A stretch of 63,765 bases of DNA, the filler included, from Stramenopiles sp. TOSAG23-3 (Eukaryota), in the NCBI GenBank assembly GCA_900128585.1. It is 10 parts of 10 records of this genome, joined end to end, with 100 filler letters (N's around TTAATTAATTAA, not from the genome) between each part and the next. Parts side by side here need not be neighbours in the genome. Positions count along the whole stretch, not along the records: positions 21,946 to 32,805 come from LT642777.1; positions 32,906 to 43,764 come from LT642778.1; 8 more parts are not named here. One strand, given 5' to 3'. The stretch's first letter is position 1. Every line of letters begins with the position of its first letter. The notes below the pieces were generated by a model, which ran no database searches, was not told the origin of the DNA, and worked only from the letters and a program-made list of their open reading frames with translations. This document shows positions 1-63,765 of the stretch, one piece after another. The position numbers and the translations under genes were made by a program.

Positions 1-540
1 CATCTTGTATTGCTCCTAACATACACACAAGAGGGAGTTGTATGAGTTGTAGGATTAAAGAGTGATATTTTGATAATAATAAAAAAAATAATATTAATGT
101 AGAATAGGCGACGACTACATCAAGAAAAAAAAATATAATAAAATTAATAAATAATAATAAATAAAAACAAGAAAAAATTGGCTATTAAATAATAATAATA
201 ATAATAATAATAATAGACTAATAAAGAAGGACACTAATATTTTATAATAAAATTTTATATTATAATATAAAAAAATTATTATTATAGTATTAATATAAAA
301 TAATAATGTGAATATAATAGAAGAGCGACCATAATAATGACATTATACCAGTTTTTACTGACAAACAAGGTAAAAGGATTGTTGTAATTTGTCTGCAGAA
401 ACATAGAAACCTTTCGCACCAGTTGCTGAACATCGTGTCGCCAGCCAGCCCCCCTCCCCCTCCCCGAGCTTTCGAAAGGCCAAGGACCGTTTCGTCGAAC
501 CCTGGTCCGTTGGGGGTTGTAACGAGAGGTGCGGCAGAGC

Positions 541-1497
541 ATGCTTTTTGAAGAGGCGTTTGAGAAAGATCTTGGTGTCCTGACGACAGCGTTTTTGAAA
601 GATGTGGAAGTAGAGAAGAAGTTGCCAGATTTAGAAACGTTCAAATCGGTGTGGAAGAGGCGGATGTTTAGCGGCGTTCACCAGGCCAAGGCTCGCCGGC
701 TGTCGTGGAAAGAGTGCCTTCAAGTGTTGTACGCCACAGTGTTGACAAAGTTGCGAGAGAGTTCGAAGGAAGGCGGCAGCAAGTTGCTCCCTGTCGCATA
801 TGTATATACGTTGCTTTGTTTGTACCATACCCAACCGCGGAATCCTCTAGTGAATATCCGGTTGCGGCTGTCTGATTTTCAGCTCATGCTGAAGCTTCAA
901 TCCACACACTTTTGCACCCTGAGCGGTTGCACGGACGCGGTGGCCATGTTGTTTTCGAGCAAGTGCACCACATTGTGCACGTACGTAGGGCCTGTGGGGT
1001 TTCCTTTATCGTTTCAGAGCGTGGACGTAGTTGCTGGCTCAGAGAGCCGGGCCGGGGCTTCCCCAGGCGAAGGCAATGGTGGGACGTCGGGCAGCGCTAG
1101 CAGCAGCAGTGGTTCTTGGAACACATTACTGCGAACGATCGAAGATAGGATTCACGATACTGTCGATGTCGGTTCCATAGAAACCGGTATTGCCCAGTAC
1201 ACGAAAGAGGTCGACCGCTTTCTGTCAACAATAGAAGTTAGAGAAGGAAGTGACAAAGCGAAGAATGCGCACCGTCCCTCCTTTCTGCGACCGTTCCGCC
1301 GGATTCATGGCAAAAACGCGGGACAAACGTCCGCAAGGGCAATTGCCCACGATCGTTTGAAGGGCGACCTGCGCTTCAAACAATTGCAGCTCAAGCGGAG
1401 GTTGGAGCACTATACCGACAAATACAATTCCCACGCGAACAAAACGAAGATTTCGAGGCTGACGCGCATGCTGGACGATGACGAGGAAGGGAACTAG
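541..1497 (+). CDS. SNAPC1: snRNA-activating protein complex subunit 1 (SNAP43)-like
   Basis: N-terminal FKSVWKRRMFS...YTLLCLYHTQP...IRLRLSDF pattern recalls the SNAPc_SNAP43 domain; ATG at 541. Confidence 0.7.
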   Translation: MLFEEAFEKDLGVLTTAFLKDVEVEKKLPDLETFKSVWKRRMFSGVHQAKARRLSWKECLQVLYATVLTKLRESSKEGGSKLLPVAYVYTLLCLYHTQPRNPLVNIRLRLSDFQLMLKLQSTHFCTLSGCTDAVAMLFSSKCTTLCTYVGPVGFPLSFQSVDVVAGSESRAGASPGEGNGGTSGSASSSSGSWNTLLRTIEDRIHDTVDVGSIETGIAQYTKEVDRFLSTIEVREGSDKAKNAHRPSFLRPFRRIHGKNAGQTSARAIAHDRLKGDLRFKQLQLKRRLEHYTDKYNSHANKTKISRLTRMLDDDEEGN

Positions 1498-1651
1498 AGA
1501 GGAAGGTATGTTTTGAAAAGTGTATGTACATAATATGGTAATGTGTGTCTATTTTTATAATCTTACTTCGTAGTTCGTATCATCCTCGTTAATGCATATA
1601 TTTCATAAGAATTCGTATATATTTTTCACAATGATATCCAAGGATCCTTTA

Positions 1652-2578
1652 CTATTTCCCACTGCCATTTTTCTTATCCTCCTTGTTGTCCTTCTTTTTC
1701 TCTTTGTCGTTTTCACCGAGTAATTTCGAAATAGCTTCTTCTCGAGTGAGCACTTTTCGATTGGTGTAAGCGTCACCAAGCCGATGGCCTTTGGTTCGCG
1801 TCCAGTCGAGTTCGTGCGCCTCTTGCTTTATCTGACTATTGAGCGCCTTGAATGCATTGTTGTGGGGAGAAATTTCATTATGGGCGAGCTCATGGTAGAG
1901 CACATCGAACACGCTCTCAATTTTTCTAAACCCTTTCAGGTCGTCGGTCCGAATTCTCAGCAAAATTTCCTGCCCTTTGTTTTTGTTCAGCCCCATCAAG
2001 CAGACGTCCGATATCCCCACTTTTCCCTCGGGATACATCTCTTTAAGGACTGGGACTTTCCACCTGTGTTTTTCCATCACTTTCTGCACGCCGGGGTTAT
2101 TTGCAAGTTCCCAAAGCATCTTTTCGGCTACTTCACCGTCTTCGAATTCGGGAAGGGCTTCTACCGTCATAAAACCGTACTCTTTCGGCCGAAGCCTTCT
2201 TACCCTTCGTTTTCCTACTTTCCAAGGCTCCAACTTATCGACGGAAGAAAAATCACTGCGCATCAGCGGGTCGTCCTTGGTACTGTTTTCCGCCCTGGCG
2301 ATCGCCTCCTGGGAACTGCCCACCAGTTTCAACACCGGAGGTTTCTTGCCGGCTTTAAATTTGACAAACTGTTCTACGAGCGAAGCCCGGTCTTGGTTGT
2401 GCAGCGATTTACCTTTATAAATAATCTTTTGGTGATCGAGATCAATAGAACTTTTTGCCTCTATCGCTTCCATCAGTCCCAAAATCGTAGCCACGGCCGG
2501 GCAAGGAACTTCAAAAATGGTTTTGCCGTGCTTCACTTGCACCGCCCGTATCGGCGTTTTCCCCACCAAAGACGACAT
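1652..2578 (-). CDS. Ubiquitin-like + WLM (Wss1-type) metalloprotease
   Basis: N-terminal UBL (QKIIYKGK); WLM motifs WKVPVLKEM, GLNKNKGQEILLRIRTDD and HELAH zinc site. Confidence 0.9.
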   Translation of the reverse strand: MSSLVGKTPIRAVQVKHGKTIFEVPCPAVATILGLMEAIEAKSSIDLDHQKIIYKGKSLHNQDRASLVEQFVKFKAGKKPPVLKLVGSSQEAIARAENSTKDDPLMRSDFSSVDKLEPWKVGKRRVRRLRPKEYGFMTVEALPEFEDGEVAEKMLWELANNPGVQKVMEKHRWKVPVLKEMYPEGKVGISDVCLMGLNKNKGQEILLRIRTDDLKGFRKIESVFDVLYHELAHNEISPHNNAFKALNSQIKQEAHELDWTRTKGHRLGDAYTNRKVLTREEAISKLLGENDKEKKKDNKEDKKNGSGK

Positions 2579-3468
2579 AACTATGAACCAACAATGGTCT
2601 ACTCAGTAGTTGGGTTCCAGGAATAATTTTTTTCTTTCTTCTATGGACTAATAATGGAAGGAAACAAATTGAATAAATGCAGCACCTAGTGATCTCACAT
2701 TTGTTTTGTTTACATTTTCTAGAAAGCTAATGTGAAGTGAGTATGTATTTAATGCACTGTTCAAACTACAACTATTCTATATAAATTAATAATAATATTA
2801 TTATTATTATTTTTTGTTTTTGTATGTGTTGTGCGTGTGTTGTTTTGTTGTTCTTCTTCTTCTGTTGAATTTATTAATTTAGTAGTTATATCATCTGCTG
2901 ATGAGAAGAAAGAAGAAGAAGAAGAGAAGAAGAAGAAGAAGAAAGAAGAAGTGCGAAATAATATAATAAAGCTTAAAAAAAATATAAAAGTATAAATTAA
3001 TTAAAAAAAAGGAGAGAAGAGAGCAGAGAGCACCACCACCACCGACGAAGAAGAAGAAGAAGAAAGAAAAGAAGAACTTTTTTTTTTGATTTTTCTTCTT
3101 CTTCTTTCATCATCTTCTTCTTTTCTTCTTTCATCTTCTTCTCATCAAAACATCATAGTATTCATACGAGGACATCATAGTAATTTTTCATCATCAGGTC
3201 CGTCAGCAGTTTTATAATAATAATAAATAGTCTAGATAATAATAATAATTAAAAAAAAAATAATAATAATAATAATAAAAAAAATTGAATTGAATTTAAT
3301 TTATAATTATTATATATACGACTACAGGTACAAAGAAATGATCTTTAAAGATTTAGTACGTAGACGACTATTGAATTATACAGAATAATATAGATTTAAC
3401 TGGTGTGATTTTGTTTCGTATGTCGAACCGAGGGTTATGGGCATTGTATATATATACACATATATGAG

Positions 3469-4440
3469 ATGACGACGCGAGGGCTTCTGAACGTGTATCA
3501 GCTGTCTCGTACGGCGAGGCTGCAGGGTCCTCGAGCTCTCGCAGAGAGTGTCCGGGAGCAGATGAGTTTGCAACATCGGATACTGGCGGAAGGTTCGTTT
3601 CGTCGACCTGCTATATTAGATATTTTTCAGGGCCAAGCATCGTTGAACGAGTTGCCAGGTGACTTGAACGGGTATGCGCTTGATTTGAAACGACAGTTGC
3701 AGACGGAAGTGGATAGGCTGGTCAGCGACGGCAACAAGTGGGGAGGATACGCCAGCACACCACAAAAATACAGGCAGCCCATCAACGAGGTTTTTTCCCA
3801 CTGCTTTTACACCCTTGCCACGCTCGACATTTTAATAGCCAGCAGTGACGAAGCCGTAGACCTGGACGGCACGCACTTGTTGGCCAACCCGTGCGACGTA
3901 AGGCACTTGACAGCCTGCGTCGCCGACGACATGCAGGGCTTGAGCATCGAAAAGTTCGGGGTTTGCCCAGAGATCTCTATCCTTCCTAATCGTGCGGATT
4001 TTGTTTCTCCCGTCGATGGCGTTTGGTCGCTTCTTCACTATACATGCGTAGAAATCGTGAAAAATTCAATCCAAGCAGTAATCGAACGCTTTGGTGAGTT
4101 GGAAATTGACGATTTGGACGATCCCCCAATAGTTGTAGATTGCAGCAACGCGAATGAATGGGTTTTTGAAGACCAGGGCACTGGGCTTATTGCGGGGTCC
4201 ACGGAGTCCGTGTTCAACGCCCTCTCATCTACGCGCGAAAAGAGGGAGCCAAACTACACCTACTCTAGGGAATTTGGAATACCGTTCTCTGGCGCAGGCA
4301 TTGGGTTGTTGAAAAGCAAAACATACTTGGGGATGCACAACGCTAGCATTCAGGCCTGTTCCAGAGGGGAAGACGATAGTAACGGGCGGGGCACTACGGT
4401 GACGGTGCGATTTGACAGTGGCCCCGGTACTTCCACTTAA
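3469..4440 (+). CDS. Mitochondrial PDK/BCKDK-like protein kinase (GHKL ATPase)
   Basis: N box EIVKNS, G1 DQGTG, G2 GAGIGL, terminal GTTVTVRF; Arg-rich N-terminus resembling a transit peptide. Confidence 0.75.
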   Translation: MTTRGLLNVYQLSRTARLQGPRALAESVREQMSLQHRILAEGSFRRPAILDIFQGQASLNELPGDLNGYALDLKRQLQTEVDRLVSDGNKWGGYASTPQKYRQPINEVFSHCFYTLATLDILIASSDEAVDLDGTHLLANPCDVRHLTACVADDMQGLSIEKFGVCPEISILPNRADFVSPVDGVWSLLHYTCVEIVKNSIQAVIERFGELEIDDLDDPPIVVDCSNANEWVFEDQGTGLIAGSTESVFNALSSTREKREPNYTYSREFGIPFSGAGIGLLKSKTYLGMHNASIQACSRGEDDSNGRGTTVTVRFDSGPGTST

Positions 4441-4627
4441 GCGTTACGTAAGAATTATGCAATAATTGTACCAAAATAACTCGTAGTCCATAACGAACAA
4501 GAAATATTCAACCGAAACAGTACGGTTTGTTCAGATGCATGAATCATGTGAATTTTTCTTTTTCTTTCTTCAAAAATAACAGCCAATTTTTCTTGTTTTC
4601 TTTCTTCATCAGATTTTTTAATTATAT

Positions 4628-4848
4628 TATTGTACTTCCCCGGTTTTGCGTATTATGTGTGTGAACTTTTTTTAATTAAAAAACTAGCAGGGAGTTACTG
4701 TTACACAAAATAACATTGAATAACAAGGAAAATGGCGAAAAAACTTAAAAGTTCTCTTTTATTTTCACTATACCAATTTATATAGGGAACTGTTATACAA
4801 GTACAAAATCATGTTTTTCTCTGGTCACAAAACCGGTTAAGTACAATA
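4628..4848. mobile_element. Candidate MITE (~220 bp)
   Basis: Inverted termini TATTGTACTTccCCGGTTTTG (4628-4648) and CAAAACCGGttAAGTACAATA (4828-4848), 19 of 21 positions complementary. Confidence 0.45.
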
Positions 4849-5208
4849 CATAGTATTATTATTAGTTTTTAAAAATTATTATTGTTAAAAAATCAAATAG
4901 GAGATAATTGTACTACTTCTAAAATTCTAATAGGAAAAGTAAATAGAGTATTAATATTAAACAACATAGAATGTATAAATTAATATTTAATTTCATTTAG
5001 CCTTAAATACAACATGTATTAAATAAATGAAATACCTATTTAATCTATTATAATTATTTGTATTGTAAATTTCAGAATATTCTTTTTGTTCGATAACTTA
5101 TTTATTTTTTATATCGTGCCCCGGTTAAAATTCACTTTTTGTTTTAAATTGAACAAGACGACTGTAAATAGTATGCAATCTCCTGTCTCCATCCAGGGTT
5201 CATTGCTT

Positions 5209-7053
5209 CTAAAGCAAAGTTTCCTTCATATCTTCCGACTCATTGGCGTCTGGTGGTGAATTTTCAAACTCTTCGTACTTTGCTTTCATCTCCGCTAAAT
5301 TTGGCTTGATGAATATGGCCCCTAAAAATAAAATAAAAATAAATTGAGGGTTAGGACAAGAACGAGGGTTAGGACAAGAACGACTAGGCCAAAGAGGAGA
5401 GGGGGGGGGNNNNNNNNNNNNNNNNNNNNNNNNNNNNNNNNNNNNNNNNNNNGGGGGGGGGGGGGGGGGGTACTTACACATTCCCATGACCAGAAGCACG
5501 GCCACAAAAGTTACCAGCGTCGTCAATGGTAGACCAAGGGCTGCTTGGACAGGAATCCAACACGCAGTCACCAGTCCCCCTCCCATCAGAGCGCTGTGGA
5601 TGGGCTGCTTGTAACCAAACGCTTTGGGGACCGGGGTCTTCTCGTCCGGGTCAACCATGCGAAGCAACATCAGTCCTGCCGCAATGACCCCAGTGTCTTG
5701 CCCGAAGCAACAGATGGCATTCTCGAACCAGCAGGTTGGGTTCATAATTGGGGACAAGTACAAAACGCACAGTACTTCTGTCCCCATGCCGACTATGCAC
5801 AGTATGAGAAAAGGGACGATTTCCGCAGCAAGCTTGCTGACGTTGACCATTGCAATTGCACCGACAATCAAAAAGTCCAAGCCTGTGCCCGATATGCGCT
5901 CCATGGTGGCTCTGTCTACCATTCGGTAGCGCTGGTCACACTTTTGCAGAATGATTTGCATAAATAGCCCAGCCATCATGCAGAGCGGAAACAACGGAAA
6001 CGTGCAAAAGCCCGCGGGGGAAATTAAAATAAGAATGGCGCGAAAGCTCCATCCAATCATGCAGGCAATGCCTAGAATCACCAAGTGCCATGCCAAAGAG
6101 TCGATGCTGTCCCCGGAGGTCGTCTGGAGGCCAGCGATGGGGCGCTTGTCCGGGTTTGTGATGCCACGCTTTGCATTCATGGTAACCCCCGTTTGCATTT
6201 TGCTGTATTTTACCCAGTTTCTTCGGGACGCAATGTTTACTAGAACGATCCCGACCGTTACCGACAGGACCAACCCAACCGTTGCCGTTCCGAGCGAAAT
6301 GCTGCCCCCGTCTTCAAAGCCGTTCTGGGCAAAGACCGTGCTCAAGGCCGCGGCCGTCCCGTGCCCTCCAGAAAACCCGATTGGCAGCGTTTGCCCGAAG
6401 TACTCGTCAACACCGAAGACCGGTACCAAGAAGATTAGCGATATGAATAGGCCTACGAACATCTGTATCCAACTCGTCGCCAAGCCGTACATTAAGTTCG
6501 GGCCCGACGTTTCCCACACCTTCTTCGCGTTTGGTATTTTGCTCCCCAAGAACAAGGACGCAAAGACCAGGTTTATCAAGAAACTTGGCAAGTTTTCCCA
6601 GCCGTGTGTAAAATACAACTGAACCCACGTTTTCGTGCGCGTCGGGAGCACGCTAAGAAAGATCACGCCGTAAATGCCTCCTATGACGCACGATGGTAGG
6701 TATAAAAAGTGCAACATTTTCACGTACACGCGCGTGAGCTTTCCGGACAGCAGCAGCAGCCCTAAGCCACAGAAGGAGAGAATTTGGGCCTGCTTTGGAG
6801 CTACGTTCACGCACCCGCCATCAAGGTCCTTCTGGTTGACCGCAAAGCCTGGCAGACATAGGCACGTTTTATTCACGCAAACCCCGCTGTCTCCGCAACC
6901 CGTTTCTGTGCAGTCTTTAGACCGTTTGATTTCTGAAGGGCACATCCCCGTTGGGTCGGGAAACTTAAACGCGTCCGCACTGCCAAGAAGGCCGCAGGCA
7001 AACACCAACAGGGCCAACGCCGACGTCATCGTTACAAACTTTGAGTGCCGCAT
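5209..7053 (-). CDS. GltS-family sodium/glutamate symporter with N-terminal signal peptide and EGF-like domain; one intron at 5322-5477
   Basis: GltS motifs LPSCVIGG, GFSGGHGTAA, FGQDTGV; Cys-rich CGDSGVCVNKTCLCLPGF; GTAAGTA donor at 5477 and TTTTAG acceptor at 5322 give the in-frame join VMGMWAIFIK. Confidence 0.85.
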   Translation of the reverse strand: MRHSKFVTMTSALALLVFACGLLGSADAFKFPDPTGMCPSEIKRSKDCTETGCGDSGVCVNKTCLCLPGFAVNQKDLDGGCVNVAPKQAQILSFCGLGLLLLSGKLTRVYVKMLHFLYLPSCVIGGIYGVIFLSVLPTRTKTWVQLYFTHGWENLPSFLINLVFASLFLGSKIPNAKKVWETSGPNLMYGLATSWIQMFVGLFISLIFLVPVFGVDEYFGQTLPIGFSGGHGTAAALSTVFAQNGFEDGGSISLGTATVGLVLSVTVGIVLVNIASRRNWVKYSKMQTGVTMNAKRGITNPDKRPIAGLQTTSGDSIDSLAWHLVILGIACMIGWSFRAILILISPAGFCTFPLFPLCMMAGLFMQIILQKCDQRYRMVDRATMERISGTGLDFLIVGAIAMVNVSKLAAEIVPFLILCIVGMGTEVLCVLYLSPIMNPTCWFENAICCFGQDTGVIAAGLMLLRMVDPDEKTPVPKAFGYKQPIHSALMGGGLVTACWIPVQAALGLPLTTLVTFVAVLLVMGMCKYPPPPPXXXXXXXXXXXXXXXPPPSPLWPSRSCPNPRSCPNPQFIFILFLGAIFIKPNLAEMKAKYEEFENSPPDANESEDMKETLL

Positions 7054-8139
7054 ATTAAATTCTTTGTGTAAGTTCCTTCGTAGCAAGTCCAAATAGTGAG
7101 GTCTGTGTTTCTCTTCGTTAATGAAACATTCACACAGCTTGATCTCCTTTTTCTTCTTGTTGAAACAGTATCATTATGAAAATATAGATAAATGTAATCC
7201 TTTCTTCAAGTGAAGAAGTATGCAACTTCTTTTTATTAATAAAATATATATTATATTATAAATATATAACCACATTATTATTATGCTTCTTCTTTCTTGC
7301 TTCTTCTTCTTTATTTTTTTTATTCTTCTCTTCTTCTTTTTTTTTTTTCATCAAATCAGTAGTAGTATTATTAGGGTTTCAGCATCATTTTTTTAAAAAT
7401 TTTTTAGAAGATATAATTTTTTGGAATGTAAACAAAAACAACTTCTTTTTTTGTTTTTTATATTATTTGCCTAAATAATATTGAATTAGCAAGAAGAAAG
7501 ATCACTTCATAGGGCGATCCATATTAAGATACGGTACCTGTATAAATTACAGTTAAAATAGACAATGTTGTTGTCACAGTGTTTCAATACTAATTCCCCA
7601 CCAGCTCATACAGTGGGCAATAAAAAAATTCTAAAATTTGGAAGTGTTGACTTTTAGAAAATATTTTACAACAAAAAATACCCACTATTTCCCTTCAATG
7701 CATTTTTTGACATACAACAAAAAATAAGATTTCCCCCGAATTTGCAATTTTTTCTGGTCCAAGAACTGATGTATGACAAAAAATACATTTCTATTCTATT
7801 TCTATTTTATTTTTTTGTCGTTGTGAAAACTAGACCCCAAAATCCTGATGCTACTCTTCAGTTTTTTATCTACAGACCCCAGCATTGGGGTATTCCTTGT
7901 TATTTCCCTTCAATCTGCCAGTGACCCACTCGAATGGCCGAAGACACACTTGTACGTTATGATAGACGAGAATGAATTAAATCGGTATTTTCAGGCTGTT
8001 AAGACAGAGGAGAGAGAGACTTCGTATTTATATTTGATTGCACCCGTGTCGTTCACACATTTTTAGACTTTTACTCGATCTTATACAACGCATACGTGTT
8101 GCTACTGCAAGAGCTAGGCGCTGCCTCCCACTACAAAAA

Positions 8140-9003
8140 ATGTCCGGCGCTTTGCCATGTAACCCGAGTTCGAGTAACAGAGGCAATAAGATAGGGAAGG
8201 GGAAGGAACGGGAGGCAATTGAAGAGCACAAAATATCGGTAGACGAGAAACCAAGCTTTAAACGGAAACGCCACGTCTTCGATGAGGTGCAGCGTGAACT
8301 GAAGCGAGGAGTTATTAGAGACGCATATGGGGTTCCGTACACACGGAAGTATATGCCATCGGGCACATTTTTACCGACCGCTCCCATACGACCGAAAGTG
8401 CGCAAGTTTGTGTCCCAGAACTATACGCTTAGACCGCCGCAGAAATCAACATGGTGCTTGGGCAATATATTTTGCGTTGGGACCCACCGTTCGCAGTACT
8501 TTTCAGACAGGAAAATTTCCGTTGTTGAATCGAAATTGGCGGTGGAAAAGGAGCTGCTAGGGGGGTATTGTAAGTATCAACGGAACGTCAAGCATCGCGG
8601 ACTAGGCACCGATGTCTTCCGAGCCAATGAGTCTGTAATGAAAGCTACCAACTGCGCTGACCCAGTCTCACTTGTGAACGGAAAAACCAACAACAAACGG
8701 GAAGTGGTGGCCAGAAGGACCGTTCATGTCCCTACATTGGCACGCAAAAAATACAAAAACGAAAAAAACGAAAAAAACGAAACCGAAGATTTCGCGAAAG
8801 AATTTTTGAGCAAAATCGTCGGCGCATACAACGGCAATGCGACCGTTTTGGGAGATTTTGTCACGCTGCTGATGTCGTACAAAAACGGCGAACGGACCGT
8901 AAACGATGTCGATGTCCAGGCACACAGACTTTTGGGCGGTAGGTCAGATTTATACCAACAGTTTCAAATATTCTTGAAACAGGAGAAACACCTCAAAAAA
9001 TAA
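8140..9003 (+). CDS. Protein with C-terminal PAH (Sin3-like paired amphipathic helix) domain
   Basis: AKEFLSKI...FVTLLMSYK...V...HRLLGGRSDLYQQFQIFL matches the PAH pattern; first ATG at 8140. Confidence 0.65.
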   Translation: MSGALPCNPSSSNRGNKIGKGKEREAIEEHKISVDEKPSFKRKRHVFDEVQRELKRGVIRDAYGVPYTRKYMPSGTFLPTAPIRPKVRKFVSQNYTLRPPQKSTWCLGNIFCVGTHRSQYFSDRKISVVESKLAVEKELLGGYCKYQRNVKHRGLGTDVFRANESVMKATNCADPVSLVNGKTNNKREVVARRTVHVPTLARKKYKNEKNEKNETEDFAKEFLSKIVGAYNGNATVLGDFVTLLMSYKNGERTVNDVDVQAHRLLGGRSDLYQQFQIFLKQEKHLKK

Positions 9004-9440
9004 GCACACTTTGCCGTTTGGTTGAGAAGTTCTTGTATTATGAGGCTATGGCCAGAAATCTCTCGCGCACATAACATACAAACGATTACCTTCATAGTGA
9101 GATCTCTGATGCTTTTTTATAGTACGGTTTTCAAAAGTTTAGTTTACCATTTAATTTTAATTACTATATAAAAAATAACAGCCAATTTTCTTGTTTTTAG
9201 TTTACCAGAATAAAGGTGTACTTTTATGAAATTTAAAAAATTTACACAAAGATCAAAAAAATAAGAAAAGAGCTTTTAAGACTTAAACTTAGAACACTTA
9301 ATTCTTAAGAGTAAGAAATTGTAACTTTTTGCACTGCTTGTAATAGATTTCCTAGAATCTGCCACCATGAAAATTGCAACGACCACAAAATTCACTAAAA
9401 GGTGTGTCGCAATTGCACGTTAGCAAACAGCTCTGCGCAA

Positions 9441-10385
9441 TCATTCCCATTCGTCCCAGCCGTCTCCGCCTTCATCTTCGGACACACCAACACTCTTCTT
9501 TGCAGTGTCTACTTCGCCAGCTTTTGCATTCTCGCTGTCGGCCGCAGCGCCGGGGTTCTTTTCTTTCTCATTTGCCTCATCAACAACAGTCCACGATTCC
9601 GTCGAGTCTTCTCTCTTCGTTGTTGCAGCAGGCTTTTCAATCTCCGGCTCCTTGACTAACGATTCGTCCCTGGTACCCTCTGACCTTGGGCTGTCGGTCA
9701 CTTTGGCAGATTTTTGAGGGGAGTCCATGTCGTCCCACGCTTCCAAACTCGTGCCTTGCCCTTCCTTCTTTCCCTTTTCTTCTTCTATTATCTGTGCTTC
9801 CCAAAAAAAGTAACGACGCCAAAACTCTGTTTCTTCCACTTCTGCGGGCACTAGCTCGTGATAAATTGACTGGACGGTGCTATCTTGCAGGAGGGACGAA
9901 GAAGCGCTCCGCCGTTTCTCGTCGAACGTATATTGACTGCAGAAGTCCTCGTACTTGTCAGCGTATTTCGGTCCAATAGGCCGAGAATAAGTATTTGGGT
10001 CTCCCTGTGCAGCCACAACACGTTCTCTAACCGTTAATGTCGGCAGTGCCACAAGGTTTCCTCCTTCAACTTCCTCCTCTGTGTCCAGTATACTTTGCGC
10101 TGTCTTCAGTATGGAGTCACTGATGCCCTCTAACCCTGCCGCTAGCCCCGAAGTCAGTGACATCAGGCTGGTGGACGTAGACGAGCTGCCATCGTCAGCC
10201 TCGGCACTCGACGACTTCTCTTCTTCCGCAACTTCACCCTTTTCATTTTGTACATTATCGCTGCTTTCACCTTGCAGGTAGGCGGCAGTATCGGTGCTGA
10301 CGGTTACGGTAAACTCCTGCAAGTCCTTCGAAACGACTTCCAGGGCAGCCGCTGACTGTTCTTTGATCGAATTCCAAAAATTCAT
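9441..10385 (-). CDS. BSD domain-containing protein (BSDC1-like)
   Basis: IYHELVPAEVEETEFWRRYFF BSD signature; C-terminal WDEWE. Confidence 0.85.
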   Translation of the reverse strand: MNFWNSIKEQSAAALEVVSKDLQEFTVTVSTDTAAYLQGESSDNVQNEKGEVAEEEKSSSAEADDGSSSTSTSLMSLTSGLAAGLEGISDSILKTAQSILDTEEEVEGGNLVALPTLTVRERVVAAQGDPNTYSRPIGPKYADKYEDFCSQYTFDEKRRSASSSLLQDSTVQSIYHELVPAEVEETEFWRRYFFWEAQIIEEEKGKKEGQGTSLEAWDDMDSPQKSAKVTDSPRSEGTRDESLVKEPEIEKPAATTKREDSTESWTVVDEANEKEKNPGAAADSENAKAGEVDTAKKSVGVSEDEGGDGWDEWE

Positions 10386-10803
10386 ATGATGGGTTTTCTT
10401 AACGGGCTTTCGACTCAATTCTCAAAAGTTCTTGACTAACTTCCTTTCGTTTGCTATCGTTTGCAATTCTTCCTTCGTTGTAAGATCTTTTTTGGTTCGT
10501 GCGCATGTGTATAATAACACGCAAACTATTCTACACGGTTTTAATAAATATTTTATTAAACGAAATACCAGAGGAGTAATACCACCAAGGAATACCGTAA
10601 GAAGTGTGATGTGATATTATTCGCATCATATAGTATTTTTTATAAAAAATATAATAAAATAATAACGCTTCTTCTTCTTCTTTCTTCTTCTTCTTCTTCT
10701 TCTTCTTCTTCTTCTTCTTCTTCTTCTTCTTCTTCGATGATTTATTATTTAATTCTCTAGAGGAGTGCTATGACGATGTTAATAATCCTTTTTTTAATTT
10801 TCT

Positions 10804-10875
<72 letters not shown>

Positions 10876-10920
10876 TNNNNNNNNNNNNNNNNNNNNNNNN
10901 NNNNNNNNNNNNNNNNNNNN

Positions 10921-10932
10921 TTAATTAATTAA
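10921..10932. other. Artificial contig linker N-TTAATTAATTAA-N; also at 21890, 32850, 43809, 54762, 56573, 58383, 60193, 62002
   Basis: Identical all-frame-stop 12-mer flanked by equal N runs, occurring nine times; contigs come in near-equal lengths. Confidence 0.97.
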
Positions 10933-11302
10933 NNNNNNNNNNNNNNNNNNNNNNNNNNNNNNNNNNNNNNNNNNNNTGTCGAAAATAAACCATGCTGTGT
11001 GTATGTACAAAAAGGCTGTTTTCGGCAAACGTTCGTTGTCAGCTCTCTATTATCATCACTTGGAATATTAACTAAATAATGGGGACACTGTAATAATAAA
11101 TAGTGTCTAAAAATAATAATAATAATAAAAAAAAAAATAATTAAAAAAAAATATTATTAAAAAATTCCCGCCGCCGCCGTAGTTATAGGCAACAATAATC
11201 ACAGGCGTGCTAAACGAAGTGAGCGGTACCTCATTTTCGCATTGTATTTAACTTTCATAGCGGTTTTGAAAAAGCATTTTTATGCTGTAATTAGTTTCCG
11301 GC

Positions 11303-11734
11303 ATGAAGGGGAAAAAGGAGGCCATCGCAGGTGATGGTTTTATGCCCACGTCGAGCAAACCAATGCGATCGCGTCGTCAATTTGTATCGGGCATTTGTAG
11401 ATTCGGGGATAAACGACAACCTTGTGTAACATGTAATCATTTTGCCGCTAAAACAAATTGCAATTTTAACAAATGCAAACGCTGCTGCGGAAAAGATGGA
11501 AGCGAATGGTGTATATATCACGAGGTGGTTTACAAAGCTGAGCGTAAGATTTTATTGGCCAAGCTGCAAAACGACAATAGATTAGAAAGACCCGAACAAC
11601 ACGTAGCTTATGACGATTTTGCAGAAGGGACGATTTCTTTCGTAGGTGATACTTGTGTTATATTTTCAATCGGTAATTTTTTGTGCATTCCAGAAGTTCA
11701 AAAGTGGCTTCACCGGCTGAACAAAGCAAACTGA
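11303..11734 (+). CDS. Small Cys/His zinc-finger protein
   Basis: CVTC...CNFNKCKRCC...CIYH cluster in a 143-aa ATG-initiated ORF. Confidence 0.5.
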   Translation: MKGKKEAIAGDGFMPTSSKPMRSRRQFVSGICRFGDKRQPCVTCNHFAAKTNCNFNKCKRCCGKDGSEWCIYHEVVYKAERKILLAKLQNDNRLERPEQHVAYDDFAEGTISFVGDTCVIFSIGNFLCIPEVQKWLHRLNKAN

Positions 11735-12469
11735 GAGTGAGCTAAGGTCACACTTGGAGACGACGCCATGAAAATATATTAAAAATCTCGATGTTTTACA
11801 GATATGTAAATGCAATGATGAAAAAGAAAAGGAAGAAACCCAAGTAATCATTTCATGAAAGGAACCCCTCTCTTCTAGAAATGATGGTTCTCTCAGTTCG
11901 AAGAAAAATTAAACCCAGGAACTCCCGGCGGTAATCCCAAGGATTCCTAAATCAACTGTTGACCCTGGAAAAACCAGTTGATTTTTACTCCAATGCGGAG
12001 ATTACACGAAGAAACTTGCACCCCGCTGGCAACGCCACTTTCTGGTATGCCCTCCTCAATACGAAAAGATTTCCCTCGACAATTAAGGCATTGCACAAGA
12101 CAACAAGTTGACAACTGCAGGCCTTTAAGAAACAAAACTAGCCATTGTCTACCCACTTGTTTTGCTTGTCATCCTTGGACGCTGGCATGAAATCCAAAAA
12201 TGGAGCGGAGAAGAAGAAGAAACGAGAGAACATGTTGGAAATGGTATGATACCTGATGATTGTTGCTACTAAAATGTAGAAGAGACAAATTTGCATTGTT
12301 TGTATTGTCAGAAGGAAGCTTGGCTGCATGAAATAGATTTGGTGGATGTTCATGAATAGCTGGCGATTAACACACACATACACATCCATAGTTCTAATTT
12401 AAAACAAGAAAATTGGCTGTTATTTTAAGTTCTAATTTTAAAAACAAGAAAATTGGCTGCTATTTAAGT

Positions 12470-12560
12470 AATTCCTCTGTGATTGACAATCAACGACGAA
12501 ACGAAATTAAAAAATCAAGTTAAACCATCAAGATAGGATTAGGGTTGGAACTGAAATTTC
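12470..12560. repeat. Dispersed repeat family C; second copy at ~59912-60000
   Basis: TAATTCCTC.GTGATTGACAA...GAAATTAAAAAATCAA...GGATTAGGGTTGGAACTGAAATT shared between two contigs. Confidence 0.8.
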
Positions 12561-13050
12561 CTAACAGTATATAATTTGTTCTTTTTAAGTAATTAAAATT
12601 AATGTACTGCGAACTGAAATCTAGATTTAGACATTTTAGGTCTAATTTTAAAACTAAAAACGAAAAGTTGGTTTTTTTTTCAAGTGTTAATTAAAACTCA
12701 TCTTCCTTATGCACTGCGAAAATGAATCTGCTCCTTTTGCCCATTAAAAGTTTACGTCTTCCTTTATGTACTGCGAACTCCTCTTTGCTACTGTGGTTTT
12801 ACTAATCAATATACCCTTGTCACTTAGTCTTGATTATCATTCTCAGCTCTCATTCTCATGTGCACTCCATGCATGACCCGAATCGGTATTTGGATTTCCG
12901 TCGATGTCAAAAGACCCGAGTCAACTTCCTCATCCGATGTCTCACTCGTAAATGAACCAGTCCTTGTGTGATTTTCCAAGCGTCGGTGTAAATATTTTAG
13001 AACTTACAATCCCTTAAAACAAGAAAATTGGCTGTTATTTTAGAGTAGAA

Positions 13051-13505
13051 GTCATTTAAATCCGACAGAGAAGGGAAAAAAACTCAACATGTCGTTTTTC
13101 TTCCTTTTTTTGTTATTTTGCCTGCTATTTACCTTGTGCAACTTTGTGTTTAACTTTTTCGAGTTGTGTACTTGTAAATAGGTCTACACTACTAATATAT
13201 CAAAGTGTTTCCCGAAAAACGTCACTTTCGTTTAATTCTTGAGAGACAATACAAGTATATATTTTACCCATATAACGGTTTTCTCACGTTTCCCCCTAAA
13301 AATTGTTGATTATTGAATTGAAGGATGCTATTAGATGTTGTTTTTTGAGATTTTATTTTCGAGTTGAATTTCCTATCTTCTTTATGTACTTGTAAATCGC
13401 TCTACACTAATAATATATCAAAGTGTTCCCCGTAAAAACGTCACTTTCGTTCATATCTTAAGAAATAATACAAGTACATATCGCCTATATAACGGAAATA
13501 ACGGT
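13051..13505. repeat. Copy of MITE family B with an internal ~220 bp tandem duplication
   Basis: Begins GTCATTTAAATC as at 57271; block CTACACTA.TAATATATCAAAGTGTT.CCCG...AAACGTCACTTTCGTT occurs twice here and once, slightly diverged, near 57440. Confidence 0.7.
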
Positions 13506-13517
13506 TCATATAAAAAA

Positions 13518-15900
13518 TCAAATGAAGTCTCCAAGTTCGCTATTGCATGTCTTCCCTTTGTTGGCCGGGTTTCGAGATTGAATTTGGCATGTGGCCATGG
13601 CATGGCGTGGTCTGGCTTTGTCAAGGATGGCCAGGGAACTGGGGCGAAGTGTCATCTGGATGTTGAAGGCTGGGTTTTTCATGAGCGTGTTTTGGTTCAG
13701 TATAGGTGACCACTTGGCTATTTGGGTTAAGACTGCCCCCGCCGCGCCTTTTCCAAACTTTTCCACGTTGGTTGACAGTATTTTTCTTTCCCCTTCAGCG
13801 AGTAGCTCCTGGTTTAAAGCTTGTGGGATTTTCTTGGTTATCGGGTTGATGAGTCCTTTTGTCCACAGGCTTCGTGATTTGAGGGTTTTTAAGCCCGTTG
13901 ATGGTTTGTCCTCCGTCGTGATGTTGCAGAGGAGGTGTATTTTGGCTTCTTGAGTCGCTCTATTGAATATCCGTTGGAGTCGATTTCTGTAGACCGGTAT
14001 GTTCGATCCGTAGCCGATGTTTCGCCAGTCGACAAGCTCATCCTTGGTGCCCGCGTAGAGCAGAAGGACGAGGGCCGCTCCTGACTCCATGAGTGTCGGG
14101 GTGTGGAAGGGTTTAGAATTCTCACGATTCGTTAGGGCTCCCCAGTGGTCTGATTCTGTTTTGGCTAGGATGTATTTCACTGTTGTTAGTTTGTCCGCTT
14201 GGGGTGCCATGGTGGCCATTAGATCCGTAATGTTGATACCCTCTTCCGCCTCCGCAAAACCGTAGATTAATTTCCGTTTATGAAATATTGGTTTTAGGTC
14301 CCTTTCAGTTCTGGCAAGTAATTGCATTTGTCGCATAAGTATGCCATTCATGAAAAGTTAGCCCGTGATGGTTGGGAATTGGGCAAGAAGCCGACTGTGT
14401 GCGAAGAGTTCTTGGATATCTCGTGTAAGGTGTTGTTGCTCCTGTCCTCATGTTAGGTGGATTGGGCAGGTGAGATGATACAGCTTGTCAGTTGTAGACA
14501 TCGATGGGGTCACTCGGTCTCTTCGAGTTTCCCTCGAGAGGTACGGTATCGCCCTTTCTATCTGGGCATATTTCCCGGAGGCCGATGTCTCCCGATCGGG
14601 GGTCCGCGTGTTTGTCCAAACCTCTTGGGTATAGGCATTCGAAAAATGCCGCTGTGAACGCTCCTGGTTGGATGTCACTAAGTAGTGAAAAGCCCATTCC
14701 CCCCTTTCTCCTGGGGAATGTGAATCGCAGTTTGTCTTCCCGCTGAAGCATGTTGACGTTGAACCGGCCTGTGATTTCCAGTGCTTGGTCCCAAAACCAA
14801 TTATCGATAAGTTCTACGACGCTTTGCTCTGGGGTAGAGGTTCGAATGTGAGCATATTCCTTCGGTTCTCGTTTCGAGAGGTATTCCACGGTGGGTCTGA
14901 CTGGACCGCTCATTTTCGAGGGGCGGATGCCCCTACAGAAATGGTGAAATCTTGTTCTGAGGCAAAAATTTAGGATTTGGAACCGTGCGTGGTTGAATTT
15001 TAACTGTTTTTTGGCTTTCTCCCATGTTTTCATGGTTTTGACTAGCTGTCGGAGCATGACGAGTTGTTTTAAGGGTTGTCCTGCTCTCTTTTAATAGGTA
15101 TTCCCAGAAGTTCCACGCCATCAATTCCGTTTGTTTGCGAGGAGAATTTGAGTTCCTGTTCCGACGCGACTAGTAAGGAATAAGCCCTGCAATTCTCACC
15201 CTCGCCCAGAGACAGTGTCGGATATGCTTTCGTTTCGCGGTTGGTCCGTTCCTCTTGTGTGGTGAAATCATGCGTCACCTCTTGTGGGAGTAGTCTAATG
15301 GCAGCGAAAGCTTTTTGCAGTTGGATATTAAGCTCATCCGTTGATAGGCCCATGCTAAAAGCTTGGTTTTTGGATGGTTTGAAATCCGAATTGTTGTACA
15401 GCTTGTTCAGATAGGCGTATCGGCAGAATATTAATGCTGCTATTTCTGGTGGGGCTACTACTGCCAGGTCGTCCGCGTAGGCGATTACTAACCGGTCTCA
15501 GGCTGCTCTGCCTTTGGGGGTGTCCTTTCCGTGTTTTCTAGTCCATTTTTTGGCCAGCTGATTCATAAAGTCAATTGTTTGTTGAAGGACCTTTCGTTGT
15601 ACGCATGCGTACATCGTCATGTCGATCGGGTCACCCTGTTGGGTGCCCTGGCGGGATTTGATCCAGCGGATGGCATTTTGTGCAGAGGTGCCCTTGTTTA
15701 GAACTGAGATACCTTCTCCTGCTTGAGTGATAATGATGTCGGCATCTTGGCCGTACATAAGATGGAGATATTTGATGTACCTACCCTGGTAGCACTGCGC
15801 CCATCTGGGTAATTGCTGACTTTCGACTTAGTGCGTTGAAAGCGTTTGCCGCGTCAGGAAATAACCCCACAAAATCTTTGTGGCGTTCGAGTGTGTTTAG
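13518..15900 (-). mobile_element. Decayed CRE-like non-LTR retrotransposon (RT fragment, pseudogenised)
   Basis: RT motifs in order across broken frames: DAANAFN (~15840), GTQQGDP (~15640), IAYADDL (~15475), LLGIPI, FPRRKGGMG; several frameshifts and stops. Confidence 0.85.
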
Positions 15901-16482
15901 TTCAAACAATTACGATACTTTTACTCGTACGTATAATTTAGTTAAACTGAATTTTAGGTCTTTTTTTAAAAGTTTAACAAGTAAATTTTACGTTACTCTT
16001 ATCATATCTATAAAAAAAATAATGATATATAGTATGTTNNNNNNNNNNNNNNNNNNNNNNNNNNNNNNNNNNNNNNNNNNNNNNNNNNNNNNNNNNNNNN
16101 NNNNNNNNNNNNNNNNNNNNNNNNNNNNNNNNNNNNNNNNNNNNNNNNNNNNNNNNNNNNNNNNNNNNNNNNNNNNNNNNNNNNNNCTAGAATGTCTAAA
16201 TCTAGATTTCAGTTCGCAGTACATTAATTTTAATTACTTAAATAACAGCCAATTTTCTTGTTTTATAGTATTGATACTTATCTTACCAATTTTTTTAACC
16301 CAACTCGCCCAATAATTAGAAGGTTCTATTCCTTCTAGCCAATCGTCTCACGTCATTCTGAACCACCGTTCGGATTCACTGTTTGTAGTGACGAGAGCGT
16401 CCATGCCCCAGCAGCCAATTGCTGTGTTTACTTTTGAGCATATATGAAAGCTTAACAGCTGATAGACGACAAATTAGCGCAC

Positions 16483-18393
16483 TTACACTCCACTGTTCAA
16501 GCCTTTAAGTTTTGTTAATTGCGCCCTGTATTGCGCATGCTGTTCCTCTGCGGCAGCTAATTTTAGGCGTGCTGGGCGCAATTTTAATTGGTTGATAAAG
16601 CGGGAACAAAAGGTTATGAACATAAATATACCCCCTTGGAGCATCTGGAAATCTAACAGGTAAATGTTCTGTTGAACTTTGTATAATTGCAGATTCACTG
16701 TGACGACTCGTCTACCAGTGTTGTGCTTTGACACACTTTCTGGCTTGGATGGCACTCCGCCGGAATTCAGTGATTTCGGCACATCATTTTCAACCCACCG
16801 GGCTTGTACACAGTATGGTGACAGCATGGCCCATTTAAGTTCCAGTGAACGAAGTGCACTGAGAACTTCCACCATCACGTTGCCTGGCTCCTTTTTCGAC
16901 TGAATACCTAAGTACCATCGGCGACGACGAATGACCCCCCCTTTAGAACCTAGGGTAGACGTTTTGCCTCGTCGAAGTGCCGCACTAAGTATTTCTCCAA
17001 CACCTTCCATTTCAGCACCTTTTTCAACAGTCAGTCTGCCCTTTCTCATCCCCTTGACGGATGCTGCGCCCTTGTCCTCCTCTTGAGTTGTCGGTATGTT
17101 GCCACTTATCGCCCCTGCTGTAACATCGCCGACTAATGCTTTGGTAGGGGCAGCAGCAGCGTGCCCCCCCGGATTTTCTTTTGAATCAGGTGTAAACGAG
17201 GTTGAGGGCTTCGCACTGTGCCCTATTTGTGGCACAGAAAACGGCGACGATGCAGATCCGGGCGTCAGTAGCAAATTTGGGTGCATCATGTTTAACATGA
17301 AATTATCGGTCGGCGACGGCACACCTGTTTCTGCCCCCCCACTTGAGTGATATGATGTCTTGTTTCGCTCCTCCATCAGCTGCATTCGTTTTTCTAGATC
17401 ACACAGTAGATCGTACGCAATTCGATACGGGTTGCGATCGCCCCGCCTGACAAAATCTTTCACTTCCTCGACGGAAGATTCACCCGCAATTGTATCTATA
17501 TTTGCAACTTTTTTTATCAAAGTCATATTGGCCTTAGTAATTTGTGGAATGGCATGGCGAGGACGAACAGTAAGGTAGAGCGGCAGAGCTGCTGTAAAAA
17601 AGGGGTGCTGTCTAATTTCAGGGATTGTAATTCGCTTCATAGGATCTACAACTAACATCCTAGGGATCAAGTCTCGGCTCAATTTTGACAAATGACCAGG
17701 CAAAGTATACATCCCGTTCTTTATTTTTTTAAATAAATTCGGGATATTTTCGTCATCGAACGGTAAACTTCCACACATCAACGCATACAAAATAACACCA
17801 CAACTCCATACATCTACCTCAGCTCCGGCATAAAGTTCACCCCGAATAACTTCTGGCGCCGCATAATTAGGCGACCCACACGACGTGCGTAAAAAACACC
17901 CGTCTGACATTAAGTTTGAAAGACCAAAGTCTGCAATCTTGACACTATTATCTGCATCTAGGAGCAAATTTTCGGGCTTCAAATCTCGATGCACTACTCT
18001 ATGATGGTGGCAATATTCTATACCAGTCAGTATTTGTTGAAAAAAACGACGAGCTTCGTTCTCGGCTAACCTGCCCTTCATTACAATATAGTCAAACAAT
18101 TCGCCCCCTGAAACATATTCCATTACCACGAAAATATCTGTCGGAGTATCGATAACTTCATATAAACGGATTATGTGCGGATGATCGAAAAGCCTCAGTA
18201 TTTTTATTTCCCTTCGCACTTTCTGTTCCATGTCCAAGCTCCTAATTTTCGATCTGTTCAAAATTTTGATAGCAACTTTCGCACCGGTTGGAATGTGTAC
18301 GCCTAGTTTGACCTTCCCGAAAGATCCAACCCCCAGAGTTTTCCCAATTTCATAGTGGCCAATTTTTAGAGGAACTGTTTCGTTCCGGTCCAT
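16483..18393 (-). CDS. SNF1: SNF1/AMPK catalytic alpha subunit
   Basis: GVGSFGKV, HRDLKPEN, DFGLSN, LRTSCGSPNYAAPE; C-terminal RWYLGIQS...LQLYKV...YLLDFQ. Confidence 0.96.
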   Translation of the reverse strand: MDRNETVPLKIGHYEIGKTLGVGSFGKVKLGVHIPTGAKVAIKILNRSKIRSLDMEQKVRREIKILRLFDHPHIIRLYEVIDTPTDIFVVMEYVSGGELFDYIVMKGRLAENEARRFFQQILTGIEYCHHHRVVHRDLKPENLLLDADNSVKIADFGLSNLMSDGCFLRTSCGSPNYAAPEVIRGELYAGAEVDVWSCGVILYALMCGSLPFDDENIPNLFKKIKNGMYTLPGHLSKLSRDLIPRMLVVDPMKRITIPEIRQHPFFTAALPLYLTVRPRHAIPQITKANMTLIKKVANIDTIAGESSVEEVKDFVRRGDRNPYRIAYDLLCDLEKRMQLMEERNKTSYHSSGGAETGVPSPTDNFMLNMMHPNLLLTPGSASSPFSVPQIGHSAKPSTSFTPDSKENPGGHAAAAPTKALVGDVTAGAISGNIPTTQEEDKGAASVKGMRKGRLTVEKGAEMEGVGEILSAALRRGKTSTLGSKGGVIRRRRWYLGIQSKKEPGNVMVEVLSALRSLELKWAMLSPYCVQARWVENDVPKSLNSGGVPSKPESVSKHNTGRRVVTVNLQLYKVQQNIYLLDFQMLQGGIFMFITFCSRFINQLKLRPARLKLAAAEEQHAQYRAQLTKLKGLNSGV

Positions 18394-18742
18394 TCCAAGA
18401 TAAAGCTGAAGGGCCGCATATATAGGAGTTTAAATCAGAGATGAACAATCCAGGTCATATAAAAAGTGGCGGGATCCGACAAATTTTATCGTTGCTCAAT
18501 CAGCAACACTTGATGCGTTCTTTGCAATTTTGTTGCATTGAGATTTTGCTCATTTTTTTCTTCTTTTTTTCTCCAACAAAAAATAGTAATTGGGTCATCA
18601 TCTTTCTAGCTGCTGGTATTACCGGTGGTAGCCGATAATACCGGGTAGCAGGATTCCGTTTGCTGATTGTTTTGGCAAATGATTTTTTGAACAAAACCAT
18701 ATTATTCCTTAATCATAGAGGTGATACACAATCCCTTACCGA

Positions 18743-20130
18743 ACATTTAAGTACAAGAAAACCCAATCAAAATATGATCCTCGGGACGCCTGGCAGGGGC
18801 CTATTTCTATAATTTACCTAGTCGGTCTAACATTGTCGATTTAGAATGTATGCTCAATGACGCCGCTGAGATGTTTTCAAATTCCGCTAAGCACCTCTTT
18901 GGTATTTATATGCTATTTGATATAATGCTGTATTAATCTATTTTTAACAATGTTATTTATATGCTATTTTACATATTACATGAAATATCACTTCCTATCA
19001 AAAATTATACTTGTCTACATAAGAATACATACCCTGATCGTAACCATATTTGTACTTAATTTGTAGTCTTATTTGTAGACTAATAAAAATTTATAGTCTT
19101 ATAGATTTGCTTTTAAGGCACTGAGCTGTATACAACGTACAAGAAAGTACACGGAGTCTTACAACAGCAACAAGTAAAAACAAAATATTTATTCTATAGG
19201 GTTATAATATTGTTTTTCAGACTGAGAGATTCTGTTAAGAATCAGTGAAAACAACAAAGAGTTGTTTCTTTTTGAGACACATATGGCAAAGTACCGTAGT
19301 AGTGCAAACTTGTTCAAGTGCTTGTATTTTTCACTTTTGATTTATACATCGTAGCTAGCCTTCTCGACAGAAGGCATAATATTTCTCCTTCACGGTGTCT
19401 TGTCCATTATCAACTTCGATGCTGTGTAATGTATTGCACTATCGGTTGCATCTTAAAGTTACTACTTCTTGATTCAATCGATTGTGTTCAAGTTGTTCTA
19501 ATACTGTGTTGGTGTTTCAAGAAACCTATCGCATCCACAGAAGCTCTAATTCGTGCTTTTTATTAATCTTGATCAAATGACGTTACTGATCAAATTCATT
19601 CCATTCAAATTCATCCAATATATTTTTGGTCGTTACTACAACAATTTGCAATGGAATATTTCTACGTATTATTGCTGAAATAGGCAACAAGGGTTTAATA
19701 TTGAATTACCATTGAATACATAAATACAGCATTATCACAAATAGCATATAAATACCAAAGAGGTGCTAAGCGGAATCTGAAAACATCTCAGCGGCGTCAT
19801 TGAGCATGTGGGGTAAGGAACAGCCGGTAGGGATTCTATGCCTTCACGTCGAGCATGCTTTGCTGTGCCGATCCGGCTGATAACTCTACACTCAGTCCAG
19901 AATAATGTAGTGTATTAAGTACATAAACCTATCCTTTAAAATGGCCTGAGTGGGTGTGATCAGGCGAACGGACAAAGCAAAGCGAAGGATGCTGTGTGTC
20001 CATACTAAGCCTTAGCAGCACACACGAGCGGATCTTACCATTCTAAACAATCATTAACAAAAGAAAATAAATAAGAGAAATGGCCCCTGCCAAGTTCATA
20101 TTTTGATAGGATATATTTGCACTTAAATGC
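18743..20130. mobile_element. Non-autonomous long-TIR element with decayed cargo ORF
   Basis: 18850-18934 is a near-perfect reverse complement of 19722-19807; outer blocks 18743-18848 pair imperfectly with 20039-20130. Confidence 0.7.
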
Positions 20131-20414
20131 ATATCCGACCTTAAAATAATCAAATTTTTAGTGTAATCACAGGGAGATGCCCTCTCGCATTACATTAGAT
20201 TAGAGATCCTTCCCCACCAAAAAAAAAATGAAGAAGTTATTAGTGTGTGGTGTGGTGTGGTGATCATATTTATCTCAATGATGCATTATAGGAAACAAGC
20301 AATTCAAAAGTTCTGATTACTAACTGTTGTTACAAGGATTTAGGCAGGACCTGACCAGAAGTGTATACAAACACCGAATTGTTACAACCTCTTGCCCCAA
20401 GTATAATTCAAATA

Positions 20415-21392
20415 ATGCGTGCGTTCCTAACAATTTTACCCAAGTTTCAGTTTGCGGAAGAGGCCTTTGACTGGGAAAATGATTCAATTGGCTTCTACAA
20501 CAAGTATGCTTCTCTCTTTGGCTTTATAGGGTTGATGTACTTGCCAATGGTCTTTGGGCTTAAGCACTACATGCACACCCGGGAGCCGCTTGATCTCAAA
20601 GGAGTTTTGATCGTATGGAATCTTTTGCTAGCTGTCCTTTCAGCCTATGGTGCCTACTTCACTGTACCGCAGGGTTGGAAGTTCATTCAGGATAATGGCT
20701 TTGTTGAGGGCATCTGTGATACGAATTGCTACGTGCACCCTTACGCGGTTATTATTCTGCTGTTCAATCTTAGCAAAATGGCCGAGTTTGTTGATACGAT
20801 ATTGTTAAGGTTCCGGAAGAAACCGGTCATATTTTTGCACTGGTATCATCACATTTTGACAATGTTTTACTGCTGGTACGGAAACGTCGTTGGTTCTCTA
20901 TTTAACTGCACGGGGTGGTACTTTGCTGCAATGAATTTGTCAGTGCACTCGATTATGTACTCTTACTATGCCCTGGCAGCAATGGGATATGGTCGGGCAA
21001 TGGCAAAATCTGGACTAAACAAAATAATTACTACCATTCAGATAACGCAGATGTTTGGTGGCATTGGTATAATATTCATGAGCACGCACTGCGATCGGAT
21101 CGACAACCATGGCTTGGTCCTGGCTACAGTAATGTACGTGAGTTATTTGTTTTTATTTGCAAAATTATTTTACGACAAATATGCCGCACCGAGGCTCAGT
21201 AAAACCATTGCTGCATTAAAAAAGAGACAAGGTTTGGCAATTTCTCGACTTAAAGAATCCCACATTATTGCCACGAATCGTTTGGTCGAAGACCATCATT
21301 TGGCTTTGAAACGCGCGTTGGAAGATGAATTGCTTTTGAGCAACTCTGATCGCGCTGCTCGTGGCGGTGTGGGTTTGAAAAAAAATAAGTAA
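20415..21392 (+). CDS. GNS1/SUR4 fatty acid elongase (ELO)
   Basis: SKMAEFVDT, FLHWYHH histidine box, MNLSVHSIMYSYY, TTIQITQM; dilysine-type C-terminus KKNK. Confidence 0.95.
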   Translation: MRAFLTILPKFQFAEEAFDWENDSIGFYNKYASLFGFIGLMYLPMVFGLKHYMHTREPLDLKGVLIVWNLLLAVLSAYGAYFTVPQGWKFIQDNGFVEGICDTNCYVHPYAVIILLFNLSKMAEFVDTILLRFRKKPVIFLHWYHHILTMFYCWYGNVVGSLFNCTGWYFAAMNLSVHSIMYSYYALAAMGYGRAMAKSGLNKIITTIQITQMFGGIGIIFMSTHCDRIDNHGLVLATVMYVSYLFLFAKLFYDKYAAPRLSKTIAALKKRQGLAISRLKESHIIATNRLVEDHHLALKRALEDELLLSNSDRAARGGVGLKKNK

Positions 21393-21746
21393 AGCTAAAA
21401 ACAAGAAAATTGGCTGTTATTTAAGCTAAAAAACAAATTATATAGTAATATTGTAATAAGTAAAAAACAAGAAAATTGGCTGTTATTTAAGTAATTAAAT
21501 TTAGCTTCCAAAAGCTAATATATTATCTTTCTGGTCTAATAAATGGGAACATGTTTGTGCCGGTCTTGTTTATTACGACTCTTGCTAATAATACGGTAAC
21601 GTTTGCCGCGGAGGTTTCTCTCAGAAACAAATGAGACCAGTACAATGTACAAAGCGAAAACAGCACAAGTGAATTTAAGAACTGAAGAAATTCTTACTTA
21701 TTAATCATATTTGTACTTTTGACTACATATATCATATCATATTATT

Positions 21747-21845
21747 AAAAACAAGAAAATTGGCTATTATTTAAGTAATTAAAATTAATGTACTGCGAAC
21801 TGAAATCCAGATTTAGACATTCTAGGTTTGCATTCCTTCATGAAC
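21747..21845. repeat. Long copy of dispersed short element family A
   Basis: AAAACAAGAAAATTGGCT.TTATTTAAGTAATTAAAATTAATGTACTGCGAACTGAAATC.AGATTTAGACATTCTAGG; related copies near 163, 4573, 9150, 12401, 12441, 12583, 13016, 16188, 21398, 21463, 46881, 47110. Confidence 0.9.
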
Positions 21846-21946
21846 NNNNNNNNNNNNNNNNNNNNNNNNNNNNNNNNNNNNNNNNNNNNTTAATTAATTA
21901 ANNNNNNNNNNNNNNNNNNNNNNNNNNNNNNNNNNNNNNNNNNNNA

Positions 21947-24900
21947 AAGAAACGGGAGGAGGAGGAGAGGACGCAGCGAAACACGGAGGCAGTCAGGAGA
22001 CGCCGTGAGGATCACACCTCGTTCAAAAGATGTGTACACAAAATGTACCACAATGGTTCTATGTGCAGTCATGTACCTACGCCTCTAACAGAATGTGAAA
22101 AGGCGGACATCATCACAAAATTCTCAGACTACGTCAACATTGCGTCTCGTGTGTGTCAAACCTGTGGTGTTGAACGAGACTGCAGGACTAATTTTAACAG
22201 AGTCAAAATTTTTTTAAAAACCGGAAAAGATGCGTACGAAAAAGCAAAAGAATTTGCCACGAAAGATGGGTTTGTGACAAGTTCAGTTAGCCTAAACCTA
22301 ACCCAAACCCTAAACCATAGTGGGTATTGTCTTAACCCAAGGTTGGAGCATTTTAAAGCTCCTGATAACAGTATTGAATTGCGCCATGAAGAAACATACA
22401 CTTCTCCCGATGATTTGGTGACTGTTACATTGGCTGTGTGCAAAGCGAAGCAAGAGAATCGTTGCCAGGAACTTTGGAATCGCATGTTTGGAAATAAGAC
22501 ATTACTGACATGCAAAAAATGTCTAACGACGAACCATTGGTGCAGCTTTTCCAACTTCGAACCGGGAAGAATTCCTGCAGACTTACAGGCACTGGAACCA
22601 AACATTTTGGAAAGAGCAATATTGTCAAAACGCATATGGTCGTCCAAGGGAATGAAGCTCAACGGTAAATTTGAGGGCACAGTAGTGTGCATTAAAAGCA
22701 CACTCGAAGAGGAGGTAGCCTCGGTAGTAAACAAGCTGCCAAGAAAAAATGCACTGGAATATATATCTGCGCAATTCGTTGGTGGAAAAGAGAAACTTGG
22801 AGGTTGTGCTAATGATGCGAATAAGCTTATGCGTGGGCTAAAAGCATCGCTCTCGAAATTAAAATTGCTAATGAAGCTCGTACCAAAACGATTCAGAGAT
22901 GACCGCGTTCAGTGGGCAGATGTACAAACGGAAGTACCAAACGTGGAGATTCTATGCTCGGACAGCCAAGAAGTCTTCAGAGCTGAATCACAGCTAGGAG
23001 GGCATTACGCTGACAAAATTCAACCAGAAAGTGATGAGAATAGTCAAAGCTCTGCAACGTCAGGTGCCATTGAATACGTCATGCTACAAGAAACCAACAT
23101 TGACATGAACAATGAGGATATCGGTGTTGTATCGGCCCTGCAACAAAAGATGGGAATGGCACCTGTTGTTGCAGAGCTTCGATATGGACTATTAAATGAA
23201 ATGAAGGCACTAGGGCAGATTCTCCAAGAGACGTTTACCTTGAATTTCCCCGTCGATGCAATTCCCGAAGGGGTGTCGTTTTCTGAAGTAAAGGATTACC
23301 TTCTTCACTTTTACGATCGCAGGTTTCAGAAAAACAAAGAACTGATTTTGTACTTAGGAAACGTTCATCAGCGGTTTCAATGCTTGTTCGAAACAAACCA
23401 TCGGTTGAGAGCTCACTCTGACCAGAGCAAAGAGTTTATCGAAATGGTGAACAAAGACGGGTTTAAAGAGAAGCTGAAAACTGCCAAAGATCATTTTGCA
23501 AGAATGGAAAAATTGCAGTTCGACTTTACTGCCCTTAGTACACTTCCGGAATCAACGCCACAACGAGAAACGGTGGCAAATCTGCGAAGACAAATTTCAG
23601 CCTTAAAGGCTGATGAAAGCTATCAACAATCTAAAGCTGTGGTCGACACACTCAAAAAGATGCTTCATATGACACAATCTAGAATATCTTTTGGGAAAGC
23701 AGAACGTCTGGCCTTGTTTCCTATATTCTTGGCATACCGCGATTATCATGGAAGTTCAAATCTTTGGGTGACGCTAAATGTGCAAGTAAGAAACTCTGGG
23801 ATTGCGTTTAAAATGACCTATGCTGGCGAAAACCATAATTTGGATAAGGACTTTGTGCTCATGAACGTACGTGTCAACAGGATCAATGAGAACCCTGTAG
23901 CACGTGTCAAAGCTTTCCTATTGCTGTCCCGTGCTACATTCAAGTTCATGTTTGGTATTGAGAGCAGTGAGTTCACAAAAGCAACGAAGGAGGGTAGAAG
24001 AAGAGGGTTGTTTGGAACTGCACATGCAATGGCTGCTGTAACAGAGGATACAGAGAGAGGAAACCTGCATATTCACGCCATGTTATGGGTTGAAAACCAC
24101 GTTAGAATAATGCAAACGTTTCTTGACGACCAGGAAAAACGAAAAAAACTAGAAACGTATATAGCGTCCATTGTAACAGCACACTTCGACGAACAGGATC
24201 ATGACAGATACGATAAATTTCGTTTTGCAACAGAAAAGTTGAACGAGGAAAAGAATCGACTTTTGGGACAGAAACAACATTTGCGAAACACAAATCAGTG
24301 TACCGTTGGTGTGAATGAAGCTATAAAAGCCATTACCGAAAAAGCTCTACCTAAACCGTTTCCTTTTACACTTCTTCGTCGACCATCAACCAAACGTACT
24401 CTGGTCCCAACCTCGTATTGGCATGCTGTCGAGTTTGTAGGAATACTAAAGCAACGATTGAACACTTCAGACAGAGGACATTCCTGTGTAGAAGATAATG
24501 TGTGCAGGAGGTGCTTGATACAAAGTGCTCAGGCCTGCCCCAAGTGTGCGTACGTATACTGTTCCAAATGCATTGACGAATACAACAAAAACTGTGTTGA
24601 AGTCGACATTCCAAGTGAATGTCCAAACTGTGGCCCAACCGCGTGTAGAAAAAGAAAACGTTTCCAAAACAGTGTAAACGGAATGTCTATGTCTATGGAT
24701 GCAGAATACGACGACAAACCACAGTTGCGTTCAGGTGAACTTTCCGACATTGTAAACGGAATGTCTATGTCTATGGATGCAGAATACGACGACAAACCAC
24801 AACTTTCCGACATTGAAAAAAACAAGCTCTTGTTGTACATGGTAGAGCGTCGCCGTGTAAAGTGCATGTATAGGGTAATTCACATTCACCAGGCAACGTG

Positions 24901-27900
24901 CACAAAAACAAAGCGTGGAAAGTTATGCTGCCGTATGGGTTTTCCAAGACCAAAGGTAGAAAAAGGCGGATTTTGCCAACTATCAAAAAACAAAGATGGT
25001 GAGTTGATCATAAACTCTGACATTGAAACATTAACACGAGACCCACAATCAGGGTTGTCACAAAATGGGTACCCAGACGAAGCAATCGATTCACCCGACA
25101 ATCGGATTATTGCAATTAATATCGCGCGCCCAAAGGAAAGGGACCAAAGAATTGTCGAACACAACAGTGTCGTACTTGGTCTATTAGGGTACAACTTCAA
25201 CGCACAATTTATTGGTTCGGAGAGTGCGGCAAAAAATTTAATGATGTACATGGTGAAGTATTCTACTCTGAAATCGTTTGATAAACGGTGTTGGCATACT
25301 TTGGTGCAATCGCAAATGTGTCTGGAACATGTACGTCAACACCCAAGTACTGCAGATAATACCGGAACGAATCGTCGAACAGCATTGCATTTTCTTCAGA
25401 GGTTAAACAACAAAATTATGTCTTCCCAAGAAGTATCAATCGAAACCGTGACTGCAAATTTGCTAGGGGCACACGCACATCATTTATCCCACCAAACTGT
25501 ATTTATCTATCCGTGGCAGGCAGCACGGTTTGTGGCTGAAAATTGGTTCAATTCAATGGGTATGACTGCTGATTACCCGAGTGCAACGTCATTTACGATG
25601 TCAAATGGGCAATTCGGAGTACACCCTGTAGGGGAAGAAGACAATAGTGAACCCCGACGCACTGCAGCCGCACACAGCGCTCAACAAACTTCCTTTGACA
25701 ATGAACAGGGAGGGCACAGCGACCAAGAGGTACTAGTCCCTGATGCAGATGAGCGTTTCTATTCTCGCAATGAGAATAACTTTTCGCTTATCGAACTGAA
25801 TACTAGTGGTGCAGTAACAGTGTGCACCCCTGTCTTGCATTACTTTTACCGAGGAAACAATTCCCTAACACAATTAAACTTTTTGGAGTACCACAGCATG
25901 GTTAAAATTGTGAAAAAGAGGTTAGACGCTCCAGAGATAAATTCAAATGTTGGGCGTAAACGTTACCCTACATATGACCTACACGAGAAACATCCGTGGA
26001 CCCACACACACGTTCAGCAAATGCGGGCAAAACATGTCCTTCCTTGTAGGTGTGGAAAAAAGGAACCCCTTTACCCTGTGAAACGAAAACACGAATCGGA
26101 ACATTCCTTTCAACAACGACGACAGCATTTTGTCAATTACTTTGCGGTTCTCCTGGTGCCATGGCCTGCGGACTACTTCAACGATCAACATCATTCTAAC
26201 CAGTTCCAGCTAGCTCACACATGGACAGGGTTTTGTCGCTACATATACCGTGCAAAACTCAAATATCAGGCATTCGTACACGAGAATAACCGTGGTACAT
26301 TTTCGGACTCAATTCCTATTGAGGATGTATTATCTTTTGGCCGCTACAACAATTTCCTCAACATAGTATCCAGTCGATCACCTGACTCAAAGAACGCGAA
26401 ATTACATTTGCAATTTCGCAGTAGAGACGTGAAGACGTGGCAATGGATGAGAGAAAACGGTTTTAGCCACGAAATTCCCACAATGTACACTTTCAGACAG
26501 CCTCAAACAACCACTGAATCCCTGGCACGAGAGGAAAAAAGGCGAATGATAGAAACCCTTGATTCAAAAACTTCAAGACAATGGGAAATAAAAAAGCAGT
26601 TTTTGGACACACTACATCGTGCTACTATGTTTCTTGATAACTGTGATGGCGATTATACCTCTGTGAGTTCGCCGTCTGCGCCACAACATAGTGTTGTACA
26701 TACAGAAGCATACAGTACGCAGCAACTGGCGGCAATACAGTTACAGTTGGAACGTACCCCTGCAGAACTTACCGATCAACCCGCCGCTCCATTTGGACCA
26801 AACCCGGCAACTGCTGCTCTTCTAACAGCAGACCCGCCATCACACCTGGGAAATGAGCAGAAACAAGTATTCTCCAAGATCATGAAGAAGGTACAGCGAG
26901 GAGAACAAGTTCTGGAATTTCTGTGTGGCCCTCCAGGGACTGGAAAAACATACCTTGTGAATCAGATAGTTGAGCGGCTTCTTGCGTCCCACCTCCGCAT
27001 AGAGGGATGTGCGCCAACTGGTAAAGCCAGTACGCTTATGAGAATAGGAAGACAGTCTGGCCAGACTTTTCACACATTATTCGGCATACCCGGCCGTTCG
27101 GGCGAGCAACGCCGCACGATCAGTAAAGCAAAACAAGAGAAACTATTTCACTTAATTAAAAACGTTGATCTGATAGTTATCGACGAGGCTTTCATGTTGT
27201 CTGCCACATTGTTTGCGGAAGCGCAGAACAACCTGGTGCAAGTACATAAAATGTTTGCTGCTAACAATCCGACTGACCAGACACGACGAGATCCAAACCA
27301 GCCATTCCTTGGAATGCATATTCTCATGGTTGGAGATCCATTTCAAATCCCTCCAATAGGAGGTGCATCGCTATTTTCTGCACTTGTTCGTCTCTCAGTT
27401 GCTAACAACTTGGGTGTTACTCAGTCAGAACTGAGCCGTATCGTAACCATGCTAGGAGCAACTCTCTTTTCCAAATTTCGTGCAAACTTCTTAACAGAAA
27501 TGCAGAGGAGTCACGGAGACATAGAATTTCAAAACTTATTAAAGACCTTTTACACTGAAAAATTTCCCCTCAACGACGCTGCACTTAATAGCATCCAAAA
27601 CTTTACCGAAGACGTAGTACAGGATGATCCAAAATTCGTAAATGCCACGTACTTGGTTGCAACGAACGTTGAACGACATATGCTGAACTCGAAAAGTGCA
27701 AGGCGCTTTGCAAGGCGAACTGGTCAGACACTATATAAATTCTACAACCCGGGTAAACTGCGCGGTGCACAAAAATTCAACACTGCATACAGTCCTGAAG
27801 GACTCTGCCCGATATCCACACGCATGGAACAGCTGTACGGCGACGTCGGCTATAGTTCTTATTTTGTCGTGGGTGCACCAGGTCTTCTGTTGGAAAATAT

Positions 27901-28795
27901 AGCAGTCCCTCTCGGGCTGGCAAACGGGACTGCTTGTCGTTATCATTCATTTGTCCCACACCCTGAACATATCGATATTATTGCTAACAAACATGAAACG
28001 GCCAATACCGACAGAGAACGCATTATCACAATACCGCAGCCAAAGTACATCAACGTCTTTGTAGATGGCCTGTACGAAGTCAATGTTCTGGGAACGACAC
28101 TTCAGGTGAAGGACTCTCATTTTCAAAACAACATGAAACATGGAATTGCAAAAGGACATAAGATCACCTTGATGTATCATGAAGAATTTGACCGATTCAT
28201 CCCCCCTGCTGAAAGATGGACCGGTGGAAGGTCTCATACAATACAATCAGTTCTTCGCCTATCGAATATCGTCCCTGCTTCAAAACTACAAAACAGTAAA
28301 GACAAGGACTGCCAAAGACTTTCTGTAACCCTTACGTTCGCTACCACGATTCATAAGGCCCAAGGCATGAATATGGAACGAGCGATTGTAGTTTTGAACA
28401 AAAAAAATAACAAATACTTTGGAAAGTTTACTCTCGGCCAAATTTACGTTGCATTGTCAAGAGTGCGACAATTAAAACACGTGGCAAAGTTGGTTTCAAA
28501 TGATACTTCCCATCTACAAAGTCTGTGTTATGACAATACCTTGTTAACATGGAAAAGTAACTATGACTCAAATGGGCAGTGGCGCTCCAATGGCATAAGT
28601 GCTGATGCAGTCGTTCATGTTCTCGAACAACTAGACGAGTTGTCTTTTGAATCCAGGTCAACATTAGTCGAAGTCTACAAATTATTAGGCATCAGGTACG
28701 CTAATGTCCGTCTGCAAACGATGCAAAGTCGAGTTCGCACTTGGTACAATTTAGCACAAGCTAGTATAAGAAGAAGAAATCGCACTGAGGCCTGA
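21947..28795 (+). CDS. Helitron RepHel transposase (HUH Rep + Pif1/SF1B helicase), Helitron2/Helentron-like; frame open to the contig edge
   Basis: Rep motifs LWVTLN, ERGNLHIHAMLW (HUH), YMVKY; helicase GPPGTGKT, IVIDEAFM, VGDPFQIPP, TIHKAQG, YVALSRV; N-terminal CxxC...GRIPADLQAL...LPR region; no stop from 21947. Confidence 0.93.
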   Translation, partial: KKREEEERTQRNTEAVRRRREDHTSFKRCVHKMYHNGSMCSHVPTPLTECEKADIITKFSDYVNIASRVCQTCGVERDCRTNFNRVKIFLKTGKDAYEKAKEFATKDGFVTSSVSLNLTQTLNHSGYCLNPRLEHFKAPDNSIELRHEETYTSPDDLVTVTLAVCKAKQENRCQELWNRMFGNKTLLTCKKCLTTNHWCSFSNFEPGRIPADLQALEPNILERAILSKRIWSSKGMKLNGKFEGTVVCIKSTLEEEVASVVNKLPRKNALEYISAQFVGGKEKLGGCANDANKLMRGLKASLSKLKLLMKLVPKRFRDDRVQWADVQTEVPNVEILCSDSQEVFRAESQLGGHYADKIQPESDENSQSSATSGAIEYVMLQETNIDMNNEDIGVVSALQQKMGMAPVVAELRYGLLNEMKALGQILQETFTLNFPVDAIPEGVSFSEVKDYLLHFYDRRFQKNKELILYLGNVHQRFQCLFETNHRLRAHSDQSKEFIEMVNKDGFKEKLKTAKDHFARMEKLQFDFTALSTLPESTPQRETVANLRRQISALKADESYQQSKAVVDTLKKMLHMTQSRISFGKAERLALFPIFLAYRDYHGSSNLWVTLNVQVRNSGIAFKMTYAGENHNLDKDFVLMNVRVNRINENPVARVKAFLLLSRATFKFMFGIESSEFTKATKEGRRRGLFGTAHAMAAVTEDTERGNLHIHAMLWVENHVRIMQTFLDDQEKRKKLETYIASIVTAHFDEQDHDRYDKFRFATEKLNEEKNRLLGQKQHLRNTNQCTVGVNEAIKAITEKALPKPFPFTLLRRPSTKRTLVPTSYWHAVEFVGILKQRLNTSDRGHSCVEDNVCRRCLIQSAQACPKCAYVYCSKCIDEYNKNCVEVDIPSECPNCGPTACRKRKRFQNSVNGMSMSMDAEYDDKPQLRSGELSDIVNGMSMSMDAEYDDKPQLSDIEKNKLLLYMVERRRVKCMYRVIHIHQATCTKTKRGKLCCRMGFPRPKVEKGGFCQLSKNKDGELIINSDIETLTRDPQSGLSQNGYPDEAIDSPDNRIIAINIARPKERDQRIVEHNSVVLGLLGYNFNAQFIGSESAAKNLMMYMVKYSTLKSFDKRCWHTLVQSQMCLEHVRQHPSTADNTGTNRRTALHFLQRLNNKIMSSQEVSIETVTANLLGAHAHHLSHQTVFIYPWQAARFVAENWFNSMGMTADYPSATSFTMSNGQFGVHPVGEEDNSEPRRTAAAHSAQQTSFDNEQGGHSDQEVLVPDADERFYSRNENNFSLIELNTSGAVTVCTPVLHYFYRGNNSLTQLNFLEYHSMVKIVKKRLDAPEINSNVGRKRYPTYDLHEKHPWTHTHVQQMRAKHVLPCRCGKKEPLYPVKRKHESEHSFQQRRQHFVNYFAVLLVPWPADYFNDQHHSNQFQLAHTWTGFCRYIYRAKLKYQAFVHENNRGTFSDSIPIEDVLSFGRYNNFLNIVSSRSPDSKNAKLHLQFRSRDVKTWQWMRENGFSHEIPTMYTFRQPQTTTESLAREEKRRMIETLDSKTSRQWEIKKQFLDTLHRATMFLDNCDGDYTSVSSPSAPQHSVVHTEAYSTQQLAAIQLQLERTPAELTDQPAAPFGPNPATAALLTADPPSHLGNEQKQVFSKIMKKVQRGEQVLEFLCGPPGTGKTYLVNQIVERLLASHLRIEGCAPTGKASTLMRIGRQSGQTFHTLFGIPGRSGEQRRTISKAKQEKLFHLIKNVDLIVIDEAFMLSATLFAEAQNNLVQVHKMFAANNPTDQTRRDPNQPFLGMHILMVGDPFQIPPIGGASLFSALVRLSVANNLGVTQSELSRIVTMLGATLFSKFRANFLTEMQRSHGDIEFQNLLKTFYTEKFPLNDAALNSIQNFTEDVVQDDPKFVNATYLVATNVERHMLNSKSARRFARRTGQTLYKFYNPGKLRGAQKFNTAYSPEGLCPISTRMEQLYGDVGYSSYFVVGAPGLLLENIAVPLGLANGTACRYHSFVPHPEHIDIIANKHETANTDRERIITIPQPKYINVFVDGLYEVNVLGTTLQVKDSHFQNNMKHGIAKGHKITLMYHEEFDRFIPPAERWTGGRSHTIQSVLRLSNIVPASKLQNSKDKDCQRLSVTLTFATTIHKAQGMNMERAIVVLNKKNNKYFGKFTLGQIYVALSRVRQLKHVAKLVSNDTSHLQSLCYDNTLLTWKSNYDSNGQWRSNGISADAVVHVLEQLDELSFESRSTLVEVYKLLGIRYANVRLQTMQSRVRTWYNLAQASIRRRNRTEA

Positions 28796-28837
28796 GCTAG
28801 AAAGAAGTTCATTCTCTTCACCATTGGAAATAAATGA

Positions 28838-29414
28838 AGATAGTGTACTAGATGTCGTAAATAGCATTGTATTCTGTTAATAATTAGAAGACTTCTTATT
28901 AAGTTGACAGGTTAACGCGACACCGTTGACTTGACAAACACTGAATTTAGAATCCAGATAACAGCATTATAACACTGCTACAATACTTTTCTGTACTCAT
29001 TAAATATTCTGCAATAATACAACAGGCTATGGCATTGTATCGTCTGCAACAACAAGTTCTTCTTGNNNNNNNNNNNNNNNNNNNNNNNNNNNNNNNNNNN
29101 NNNNNNNNNNNNNNNNNNNNNNNNNNNNNNNNNNNNNNNNNNNNNNNNNNNNNNNNNNNNNNNNNNNNNNGCATTGTATCGTCTGCAACAACAAGTTCTT
29201 CTTGTCAGATACTGTACTAGATGTCGTAAATAGCATTGTATTCTGTTAAATTAGAAGACTTCTTATTCGCGTTAACTTGACAAACACTGAATTTACAATC
29301 CAGATAACAGCATTATAACACTGCTACAATAGTTTTCTGTACTCATTAAATATTCTGCAATAATACACCAGGCTATGGCATTGTATCGTCTGCAACAACA
29401 AGTTCTTCTTGTCA
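28838..29414. repeat. ~210-230 bp tandem repeat array just downstream of RepHel (partly gapped)
   Basis: AGATA.TGTACTAGATGTCGTAAATAGCATTG...GGCATTGTATCGTCTGCAACAACAAGTTCTTCTTG present as two near-full units plus a unit tail after the gap. Confidence 0.9.
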
Positions 29415-29587
29415 GCCCACTACTACTATTATTATTGCACGGAAGCCTATTGGGATAGTGCAGAGAGTTTCTTTTTGAAAATGGGACTAAAGTACCTCCA
29501 AATCGATTGGTTTCCAGAATACAAGGGCAAAATAATCATCAACAATCAAAACCAAAATTAAAATCGACATCAATAACAAAAACAATC

Positions 29588-29917
29588 ATGAGTAATTACT
29601 TTGTAAAAAAAACAAACCTAAAACCCATTACGTGTGGCATTCCGTGGGTCGGGTGTCGACTGTACAAAGGCATGGGGCAAGGCATGGCGGACGTAAGTAT
29701 GGCGGACTACCCAACGGGGTACTGGGGGGCTACGGTAATTGCTCGTCTTCGAGACGAATGGGTTTTACGTTTCGACGAAACGTACGGCGATTTATGGGAC
29801 TCTTCTTGGCAGTTCGACGATCCGCCAGAAAGCAGACTGGAGTTCGAACGAACCGGGCGAGAGATCGTCTACTACGGCGAAATTGAAGAAGCCGATGAGT
29901 TTTATGTAACAAAATAA
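29588..29917 (+). CDS. Small hypothetical protein, possible Tudor/SH3-like barrel
   Basis: 109-aa ATG ORF, GC-richer than its flanks; VGCRLYK...GYWGATVIAR...WVLRFDE pattern. Confidence 0.55.
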   Translation: MSNYFVKKTNLKPITCGIPWVGCRLYKGMGQGMADVSMADYPTGYWGATVIARLRDEWVLRFDETYGDLWDSSWQFDDPPESRLEFERTGREIVYYGEIEEADEFYVTK

Positions 29918-30187
29918 ATTCTTCGCAAAGTACTTTGGCGAAATTGAAGAAGCCGATGAGTTTTATGTAACAAAATAAATTCTTCGTAAAGTACTTTATA
30001 ATAATAATAATGTAGTGACAAAATACTATACAGTACGAAAGTAAAAATAATATTATGTCCTTCAAAACACACTGCTTTGGGGAATCACTTGTTCGCCGAT
30101 GAGCTAATCGGGTTTCCATAACCCACTCTGGGTTTTTTCACTGGTGCTGGTTCCTCGTCCCATTTCCGTTTTCCGCCTGGAAGCGGT

Positions 30188-31072
30188 TCAACCCAATCTG
30201 GGTTTTTTCACTGGTGTTGGTTCCTCGTCCCAGTTCCGTTTTCCGCCTGGAAGCGGTTCATCGTCAACATCATATACGGACTTCTTTTCCTCAAGCATTT
30301 CCGCTCGCTCTGCCAACGCTGCTTTTGCAACTTCATCTGGGTCGTCACCTTCAATAGACTTGCCCTTTTTGTTTACCAAAAACAAGTTCGTGTCCACTTT
30401 CATCGGGCGACCCTTCTCCAACAAGACCAAGTCCTTCATGAATACGGCCTTCACACCATACATGTCTGGGTCACTTTTGCTCTGGAAGAAATACAAACGC
30501 AGCGGTATATGTACCACTGCATTCGTAATGCTTTCTTTAAGCAACGACACTTTGCTAAGGCGTCCATCCTTAACAGTTTGAAATGCTACTGCTGCCATCG
30601 GCTGACCCGAGTAAGCAAAAGCTTTCTGTGTCATCACAATGGTTTCGCCAGCATTCCAGGCAATCTTTGCACCGCTTATGAAAGCCTCTGCATTCTTTCG
30701 CTTACCGGCCTTCTTTCCTTTCTCGTTCTCATAGACCAGCCTTAGTAACTGATGAGTGGCATCCATCAGCATCTTTCCTTGCTCCTCGGCCATCATGCGA
30801 TTCTCCTTCTTAAGATTCCTTAGCCAGGAAGAATCGTCTCTTGGAATTCGTACCCGAAGAACACGCTTTGCATCTTTCCTCTGTCGACAGAAGCGAAGGT
30901 TCCCCTCTTCAGTGAGGTTGTGTGAGTCAATCTGCATCCCTTGAAGGTGAAGCTTCAAAGGTACGACCCTGCCATTATCCTTCACCCCCAGCTCCTTGAA
31001 ATAGGAATGGTGGAATAAGACTGTCGTTTCCAACAACTCTTCGGATATCCGTTTGCCATAATCAGCGTTCAT
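30188..31072 (-). CDS. Hypothetical protein, candidate OB-fold ssDNA-binding protein with acidic tail and C-terminal NLS
   Basis: 294-aa intact ORF; strand pattern VVHIPLRLYFF...MYGVKAVFMKDLVLLE; acidic tail ending PVKKPRLG. The ORF is well supported; the function is inferred. Confidence 0.6.
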   Translation of the reverse strand: MNADYGKRISEELLETTVLFHHSYFKELGVKDNGRVVPLKLHLQGMQIDSHNLTEEGNLRFCRQRKDAKRVLRVRIPRDDSSWLRNLKKENRMMAEEQGKMLMDATHQLLRLVYENEKGKKAGKRKNAEAFISGAKIAWNAGETIVMTQKAFAYSGQPMAAVAFQTVKDGRLSKVSLLKESITNAVVHIPLRLYFFQSKSDPDMYGVKAVFMKDLVLLEKGRPMKVDTNLFLVNKKGKSIEGDDPDEVAKAALAERAEMLEEKKSVYDVDDEPLPGGKRNWDEEPTPVKKPRLG

Positions 31073-31923
31073 GGTGTGATATTTTCGTAAATCTTTTTAG
31101 CAATTTTATCTTTTATCAAATTTATTTGTTATACATATACAACTTCATGCAAACGCTTTCTTTTCTGAACGCTTTCTTTTCTGAACGCAACACATACGCC
31201 CGAACATGTTACGTGTACCACATATACCCACACCCACCGACAGCTGCGTACAATTGTATTATTATTATTGAATTCATTATTATAATCACTACCACCGAGC
31301 CATACTATACTACTACAACACCAGCAAAAATACAATTTCCTCGGTGATGGACANNNNNNNNNNNNNNNNNNNNNNNNNNNNNNNNNNNNNNNNNNNNNNN
31401 NNNNNNNNNNNNNNNNNNNNNNNNNNNNNNNNNTCCTCGGTGATGGACACAACGTATCCACTATGACTCCACTATGATATGTACCTGATGGACTTATTTC
31501 GTTCACATTATTTACTACGACTTCTACTTCTTCTTTTAACCCAAATACCTTCCTAGGACGATGTTATACAACTTTTTTCTCCTATTTTTGTTTGAAAGAC
31601 CACAACAATACTGTCATTTTACAACAACTACAACAAATTTTTTTGCTTCGACGTGCTTTTTTCTTTCCCATTCTGCTTTTTTGTTCGAGTTGTTTGTTGT
31701 TTATATGTTTCTTGAGTTTTCGTATTTGGTTTTAAAGTTGTTTGTTCGCGTAAAATTTCTTCTTGTTCGTGTGTATGTTTTTCTTATTTGTTGATAAATT
31801 TTATTATATAATATAATTATCGTTCAATAGTGCGTGCTTTTAATTAATTTCTTAGTTAAATTAAATTAAACGATTGACTTATCAATTGTCTTTTGTTTTA
31901 TAGCGCTGTTTATAATATTTACT

Positions 31924-32376
31924 ATGCCATTAACATTGCCAAGGGACGTCCTCATCCTGATATTTCAGTACCACCCCTTTTGGACCCAAAAAAATGTGTA
32001 CCGCAACTATTTCCTCCTGTCGTCGGTGTGTCCATCCTGGAACGACGCATTGACATTCATTCGCCAAACGCACCGGCAGTTGTTTCAGCAAATATTTCAA
32101 CAAATTACACCGATACAGAAAAGCATCCCGGTCCAACCATTGGATTATCGCTGGAGATGGACCGCCCGCAAGACCGAGCAATATTTTGACTCCTACTTTT
32201 ACAAAGCAAGGAGATTTTTGGAAATCAAGGGTATTTCGGAACGAAGCACGGCGAAAACGTTGTCCAAATTCCTGAAAAACTATTTCAGGCAAGTGCGCGT
32301 GTACTCGTGCGCGTGGCAGCAGAAGTCAGTGTCCATCATGTGCTGGAAACCTAGGGCGAAGATCGACATCTCTTAG
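31924..32376 (+). CDS. F-box-like protein
   Basis: LTLPRDVLILIFQY...LSSVCPSWN matches the F-box consensus LP.E....IF.YL...L..VCK.W. Confidence 0.7.
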   Translation: MPLTLPRDVLILIFQYHPFWTQKNVYRNYFLLSSVCPSWNDALTFIRQTHRQLFQQIFQQITPIQKSIPVQPLDYRWRWTARKTEQYFDSYFYKARRFLEIKGISERSTAKTLSKFLKNYFRQVRVYSCAWQQKSVSIMCWKPRAKIDIS

Positions 32377-32396
32377 AACTGGGTAGTCGCGACAAC

Positions 32397-32630
32397 GATA
32401 GATTTGAAAAATAAATGATAGATTTGATGGTATTCCATGTTATATAAATGATAGATGGTATTCGATGTAATATAATAAATGATAGATTTGAAGAATAAAT
32501 GATAGATTTGAAGAATAAATGATAGATTTGAAGAATAAATGATAGATTTGAAGAATAAATGATAGATTTGATGGTATTCCATGTATATAAATGATAGATG
32601 CTATTCCATGTGGTAGATTTGAAGAATAAA
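32397..32630. repeat. 20-bp minisatellite GATAGATTTGAAGAATAAAT with higher-order variants
   Basis: Several exact tandem copies at 32481-32570 plus degenerate flanking copies. Confidence 0.9.
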
Positions 32631-33229
32631 ACATTATTATTATTTGTTCATTATTACTATTATTATTATTACTTTTATTATTTGTTACTATAGGCTTTAA
32701 CGCTGGGAATAAAAACACATTGTGATAGTAATACATTATCTTAAAAACACATTCTAATAGTAATACATTATCTAAAGACGAATTTAAACACATTCTCATA
32801 CTAATNNNNNNNNNNNNNNNNNNNNNNNNNNNNNNNNNNNNNNNNNNNNTTAATTAATTAANNNNNNNNNNNNNNNNNNNNNNNNNNNNNNNNNNNNNNN
32901 NNNNNGAAAGAAAGAAAGGAAGGAAAGATAAAATGGCTCCTCCACAAAAACAACAACCTTCTTCCTTTTTTTTTTGTAGAGTTAGCTCTATCAAATTATT
33001 ACTCTGCTCTCTCTGATCTTGCCTTCCTGCCGCCTCTCTTTTTGTTTTTAACACTTCAATTCATTTTGCCCTTACGACCTACGACCTACGAACCTATTAA
33101 TATTAATAATACCTATTAAGTCCATCTTAAATAATTGGCACTCTCTCTCTTCGTTCTCCTCTGCTTTTCTTGTGTCGTCGTTTTTTTATTAATAATAAAA
33201 CATTGAAATTTCTATTCTTTTTTTCTTTC

Positions 33230-33522
33230 GACTCTTCTTCTTTCTTTCTTTCTTTCTTTCTTTCGACACTTTCTTTCTTCTTCTTCTCTCTTCTATCTTC
33301 TTCTCTCTTCTTCTCTCTTCTTCTCTCTTCTTTCTTCTTTCTTCTTCTTCTTCTTCTTCTTCTTCTTCTTTCTTCTTCTTTTCTCTTCTTCTTCTTTTAT
33401 CTTCTTCTTCTTTCTTCTTCTTCTTCTTCTTCTTCTTTTTCTTCTTCTTTCTTCTTCTTCTTTCTTCTTCTTCTTCTTCTTCTTCTTCTTTCTTCTTCTT
33501 CTTCTTCTTCTTCTTCTTCTTC
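33230..33522. repeat. (CTT)n-rich low-complexity tract; similar tracts near 10668-10876, 43865-44005, 56265-56528, 60249-60390, 61797-61957
   Basis: Direct inspection; many contigs end in such tracts. Confidence 0.95.
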
Positions 33523-34076
33523 TATTATTATTTATATTTATATCTAAAATAATAATAATACCTCCTCGTTCGTAGAAAAAAGAAGAACAGTTAAAAACAT
33601 TATTATTTTTTATAATTTTAACTTTAAAATGCTATACAGTGTACATTATATTGCTATATAACTTCTTCTATTTTATCTTCTTATTGAATTTGGAGTGAAG
33701 TGAACTTTTTTTTGTATTTATTTAGATGGTGTGTATATGTTAATATCTATTTTTTAACGACGCAAGTTGAATAAAGTACTTTTAAACAACTTAAACTATG
33801 ATATCTACCTATTTAAATTTTTATTGTTGACTTCTACTTGTGTTCAAGAGTACTTTTGTTTGGGTGGTACCATTTTTAATTTGAAAATATATATATTCAT
33901 TATTTAGGTTTGTGAGGAAACCAAAACATTGAAACGATGTTTGACGCAACGAAATAGTTGAGAAAGTGTCTATACATACATCGAGGAAAGTAAAAGAGGA
34001 TTTACCATTCTTACACCGCCCCTCTCAGCCTCCCCCCCGCCCTTTTGTCTTTCTTTCTTGCTTGCGTGCTTTGCCA

Positions 34077-37000
34077 ATGGAAGAGACCACGACGACGACC
34101 AGCCCGGACCACTCGTCCGCTGCCCCGACCCCTGGCAAGTCGAAGGACAGGCGGGGTAAGGATGGGGAGAGGATGAAACGGAAGAAACGGGAACGGCGGA
34201 AGCGGGCAGAGCTGAAAGAGGGCCTTGGTAAAGCGGTCCACGCGAAGCGGGACATCACGCAGGCCCCGGTCGGGCAGACGGCCGTTCTTGCGGAGAACAA
34301 TTTTTACTTCCAACAGCGACGGGGGCGCCTCGACTTGCGGTCCATCGCAAGGGTGGACGTGGAGCGCGTCATCGAGGACGTCGACATCGACACCCTTCAG
34401 TCGTTCCTGGAACCCATCGCCTTCTCAGACTTGGACGTGGACGACATGTCTCGGCATTCGGACGAACACTTTGTCACTCTCTTTCGCCTCTCCCAGCTCA
34501 TCATAGAATACCTTTTGAACGTCCAAAACTCGCTCCTGACCTACGCCAAAGACGCCGAGTCCGAAACGGAAAAGTTAGAGGCCGCCGCGCGGGAGGGGAA
34601 CCGAAGGCTTAAGAGCCGGAAGAAGGCCATGGAAAGTTTGAGGCGGGAGATCAAGCTGAACCGGAAGACCATCGCCACGTACGAGGAAGTCATGAAGCAG
34701 AAGAGCGCGGCCCATGTACAGAGGGTCCAGTCCGACGTCGTTGACCTCGGCGGGCGGAAGTTTGTCGCCGTCGACCACATACGGGCCAAGGCGCAGGGGA
34801 AAAGCCTCGACGACGACCGGGCGCACGGGCGGGCCGAGAGGGCCAGGCGGCTCCAGGACGAAGAGCGGATCGCGGTGGCGGAGAGGGCGCGCGCGGAAGC
34901 CGAGGCCGAGCGCAAAAAGTTAGAGCTGGCCGCCCTCGCAGCACAGCACGAAGCGAAGCTCAAGGCCGTCCTGGAAGCGAAGGAGAAGGAGGACGCGAAG
35001 CTGCGGGAAGAGCTCCAGCGCGAGCGCGAGCTTCGGCAACTCGCGGAGCAAAAGGCAGAGGCGGCGCAGAAGGAGGAGCAGACAGTCCTGGCCAACAACC
35101 AAGTAGAGATGGAGGCCCGGTTTCAAGAGCAGATTCGAAGGATGAAGGAAAGCATGGAGAAAGAAATGGCCGAGCAACGGGCGTTCGCGCAACAGCAAAT
35201 CTCGAACCTCGAGGGGAAGCGCGGGGCCCCGGTCCCGTCGTCCGCGGGGGACCTCGAGAGCGACAGCGAGGACGAGGAAGGGGCAATTCACGACCGCGTG
35301 AGCTGGGGCGCCATGCGCAAAAGCCGCAAAGAGATGGAGGCCCTGATGAAGCAGAAGGAAGCGGAGCTGGAAGAGGCCAGGAAGCTTGCGGAAGCGGCGG
35401 AACGGAAGGTCCAAGAAGAAAAGGAAAAGCGAGAAGGACTCCTCGAGCTGGAGCGGGAGAAGGCCGCAAAGCTGGCGGAAGAGGTGCAAGCGCAGAAAAG
35501 CATCAACGAGGAGTTGGCCCAAGAGAAGGATGAGGCGGTCAACCGCTCCGTCGCCTTGGAAGAGTCCATCACGGAGATTCAAACCATGAACAGCGAAGGG
35601 AAAACGAACGAGGAGCCGGGGCTGGAAACTGTGGAGGCCGCCGAGCCGGTGGAAGCGGTAGAAGAGGAGACAGAAAAGAAGACCTTCTACCCCATGTACG
35701 ATTGGAAAGCGGTGCCCGCGAACCACGTGCCGTTCAACGCCCACCAGCTGGACTCCCGCGATGGGCCCCCGAAGGAAGTGAAAATACCGATCATATGGCA
35801 GCTGAACATGTCGCTGGAAGGCGGGAACAACGGGTCCCCCGCTAGCGTAGACGTGCAGACGCGGAGAGAAATGTCCGTTCGCCAAGTGCTGGAAGACGCG
35901 GCGTCCCAACTCGGGGTCGATGCCGACCACCTGTGCCTGATCTACCAACGCCACGAAGACGGGGCGGAAGATTTTCTAAATTTCAACGCCGGGCACCGCG
36001 TTGATAACGCCATGACGGTCGAGTCCGCCGGGATATTCAACCGGCGGCCTCGCCTGTGCCGAGTCGGCGACGTCACGGAGGGCGACGTGCTGCGGTTTGT
36101 GGAAAGTTACGAGTACGCGAAGGAGAACCATTCCCCGTTCGACGACGACGTTCAGGACCAGATGGATCTGTGGGACCAGAAAATTATGAAGTCTGAAAAG
36201 GCCAAGCTTGCGTTGGCAAAACAGCTGAAGCCGCGCCCTCGGCAAGCCACCCAAGCGGCCATGCACGACGGCGTGACGGCCCAGTACGACCACGGAAAAG
36301 GGGACATTGCTGCGGCGGTCGAGGCCATCAAGGCCCAGCTCATACCGGATGAATTGGTGTTCAACGATCTGATGGACCACGACGAAGACGTCCCGATGTA
36401 CATGTTAGACGAGGATTTCGAAGAGCTGATGGAAGAATCCTGGCACGTGAACAAGAAGAAATACGCGAAAACGTCGACGGAAACGGTAGAGGATGAAGTC
36501 GAAAAAATCGTCGAGGCCAACATGAAGGCGCACCTGGCAGAGCGGAAGAAGAAGATGCACAAAAAATGGACCGACATGGACTCCAGAATGGAAGCGTTGC
36601 GCACAAAACACGACGCCATGATCGAAGCCGCAGTCCAATCGCTGAACAGTCGGAACAAGCCGATGACGAAGCTGGAACGAAAGGTTGGCATTCGAAACTT
36701 GTTCACAAAGATGCACAGCCTTTACTTTGGAAAACTTTTGAAGCCCGATATTGTTTCCCAGGCGGACGTAATAAACGAACAGAACTTGGCAGAAAAGCAG
36801 CCAGGAAAGAGAAGAAAAGCCGCAGGAATTTTTGGAGCGGCCAGCCGCGCACTCAACGCTTTTGGCAAAAAAAACAAGGCCTCTTCCAAAGCCAAGATTC
36901 CGCAGAAAAAACCTGCGGTAAAGACGCCCCAAAGAAACCCCCCCGCGAAAAGCAAGAGCCACACGCACCATAAAAAAAAAACAGAAGAAAAAGTAGAATT

Positions 37001-37448
37001 CGAAGAATCCAACGACGACTCCGACGAGGAAAACGAAGACACAGACGACACCGAAGAAGATGTCGGGATGAACGACAGCCTGAAGGCTGATCTGAACAGC
37101 ACAATGGGGTCGGATATTGTAGAGTTCGGAACGCTGGAAATTGGTAACAAGGCGGACAAGTATGAAAATGAAAACAAACCAACGGAAGAGCCACTGAGCG
37201 GTACCCGTGACTTAAAACAAGAGGCGGAGGCAGAAATGATCAAAGTGCAAGGGGCAAATTTGGACGTCCCCGACCGCGAGGAGGAGCCGGCGGTCGCAAT
37301 GACCCCAGTCAGAGCGAACAAAAGAGAGAGAAGTTCGCCATTAGAGGACGAGTTCGAAGACGACAGCGATGAAGGCAGCTGGGATGAGGATAGCATGACG
37401 CTGTCTCCAAACCCTCAGAAAAAACAGCCCAACAACCGTGAAATTTAA
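34077..37448 (+). CDS. DZIP1: DZIP1/Iguana-like ciliary coiled-coil protein
   Basis: Dzip-like N domain FYFQQRRGRLDLRSIARVDVERVIEDVDIDTLQ...LFRLSQLIIEYLL followed by long coiled coils. Confidence 0.8.
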   Translation: MEETTTTTSPDHSSAAPTPGKSKDRRGKDGERMKRKKRERRKRAELKEGLGKAVHAKRDITQAPVGQTAVLAENNFYFQQRRGRLDLRSIARVDVERVIEDVDIDTLQSFLEPIAFSDLDVDDMSRHSDEHFVTLFRLSQLIIEYLLNVQNSLLTYAKDAESETEKLEAAAREGNRRLKSRKKAMESLRREIKLNRKTIATYEEVMKQKSAAHVQRVQSDVVDLGGRKFVAVDHIRAKAQGKSLDDDRAHGRAERARRLQDEERIAVAERARAEAEAERKKLELAALAAQHEAKLKAVLEAKEKEDAKLREELQRERELRQLAEQKAEAAQKEEQTVLANNQVEMEARFQEQIRRMKESMEKEMAEQRAFAQQQISNLEGKRGAPVPSSAGDLESDSEDEEGAIHDRVSWGAMRKSRKEMEALMKQKEAELEEARKLAEAAERKVQEEKEKREGLLELEREKAAKLAEEVQAQKSINEELAQEKDEAVNRSVALEESITEIQTMNSEGKTNEEPGLETVEAAEPVEAVEEETEKKTFYPMYDWKAVPANHVPFNAHQLDSRDGPPKEVKIPIIWQLNMSLEGGNNGSPASVDVQTRREMSVRQVLEDAASQLGVDADHLCLIYQRHEDGAEDFLNFNAGHRVDNAMTVESAGIFNRRPRLCRVGDVTEGDVLRFVESYEYAKENHSPFDDDVQDQMDLWDQKIMKSEKAKLALAKQLKPRPRQATQAAMHDGVTAQYDHGKGDIAAAVEAIKAQLIPDELVFNDLMDHDEDVPMYMLDEDFEELMEESWHVNKKKYAKTSTETVEDEVEKIVEANMKAHLAERKKKMHKKWTDMDSRMEALRTKHDAMIEAAVQSLNSRNKPMTKLERKVGIRNLFTKMHSLYFGKLLKPDIVSQADVINEQNLAEKQPGKRRKAAGIFGAASRALNAFGKKNKASSKAKIPQKKPAVKTPQRNPPAKSKSHTHHKKKTEEKVEFEESNDDSDEENEDTDDTEEDVGMNDSLKADLNSTMGSDIVEFGTLEIGNKADKYENENKPTEEPLSGTRDLKQEAEAEMIKVQGANLDVPDREEEPAVAMTPVRANKRERSSPLEDEFEDDSDEGSWDEDSMTLSPNPQKKQPNNREI

Positions 37449-37930
37449 TGATGCTGGGAAAAAATTAAAACGTTCGCTAAGTAAGGGAGATGCATCTTCT
37501 TTACAACACACATCATAAATTAGGGGAAATATTTAAAGATATTATTCTCTTTTCATTTCTTATAAAAAAATTCATCACTTTTCCTGCTGTTNNNNNNNNN
37601 NNNNNNNNNNNNNNNNNNNNNNNNNNNNNNNNNNNNNNNNNNNNNNNNNNNNNNNNNNNNNNNNNNNNNNNNNNNNNNNNNNNNNNNNTCTTTTGGTTTT
37701 ACTAGTCGATATACCCCTGTGTTGTCTAATATTATTATATATTTAAAGCCCATTTATGCACAGGTCCCACAGATATTGTAAATACAGTACATTATTAACT
37801 ATTTCCCATTTTGTGTTAAAACGAATACATAGTCTTTTATCTAAATTTTTTATCTTTAGGAAACAATATGGTCGTACAGACTTTGCGTTAACCAGGGAAG
37901 TGACAGATGAGAGCACCACGGATTTGAACA

Positions 37931-39601
37931 ATGCGTGATGATGACGAGTTTGCGTTCAAGTATGACGATGGTGATTTTTCTGAAGTGAAACGGGACCCGG
38001 CGTTGTTGTACCTCCTGTGTGAAGCAGGCCGGCCAGGATCAGAGTCTCCGCTTCGCCTGGTTGTAAAACCAAGTTTTCGGTCTATTCTTCATATAATATT
38101 CACATACGTGGTAGGTGATCGGAGAGTGTACTGTGAGTGGGAGGAACACGAGACACTCTACGGCCTTAGTTATGCAAGTTATACCCCGTCGTCGCCAACG
38201 AACGGGGGCGTTGTTCTGTTGTACTTGCATGGCAGCGGCAGTAGAGGTTCAAACTACTCAAAAATGCGGCTTCAGTCGCTACCAAGAATCGTCCAAGAAA
38301 CTGAAAATTTCCCATACCCAGTGATTTGCCCGTTGTGTCCTTTAAAAACAGAATGGTCGAAACCGAAAATGCTCGACAAACTTGGCCGTTTGATTGACGG
38401 TTTCCAGTCGTCTGCTTCCGTCGTTGTTACAGGCCCTAGTATGGGTGGCCTTGGAACATGGATGACCGCAGCGAAATTTTCAGAAAAAATTGCTGCTGCC
38501 ATCCCCATTTGTGGTGGTGGCAAACCGGTTTTTGCCCCACTTGTAGCTCGCAAAGTTCCATGTTGGTTTTTCCACGCGGCAAATGATACCTGCGTTTCTG
38601 TGCTCGAAACGGACAAGCTTGTCGATACTATGCGTTCATTAATTCCTGCTGAACTCCATGACCATTGGGTACGATATTCCCGGTACGATACATGCCTCGC
38701 ACCGTGGAACATTCCGTGGTGCGAGGGGCACGATGCATTTACTCCATGCTACAAGACAGAGTGGGAACAGGTTCGAGTTTGGATAGATGCGATAGCGCTT
38801 GGGCGGCATGAGCAGCCAAGCGACGATGAGTTTTTTCGTTCGCTTGATATAGATCAGGACACGATTGCCGAGTGGAGGGAAGCGTGGGAACTCTTCTCCC
38901 ATCCTACCAATGAACCTTTTCTGGAGAAGGCAGACGTTAATCGACTAGCGAAAGCCCTGGGAATGCCAGGTGGTATTCTCACACCTGGCCCAGGACACTT
39001 TGATCTATTGTTTGTGTTGCCCGGGTGCGATGCGATAGGAAAGGATCGCGAGATTTTTATGGATGCGGGTGGCCGAATTTCTTTCAAAGGCTTTGTCTAC
39101 CTTCTCCATCACAAAATGCAACCCTACGATGGCCCGTGCTGCGAAATTTGTTGTGCAAGATTGTCCAAGATCCCACACTATGATGCATTTGAATGCCGTC
39201 CAAAGGAAGATAAATCGTACTGCGTTTGTTTTGGGAATGAAATGGGGTGCCGAGACGGCCAGGACTTTATAAATTTACAAACCGCATTTGACGCATTTTT
39301 AAAAATTAGTGTATGGCCGGACCAATCCGACCAATCCGAAATCAATGCTTTCCGCAAAACATTTTTCACCGTCATTCGTGAGCGCCTGGACATGGTGTAC
39401 CCAGGGCCGAAGCCGCTCCCTTCTGCTAGCATGATTGCTGCTATTTTGTGCATGGGCCGTAGCCTTCTACCGCCATTGCCCGTTGGCTTGCAGAGACGAA
39501 TATACGAATTCCTTCAGAAACCCCGGGGTGAGTTTGAAATGTACCGTGCTACCTCAGTTTGTGGCATCATCTGCAATTTGATGTATGACGATGGACTATG
39601 A
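37931..39601 (+). CDS. Alpha/beta hydrolase (carboxylesterase/peptidase-like) with a C-terminal EF-hand-like region
   Basis: LYLHGSG, nucleophile GPSMGG, FHAANDTCV, EGHDAF (Ser-Asp-His triad); later IAEWREAWELF and DAGGRISFKGFV. Confidence 0.75.
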   Translation: MRDDDEFAFKYDDGDFSEVKRDPALLYLLCEAGRPGSESPLRLVVKPSFRSILHIIFTYVVGDRRVYCEWEEHETLYGLSYASYTPSSPTNGGVVLLYLHGSGSRGSNYSKMRLQSLPRIVQETENFPYPVICPLCPLKTEWSKPKMLDKLGRLIDGFQSSASVVVTGPSMGGLGTWMTAAKFSEKIAAAIPICGGGKPVFAPLVARKVPCWFFHAANDTCVSVLETDKLVDTMRSLIPAELHDHWVRYSRYDTCLAPWNIPWCEGHDAFTPCYKTEWEQVRVWIDAIALGRHEQPSDDEFFRSLDIDQDTIAEWREAWELFSHPTNEPFLEKADVNRLAKALGMPGGILTPGPGHFDLLFVLPGCDAIGKDREIFMDAGGRISFKGFVYLLHHKMQPYDGPCCEICCARLSKIPHYDAFECRPKEDKSYCVCFGNEMGCRDGQDFINLQTAFDAFLKISVWPDQSDQSEINAFRKTFFTVIRERLDMVYPGPKPLPSASMIAAILCMGRSLLPPLPVGLQRRIYEFLQKPRGEFEMYRATSVCGIICNLMYDDGL

Positions 39602-39979
39602 CTATATTTTTGAAAACGAATATCATATTTTTTATACTTATTAGTACAGCTGTACGAACAGGAGGACTACAGGATTACAGGATACAGGATACAGGATAGA
39701 ATAATAATAAGTCCAATAAAATCTCTTCTTTGAAATTGTTAGTACCAGGTAGTAGATTTTGCAAGTTACTTGTGGTAGTACCGTAGTTAAGTCAACCACC
39801 AAAAAAAAAATACATTAATTAATACGTCGGGAACTCAAATCTTTGAAATTCATTTTTTCTTCTTAGTAGGTTTAAATGCACAATTTTTCCTCAAAACGAT
39901 AGCGCATCTGCCCTCGTTGAAATGTTGCAAATATAAAGTTTCATTAGGGCAGACACCGAAACACACTTTGCAACAACAC

Positions 39980-40915
39980 ATGATTGCTCGATTTTTGGTC
40001 CGGCGGGTTCAAAAACGTCCGGCGTTTTTTTGTGTGCGGGGGAGTGCAACGGCTGGCCCCAATAGTTCGAAAGGGAATGCACCGCCGTTCTTATCTGTTG
40101 CGGCGCCTGTCGGTGTTGTGGCGGGAACGATGGGGGCACTGTGTGGGGTTGGGGGTGGTTTATTGATCATACCTGTACTTAAAACATTTTCAAAACTTTC
40201 AATGCACCAAATAGCGGCGACTTCATTGTGTTCAATTTCAATATCCTCTGCCTTTGCGGCGGGAAGCTACATCTCTCAAGGCGTCGCGGACGTCCCAGTT
40301 GCCACGGTACTTGCTGTTTCTGCAATGATGTCTTCGAAAGCAGGCGCGAAACTTAACCATAAGCTTCCCGCACAGACGTTGTCACGGTTGCTGGGGGGGG
40401 GGATGCTTGTAGCAGTGCCGTTTATTTTGATGAAAAACACAGAAGAAAAGGAAGGTGATGTCAATCCAACTCCGATTGTGTCGAAGGAGAGAGAAGATGG
40501 GGGGAAATTTTGGCTGGGCAAAAATGCACCAACTACAGTAGACGAAATCCCGTCCTGGTTGAGAAAGAATTGGCGCTACATACCAATGGGGATGGCTGTT
40601 GGTTACATATCTGCTCTTCTTGGCCTTGGCGGTGGAATTATGATGACGACAACGTTTTCACTATCGGGGCATTTTTCACAGCACGAAGCGGTGGCTACCA
40701 GTTTGGCTGCGATGGTTCCTGTGGGATTCTCCGCGACTTACTGGCACATGCTCGCTGGTCACGTTCATGTAAAGACTGCCTTGGTCATTGGAATGACATC
40801 GGCATGTTCAATGTACATGGCCGCGCAATACATCGCCCCCCAGTTGGACGAGCCAACCATGCGCAAAATTTTTGCTGGCCTGCTGAGCGTGTCAGCGGTC
40901 AAAATGCTTCTGTAA
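39980..40915 (+). CDS. TauE/SafE-family membrane transporter, probably organelle-targeted
   Basis: Duplicated GVGGG / GLGGG and ATSL motifs; Arg-rich N-terminal presequence. Confidence 0.9.
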   Translation: MIARFLVRRVQKRPAFFCVRGSATAGPNSSKGNAPPFLSVAAPVGVVAGTMGALCGVGGGLLIIPVLKTFSKLSMHQIAATSLCSISISSAFAAGSYISQGVADVPVATVLAVSAMMSSKAGAKLNHKLPAQTLSRLLGGGMLVAVPFILMKNTEEKEGDVNPTPIVSKEREDGGKFWLGKNAPTTVDEIPSWLRKNWRYIPMGMAVGYISALLGLGGGIMMTTTFSLSGHFSQHEAVATSLAAMVPVGFSATYWHMLAGHVHVKTALVIGMTSACSMYMAAQYIAPQLDEPTMRKIFAGLLSVSAVKMLL

Positions 40916-41000
40916 GGTAAATAAGAAATAAATACCATCTTGAAACAGTGGACGGGACGACGGCGGAGAGGGGGGGTGCTGTAAACAACGGCACGGACGG

Positions 41001-41300
41001 TATTATATTTATATCGCGCTTCTGCCTAATTATGCCTAAAATTTCCTAACTTTTCCTAACGCAAATATATTCTAAATTAGTCTATAATCTAATTTTATTT
41101 TAGGATTCTACTGTAAAATCTAACGATATTTTTTTTGATAGAATTAAGGAATAAGTCTAATTACGATCAAAATAACAATTCTATTTGCCTAACGCGTTAC
41201 TAACGCATTACAATGCAGAACACACAATCTAGTTATAATTATAGGACTTATCGACGGCATAATATTATTAGGCAGAAGAAGCGCGATATAAATATTATTA
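41001..41300. mobile_element. Candidate MITE (~300 bp)
   Basis: ATATTTATATCGCGCTTCTGCCTAATTATGCC at the left end pairs with GGCATAAT...TAGGCAGAAG..GCGCGATATAAATAT at the right end, with small indels. Confidence 0.65.
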
Positions 41301-41497
41301 TTAGTATTGTTGAAGTGTTGTTATTATTATTTTATATCCACATATCTACTATCGCATTTCTCGCTCGCACCAAAACCAACTACTGTTTTTTAAATTGACC
41401 GCCAAGGTCACGAGAAAATAAATTGAGAACAAAGAGTATTGGAAAATTGATTCACCAGAGAAGTACAAACTCTATATATTTTGGAAACAACATAACT

Positions 41498-42019
41498 ATG
41501 TTAGTGATATTGGTAGGACCAAAAGGCAGTGGAAAAACAACCATTGGAAAAGTATTGGGAGAAGCCGGTGCCCATATTGCCTTTTTAGAGGTTGAGAAGA
41601 TATTTTTACAAGTGATGCGTAAATGTGACAGTGCTGTTGACAATGTCTTCGAGAAAGTACACGATTCTATTGATGCCCAAATTCTTCAATTGCTTTCCAC
41701 CCACACCACCGTGATTATTGAATCGCTAGGGCTCGGTGCTCCTGGAAAACCTATGGACAAGTTTTTGGAACACTACAAAGAGTTGTTTGGCAAAGTTATC
41801 TTGATCCGCGTTCAGTGTCCTTTGGAAATCTGCCTTGATAGGTGTAAAAAACGAAACAAAACAGATCAAGTGCCGTTAGATTTAGAACGCATAAAAAGTT
41901 ACAACGAGCAGGCTGCCAAGGTCAACCTGCAATGGGACTTGGAATTGAACAATTATGATAGCACAGGTGGTGGGTTGAGCAATGAAGAGATACTTGTTGA
42001 GTGTGCGAGCATTCTGTGA
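41498..42019 (+). CDS. Small P-loop kinase (shikimate/NMP kinase-like)
   Basis: VILVGPKGSGKTT Walker A, VIIES, lid CLDRCKKR. Confidence 0.8.
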   Translation: MLVILVGPKGSGKTTIGKVLGEAGAHIAFLEVEKIFLQVMRKCDSAVDNVFEKVHDSIDAQILQLLSTHTTVIIESLGLGAPGKPMDKFLEHYKELFGKVILIRVQCPLEICLDRCKKRNKTDQVPLDLERIKSYNEQAAKVNLQWDLELNNYDSTGGGLSNEEILVECASIL

Positions 42020-42250
42020 ATTTAAACATTGTAAAAAAAAAGATGGAGATATTTACGGAAATGCGGCAAATAAAATGTTTTAGTGGGAGCTCTTCCAAAA
42101 CCTCCCACCAACAAATTCACTAGAAAAACTGAATGAGAGTAGATTTTTTACGAAAAAAAAATAACAAAACCAAATAAATTTTGTAAATATGAAATTATCT
42201 CTCCAACTCATCTAAAATGAAAAGGTATTAGGTACCAAAAATCTTTATTT

Positions 42251-43741
42251 TTATTTAATCGAGCCAGTCCCCGCGTTGCCCCGGCTAGAACCATTTGATT
42301 CGTCGCCGCTAACGGATTGGTAACCACCGTACCCGGCAACCAACAACGCATCTTCTTTCTCCTCTTCCGCAACCTGGTTCTTCTCTCGCGGGACGTCTGC
42401 AGCGAACAGCAAGCAAAATATACCAGTCGCAATCGTGTAGATAACAGCCGTTACCAAGAAACAGAACTTGTACGTGTATTGCTGCACGAGAAAACCACCG
42501 AGTGCGGCACTCCCTGACCAGGTAAACCTGGTTATCGACTCAAAGCTGTTCCACTTTGCTCGAGACTTTTTTGGGACGCAGTCCATCAAAATGCTCCGCT
42601 TCAAACCCGTCACCCCGTTCATGACGGATGTCCGAATCATGTAGAGGGGTGCCATGACCATAATAAACTGAAATTCGGGGTCGTACAATGCCATCGCATA
42701 AAGGCAGCACGTCCCTATGATTTTCGCTCCTACCATGACGGCCACACGATTGCTGTACTTTGAGGCCGCAATTTTCTGGGCCAACATGGTCGTCCCAGCG
42801 GTCATGATCCGATTAACAAAGTAAATTATGGACAGGGCTATCGGGCTCAACAGGTACCTATCGACAAAGAAGAGCGGGAAGAATTTCACGGTCATCCCAG
42901 CACCTACGGCTGTCCCGAAGTCCCCGATAGCAATGACGTACGGGACGATGTGCCTTGGAACAAAACAGCACGGCAAATCCCCCTCTAATTCGTCGTCGTC
43001 TTCCGGCTCATTTGCCTCCAAAAGCAGTTCTTCGCCTTTTGACGGTGCTATCAACGATATCCTTTTGTCTCCGATGAGGATATCCTTCTCGACGCCGGCG
43101 CGTCTCCCCACTTTGGTTTCGCTTTCGTGTCCCAAAGAGTTGTCGTCGTTGAACAACCACAAAAAAAGCAACGAGACCAGACAAACCCCTGTCCCGAGCA
43201 ACAGCATGATACGTAATTGTGGCAGCTTCCAACCACCGGACAGGCCTTCGCCAAGGACCGCGTAGTACACGATCGTGAGAAATGGTCCGGCTGCGGACGC
43301 GACCTGGATCGTTGCCGCCTTCTTAGAAAACAGTGCGCTCCGCGTGCCCGTCTCAACGCTGTCCGCAAAAATACTTTCCAGGTTCGGGTTGCACAGGACA
43401 GTGAACGCTCCCCAGAGTCCAAACGTTATGTAAAATATGGCCAAGTCTTTCGTTCCCGGTTTTAGCTGTGAAATGACGTAGACGGTCAACACCAGGGTGA
43501 CTACGCCAAAAACGCTGGCCGTGCGAAGCATAGTGTCTCGCCTAAACCAGTCGGAAACGTACCCGATCGGGAACGCTAGAAGGATGGTGGCAATGCCGGA
43601 CGCCCCTGAAATGTCCCCCACGTCCTCGGACGATTTTGTAATCTTGTATATAAATATGGACAGCAAGTCACCTCTAAATATAGACCCTGCCAAGTAGTAC
43701 GTGGAGACGAACAAAAATACCGCTTGAACGTTGCTATTCAA
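42251..43741 (-). CDS. MFS transporter, 5' part missing at the contig end
   Basis: About 12 hydrophobic segments; motif-A-like GYVSDWFRR; no ATG before the linker. Confidence 0.85.
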   Translation of the reverse strand: MNSNVQAVFLFVSTYYLAGSIFRGDLLSIFIYKITKSSEDVGDISGASGIATILLAFPIGYVSDWFRRDTMLRTASVFGVVTLVLTVYVISQLKPGTKDLAIFYITFGLWGAFTVLCNPNLESIFADSVETGTRSALFSKKAATIQVASAAGPFLTIVYYAVLGEGLSGGWKLPQLRIMLLLGTGVCLVSLLFLWLFNDDNSLGHESETKVGRRAGVEKDILIGDKRISLIAPSKGEELLLEANEPEDDDELEGDLPCCFVPRHIVPYVIAIGDFGTAVGAGMTVKFFPLFFVDRYLLSPIALSIIYFVNRIMTAGTTMLAQKIAASKYSNRVAVMVGAKIIGTCCLYAMALYDPEFQFIMVMAPLYMIRTSVMNGVTGLKRSILMDCVPKKSRAKWNSFESITRFTWSGSAALGGFLVQQYTYKFCFLVTAVIYTIATGIFCLLFAADVPREKNQVAEEEKEDALLVAGYGGYQSVSGDESNGSSRGNAGTGSIK

Positions 43742-44192
43742 ACCTTTGCAACAACAACAACAACNNNNNNNNNNNNNNNNNNNNNNNNNNNNNNNNNNNN
43801 NNNNNNNNTTAATTAATTAANNNNNNNNNNNNNNNNNNNNNNNNNNNNNNNNNNNNNNNNNNNNAAGAAGAAGAAGAAGAAGAAGAAGAAGAAGAAGAAG
43901 AAGAAGAAGAAGAAGAAGAGAAGAAGAAGAAGAAGAAGAAGAAGAAGAAAGAAAAGAAAAAGAAGAAGAAAAAGAAAAGAAAGAAGAAGAAAAAAAAGAA
44001 GAAGAATGAATGAGAGACTTGTTTATTTGTTTAATAGGACTATTATACCGAAACATAAATGCGTAATACTATATATACTTCTACGTATACAATTTGTGAA
44101 TTTTATCATTCGATTTCATTCAGGTTTTCTTTACGCCGATTTGTGTGGTACTATATATTGTTTCTTCCTTCTCAAAAAAGGGATCAGTCATT

Positions 44193-46814
44193 ATGGCGTA
44201 CCGTGCGCCGATGGAAGGAAGGGACAACGGTTCCTCGACGGACGAAGATGTGGACAAGTGTCAAGGTTCGGGCGATGAAGAAACGCTTCAAGAGTCTCAG
44301 GAATTTTATTCGGAAAGCTCAGACGCTTCATCGCAGCAACACCTTGCACCCAGGGCGTCCGCGCCGGCGGCCTTTGCGTTTGCTTTGCCGGGGACGACAA
44401 GCAGGCCAACTGGGGAAGGAAACAAGAGAAGGGCCAGCGATGCGGTTTCCAACGGCGAAACACCCAGCAAACGGGCCCGAACCGACGACCCACACTCGTC
44501 CGCACCTGAACCTCTGGCGCCGCAGACCATCTCAGCGAGGCACCCCCCTGCGCTATCAGCGAGTGTCGAGGCTACTGCATCAATCGCGCGCCCGACCGTC
44601 GTTTACGAAGGGGATTCGTCACAGGACAACTCAGCAGCGTTCGACCGTAAAATGGCACGAAGCCTGTCGAACGCATCGGAATCTTCGCAGGTGAGCGAGG
44701 ATGGCACCGATAAGGTCCACATGACAGGACTGTACAGTGTAGAAACGGGAGACTGGAAGGGAACGTGGCACTCGGACGGGCGGGACGAGCTGTCGTCCAA
44801 GTTTCGCTACAAAGCCGGAACGGTCATAGACCACAAGATGCCTTGCAGCATCTGCAACGTTATCGACGACGAAGAAGCACTGTACTGCGATTTGTGCGAC
44901 CGTGGCTTTCACTTTGCCTGTCTAAAGATTCAGGAGGTCCCGAAGGCAAGGCACTGGTACTGCGACGATTGCCAGCCCGTAAAGGACACCTGGGGGTTGA
45001 TGCCATGCTCAAGGCTGTACACGGGAACGTTCGACATGAAAGGCGCGCAGAAGCAAAAGGAACAGTTTTATCTGTCCTTCTCGTATCGCAAGAATCGAAG
45101 TCCTGCGGGCAGTGCTGTGGATGAGAATGCGCCCGTTATTCGGGCGAGCGCAAAGGGGTATGGTCACAATGGATATGGGTCTTTTCTAATGACCGGCTGC
45201 CTGGACGTGTTCGTGAACATCAACGCAGGGCCCTTGAAAGGCCTCCTGTGGAGCCTGAAGCACACCGGTCGAGAAAGGTTCTTCTTCAAGTTGTCGGTAA
45301 CAAAGCAGTACTGCAACGAAGTAGACCCGGCCAAGTTCAATGTTTCCAACTACAGGTCAAGCATGAAGGCCCTGCGAGAGACCCCCCCGCCGCCAATGTC
45401 CTCGACCCAAGGCATTACTTCCCCGTCCTCTCCCGGCGAATCGTATACGAACCTCCGGAGGGAGTCCTTCAACCTTCGGGGAGAAATAGAAAAATTAAAG
45501 CGAGACAAGGATGGTTTGCGGAGAAAGGCAAGGGAAGCCGAGAATCAGAAAGAACTGATGGCTCGGCAGCACGAGCGAGACATGGCACGCTTGGAGCAGA
45601 GCTTGAGATCGGCAAAACAGCGCCTTCGTGAAGCGAATGGGGGAGGGGCTGTGTCACCTTGCCGGGCGAGCGCTGGTAGCGGATCCATGGCGATCAGCAG
45701 TTCCATGATCGCACTGAATTCCAGCCAATGGCAATTCACACGTCCCCGAACACTGATCTTTACTGACGTTGACTGCTACTTTCACATGAACCCTTCCATC
45801 CACTTGGAATCGCAGAGCCGGCTGACGGGAATCTGGGGCGAGCTGAACAAATCCTTCGGGTTTAGACTGGAGTGGATCTCGAACGTGAACCGAGTGAATC
45901 TGCAGACGTTGCTTTTGGCCCATGATCTGGACTACATCCAGCTGCTGTTTGACACGTGCAAGCAATTGAGCACCAACACGCCGAGGAATTTTGTCAAAGC
46001 ACAGCAAAAAGCGTTGACCGCAGGGGCAGTTGGGAAAAGCGACGGGGACACTTACGTCAGTTCCAACGGCGCTGGGAACACGGTGTCTGCCGCGCTGAAA
46101 AGCAGTGGCGCGGTGTGCGACGCAATAGACAAGGTCATGACAAAGGGGCCAGGACGAGACGCATCTTTTTCCAACGCGTTTTGTGTCATTCGGCCGCCTG
46201 GCCACCATGCAGGCAGGTGCGGCGTGCCCTCCGGCGAACTGGGGGGGTGTGGGATGGCTGGGCAAGGATTTTGTATATTAAATAATGTGGCCATTGGCGC
46301 TTTGCATGCTATGTGCCGGCTGAATCTGCGTGTCGCAATTGTGGACATTGATTTGCACGCTGGAAATGGCACACAGGAAATTTTGGAACTGTTTCTTCGA
46401 GACCACGATGAATTTCAAGACAGGGTACTTTTCTCCTCCATCCATTCTGGAAATGTGTTCCCTCAAGTCTCGGACAAGCGCAAGGTACCATCAGGTGTTC
46501 GGGCGGAATGTTTTCAGAATGTTAGCATAATGGGTAAGTGCACGTCAGAAGAGTGGCGGAAACGATTCGCGGTTGGGATTGAGCCCGCATTGCGAAACTT
46601 TCGACCCGAACTAATTATCATATCTGCTGGATTCGACGCGCACAAGCATGATAAGATAAACGATTTTATTGGGTTGGGCAACGAAGATTATTTTTGGGTG
46701 GCCAAGACCGTGGGGAATATTTGCAAAAACATCGTGTCAGTGTTAGAGGGAGGCTACGACCCGTCGTCGCTCCCTGGTGCGGTCTCTGCACACGTCGAGG
46801 GCCTCATAATTTAA
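44193..46814 (+). CDS. PHD finger + coiled coil + Zn-dependent histone deacetylase domain protein
   Basis: PHD CSIC...CDLCDRGFHFACL...WYCDDC; HDAC RPPGHHAG, GFCILNNVA, DIDLHAGNGT, SAGFDA, LEGGY. Confidence 0.92.
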   Translation: MAYRAPMEGRDNGSSTDEDVDKCQGSGDEETLQESQEFYSESSDASSQQHLAPRASAPAAFAFALPGTTSRPTGEGNKRRASDAVSNGETPSKRARTDDPHSSAPEPLAPQTISARHPPALSASVEATASIARPTVVYEGDSSQDNSAAFDRKMARSLSNASESSQVSEDGTDKVHMTGLYSVETGDWKGTWHSDGRDELSSKFRYKAGTVIDHKMPCSICNVIDDEEALYCDLCDRGFHFACLKIQEVPKARHWYCDDCQPVKDTWGLMPCSRLYTGTFDMKGAQKQKEQFYLSFSYRKNRSPAGSAVDENAPVIRASAKGYGHNGYGSFLMTGCLDVFVNINAGPLKGLLWSLKHTGRERFFFKLSVTKQYCNEVDPAKFNVSNYRSSMKALRETPPPPMSSTQGITSPSSPGESYTNLRRESFNLRGEIEKLKRDKDGLRRKAREAENQKELMARQHERDMARLEQSLRSAKQRLREANGGGAVSPCRASAGSGSMAISSSMIALNSSQWQFTRPRTLIFTDVDCYFHMNPSIHLESQSRLTGIWGELNKSFGFRLEWISNVNRVNLQTLLLAHDLDYIQLLFDTCKQLSTNTPRNFVKAQQKALTAGAVGKSDGDTYVSSNGAGNTVSAALKSSGAVCDAIDKVMTKGPGRDASFSNAFCVIRPPGHHAGRCGVPSGELGGCGMAGQGFCILNNVAIGALHAMCRLNLRVAIVDIDLHAGNGTQEILELFLRDHDEFQDRVLFSSIHSGNVFPQVSDKRKVPSGVRAECFQNVSIMGKCTSEEWRKRFAVGIEPALRNFRPELIIISAGFDAHKHDKINDFIGLGNEDYFWVAKTVGNICKNIVSVLEGGYDPSSLPGAVSAHVEGLII

Positions 46815-46880
46815 AAGAAGAGAATTATCTCGAGCTTTAGTTACCAGGAATAAAATATATAGTAGTCAAAGGGTTAAATA

Positions 46881-47031
46881 AAAACAAGAAAATTGGCTGT
46901 TATTTAAGTAATTAAAATTAACAGCCAATTTTCTTGTTATTAATTAAAATTAATGTACTGCGAGAACTGAAATCTAGACTTAGACATCATTCTAGGTTTG
47001 CATTCCTTCATGAACTGCGAACTTATATCTA
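46881..47031. mobile_element. Family A element with internal fold-back and 12-bp flanking direct repeat
   Basis: GTTAAATAAAAA at 46873 and 47032; AACAAGAAAATTGGCTGTTA...TAACAGCCAATTTTCTTGTT hairpin. Confidence 0.75.
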
Positions 47032-47279
47032 GTTAAATAAAAAAACTTTTTTTGATTGCATTTTATTTTTTTTACGAGAAAATAAATTTTAATTATTAAA
47101 CAAGAGAATAATAACAGCCAATTTGTTTTGTTTTTATTTAGGAGATGTGGTGTCGAGAATGAAATAAAAAATTAAATTTTTATCCCAAATGATATGATAG
47201 ACTTACAACTAAAAAAACATTTTTCCTATGATATCTCTCTTTTTCTTATAAGCTTGTTTTGTTTGCACACCACATCAGT

Positions 47280-48365
47280 TTACTGCCCTTCACTTGCCTG
47301 GTCCAGGAATTCTTGGACACACTTTTGTAGTGCAATTGTGATCCCGTTGCTGCTTGCTTTGTGCCCTGCATCAACAAAGTATGCATTTACCAAGCAGGAA
47401 CCGGGTGGGCCCACCGCTTCGAGCCTTTTCTTCAACTGTTGTGCGTAGATCTCGGGGCAGACCTCGTCCCCTTCGCCCTGAACCACCCACGTCTTCACGG
47501 GTTTGTCACCGTAACCATCCTTCAGAGCACTTACCTTTCCTAAAAGATTCAGCGGTTCTTCGAACGTTCCTCGTAAAAACAGCCGGGCCTCAAAAAATGC
47601 TGTAGAAAGCGCTTCTGGGAATATCTCCTCGTCGATTTGGTACGGGTCAAGAAGGTCGGCCGGGTCTTCCTCCATTAGATTGTTTTCAAAGACATAGAAT
47701 CGCCAGGCCGCGTCACGGTCGCCGTTTACAATCATTTTCTCGTACGTCCGTATGAATCGCTCCGAGTCATTGGGAGAAAGCTCTTTCTCACCTTGCTTTT
47801 GAACCTCTGCCGCAGCCAGCTCAAAGAATATGTCAAACTCTTTCAGCCGCCTTTCGTTGTTCAAAAACGATTTTCGTGCGTAAATTGCGTCGAACTCAGC
47901 TTCGGTGTTCAGATAAATACCACGAAGAATAAGGCCCAAGCAAACGGCAGGGAACCGTTCGGCGTAGTCCAACCCCAACGTGCTGCCCCAACTTCCACCA
48001 AAAACAAGCCACCGGGAAATGCCCAAATGGTTTCTTACAATCTCAAAATCCGCCGACATTTGCTCGATGGAGATGTCGAGGTAGGTTTGCACATTCTTCA
48101 CCCCATCCCGCACGGAAGGAAGCGAGGCGCCAGTTCCTCGCTGGTCCACTTCAATTACGTAAAATTTTTCTTTATCAAAAAATTTAGCGTTGATGTTTTT
48201 GTAATCGTCGACACACGCGCCGGGTCCACCATGAACGAATAACACAGGGATACCAGTGGCCTCGTCACCCCAAACCCGAAACCAGAGTTGAACCTTGTCA
48301 GATTTTGACGGAACCTCTACAAAGCTTTCGGTTGCTTCGTTTATTCCTTTAGCCGTTGAACTCAT
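47280..48365 (-). CDS. Proline iminopeptidase (peptidase S33)
   Basis: HGGPG, DQRGTG, VFGGSWGSTL, LILRGI, QGEGDEVCP, DAGH. Confidence 0.92.
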   Translation of the reverse strand: MSSTAKGINEATESFVEVPSKSDKVQLWFRVWGDEATGIPVLFVHGGPGACVDDYKNINAKFFDKEKFYVIEVDQRGTGASLPSVRDGVKNVQTYLDISIEQMSADFEIVRNHLGISRWLVFGGSWGSTLGLDYAERFPAVCLGLILRGIYLNTEAEFDAIYARKSFLNNERRLKEFDIFFELAAAEVQKQGEKELSPNDSERFIRTYEKMIVNGDRDAAWRFYVFENNLMEEDPADLLDPYQIDEEIFPEALSTAFFEARLFLRGTFEEPLNLLGKVSALKDGYGDKPVKTWVVQGEGDEVCPEIYAQQLKKRLEAVGPPGSCLVNAYFVDAGHKASSNGITIALQKCVQEFLDQASEGQ

Positions 48366-48880
48366 TGCACTTGCACAAAAAACTGACTCCAATGCAGTGG
48401 TTGGATGCAAAGGTTACTTGGACGTTGTATTGTGTGGGTAATATGGGAGGGAAATGAACAAGATATGTTGTGATCATCCATTTTTTTGATGTCGTTTAAA
48501 AAAGAAGAGCATTCAGATTCATGTTAGCAATAACAACTGTGTGTACAAACAATTGATGAACAAACAACTAATAATTATTATATTTTTTAGTCGTCTGTCT
48601 ATAATATATAATATTATTATTATTATTTATTATGGAAAAAATAGAAGAAAATATTAAATAAAATAGTCAATAGTCCGTCTAACTAAAACAAAATAATATT
48701 ATACTCGTCTTCTTCTTATTAATATTATTATAATTTTTTACATTTTTTTTAATAATTAATACTGTAAATATAATAGTAGTAAATATAAAAAAATATTTCA
48801 TCATCAAATTAAACGTTCGCGGCGCTGTGCTTTTTTATGAAGTTGGTTTGGCCAGTTGTTTTTTGGTTTTTAAAATTATT

Positions 48881-51800
48881 CTACAGTGTATTAAACTGCA
48901 AAGGTTTTTCCCATTGCGTCTCTTCGGTTTGGGTATTGTAATAGTAGTGTCGCCCAGAGGCTTCGTCGATGAACGTTTCCCACAATTGTTCCTCTGCCGT
49001 TGCGTTTGAATCTTGGCTTGGGATCGTGTCGGGAAGGGAACTGCCCATGGATTTTGTCAAGCTTAGTCGCTCGAGTGGCTCCAATGTTTCATTTGGGGCA
49101 TCCCCCTTGACGGACAACGTGCATTTCCGGCAAGCCCTTGACCCTTCGATCTTCCATTTTGAACACGAATGGCACCGGAGTTCACCGCACACCCTGCAGT
49201 GATGCTTCAGCAATTTAAACGAAAATTTCCTTTTGCAATCTGGGCATCTACTTGTATCTATGCTCTTCATCCTCTTCTTGCTTTGCCCCACAATCGATTT
49301 TCGGTACTGCAACGGGTTCGTGTACACTTTGCTGCCCATGGACTTTTGTTCTGTTATTTCTATGCTCAGGGACCCCATCTTTTCCCCACCTTGTTTTTTC
49401 TCCTTCGACTTCGCCAACTTTCTGCACACCCAGCACAGTTTCAAAAATGTCACCACAAGGTAATCTCGAAAAAAATAGATGCAAAAGAGGAAAAACGAGA
49501 TGTTCATCAGGACGATGAAAATCATAACAGTAAGGCAAAGTCCTTGGCGGAGCCCGCACGGTTGCTGCAGTTCAAAAAATAGTCCTGACCATGCCGTCAA
49601 AAACAGCAGATAAAGGGACACAGAGTCAAACGTTTGTAGCTGCATGGCGTCCGAATCAGAAATATTCTTCACGCCTTTGTACGGCCGGGCAAACATATTC
49701 CCCACAATTGATAGGCTCAAGAACAATAGAACCCAGTGAAGCTCCAGGTCCGAGTATGACAAATAGCTCGTTATGAATGCAATTCCAGCTTTTCTGGAGG
49801 AAATTATTGCACCCCAGTACCATCGCTTCGGAGAATACGCACTGTACAACATGCCGTAGCGAAACCTTGTAATAGAGGTTGATCGTATAATGTGAATCTT
49901 CCGAGACCTGTGCGCAACCCAAAGACCGTACAAGGGCATCCCTACGACGTACAGGACGATCTGCGGGATGGTAAAGAGGAAAATGAACAAAAGGTGCCGT
50001 CCCGTCCAGCATTCTTCTTGCAAATCAGCGACCAAATACGCCGTGTCGTCAAACTTCTTGCAAATCAAAAGACCGAACGCTTGGCGACACAGAGTAGGGT
50101 ATAGAAAGTATGCCCAAAACACAATGGTAGCAACACTCCCATCTTTGTGGCTGGGGGAAAGCCCATTTTCGCCCCGGTATCTAAATTCGCGACCTTGGAG
50201 GCGCGCTGACGCTCTCCACAGGAACTTGATGAGGACAACGAACAGTGGCAAAGCCAAAATATACATTACTTGTTTGTAGTACACCAGCTCTGCAGCTGGG
50301 ATGTGCGTGAGTTCACAATTCGGGCTCAACAAATGCTCCCCTATTGTGCTCATTGACCCTTCGATGTCAAAGAGCACCTTGAGAGGACTTGGCCAAGGTA
50401 CGTTCATGCTAGCAATCATGTAAGAGAGCTGAAAGTAGTTGAATATTATCATTTTTTTCATGCTGCTGACCGTTCTCTTCCCCCCCTTTTTCATGTGGTT
50501 TACGACCATAATGCAGAGGATTGCTACTGCAACCACCGCCCCCAGCGTAATCAGAAGCTTGTTTGCATCCGACGGCGGGCACAAGTAACACTCCAGCTGC
50601 CCACCAATTTCCCGGTGTCGGTAACCTTCTCTGCAGGTACCACAAAGGCGACAGCGGTTGCTAGGCTCACGGTCACACTCTTTCGCGTACCCTTCGGCAA
50701 AATTGCAAGTTTCATTGTGCTCAAAAAGGGAAGGGTCCTTTCCTTGCGGTGTCAAGAACTGGCCTTTGAAGTCGACATTTTTGCCGCCCAAACATGCGGG
50801 GGGAAACGCACAGCGCGAGAAACCACTGGCTTTGTTTTCGAGCCATACCTCGTTTCTCCACCAACCAAAAAGTGGTTTGACATCTTTCCACGTGACGTGC
50901 TTTCCAAGGCAGCTGGCACCTTTCGGGCAGGGCACGCATTTGAAGTTATTGAACTCTCCAGATGTGTTCAAGTACTCACCTACGTAGTCACACTTGTCCG
51001 ACGTTTCCCACGATGGTGTGACGAAGGACCAAGCACTCTTTTTGGACCGGTGCAACGCCCGGACCCGTGCGTAAAGTGGGACCGCTGTTAAAGCGAGGGA
51101 CGCATTTATTGTCACCCCACACTCTCTCGTAAATAAATTCGTCTTCGTAAATAGTTCACTGCCCCCCTTGCCATTTTTAAATGCGTCCTTTTGGACACTC
51201 CATTCAATTTCAAATTCAAATTTCCCGGTAACGTCCCCTGCACACCATTCAAGCCTGGCCTTCTTCCAGCTGCCTCCGTATCTCTTCAGCTTTGGCTGAA
51301 TGTCAACGTTTATTGGTCTTTCTATGTACACGTTCACCTGTTTCTGGAGCCTGTAAACATGGTCATCGCTTTCGAGGCGAAGTTGCAATTGGACCTCATC
51401 TGCTGAGCTGCCAGGCTGAACATAGACGGTTACTTGCTGCGATACATTGTTCCAATTCGTTTCGTCGACTATTACTGGATTTGGAGGGTTTCCCACCAGG
51501 GCCAACGCACCGACCGGGACAAAAGATAGATGTATTCGAACGGGTCGTTGCGGCTGTGAAGAAAACCGAACAATAGACATGCTGGCATTTTCTCCTGAAC
51601 TGACAAAAAGGACTTGGTTTGATGGGTCTAAAACTACGTCGGCACGGTCGTCGTCTGTCACGTCTATAATACCCCAAGGGTTTTCTGAGGGGTCACATAC
51701 TTTCTTAAAGAAGACCGGGTCAGCCCCCTGCTTCACACCAACACAATTATGCAGCACCCGAAAGCGGGAATTTCCGTGGCAAACATTGTCCTTGATCGAG

Positions 51801-53803
51801 TTCAGCTCAATCCGCCGAATTTTGCTAAAATTGGAAGGCCCGAACACAACACGTCCCGGTGATGCGATCATTTCCGGAAACGTGAGATAATTGTGGCTCT
51901 CGGACAGCGTTACATTGGGTTCGATAGTGACGGGAGATTTTGGCGAGGTGGAGAGTTGAAGCCCATACACTAGGCTACCTCCTTCGGGGTTACACAGGGG
52001 CCCAATAAACGGGACAACATAATCAAATACGCCTTTGTCTTTGTTGAAAGTCCACAATTTTAGCTTCGCCTCGTCGTCATTCATCACATTTACAGTAAAT
52101 GTTTGGGAGGGCACGTTTCCGTACTGAGGGTCCTGGGACTTTACAACGTGTGTTATATCACATCGGTACGAAACGGCATTGGTGCCCTCATCAATAGAGT
52201 TTTCGACCGTGCGAATAACTACTTCTTCGACAGCGGTCGCGTTTATCGGAAACACTACCTGCGGGGTTAGAACGAAACAATCGTACCCCTTGTCTTTCGA
52301 TTTGGCAGTAATCTCCACTTTCACAGTGTGCTGGTGCACCACGCCCCCTGAAAGGTAAACGGAATAGGAGAAGTTGCCGCCTTCTTCGACCGATTGGTCC
52401 TCCGCCGGTACCCCCTTTAGTTCCCCCTTTTCGGAAGAATAGCAGAAATCTACAAAGTCACTCTTTGAACCGGCCACGTTTAACTTAACGCTGCGGCAGT
52501 CGTTCAGTTTGGCCGGGTAGTTAAGATCGCATTCAATGCGGCCTTCGCTGCCCCGCACGTTCGAGCAATGACCAGGGCTGCACGTCTCTTCGTTGGCTGA
52601 GCTGTAAACAACGGAAACGGAGACGTTGGCGAGGGTTTCCCAACCCTTGCTGCTCGCAAAATTATTGCCGTACAGTACTAGCCTCCCGCCTCCAGTTGGG
52701 GGACTAGTGATGTTGTCTATTGTGGGCCCGGCGTACGAAAAGTAGACCTCGCTGTTGTAGCTGCGGACGCCATCGACTACAATCTCAGCAAGTTCCCGAT
52801 CCCCTGTCCCCGGGAGAGACGTTGTGCTGACGCACGAAGAGTTATGGCGGACAACACCTGGCCATTCTTTCCCACCTACACGGACGACCACGCTCGAGGA
52901 CTCGTCCCCAAAATGTTGCCCGTAAAAATACGTAGGGACATTTCCTAGCGTTGCCGTTTGGTTTGGTGTCACGTAATTTATCTTTGGGTACGTGCAAGAA
53001 GATTCGACGCCATTGTTATTTTTTTCGTTTCCAAGCTCTGGGGAGCATCCGCACTCGATGCCAACAAAAGAAGGGGAACATGTGCCCTCAGAAAATGGTA
53101 GCTGCTGACATGTTTCCAGACTGTCGCAGCTTTTCACGTAGGTATCGACACCTTGCACACCTCGCACACCTTGCAGTGCATTTGGATCATCCGCGTTACC
53201 AAACTCTGTATTTTCAACGAGCAATGAGTACACCTTAAGGGTGGAATAGTCGGCATGGATGAGATATCCGTTCTCAACTGAAGTTGAGAACGGATATGTG
53301 AAACTATCGAAATTGGTGCCGAAAGCTGATTGTCGAATTTCCACATTTAATTTGTGACTAAAACTTGGCTTGTTAATTTTTAACCCACCATAATAGTTGT
53401 TTTCGAATTTACAGGATGTGATAAAAACATTCACATCATTGAGCTGGCCAGAGGCAGTCTGGCTGACCAATACGCCGCCGTTGCCGAAAGAGCCTGACAA
53501 GTGCAACCATTTCAACCGAAGGGTTCCCCTATTAACTTCAAAGTGCCGTCCGAACCGCGCTGTTACTTTCATTAATCGCCCAGCCCCGTGAACAGTTAGG
53601 TGTTTAACTGTATCTACTGGCAGCTCTACAGTTCTATAGAGTGTGCAGTCTTGCTTCAAAACGTATTCCCCGTCATTTTCCAAATGACGAGAATCGCAGT
53701 TCCACTCCGCCCACGTATTATTCCACGCCGACACTTTTACAAGCGTAAAAAAAGCAACAGCCACGACCAGTGCCCTTTGTCGTGTAGTCCAATGGCGCCC
53801 CAT
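48881..53803 (-). CDS. Large surface membrane protein: signal peptide, IPT/TIG and Ig-like repeats, Cys-rich region, multi-TM domain, cytosolic FYVE-like finger and WW domain
   Basis: PKINYVTP...GQHFG (IPT); CVPCPKGASC; YLVADLQEECW...RYGMLYSAY...WYW TM module; CPDCKRKF...KHHCRVCG; WETFIDEASGRHYYYNTQTEETQWEKP. Confidence 0.85.
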   Translation of the reverse strand: MGRHWTTRQRALVVAVAFFTLVKVSAWNNTWAEWNCDSRHLENDGEYVLKQDCTLYRTVELPVDTVKHLTVHGAGRLMKVTARFGRHFEVNRGTLRLKWLHLSGSFGNGGVLVSQTASGQLNDVNVFITSCKFENNYYGGLKINKPSFSHKLNVEIRQSAFGTNFDSFTYPFSTSVENGYLIHADYSTLKVYSLLVENTEFGNADDPNALQGVRGVQGVDTYVKSCDSLETCQQLPFSEGTCSPSFVGIECGCSPELGNEKNNNGVESSCTYPKINYVTPNQTATLGNVPTYFYGQHFGDESSSVVVRVGGKEWPGVVRHNSSCVSTTSLPGTGDRELAEIVVDGVRSYNSEVYFSYAGPTIDNITSPPTGGGRLVLYGNNFASSKGWETLANVSVSVVYSSANEETCSPGHCSNVRGSEGRIECDLNYPAKLNDCRSVKLNVAGSKSDFVDFCYSSEKGELKGVPAEDQSVEEGGNFSYSVYLSGGVVHQHTVKVEITAKSKDKGYDCFVLTPQVVFPINATAVEEVVIRTVENSIDEGTNAVSYRCDITHVVKSQDPQYGNVPSQTFTVNVMNDDEAKLKLWTFNKDKGVFDYVVPFIGPLCNPEGGSLVYGLQLSTSPKSPVTIEPNVTLSESHNYLTFPEMIASPGRVVFGPSNFSKIRRIELNSIKDNVCHGNSRFRVLHNCVGVKQGADPVFFKKVCDPSENPWGIIDVTDDDRADVVLDPSNQVLFVSSGENASMSIVRFSSQPQRPVRIHLSFVPVGALALVGNPPNPVIVDETNWNNVSQQVTVYVQPGSSADEVQLQLRLESDDHVYRLQKQVNVYIERPINVDIQPKLKRYGGSWKKARLEWCAGDVTGKFEFEIEWSVQKDAFKNGKGGSELFTKTNLFTRECGVTINASLALTAVPLYARVRALHRSKKSAWSFVTPSWETSDKCDYVGEYLNTSGEFNNFKCVPCPKGASCLGKHVTWKDVKPLFGWWRNEVWLENKASGFSRCAFPPACLGGKNVDFKGQFLTPQGKDPSLFEHNETCNFAEGYAKECDREPSNRCRLCGTCREGYRHREIGGQLECYLCPPSDANKLLITLGAVVAVAILCIMVVNHMKKGGKRTVSSMKKMIIFNYFQLSYMIASMNVPWPSPLKVLFDIEGSMSTIGEHLLSPNCELTHIPAAELVYYKQVMYILALPLFVVLIKFLWRASARLQGREFRYRGENGLSPSHKDGSVATIVFWAYFLYPTLCRQAFGLLICKKFDDTAYLVADLQEECWTGRHLLFIFLFTIPQIVLYVVGMPLYGLWVAHRSRKIHIIRSTSITRFRYGMLYSAYSPKRWYWGAIISSRKAGIAFITSYLSYSDLELHWVLLFLSLSIVGNMFARPYKGVKNISDSDAMQLQTFDSVSLYLLFLTAWSGLFFELQQPCGLRQGLCLTVMIFIVLMNISFFLFCIYFFRDYLVVTFLKLCWVCRKLAKSKEKKQGGEKMGSLSIEITEQKSMGSKVYTNPLQYRKSIVGQSKKRMKSIDTSRCPDCKRKFSFKLLKHHCRVCGELRCHSCSKWKIEGSRACRKCTLSVKGDAPNETLEPLERLSLTKSMGSSLPDTIPSQDSNATAEEQLWETFIDEASGRHYYYNTQTEETQWEKPLQFNTL

Positions 53804-54574
53804 CTGGCCTATTTTTTTTGTTTTTTAAAGAGAGAGAACGTAATTGTGTAATCGAAACAGTCAGAAAGATCAATTGCGCTAGATTTATACATACCAATTT
53901 AATTCTGAAAGAGTGAATTATTTTCTTTTGCATTTGTTCATCATAACACAATAAAAAAGATACCTTTTATTGGTAGATCATTTTCGAGACGAGTCAGTCA
54001 GTCAAAGTCAACATCAGCCAACAAAGGGAGCGCGTTGTAGTCAGTGGTGTCGTCGTCTATATTATTTATCCCCACCACCAACCACCACCAATAATCCAAC
54101 AATAATGTTAATATTATTAATATTATGTCACAATATCATCATCTCTAATATACTAGATATTATAATGTAAATTAGTCGTCATCAAATTATAGAGATAAAC
54201 AGATATCATAGAGAAACAAATTATAAAGTAGTATCGGTATGTTTTAAGACTCTCATTTTAAAATAAGAAATGTATGACAGATAGTTTAAACACTCTGATT
54301 TAAATAATTATACTCCTCCTCGTATTGGTAACATACAAGAGCTCAATACGAACTATAAGTAACTAGTCCTAAAGAACACTACTCGAAGACCAGGGCAAAC
54401 CCATGCTGATTAATCAAATTCATCCGAACTGAGCGCGGGGACGATTTTTGGAGGTTCCGAGGAAGTGAGAAAGGAAACGTGAAAATATCGAATGAAGCGC
54501 AATGGTATATAATTACTGTTGTAAGTACGCAGTATTTAAATGCGAAACAAAGTGCCCCCACCCTATCTATCTGT

Positions 54575-54715
54575 TCAGTTCGCCTTCTTCCCTTCACGCT
54601 CCTTTTCCAACTTTGCCAAATGGGCTCGGTACTTCTTGTCGGTGCCGTGAAGGCGATCGAGCCACCCGATGTTCCCGTAGTTCGTGGTAAATTTTTGGTG
54701 GTGAAAATCATGGAA
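54575..54715 (-). CDS. C-terminal fragment of a fatty acid hydroxylase/sterol desaturase family protein (not in the ORF track)
   Basis: Manual translation: FHDFHHQKFTTNYGNIGWLDRLHGTDKKYRAHLAKLEKEREGKKAN*. Confidence 0.8.
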   Translation of the reverse strand, partial: FHDFHHQKFTTNYGNIGWLDRLHGTDKKYRAHLAKLEKEREGKKAN

Positions 54716-54817
54716 GGNNNNNNNNNNNNNNNNNNNNNNNNNNNNNNNNNNNNNNNNNNNNTTAATTAATTAANNNNNNNNNNNNNNNNNNNNNNNNNNN
54801 NNNNNNNNNNNNNNNNN

Positions 54818-55904
54818 AAGCACCGTAGGACAGCAACGTGTAAAAAGAAAAGTTTTGTGCCATGTGCATAATTATAACGCTTTGTACCGATGCGTTCGTA
54901 AGAATAGTCCAGCGCGGCGAGTCAGGGAGAGACTTATCGACGCCCGGGCCGCTTTGACCATTCAGCCCTTTCAGGGCTTCTTGAGTGCCAGTCTTTGATT
55001 GCTTGTTCCCCGCTGCTGCATCTGGTTTGCTCTGGCCCGGTTCGTCCACGGCACTGGCGCCATCTTGCTGAGACTCGGCATTTTGCCGCTTTTCTACCGT
55101 ACCTTCTAGTTTTGGCACGAGTAGACTGGCCGCAGTTTCGTCAACATTCTCCTCCCCATTGTGGGTTTTGGTCACCGCCGTCAACTCAAGCCCTTCCGCT
55201 GGATTGGTGCTCGTCTTGGTGGACACTGGCACAAACGAAAACGAGATTAGACATACCAAAAACCCGAAGGATGCATAGAACTGAGTCAGGTACCGCCAGC
55301 CCAACGTCTTGAGGAAAAATGGGGTTGCAAACGTTGATACTATTGCCCCGCTGTGAATCCCGGCAGAGCGGTAGGCCGCCGCGGAAGAATAGCTCGCCGG
55401 CGCGGCATACGTCGTGATTGCAACCTGAGACGCTGGGAACATTGGGGCGCACAAAACGCCGAGAAAAAACATCAGCACCCAGCAAACGCCGATGCTGCCT
55501 TTCGTATAGTCGTACGCAAAGGGGAACAAGAAAGCGCACGCGGACCAGCCAGCGCACGCCGTCGTCAACGTCTTCAGTCCGCCATATTTTGAAGCAACGA
55601 GCCCACTGACGATGTTGTTCGAAGCGTACCCGAAGAAAAATGCCGACAAGATTAAGGCTTTCCTCGTACCATTTGACGTCGGAGTTGCTGCCCCGGGAGA
55701 GTCGGTCAGCCCCGAGTTTTGGTTGTACTTGGACATGACAATAAATTCCTCGTCTAGGGCGACGGCAATGAAGCCCAGAGACGTTCTTACGAGGTAATTG
55801 GCAACCCCAAAGAGCCCGATCAACCGAAAGAGACCCTTATTTTCTTGCCGTTCCGTTCCTTTGGTCTCTACCGTCCCCGGAACGACGGTGGGAGACCCCT
55901 CCAT
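54818..55904 (-). CDS. MFS transporter (SLC17/ACS-like), 3' truncated at the contig end
   Basis: ILSAFFFGY, GLVASKYGG, LGWRYL, HMAQNFSFYTLLSY. Confidence 0.8.
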
Positions 55905-56628
55905 GACTAATATCGCCGAAACTCAAAAAAAAACACTACTCTTTTTTTCCTCGCAGGATCTTTCTTTTGGATACAGTTTTCTTCGTTTCAAACTCGAGCA
56001 AAACATTGTGCAAAATGTAAACAATCATTTATCGTAATTTTCAAGGTGGAGTTCAGAGTGGCAATGAGACAAAGAAGAAGAAGCCACATTATTATTAGTA
56101 TTTAACTATTAAAACTAACTTTTTCCTCTTCTCTATAATAATATATAAACTTCTTCTATCTAATAAATAAATAATAATCGTTAAAATAATTATTATTAAA
56201 TTTAAGGGTTTTTGTATTAATATGTAATTTATATATTTCAAAAAAGAAGTCGTCTATCACACATTTCTTCTTCTTCTTTCTTCTTCTTCTTCTTCTTCTT
56301 TCTTCTTCTTCTTCTTCTCTCTTCTTTCTTCTTCTTCTTCTTCTTCTTCTTCTTCCTTCTTCTTCTTCTTCTTCTTCTTCTTCTTCTTCTTTTGTCTTCT
56401 TCTTCTTTTGTCTTCTTCTTCTTCTTTCTTCTTCTTCTTCTTCTTCTTCTTCTTCTTCTTCTTCTCTCTTCTTCTTCTTTGTTTCTTTGTTTCTTTCTTT
56501 GTTTCTTTGTTTCTTTCTTTGTTTCTTTNNNNNNNNNNNNNNNNNNNNNNNNNNNNNNNNNNNNNNNNNNNNTTAATTAATTAANNNNNNNNNNNNNNNN
56601 NNNNNNNNNNNNNNNNNNNNNNNNNNNN

Positions 56629-56877
56629 AAATAGCGGTGGCATCGGCTCAAAACTCCAAACAGTTGTATCCTCCCCCCCGCTTCTGAAAGCAGCATACTT
56701 CGCAAAAACTCCAATATTTCCTCCTACATCAACGATATGATTCCCGCAACCGTAATCTAAGTGCCCATATTCCTCTTCAATGAAAATCTTTTGGAGCAAA
56801 AACGATGCCTCATTTTCGTTTACGCAAGCTAGTTTACCGCAACCAGATTCATATGAAACATATGTGTGTTGCGCCAT
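56629..56877 (-). CDS. FkbM-family methyltransferase, N-terminal fragment
   Basis: IFIEEEY, IVDVGGNIGVFA SAM-binding motif, VWSFEPMP. Confidence 0.8.
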
Positions 56878-57270
56878 TGCCTTCAGGTGATATTTTTTAT
56901 TTGTGCTCTGAAGTAACACTATCGTGCTCTGATACTGCGTCTATTTCTACTTTAGTATTTGCGCAGCCGACACAAAAATAATCGTATACCGTACAAAATT
57001 ACCAAATTCTATTTGTAACCAACCATCTTCCTCTGCAAAATGTTGAAGCACCTACCACCCCACTACCACCGTGCAGTGTGCAGGGCGACGAGGCATGTTG
57101 TTTTTTTCTTTCCATAATAAAGCTTAGCCGGTACACACTAGCAAATACTTGGTACTCTCGCATCTAGCACCCCACACTATCACACACAAGACGACTATTC
57201 TATTAAAATCAACAAAAAACTTCTGAAATGCACTGTAATGTAAGTAATTAGGTAGTATTAAAATAGAATA

Positions 57271-57635
57271 GTCATTTAAATCGGAAAGTCAGAAGAAAAA
57301 AAACTAAATATATTATTTTGTTGTTGTTTTTCTTCTTTTTTTCTTAGTTTGTATGCTATTACCTGTTAGTTTTTTGAGATTTTATTTTCGAACAGATTTT
57401 CCTATCTAATATATGCTTATTTACGTATATATAAATACAATACACTACTAATATATCAAAGTGTTTCCCGTAAAAACGTTACTTTCGTTTATATCTTAAG
57501 AGATAATACAAGTACTTATTGCGTATAAAACGATTTTCTCACGTTTCCCCCTAAAAATTATTGATTATTGAATAATTATTCATTTGATCACGTTTTTCTT
57601 TCATTTTTTCCTTCCGACTTTCCGATTTAAATGAC
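57271..57635. mobile_element. MITE family B (~365 bp)
   Basis: TIR GTCATTTAAATCGGAAAGTC (57271) / GACTTTCCGATTTAAATGAC (ending 57635); interior similar to 13051-13505. Confidence 0.75.
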
Positions 57636-57840
57636 ACAGAAAAACAAGATGCTGGCATAATTGTAATATCCGTGTGCATACCGCTCGTAGCTATCGCTTT
57701 GATCATGCAGGCTTTATATCGTTGGGCAAAAACACACAAAAATTATTTATGTACATAATAATACGCACATGTAAAATTTACTAATTAATACCTGAACGTA
57801 CCTGTACTCGAACTTGGTGCACGTGCTGTGTATCGGGGGG

Positions 57841-58338
57841 AATTAGCCATTATGAATTAATTTTGTTTTTCTCTTTCTTCATTTTTTTTGAAAATAATAA
57901 TAGTCGTCGCTCGCGTTTCTATTCTTTTTGGAACCACGTTCTTTAGACGGCTCCTTCTCTAATTTTGCGCTCTCTATTTTCCTTTACAAGTTGCATCACG
58001 GTCTTTCCCATATCAGGATGGTGAAAAAAAGTCTTGTTTCCCCTTACAAGGTCCCACTTCGATCCCCGCCTATGTTTAGTGTTCGTTTTCACAGTGACTA
58101 GCATGCCCGCTTGAAGTTCAATCTGTACTTCCGTTCCATGATGAACGTCGTCGTTTGCCCGACTTGCCGGGCCCACTGGGTTTACAGATGGGGTATCGTC
58201 GCCCACTTTGGACATTTGTTTCACAAAACTTCTGGTCATGTGCTTAATCTTTTTCTGACGGTCCGGGTGCGACGACTATTATTATTTTCAAAAAAAATGA
58301 AGAAAGAGAAAAACAAAATTAATTCATAATGGCTAATT
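57841..58338. repeat. Perfect 70-bp inverted repeat enclosing a 98-codon ORF-like fragment (57943-58239, - strand)
   Basis: 57841-57910 is the exact reverse complement of 58269-58338; the right arm ends at the contig edge. Confidence 0.85.
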
Positions 58339-58632
58339 NNNNNNNNNNNNNNNNNNNNNNNNNNNNNNNNNNNNNNNNNNNNTTAATTAATTAANNNNNN
58401 NNNNNNNNNNNNNNNNNNNNNNNNNNNNNNNNNNNNNNCGAGTTGATCGAAGAGAGAGAAAACCTTGCGGCTGAGGGAAAGGGAGCAAAGGAGGCGATGG
58501 TCGAAGCGGGGTCAAGCGGGTTGCGCTTGACAACTGAGCGCCCTCCTCTATTGAGGTCTCCGGGTCCCGCCGAAAAAGGCGCGTTGCAGTTGACCTTTCT
58601 GACCAACGACAGGGGGGCGCATATTGAGGCAA

Positions 58633-59442
58633 ATGGGCGGCGAAGTGACGTGGAAGTTGTCACCAGCGGAAAAGGCAAGAAAAGCTCTCCGGGAGAGAGA
58701 CCAAATAGACGAAGGGCAGAAGCCGAGAAGCGACTCCCTCGTCGCAGCAGGCGGAGGGGAAGAGTACGACGGGAGCGCCGATGACGAGCTTGGGGCGCTG
58801 GGACTCTTGTCGTTGGAGTTAGAAACGAGCCCATCCCCTACCAGCAAAGACCGTCGGAAACGAAATTTAGAACCATTACAACGTGAAACGGAACGAGGGT
58901 TCCAAAAGTTCTTTCCCAACTTTTACACAGAAAAGAACAAGCACAGGACGCGCAGAAACAAACTGACCGATATGAAACTAAAACGAGCGAAAGAGTCCGT
59001 ATTCAAAGGGGAAGAAGAGTACAAGGCACGGAAAAGGGCTGAACGGGACAAAAAGAGGGCGGTCAAAGAGCGACAGAAACAGCTGAAGAGGCTTGAAGAA
59101 GAGAAGAAGGCCGGGGAAGAGGAGCACCGAATGCTTTTGAACCTCCTGTACGACCAATCGAAGTCCCTTGACCCAAACTCCAAGGAAACATTGTCGGGTT
59201 ACCTGTCCCGAAACCAGAAAAAAAACACCGACGATTTATTAGCAATGAAAGCGGAAAACGAATTGCGGCACGATATGTTAACCGACATGTACAACATGGT
59301 CAAACTCCTTATGCCGAACAGTACGGAAAAGGTCGGTGAATTTTTCCATCGGTACCATAAGAAGAACACGACGGATTTGATGGCTGAAAAGGATAGCCTG
59401 GTCAGCGTCTTGGAGGAGGCAACCGGTACAGCTACCGATTGA
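58633..59442 (+). CDS. Hypothetical basic coiled-coil protein; start uncertain, possibly frameshifted from an upstream frame
   Basis: Long GC-rich ORF with K/R/E-rich coil and a repeated KKNTxDLxA motif. Confidence 0.5.
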   Translation: MGGEVTWKLSPAEKARKALRERDQIDEGQKPRSDSLVAAGGGEEYDGSADDELGALGLLSLELETSPSPTSKDRRKRNLEPLQRETERGFQKFFPNFYTEKNKHRTRRNKLTDMKLKRAKESVFKGEEEYKARKRAERDKKRAVKERQKQLKRLEEEKKAGEEEHRMLLNLLYDQSKSLDPNSKETLSGYLSRNQKKNTDDLLAMKAENELRHDMLTDMYNMVKLLMPNSTEKVGEFFHRYHKKNTTDLMAEKDSLVSVLEEATGTATD

Positions 59443-60600
59443 AGCGGAAAAAGCGCGGCGCGTGAGTGAACGGCCAGAGCAAGGAACAAGGCAAGCCACC
59501 TACCGCGCTTACATTTCCCAGTCGGTATACACTTTATCCCCCGTTTAACGCACCTACTACAAGGAGATTTCTTATTTCCGGCGTTCAGCAGCATGGATGT
59601 GCAACCTTGTGCGAATTGTAATCGAAATTAAACTATGTTCGTAGTAAGATTTTCTTGTAGGCTGCTGCCAAATAATTGCACAACGTACTTAAATTATTAT
59701 TCCTTCTAAAAACAAAATTCGGCTCATCCTCCCTCCTTCTCTTCTTTTTGTTGTTGTGTTGTCTGTCGTCTGCGGTGCCACAAAAGACGCTATTTACCCT
59801 GCTATTTCATTTTTTTATATTTCTTCTTTCATTCTAATTTCCTCGTAGTTGTCGACAAAAAAAGAAATATTACAACTTCGCTTATGATAATTCTTCTCAT
59901 CGGAATATACATAATTCCTCAGTGATTGACAACCAACGAAAACGAAATTAAAAAATCAAATTAAAACATCAATTTAGGATTAGGGTTGGAACTGAAATTG
60001 TAATTGATTTAAAATGAGAGTCTTAAAGCATATATATAATTTGTTTTGCTTTTTTAAAAATATACATACTACTGACACGGGCCACAGGCACTGACTTAAT
60101 TTTTTTAATCTCTGCTCCTGTGATTTTTCTAATTCGTAATCAATTGTCNNNNNNNNNNNNNNNNNNNNNNNNNNNNNNNNNNNNNNNNNNNNTTAATTAA
60201 TTAANNNNNNNNNNNNNNNNNNNNNNNNNNNNNNNNNNNNNNNNNNNNTCTTCTTCTTCTTCTTCTTCTTCTTTCTTCTTCTTCTTTCTTCTTCTTCTTT
60301 CTTCTTCTTCTTCTTCTTCTTCTTCTTTTCTTCTTTTTTTCTTTTCTTCTTCTTCTCTCTTCCTCCTTCTTCTTCTTCTTCTTTTCTTCTTCTCAACAAC
60401 TAATAACAACAGACAGATATAATCTTCAAATTTTAAAAAGGATGTGTATATGTGCGTGTTTGTTGTAACTTTTTCTGAAAATAATTTATGTAGACAGGAC
60501 AGGTTCGCCGAATTCATCCATCGGGTGAAGGTTTATGACACACGCAGACACGTTCACTTGAATATTGCAATAATTTTCTTGGGGGAAGTTTTTTTCGACA

Positions 60601-61698
60601 ATGTCCGCGTTCTCCAACTTTGACGACTTGCAGTTTTCTGGGCTTGGTGCGGAGAACACGGCCCTGTGCGAGGTATGCCGCGATACTGTATATGTTGATT
60701 CAAACGGGGGGTGCAAAGTTTGCGGTCACGACACGTCAACGGCCGGGTCAGCGCCTGCAGTTTCTACGAGCACGCCGGCCAGCATGGTGGACTTTTTTCG
60801 GCGAACAAACGGAGGCCGTGGCGGGGAAGGCGCCGACGATTGGACTGAGTACACAGGCTCTCTTCTGGGCCTGACCGCGGAAGGGCAGCGTGGCATTTCC
60901 GCAGAGCGGATCCAGGCAATGCTCGCGGACATTGGATTTTTGGGGGGTGAGGGTGCGTTCTCTACCAAGCCCCCGCCTGCGTCCAAGAAGATTGTGAGCA
61001 AACTGGTGCGGATAAAGGTAACCGAGGACGATATCAACCAGGTTGAAGCAGTGCAAAAGAACCAGGTCACTTTCAAAGGCACCGGGCAGAGCGCTGTGGT
61101 GATCCCGGCAGTGTTTGGCCCGAGGATAGTAGAAGAGAAAACCTGCGAGTGCATTCTGGCGGACCCAGTGCATGGACACACTTCACTTGCGATCGAGAGA
61201 AAAGCTGTGGAAGGGAAGGTTTTGGTCGTGAAGAGGGGCAAGTCAAGCTTTGCAGCCAAAGCAAAGCTCGCGGAAGAGATGGGGGCCGCAGCGTTGCTGG
61301 TCATCAACACTGCAGACGTTTGGCCGTTCATCATGGGGGATTCCACAGGCGAGGGGAAAGCCGTGCAGATCCCCTGCGTTATGATCCGAAAGGACCAGGG
61401 GGAAAAGGTGTTGACATTATTAGAGGGTGGAAGCGCAACCCTGGTTTTTGAAAAGCCAGAAGCGGTCGAGACCCAGTGCGGCATCTGCCTGGAGGAGTAC
61501 AAAAAGGCAGACGAGCTGCTGCAGCTCCCCTGCGTCCATTTTTTCCACACCTCATGCATCATGTCCTGGCTGGACGTGACGAACTCGTGCCCCCTCTGCC
61601 GCCACCAGCTTCAAACCGACGATCCTGCGTACGAGCAGCAACGCAGGGCCGCCAATGGGGCCAACGGCAACGACACCAGCGATTTGTTCTTTTCATGA
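60601..61698 (+). CDS. RING-H2 E3 ligase with N-terminal Zn ribbon and internal PA domain
   Basis: CEVC...CKVC; PPPASK; PA-like KVLVVKRGKSSFAAKAKLAEEMGAAALLVIN...IPCVMI; RING CGIC...LPCVHFFHTSCIMSWL...CPLCR. Confidence 0.9.
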   Translation: MSAFSNFDDLQFSGLGAENTALCEVCRDTVYVDSNGGCKVCGHDTSTAGSAPAVSTSTPASMVDFFRRTNGGRGGEGADDWTEYTGSLLGLTAEGQRGISAERIQAMLADIGFLGGEGAFSTKPPPASKKIVSKLVRIKVTEDDINQVEAVQKNQVTFKGTGQSAVVIPAVFGPRIVEEKTCECILADPVHGHTSLAIERKAVEGKVLVVKRGKSSFAAKAKLAEEMGAAALLVINTADVWPFIMGDSTGEGKAVQIPCVMIRKDQGEKVLTLLEGGSATLVFEKPEAVETQCGICLEEYKKADELLQLPCVHFFHTSCIMSWLDVTNSCPLCRHQLQTDDPAYEQQRRAANGANGNDTSDLFFS

Positions 61699-62163
61699 TG
61701 ACGACGAAGTGCCGCAAAGAGAAAAGCAAGAGGATGCGTTTTCTTCTGTTATTTAGCTTTTTACTAATAAGGTATACATACAAAACGCCCTCTCTCTCTC
61801 TTCTTCTTCTTCTTCTTCTTTCTTCTTTCTTCTTTCTTCTTTCTTCTTCTTCTTCTTCTTCTTCTTCTTTCTTCTTCTTTCTTCTTCTTCTTCTTCTTCT
61901 TCTTCTTTCTTCTTCTTCTTCTTCTTCTTCTTTCTTCTTCTTCTTCTTCTTCTTCTTNNNNNNNNNNNNNNNNNNNNNNNNNNNNNNNNNNNNNNNNNNN
62001 NTTAATTAATTAANNNNNNNNNNNNNNNNNNNNNNNNNNNNNNNNNNNNNNNNNNNNCTCCTTCTATTGCATATCCTCCCCAAGTTCTAGTCAAAATTCC
62101 AATTGGCAAGTAAACGGAATAAACTTGTTTGCTGTGGTTCGTACAAGATAATGTTTTGGACGA

Positions 62164-63139
62164 CTACATGATGGAACAACCACCGGATGTCGCCTCGAAC
62201 CCAATAGGCACAGGTTGAATGCTCGAACTCACCTTTCCCCCGCCAGTTGTCCTTCCGGCTGTGCCATCCGAGAGAATGAAATAGGAGCAACCAATGCCAG
62301 CCCCCACATGAGTGTACTGGGTGCCAGGACGTGGATTTATGGTTGAATCAATTTTTCCCCCCGCTGACAATTCTGTCAACAGCACCATCAGCCCGGAGCA
62401 GATAACTGGCGCTGTTTCCTGAAGACGCAGCAATATAAGGACCAAATTCACTTTCGATCGTATACTGTATTATTGCGCCACCTTTGGTTTTGTCAACTTT
62501 CCCATCGCTACGAACAAAATAGCTTTGGCAAGTGATGGTGTTGTGCTTATCGCTTGCTGACCCCATTGCCTGTGGAGAGATTGCGACATACGCCACACCT
62601 TCCTCACTGCACGCCATGGTTGCAGAAATCTTACCCTGACCTTTTGTCCTGTCAATTTTCCCATCATCCCGTAAGAGGTACGTGGCTTCAGATCCTGCAG
62701 AGGCGTCGATGTATTTTGTTTTGGACCCTGGGGCGGCGATTGTGGATTCAATTTTCCCATCTTTTATGGATCTGTCGACTGCTCCATCCGCTCGCACGAA
62801 GTAGGAAGCATAATCGCCAGAGGAAATTGCTACATATTTGCCTCCACCTTCGCAAAAAATTTCTGACCTCTTCTTTCCCGATACAATTCTGTCGATTATA
62901 CCATCGTCACGGAGAAGATACGACGCGTAGTTTCCGGCGCTGGCTGAAACGTATTTCGTTTTTGCAGGGGGCATAAACTGTGACCCAATCTTACCCCCCC
63001 CAACCGTGCGGTCCACACAACCGTCGTCCCGCACAAAATAGGTCACACTCTCGGAGGTGTCACTTCGAATGTATTTTATTCCCGTCGGGTTGGACGAGTC
63101 GGTGAATTGCTTTGTTACCTCAGCATCCGGTGCGGCCAT
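62164..63139 (-). CDS. RCC1/BLIP-II-like repeat protein ending in a CaaX motif; one frameshift near 62360
   Basis: ~38-aa repeats Y..ASAG..ASYLLRDDG.IDR; the repeat continues in a second frame to ...GGCSIM* after a G6 run. Confidence 0.75.
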
Positions 63140-63686
63140 TGTTTATCAAGAGTTTTAGGGTATGTTTGTTTTGGCTGTGGTATATCTGCTTCGTTGAGTT
63201 TCAAATCACGTAATATAAGAGTATATAAATAAAGATGTAACTACTTCGTAACTTCACTCTTTCTCTTTTTTTGTTAAACACTTCTTCCCCATCGTAGTAC
63301 ATTTCTCATTTTTTATAGTAGTGCGACATTAATTAGCGGTGTGGAGGAAGAAGTAGTAGTATTATTATTACCATTCCACCAAGTACCAAAGAAGTACATG
63401 ACTTGGAACCGGTACTACCAGGTACCAAACCAGGTAAAAGAAGAAGAAGAAAAAAAAATGTTGAAGAAGGAAGAAGAAGAAGAGCGGTGATGATAAAAAA
63501 ACAGGTCACAGCATGAAAACTAATAATAATATTTCGTATTTTATTATTGACACTAAAAAAAACTAGTCTAGTCGTCTAACTATGATGAATTGCCTTCAGA
63601 AAGACCTACATATTGTACATTTAATGGAATATTATTATTCACTCACGCACAACAAACAAAAAACAAACAAAAAACAAAAAACAATC

Positions 63687-63765
63687 CTCCTTCTATTGCA
63701 TATCCTCCCCAAGTTCTAGTCAAAATTCCAATTGGCAAGTAAACGGAATAAACTTGTTTGCTGTG
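63687..63765. repeat. 79-bp terminal direct repeat of the last contig (identical to 62058-62136)
   Basis: CTCCTTCTATTGCATATCC...CTTGTTTGCTGTG at both ends. Confidence 0.95.

Follow-up and report, generated by a model that had tools for sequence, protein, structure and literature searches.

Introduction

Helitrons transpose by nicking one strand, unwinding it in the 5'-3' direction and transferring a single-stranded circle to a new site, and autonomous Helitrons often carry further ORFs downstream. The canonical Helitrons (HLE1), of which Helraiser is the characterised example, encode a Helitron_like_N Rep domain and then a PIF1-like helicase in one ORF (RepHel), with an HUH motif and a two-tyrosine motif. 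In the parts of PMC11417382 drawn on here, HLE1 elements are described as having a 5' TC and a 3' hairpin plus CTRR and as inserting between A and T. The same parts assign to HLE2 elements (Helentron / Helitron2) terminal inverted repeats of 12-16 nt, insertion between T and T, DUF6570 (an HLE2 clade marker) and often an endonuclease (EN) or OTU domain, the endonuclease being found almost only in HLE2. They also present, from HELIANO, a catalogue of Helitron-like elements with stably captured RPA, Ssb-like_OB, OTU, FBA_3 and other domains, in which capture is recognised by a conserved position of the domain in the copies of a family (PMC11417382).

The locus described here comes from Stramenopiles sp. 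TOSAG23-3 (NCBI GenBank assembly GCA_900128585.1). A sequence-only reading had presented it as an intact Helitron with a virus-like accessory module of three small ORFs. We consider it reasonably probable that the locus consists of the RepHel gene of a Helitron-like element with the three small ORFs (ORF109, ORF294 and ORF150) as its neighbours. It would then be one more Helitron transposase gene from a little-studied marine eukaryote, helpful for annotation and unsurprising.

Scaffold structure and assembly

The window, meaning the whole stretch of 63,765 nucleotides that was analysed, is a chain of separate scaffolds joined via nine artificial linkers (N44-TTAATTAATTAA-N44). The studied scaffold (LT642777.1, 21946-32805) is a single scaffold within this concatenated record, divided from the preceding scaffold by the linker at 21846-21945 and from the following one by the linker at 32806-32905. 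ELO and Dzip1-like genes that flank it in the window are on other scaffolds, and in windows made of linker-joined scaffolds synteny should be read only after division at the linkers. On 21946-32805 no recognisable host gene was found using Pfam, as the sequence-only reading had stated, and an Rfam search of the scaffold returned zero matches.

Two internal N gaps (29066-29170 and 31354-31433) divide the scaffold, so that RepHel and the small ORFs are spread over three assembled pieces. Scaffolding or chimeric amplification in the source assembly might have placed RepHel and the small ORFs side by side, and several features point that way: the flanks of the two gaps overlap by 34 and 16 nt, two tandem duplications of the window are reduced to single copies in an independent metagenome contig (L001) and in other metagenome contigs, and the segment at 31640-32701 is not reproduced at its window position. 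Two copies of ~230 nt, 88% alike, surround the first gap (28838-29065 and 29207-29411, together spanning 28838-29411), and are probably an assembly artefact or polymorphism, since L001 and an X8 contig have one copy only. A 61-nt repeat (29870-29991) is tandem in the window and single-copy in L001 and metagenome contigs. A 70-nt tandem duplication over the ORF294 C-terminus and stop (30120-30259) is also present in L001 and is therefore real.

Against an artefactual origin, L001 and contigs of X8, X3 and X6 independently bridge 28814-29508 (crossed by an X8 contig) and 30215-31639. The gap at 31354-31433 is closed by metagenome contigs of X3, X6 and X8, so that the second and third pieces are truly adjacent as far as 31639. 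Both flanks of the 1,062-bp segment at 31640-32701 are contiguous in the metagenomes, a pattern that fits a clean insertion or deletion and not a chimeric join. An artefactual adjacency is considered improbable. The earlier statement that RepHel and three ORFs share one contig holds insofar as all lie on one scaffold and the ORFs are stop-free; it is weakened by the two N gaps, and the adjacency of the F-box-like ORF (ORF150) was not reproduced in any of the three metagenomes.

An indel site was located at 28813-28814, 18 bp past the RepHel stop, where 116 bp of AT-rich sequence are inserted in L001 and in contigs of X3 and X8. Loose ends of metagenome contigs before 28814 had been read as an empty site; this was ruled out, as they correspond to the 116-bp insertion that is also in L001.

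The RepHel ORF

An uninterrupted RepHel ORF had been reported and was recovered on the + strand at 22043-28795, encoding 2250 aa when counted from the first ATG in the window (22043). The frame is open at the 5' edge of the scaffold (21947-28795), with no stop from the scaffold's first base to ATG 22043, and the RepHel ORF of the related contig L001 begins 72 codons upstream of this ATG, which is the likely start in the window element as well if L001 is taken as a guide. The scaffold end therefore truncates the ORF, and the 5' terminus of the element lies outside the window.

The Rep (HUH nuclease) domain occupies residues 419-681 (23297-24085, + strand), where Pfam Helitron_like_N scored 31.1 bits (cut-off 28.9), and includes an H-I-H motif at residues 676-678. 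A Y-M-V-K-Y motif (YxxxY) follows at residues 1069-1073 (25247-25261, + strand), which we take, from its agreement with the two-tyrosine consensus, to be the candidate catalytic tyrosines. It lies ~390 aa past the HUH motif, an unusually long spacing, with a Cys-rich stretch (~residues 815-870) and a duplication, in frame and spaced by 78 nt, in the interval. The same ORF continues, C-terminal to Rep, with a PIF1-like SF1 helicase region (residues 1602-2143; 26846-28471, + strand), with a Pfam PIF1 match at residues 1602-1773 (E 1.3e-25), Walker A (GPPGTGKT) at 1629 and Walker B (DEAF) at 1714. Against PDB, this region matched PIF1 chains at E 1e-11 and Helraiser (7lcc) at E 3.5e-5. Judged by these domains and motifs, the long ORF is a genuine Helitron-type RepHel transposase, ordinary in kind, with HUH and Walker motifs and a candidate two-tyrosine motif present. 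The scaffold carries the transposase gene of a Helitron-like rolling-circle transposon of a marine eukaryote; its protein would nick one strand at the 5' end of the element and then unwind 5'-3' by its helicase, and a single-stranded circle would next be transferred to a new site.

The order of Rep and helicase in one ORF and the HUH motif are shared with HLE1 and Helraiser, and the candidate two-tyrosine motif would be a further likeness. The protein differs from HLE1 in its length (at least 2250 aa) and in the ~390 aa, including the Cys-rich insert, between HUH and tyrosines, and similarity to Helraiser is limited to the helicase. At E up to 10, neither the N-terminal 419 aa nor residues 687-1586 matched DUF6570; at E up to 0.1, no part of RepHel matched an endonuclease (Exo_endo_phos), OTU or RPA domain. 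The lack of DUF6570, endonuclease and OTU is a likeness to HLE1 and a departure from HLE2, though a missing domain says little when the protein is divergent. The inverted repeats, short and AT-rich, likewise do not match HLE2. In its domains the element seems closer to the canonical Helitrons (HLE1), an assignment drawn from absent domains and not from phylogeny.

Versions of the locus in metagenomes

L001 was collinear with the window from the scaffold start to 30768 and had the order RepHel, ORF109, ORF294. It lacked a 3.27-kb RepHel segment (22831-26099, + strand), with 39 AT-rich bases instead. The breakpoint of this deletion was also seen as a loose end in run X3, and the segment itself was present and near-identical in X6 and X3. 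Over parts of the RepHel ORF, contigs of X3, X6 and X8 differed from the window at 1-12 positions per 167-729 nt, and loose ends within RepHel were located at 22830, 26365 and 28420. Between the window and L001, 11.5 synonymous and 42.5 nonsynonymous differences were counted over 1159 RepHel codons, which equals the neutral expectation. Full-length sequence near-identical to the window and an allele or copy with the internal deletion both occur in wild marine metagenomes and, by this count, diverged neutrally. Depth differences between RepHel and ORF294 in these runs are no guide to copy number, the runs having been chosen with that stretch. The deleted form of L001 and X3 resembles the non-autonomous or deleted derivatives of Helitrons, but it was seen only at what is possibly the same locus.

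Element termini

Neither terminus of the element was identified, and with RepHel running off the scaffold the description as an intact Helitron could not be upheld. The HLE1 termini, a 5' TC and a hairpin plus CTRR followed by T, were not found on the scaffold, the 5' end being off-scaffold. No 3' terminus was definable on the scaffold, where scoring of hairpin plus CTRR gave weak candidates: the five CTRR sites scored in 28796-29587 had weak upstream hairpins (-1.6 to -5.5 kcal/mol), and in all five the next base was A, not T. Comparison of the L001 upstream region with the 3' side returned only short, AT-rich inverted repeats. With no terminus located, there is no basis for putting the small ORFs beyond the element. 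CTAG at 28848-28851, after which one X8 contig departs from the window, was considered as a boundary and rejected, since the loose letters, compared by eye, resemble the same sequence in diverged form.

A further candidate boundary of the element is position 31639. There, exactly where a 37-nt motif (31603-31639, + strand) ends, metagenome contigs depart from the window, and this motif recurs in L001 at the head of the sub-repeat units that precede RepHel on its upstream side (1282-1317). This coincidence, seen in all three metagenomes, favours a composite multi-gene Helitron that would end near 31639 and comprise RepHel, ORF109 and ORF294 without the F-box-like ORF, with ORF294 evolving fast, for example in conflict with host silencing, and ORF109 a captured gene of a host family. 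Instead of a hairpin plus CTRR, the window has ...AAATT up to 31639, and no terminal inverted repeat joins the L001 upstream region to the 3' side. The divergence at 31639 is moreover fully explained by a 1,062-bp indel, the contigs rejoining the window at 32702. Such a composite element is considered unlikely, though it is the strongest of the alternatives.

ORF109

ORF109 (29588-29917, + strand; 109 aa, stop-free) is a member of a conserved small-protein family, with 12 relatives at 49-98% identity. Its dN/dS was 0.12 against L001 and 0.06 against L002, and the family, which comprises several sequence types, is on these values under purifying selection. Tudor-type Pfam families (Tudor / Agenet / chromo-like) matched none of its 13 members at E up to 5, and a family profile searched against PDB sequences found nothing better than E 1.3; the label Tudor-like was thus not borne out. 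An AlphaFold model from a 13-row alignment was predicted to be all-beta, which would suit a Tudor-like protein, but at pLDDT 41 it is too poor for fold comparison. In the ESM Atlas the best matches were unnamed clusters with a score of 0.85 or less, and the matches listed included two DUF families. The single match of ORF109 to a viral contig (L007) was spurious, falling in a non-genic frame of a high-GC contig.

Loci encoding ORF109 relatives were searched by tblastn, a co-occurrence check that the sequence-only reading had suggested. Among six such loci, of which L003-L005 are one locus in three samples, RepHel was found beside the ORF109 relative at one and ORF294 at the same one (L001), and ORF150 at none; the flanks available covered 0.9-2.8 kb upstream and 0.6-2.9 kb downstream. 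Those at which RepHel was not found are only 2.4-4.1 kb long and belong to organisms that are more distantly related. In L003-L005, the C-terminus of the ORFs flanking the ORF109 relatives is, in its motif, reminiscent of tyrosine recombinases; this identity was rejected, as Pfam, NCBIfam and PDB gave no support.

As a separate observation, the ORF109 CDS was 15.3% diverged from L001, with flanks only 0-2.8% diverged. This island of divergence fits an exchange with diverged copies elsewhere and speaks against a module.

ORF294

ORF294 (30188-31072, - strand; 294 aa) is a stop-free orphan ORF. Among 1.84 billion representatives it had no relatives beyond its own 90% cluster, the sole match being a fragment of the same protein. 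The cluster has 30 members, several of them truncated or rearranged, and 5 of 17 aligned members have another C-terminus. The proposal of a candidate SSB found no counterpart in the searches: no SSB, OB or RPA signal was obtained in Pfam (E up to 0.1) or NCBIfam, and PDB sequences gave nothing better than E 0.67. A single-sequence AlphaFold model (pLDDT 34) was too poor for fold comparison, and the best ESM Atlas matches were unnamed clusters (score 0.93, with recognition below the reliable range).

Relative to L001, ORF294 carries 0.5 synonymous and 10.5 nonsynonymous differences. ORF294 is best read as a lineage-restricted orphan that is probably evolving either fast or without constraint. 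Among the metagenome variants listed for ORF294, all 16 were nonsynonymous.

Two 151-nt contigs of an oligo-dT RNA library map to 29937-30070 and 30439-30584, on or beside ORF294, a hint that the region is transcribed; stretches without such contigs are uninformative.

ORF150 and the 1,062-bp segment

The relatives of ORF150 (31924-32376, + strand; 150 aa, stop-free) are 99, 85 and 68% identical to it. The assignment of ORF150 as an F-box protein fell short of the Pfam thresholds: residues 4-43 scored 17.6 bits for F-box-like (cut-off 24.3) and 15.5 for F-box (cut-off 20.5), and the F-box-like match recurred below the Pfam cut-off at E 0.003-0.01 in three of the four family members.

The segment that holds ORF150 (31640-32701) is skipped by contigs of all three DNA metagenomes, which depart from the window at 31639 and resume at 32702. 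Neither a terminal inverted repeat nor a target-site duplication was found for it. In X3 and X8, ORF150 was found on contigs with different flanks. The best reading of ORF150 is a weak F-box-like gene on an insertion or deletion that wild populations lack at this site.

Association of the small ORFs with RepHel

The idea that this is an intact Helitron bringing its own functional toolkit, in which an ssDNA-binding protein, a Tudor-like chromatin reader and an F-box SCF adaptor would act together, draws on the compactness of the ORFs, on a scaffold free of known host genes and on the sub-threshold F-box-like N-terminus in the ORF150 family. RPA, Ssb-like_OB and F-box-associated domains are also reported from other Helitron-like elements in the parts of PMC11417382 drawn on here; since ssDNA-binding and F-box-associated domains are already catalogued there, the toolkit, even if true, would be a variant of a known theme. 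Searches of Pfam, NCBIfam and PDB sequences with ORF294 and ORF109 turned up nothing of SSB, OB, RPA or Tudor type, the element begins beyond the scaffold and has no defined 3' end, ORF109 occurs elsewhere without RepHel, and the absence of the ORF150 segment here from all three metagenomes largely refutes the F-box part. We regard this idea as very improbable.

With the elements catalogued by HELIANO the locus shares small ORFs downstream of RepHel, one of them weakly F-box-like. It differs from them in that only L001 keeps the arrangement, that five of the six ORF109 loci are without RepHel and that no catalogued domain scored above threshold. A conserved position beside RepHel is expected of a stably captured accessory gene; RepHel adjoined an ORF109 relative at one of six loci, and the ORF150 segment was absent from this position in all three metagenomes. 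The accessory module is unsupported: RepHel, ORF294 and ORF150 are all missing at five of the six ORF109 loci, and the F-box-like ORF sits on an indel missing in every metagenome. Nor did the term virus-like hold, as scans of viral contigs returned no true relative of RepHel, ORF109, ORF294 or ORF150.

ORF109, ORF294 and ORF150 are most readily taken for neighbours of RepHel and not for a Helitron toolkit. GC3, which is weak evidence, was 0.41 in RepHel, 0.52-0.64 in the small ORFs and 0.49-0.72 in two genes of neighbouring scaffolds. One point against this reading is the short distance to ORF109, which begins only ~450 bp beyond the RepHel stop when the duplication is counted as one copy.

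That ORF109 and ORF294 lie inside the element is doubtful, at about the same level as the composite multi-gene Helitron introduced above. The parts of PMC11417382 drawn on here record additional ORFs downstream of RepHel in Helitron-like elements, and L001 has near-identical intergenic DNA as well as the same gene order, which would also be expected from a second copy of a composite element. Many structural variants were seen for RepHel as well as for ORF294, and the truncated and rearranged forms of both in the metagenomes look like a decaying repeat family. The excess of nonsynonymous change in ORF294 (none of the 16 listed variants synonymous, and 0.5 synonymous to 10.5 nonsynonymous differences from L001) would likewise suit a fast-evolving element gene. 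On the other side, no second copy with other flanks was seen and L001 may be the same locus in another individual, RepHel and ORF294 are missing at five of six loci of ORF109 relatives, and the GC3 of the small ORFs is unlike that of RepHel.

Slightly less probable again is the fuller version, a multi-gene Helitron (RepHel, ORF109 and ORF294) of an abundant marine protist that exists in full-length and deleted forms, with ORF294 encoded by the element and under diversifying selection, and ORF109 captured and its CDS repeatedly overwritten by diverged genomic copies. Such overwriting, if it occurs, would account for the confinement of the ~15% divergence island to the CDS. The ORF109 divergence island and the all-nonsynonymous variants of ORF294 may outweigh the original claim in worth.

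Scaffold structure

The 63,765-base window is split by nine copies of N44-TTAATTAATTAA-N44 (10877-10976, 21846-21945, 32806-32905, 43765-43864, 54718-54817 and four more) into ten scaffolds rather than one molecule: five of ~10.85 kb come first, followed by five of ~1.7 kb. Since these linkers are artificial and the scaffolds independent, synteny read across them is meaningless, and the ELO gene (20361-21392) and the Dzip1-like gene (33966-37448), each on a separate scaffold, are uninformative on linkage to the Helitron transposase gene (RepHel). The region named in the sequence-only reading begins at the first base past one linker. Long CTT/CTTT microsatellite tracts at window 33200-33540 and at several scaffold ends are the likely cause of the assembly breaks there. 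The RepHel scaffold (21946-32805, 10,860 bp) had no Rfam matches and contains two N gaps, at 29066-29170 and 31354-31433, whose flanks repeat 34 and 16 bases, respectively.

RepHel domain content and classification

RepHel is a genuine Helitron gene, of an element type already known, and adjoins two small genes of unassigned function, ORF109 and ORF294. Its ORF (22043-28795, plus strand) encodes 2250 aa free of stops, and the sequence-only reading was borne out on this point: Pfam placed Helitron_like_N at residues 419-681 (31.1 bits against a cut-off of 28.9) and PIF1 at residues 1602-1773 (E 1.3e-25). Against PDB sequences, the helicase part matched PIF1 helicases (E 1e-11), and the match to the Helraiser transposase (E 3.5e-5) also lay in the helicase. 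H-I-H (residue 676), Y-M-V-K-Y (1069), Walker A (1629) and DEAF (1714) are presumably the catalytic motifs of the family consensus. The HUH motif and the tyrosines are ~390 residues apart, with a Cys-rich stretch and an in-frame tandem duplication between them; the duplication (window 24669-24801), made of 55-nt units that are 98% identical and set 78 nt apart, encodes a run of 17 residues twice.

DUF6570 gave no match at E up to 10 in the N-terminal 419 residues or residues 687-1586, and a search of the full protein at E up to 0.1 turned up no endonuclease, OTU or RPA domain. Excerpts of PMC11417382 give DUF6570 as a marker of the HLE2 (Helentron/Helitron2) clade and the endonuclease as almost confined to it, with OTU and RPA known from both HLE1 (canonical Helitrons) and HLE2. 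With neither of these two HLE2 features, RepHel leans toward HLE1 by domain content. The literature matches listed included no Helitron paper on marine, protist, single-cell or stramenopile organisms; such work may exist.

Independent copies of the locus

The scaffold's middle piece was present in part (0.38-0.52 of words) in 13 marine or seawater metagenome runs and almost whole in two small runs, which may be its source. JGI metagenome contigs were scanned with the ORF109 family alignment, yielding six loci (L001-L006), and the scaffold was compared with contigs of three DNA metagenomes (X3, X6 and X8) and one oligo-dT RNA library (X17). The 7,306-bp contig L001 is collinear with the scaffold, so the order RepHel-ORF109-ORF294 is real. 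It opens with 2,002 bp that precede the first base of the scaffold, matches window 21946-22830 (97.4% identity), carries 39 AT-rich bases in place of 22831-26099, matches 26100-28813 (98.7%), has a 116-bp AT-rich insertion after 28813, and continues through a single copy of a 230-nt unit and ORF109 into ORF294, where it ends (window 30768).

Near-identical RepHel fragments occurred in all three DNA runs, and X6 contained parts missing from L001 (23443-23609 and 24232-24470, one difference each); natural populations carry RepHel with and without an internal deletion. The deletion breakpoint and the 116-bp insertion of L001 account for the places, 22830 and 28814, where X3 and X8 contigs have loose ends. 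The second gap was bridged by contigs of X3, X6 and X8. Duplications of 346 nt and 61 nt in the window were collapsed in metagenome contigs, so they are artefacts or private variants. Over 1159 codons, RepHel differed from L001 by 11.5 synonymous and 42.5 nonsynonymous changes, matching neutral expectation. The RepHel coding sequence of L001 contains three to four CCCTAA units resembling telomere repeats (2348-2371), which are degenerate in the window copy (about 22291-22314).

Element ends

RepHel was described earlier as part of an intact Helitron, which the ends do not bear out. The gene is truncated by the scaffold end: its frame is stop-free from the first scaffold base to the ATG at 22043, and the L001 ORF starts 72 codons farther upstream, placing the 5' terminus outside the window. 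The 1.9 kb ahead of the ORF in L001 is AT-rich and includes sub-repeats of 141 and 224 nt. For the 3' end, the five scorable CTRR sites between the RepHel stop and ORF109 were scored for an upstream hairpin; the best reached -5.5 kcal/mol, and all five were followed by A, not T. End signals of this type are frequent by chance, according to an excerpt of PMC11417382, and fixing the element ends would take a second copy.

ORF109

ORF109 (29588-29917, plus strand) is a real gene, with twelve relatives at 49-98% identity, 16 invariant columns and dN/dS of 0.12 against L001 and 0.06 against L002. The Tudor-like assignment found no sequence match: none of the 13 family members had a relevant Pfam match, the family profile found nothing in PDB below E 1.3, NCBIfam gave no match and the ESM Atlas gave no name (best score 0.85). 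The AlphaFold model is all-beta, and at pLDDT 41 the fold decides neither way.

As a check on co-occurrence, tblastn of the four window proteins against the six ORF109 loci found RepHel and ORF294 in L001 only and ORF150 in none. Around the L002 homologue (75% identity), neither RepHel nor ORF294 is present in 1.65 kb of upstream and 0.68 kb of downstream sequence; L003-L005 are one locus in three samples, with a homologue at 55% identity flanked by two other ORFs; and the L006 match is a 145-nt fragment alone. These comparisons, with short contigs from other organisms (L002-L006), show that the ORF109 family is independent of RepHel, although the window copy may still lie inside the element. 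The two large ORFs that flank the L003-L005 homologue (for example L004 49-2115 on the minus strand and L003 3091-4101) come from a different organism, of GC 0.47-0.49. They belong to no known family and are distant paralogues of each other, sharing 23% identity across 96 aa (E 1e-6). Their C-terminus is reminiscent of tyrosine recombinases, a likeness unsupported by Pfam, NCBIfam or PDB.

Between window 29588-29875 and L001 6187-6474, 44 of 288 coding positions differ (15.3%), spanning 29605 to 29874 and mostly at third codon positions, against 4 differences in 428 bases upstream and 18 in 832 downstream; non-coding DNA on either side is 0-2.8% diverged. Contigs of X6 and X3 repeat this pattern of diverged CDS and similar flanks. 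Its simplest reading suggests gene conversion from a diverged paralogue, limited to the CDS; alternatively, the island may reflect long-kept, old allele classes.

ORF294

ORF294 (30188-31072, minus strand) is an orphan. A word-based search returned its own 90% cluster (30 members) and nothing else, and exhaustive HMMER against 1.84 billion representatives returned one fragment of the protein itself. It had been proposed as an SSB, a role left unsupported by the absence of Pfam, NCBIfam and PDB matches and a model at pLDDT 34. Among the best-supported variants listed (102 further ones across the scaffold stand outside this set), all 16 in ORF294 (30191-31072, minus) change an amino acid and are evenly distributed among codon positions; at about 22% synonymous sites, the chance of no synonymous variant is ~0.02. 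Together with 0.5 synonymous and 10.5 nonsynonymous differences from L001, this pattern points to diversifying selection or a lack of constraint. After residue 239, five of the 17 aligned rows (16 cluster sequences and the window protein) have a different C-terminus, and several further sequences are rearranged; the N-terminus of cluster member P0019 presumably resembles a retrotransposon reverse-transcriptase motif. Two X17 contigs (29937-30070 and 30439-30584) hint that the region is transcribed.

ORF150 and composition of the locus

ORF150 (31924-32376, plus strand) is a weak F-box-like gene that lies beside RepHel, ORF109 and ORF294 in the TOSAG23-3 assembly only. Its relatives share 99, 85 and 68% identity, and the F-box-like match (residues 4-43), found in three of four family members with a best E-value of 0.0028, falls under the Pfam cut-off. 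Contigs of X3, X6 and X8 carrying ORF294 and its upstream region follow the window to 31639 and resume at 32702, skipping 1,062 bp. Pieces of the ORF150 region in X3 and X8 are joined to other sequence, with loose ends that precede 31796 and follow 31820 and 32487. ORF150 is thus not a neighbour of ORF294 in the wild populations sampled. Neither a terminal inverted repeat nor a target-site duplication was found for the segment. With this segment skipped, ORF150 below cut-off and ORF109 and ORF294 lacking domain matches, the SSB, Tudor and F-box toolkit is unsupported; the virus-like label fares no better, as RepHel, ORF294 and ORF150 had no relative in IMG/VR contigs. One ORF109 match there was spurious.

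A composite element holding RepHel, ORF109 and ORF294 together is unlikely, at roughly one chance in four by our judgement. Their tight spacing, the block kept in L001 and the several broken forms of both RepHel and ORF294 would fit it, as would a 37-nt motif (31603-31639) with which, in L001, the sub-repeats ahead of RepHel begin (E 1e-6 against the window); however, the ORF109 family is found without RepHel, GC3 is 0.41 in RepHel and 0.52-0.64 in the small ORFs, and the break at 31639 is explained by the 1,062-bp indel. The 141-/224-nt sub-repeat array occupies L001 1077-1710, each unit opening with that motif.
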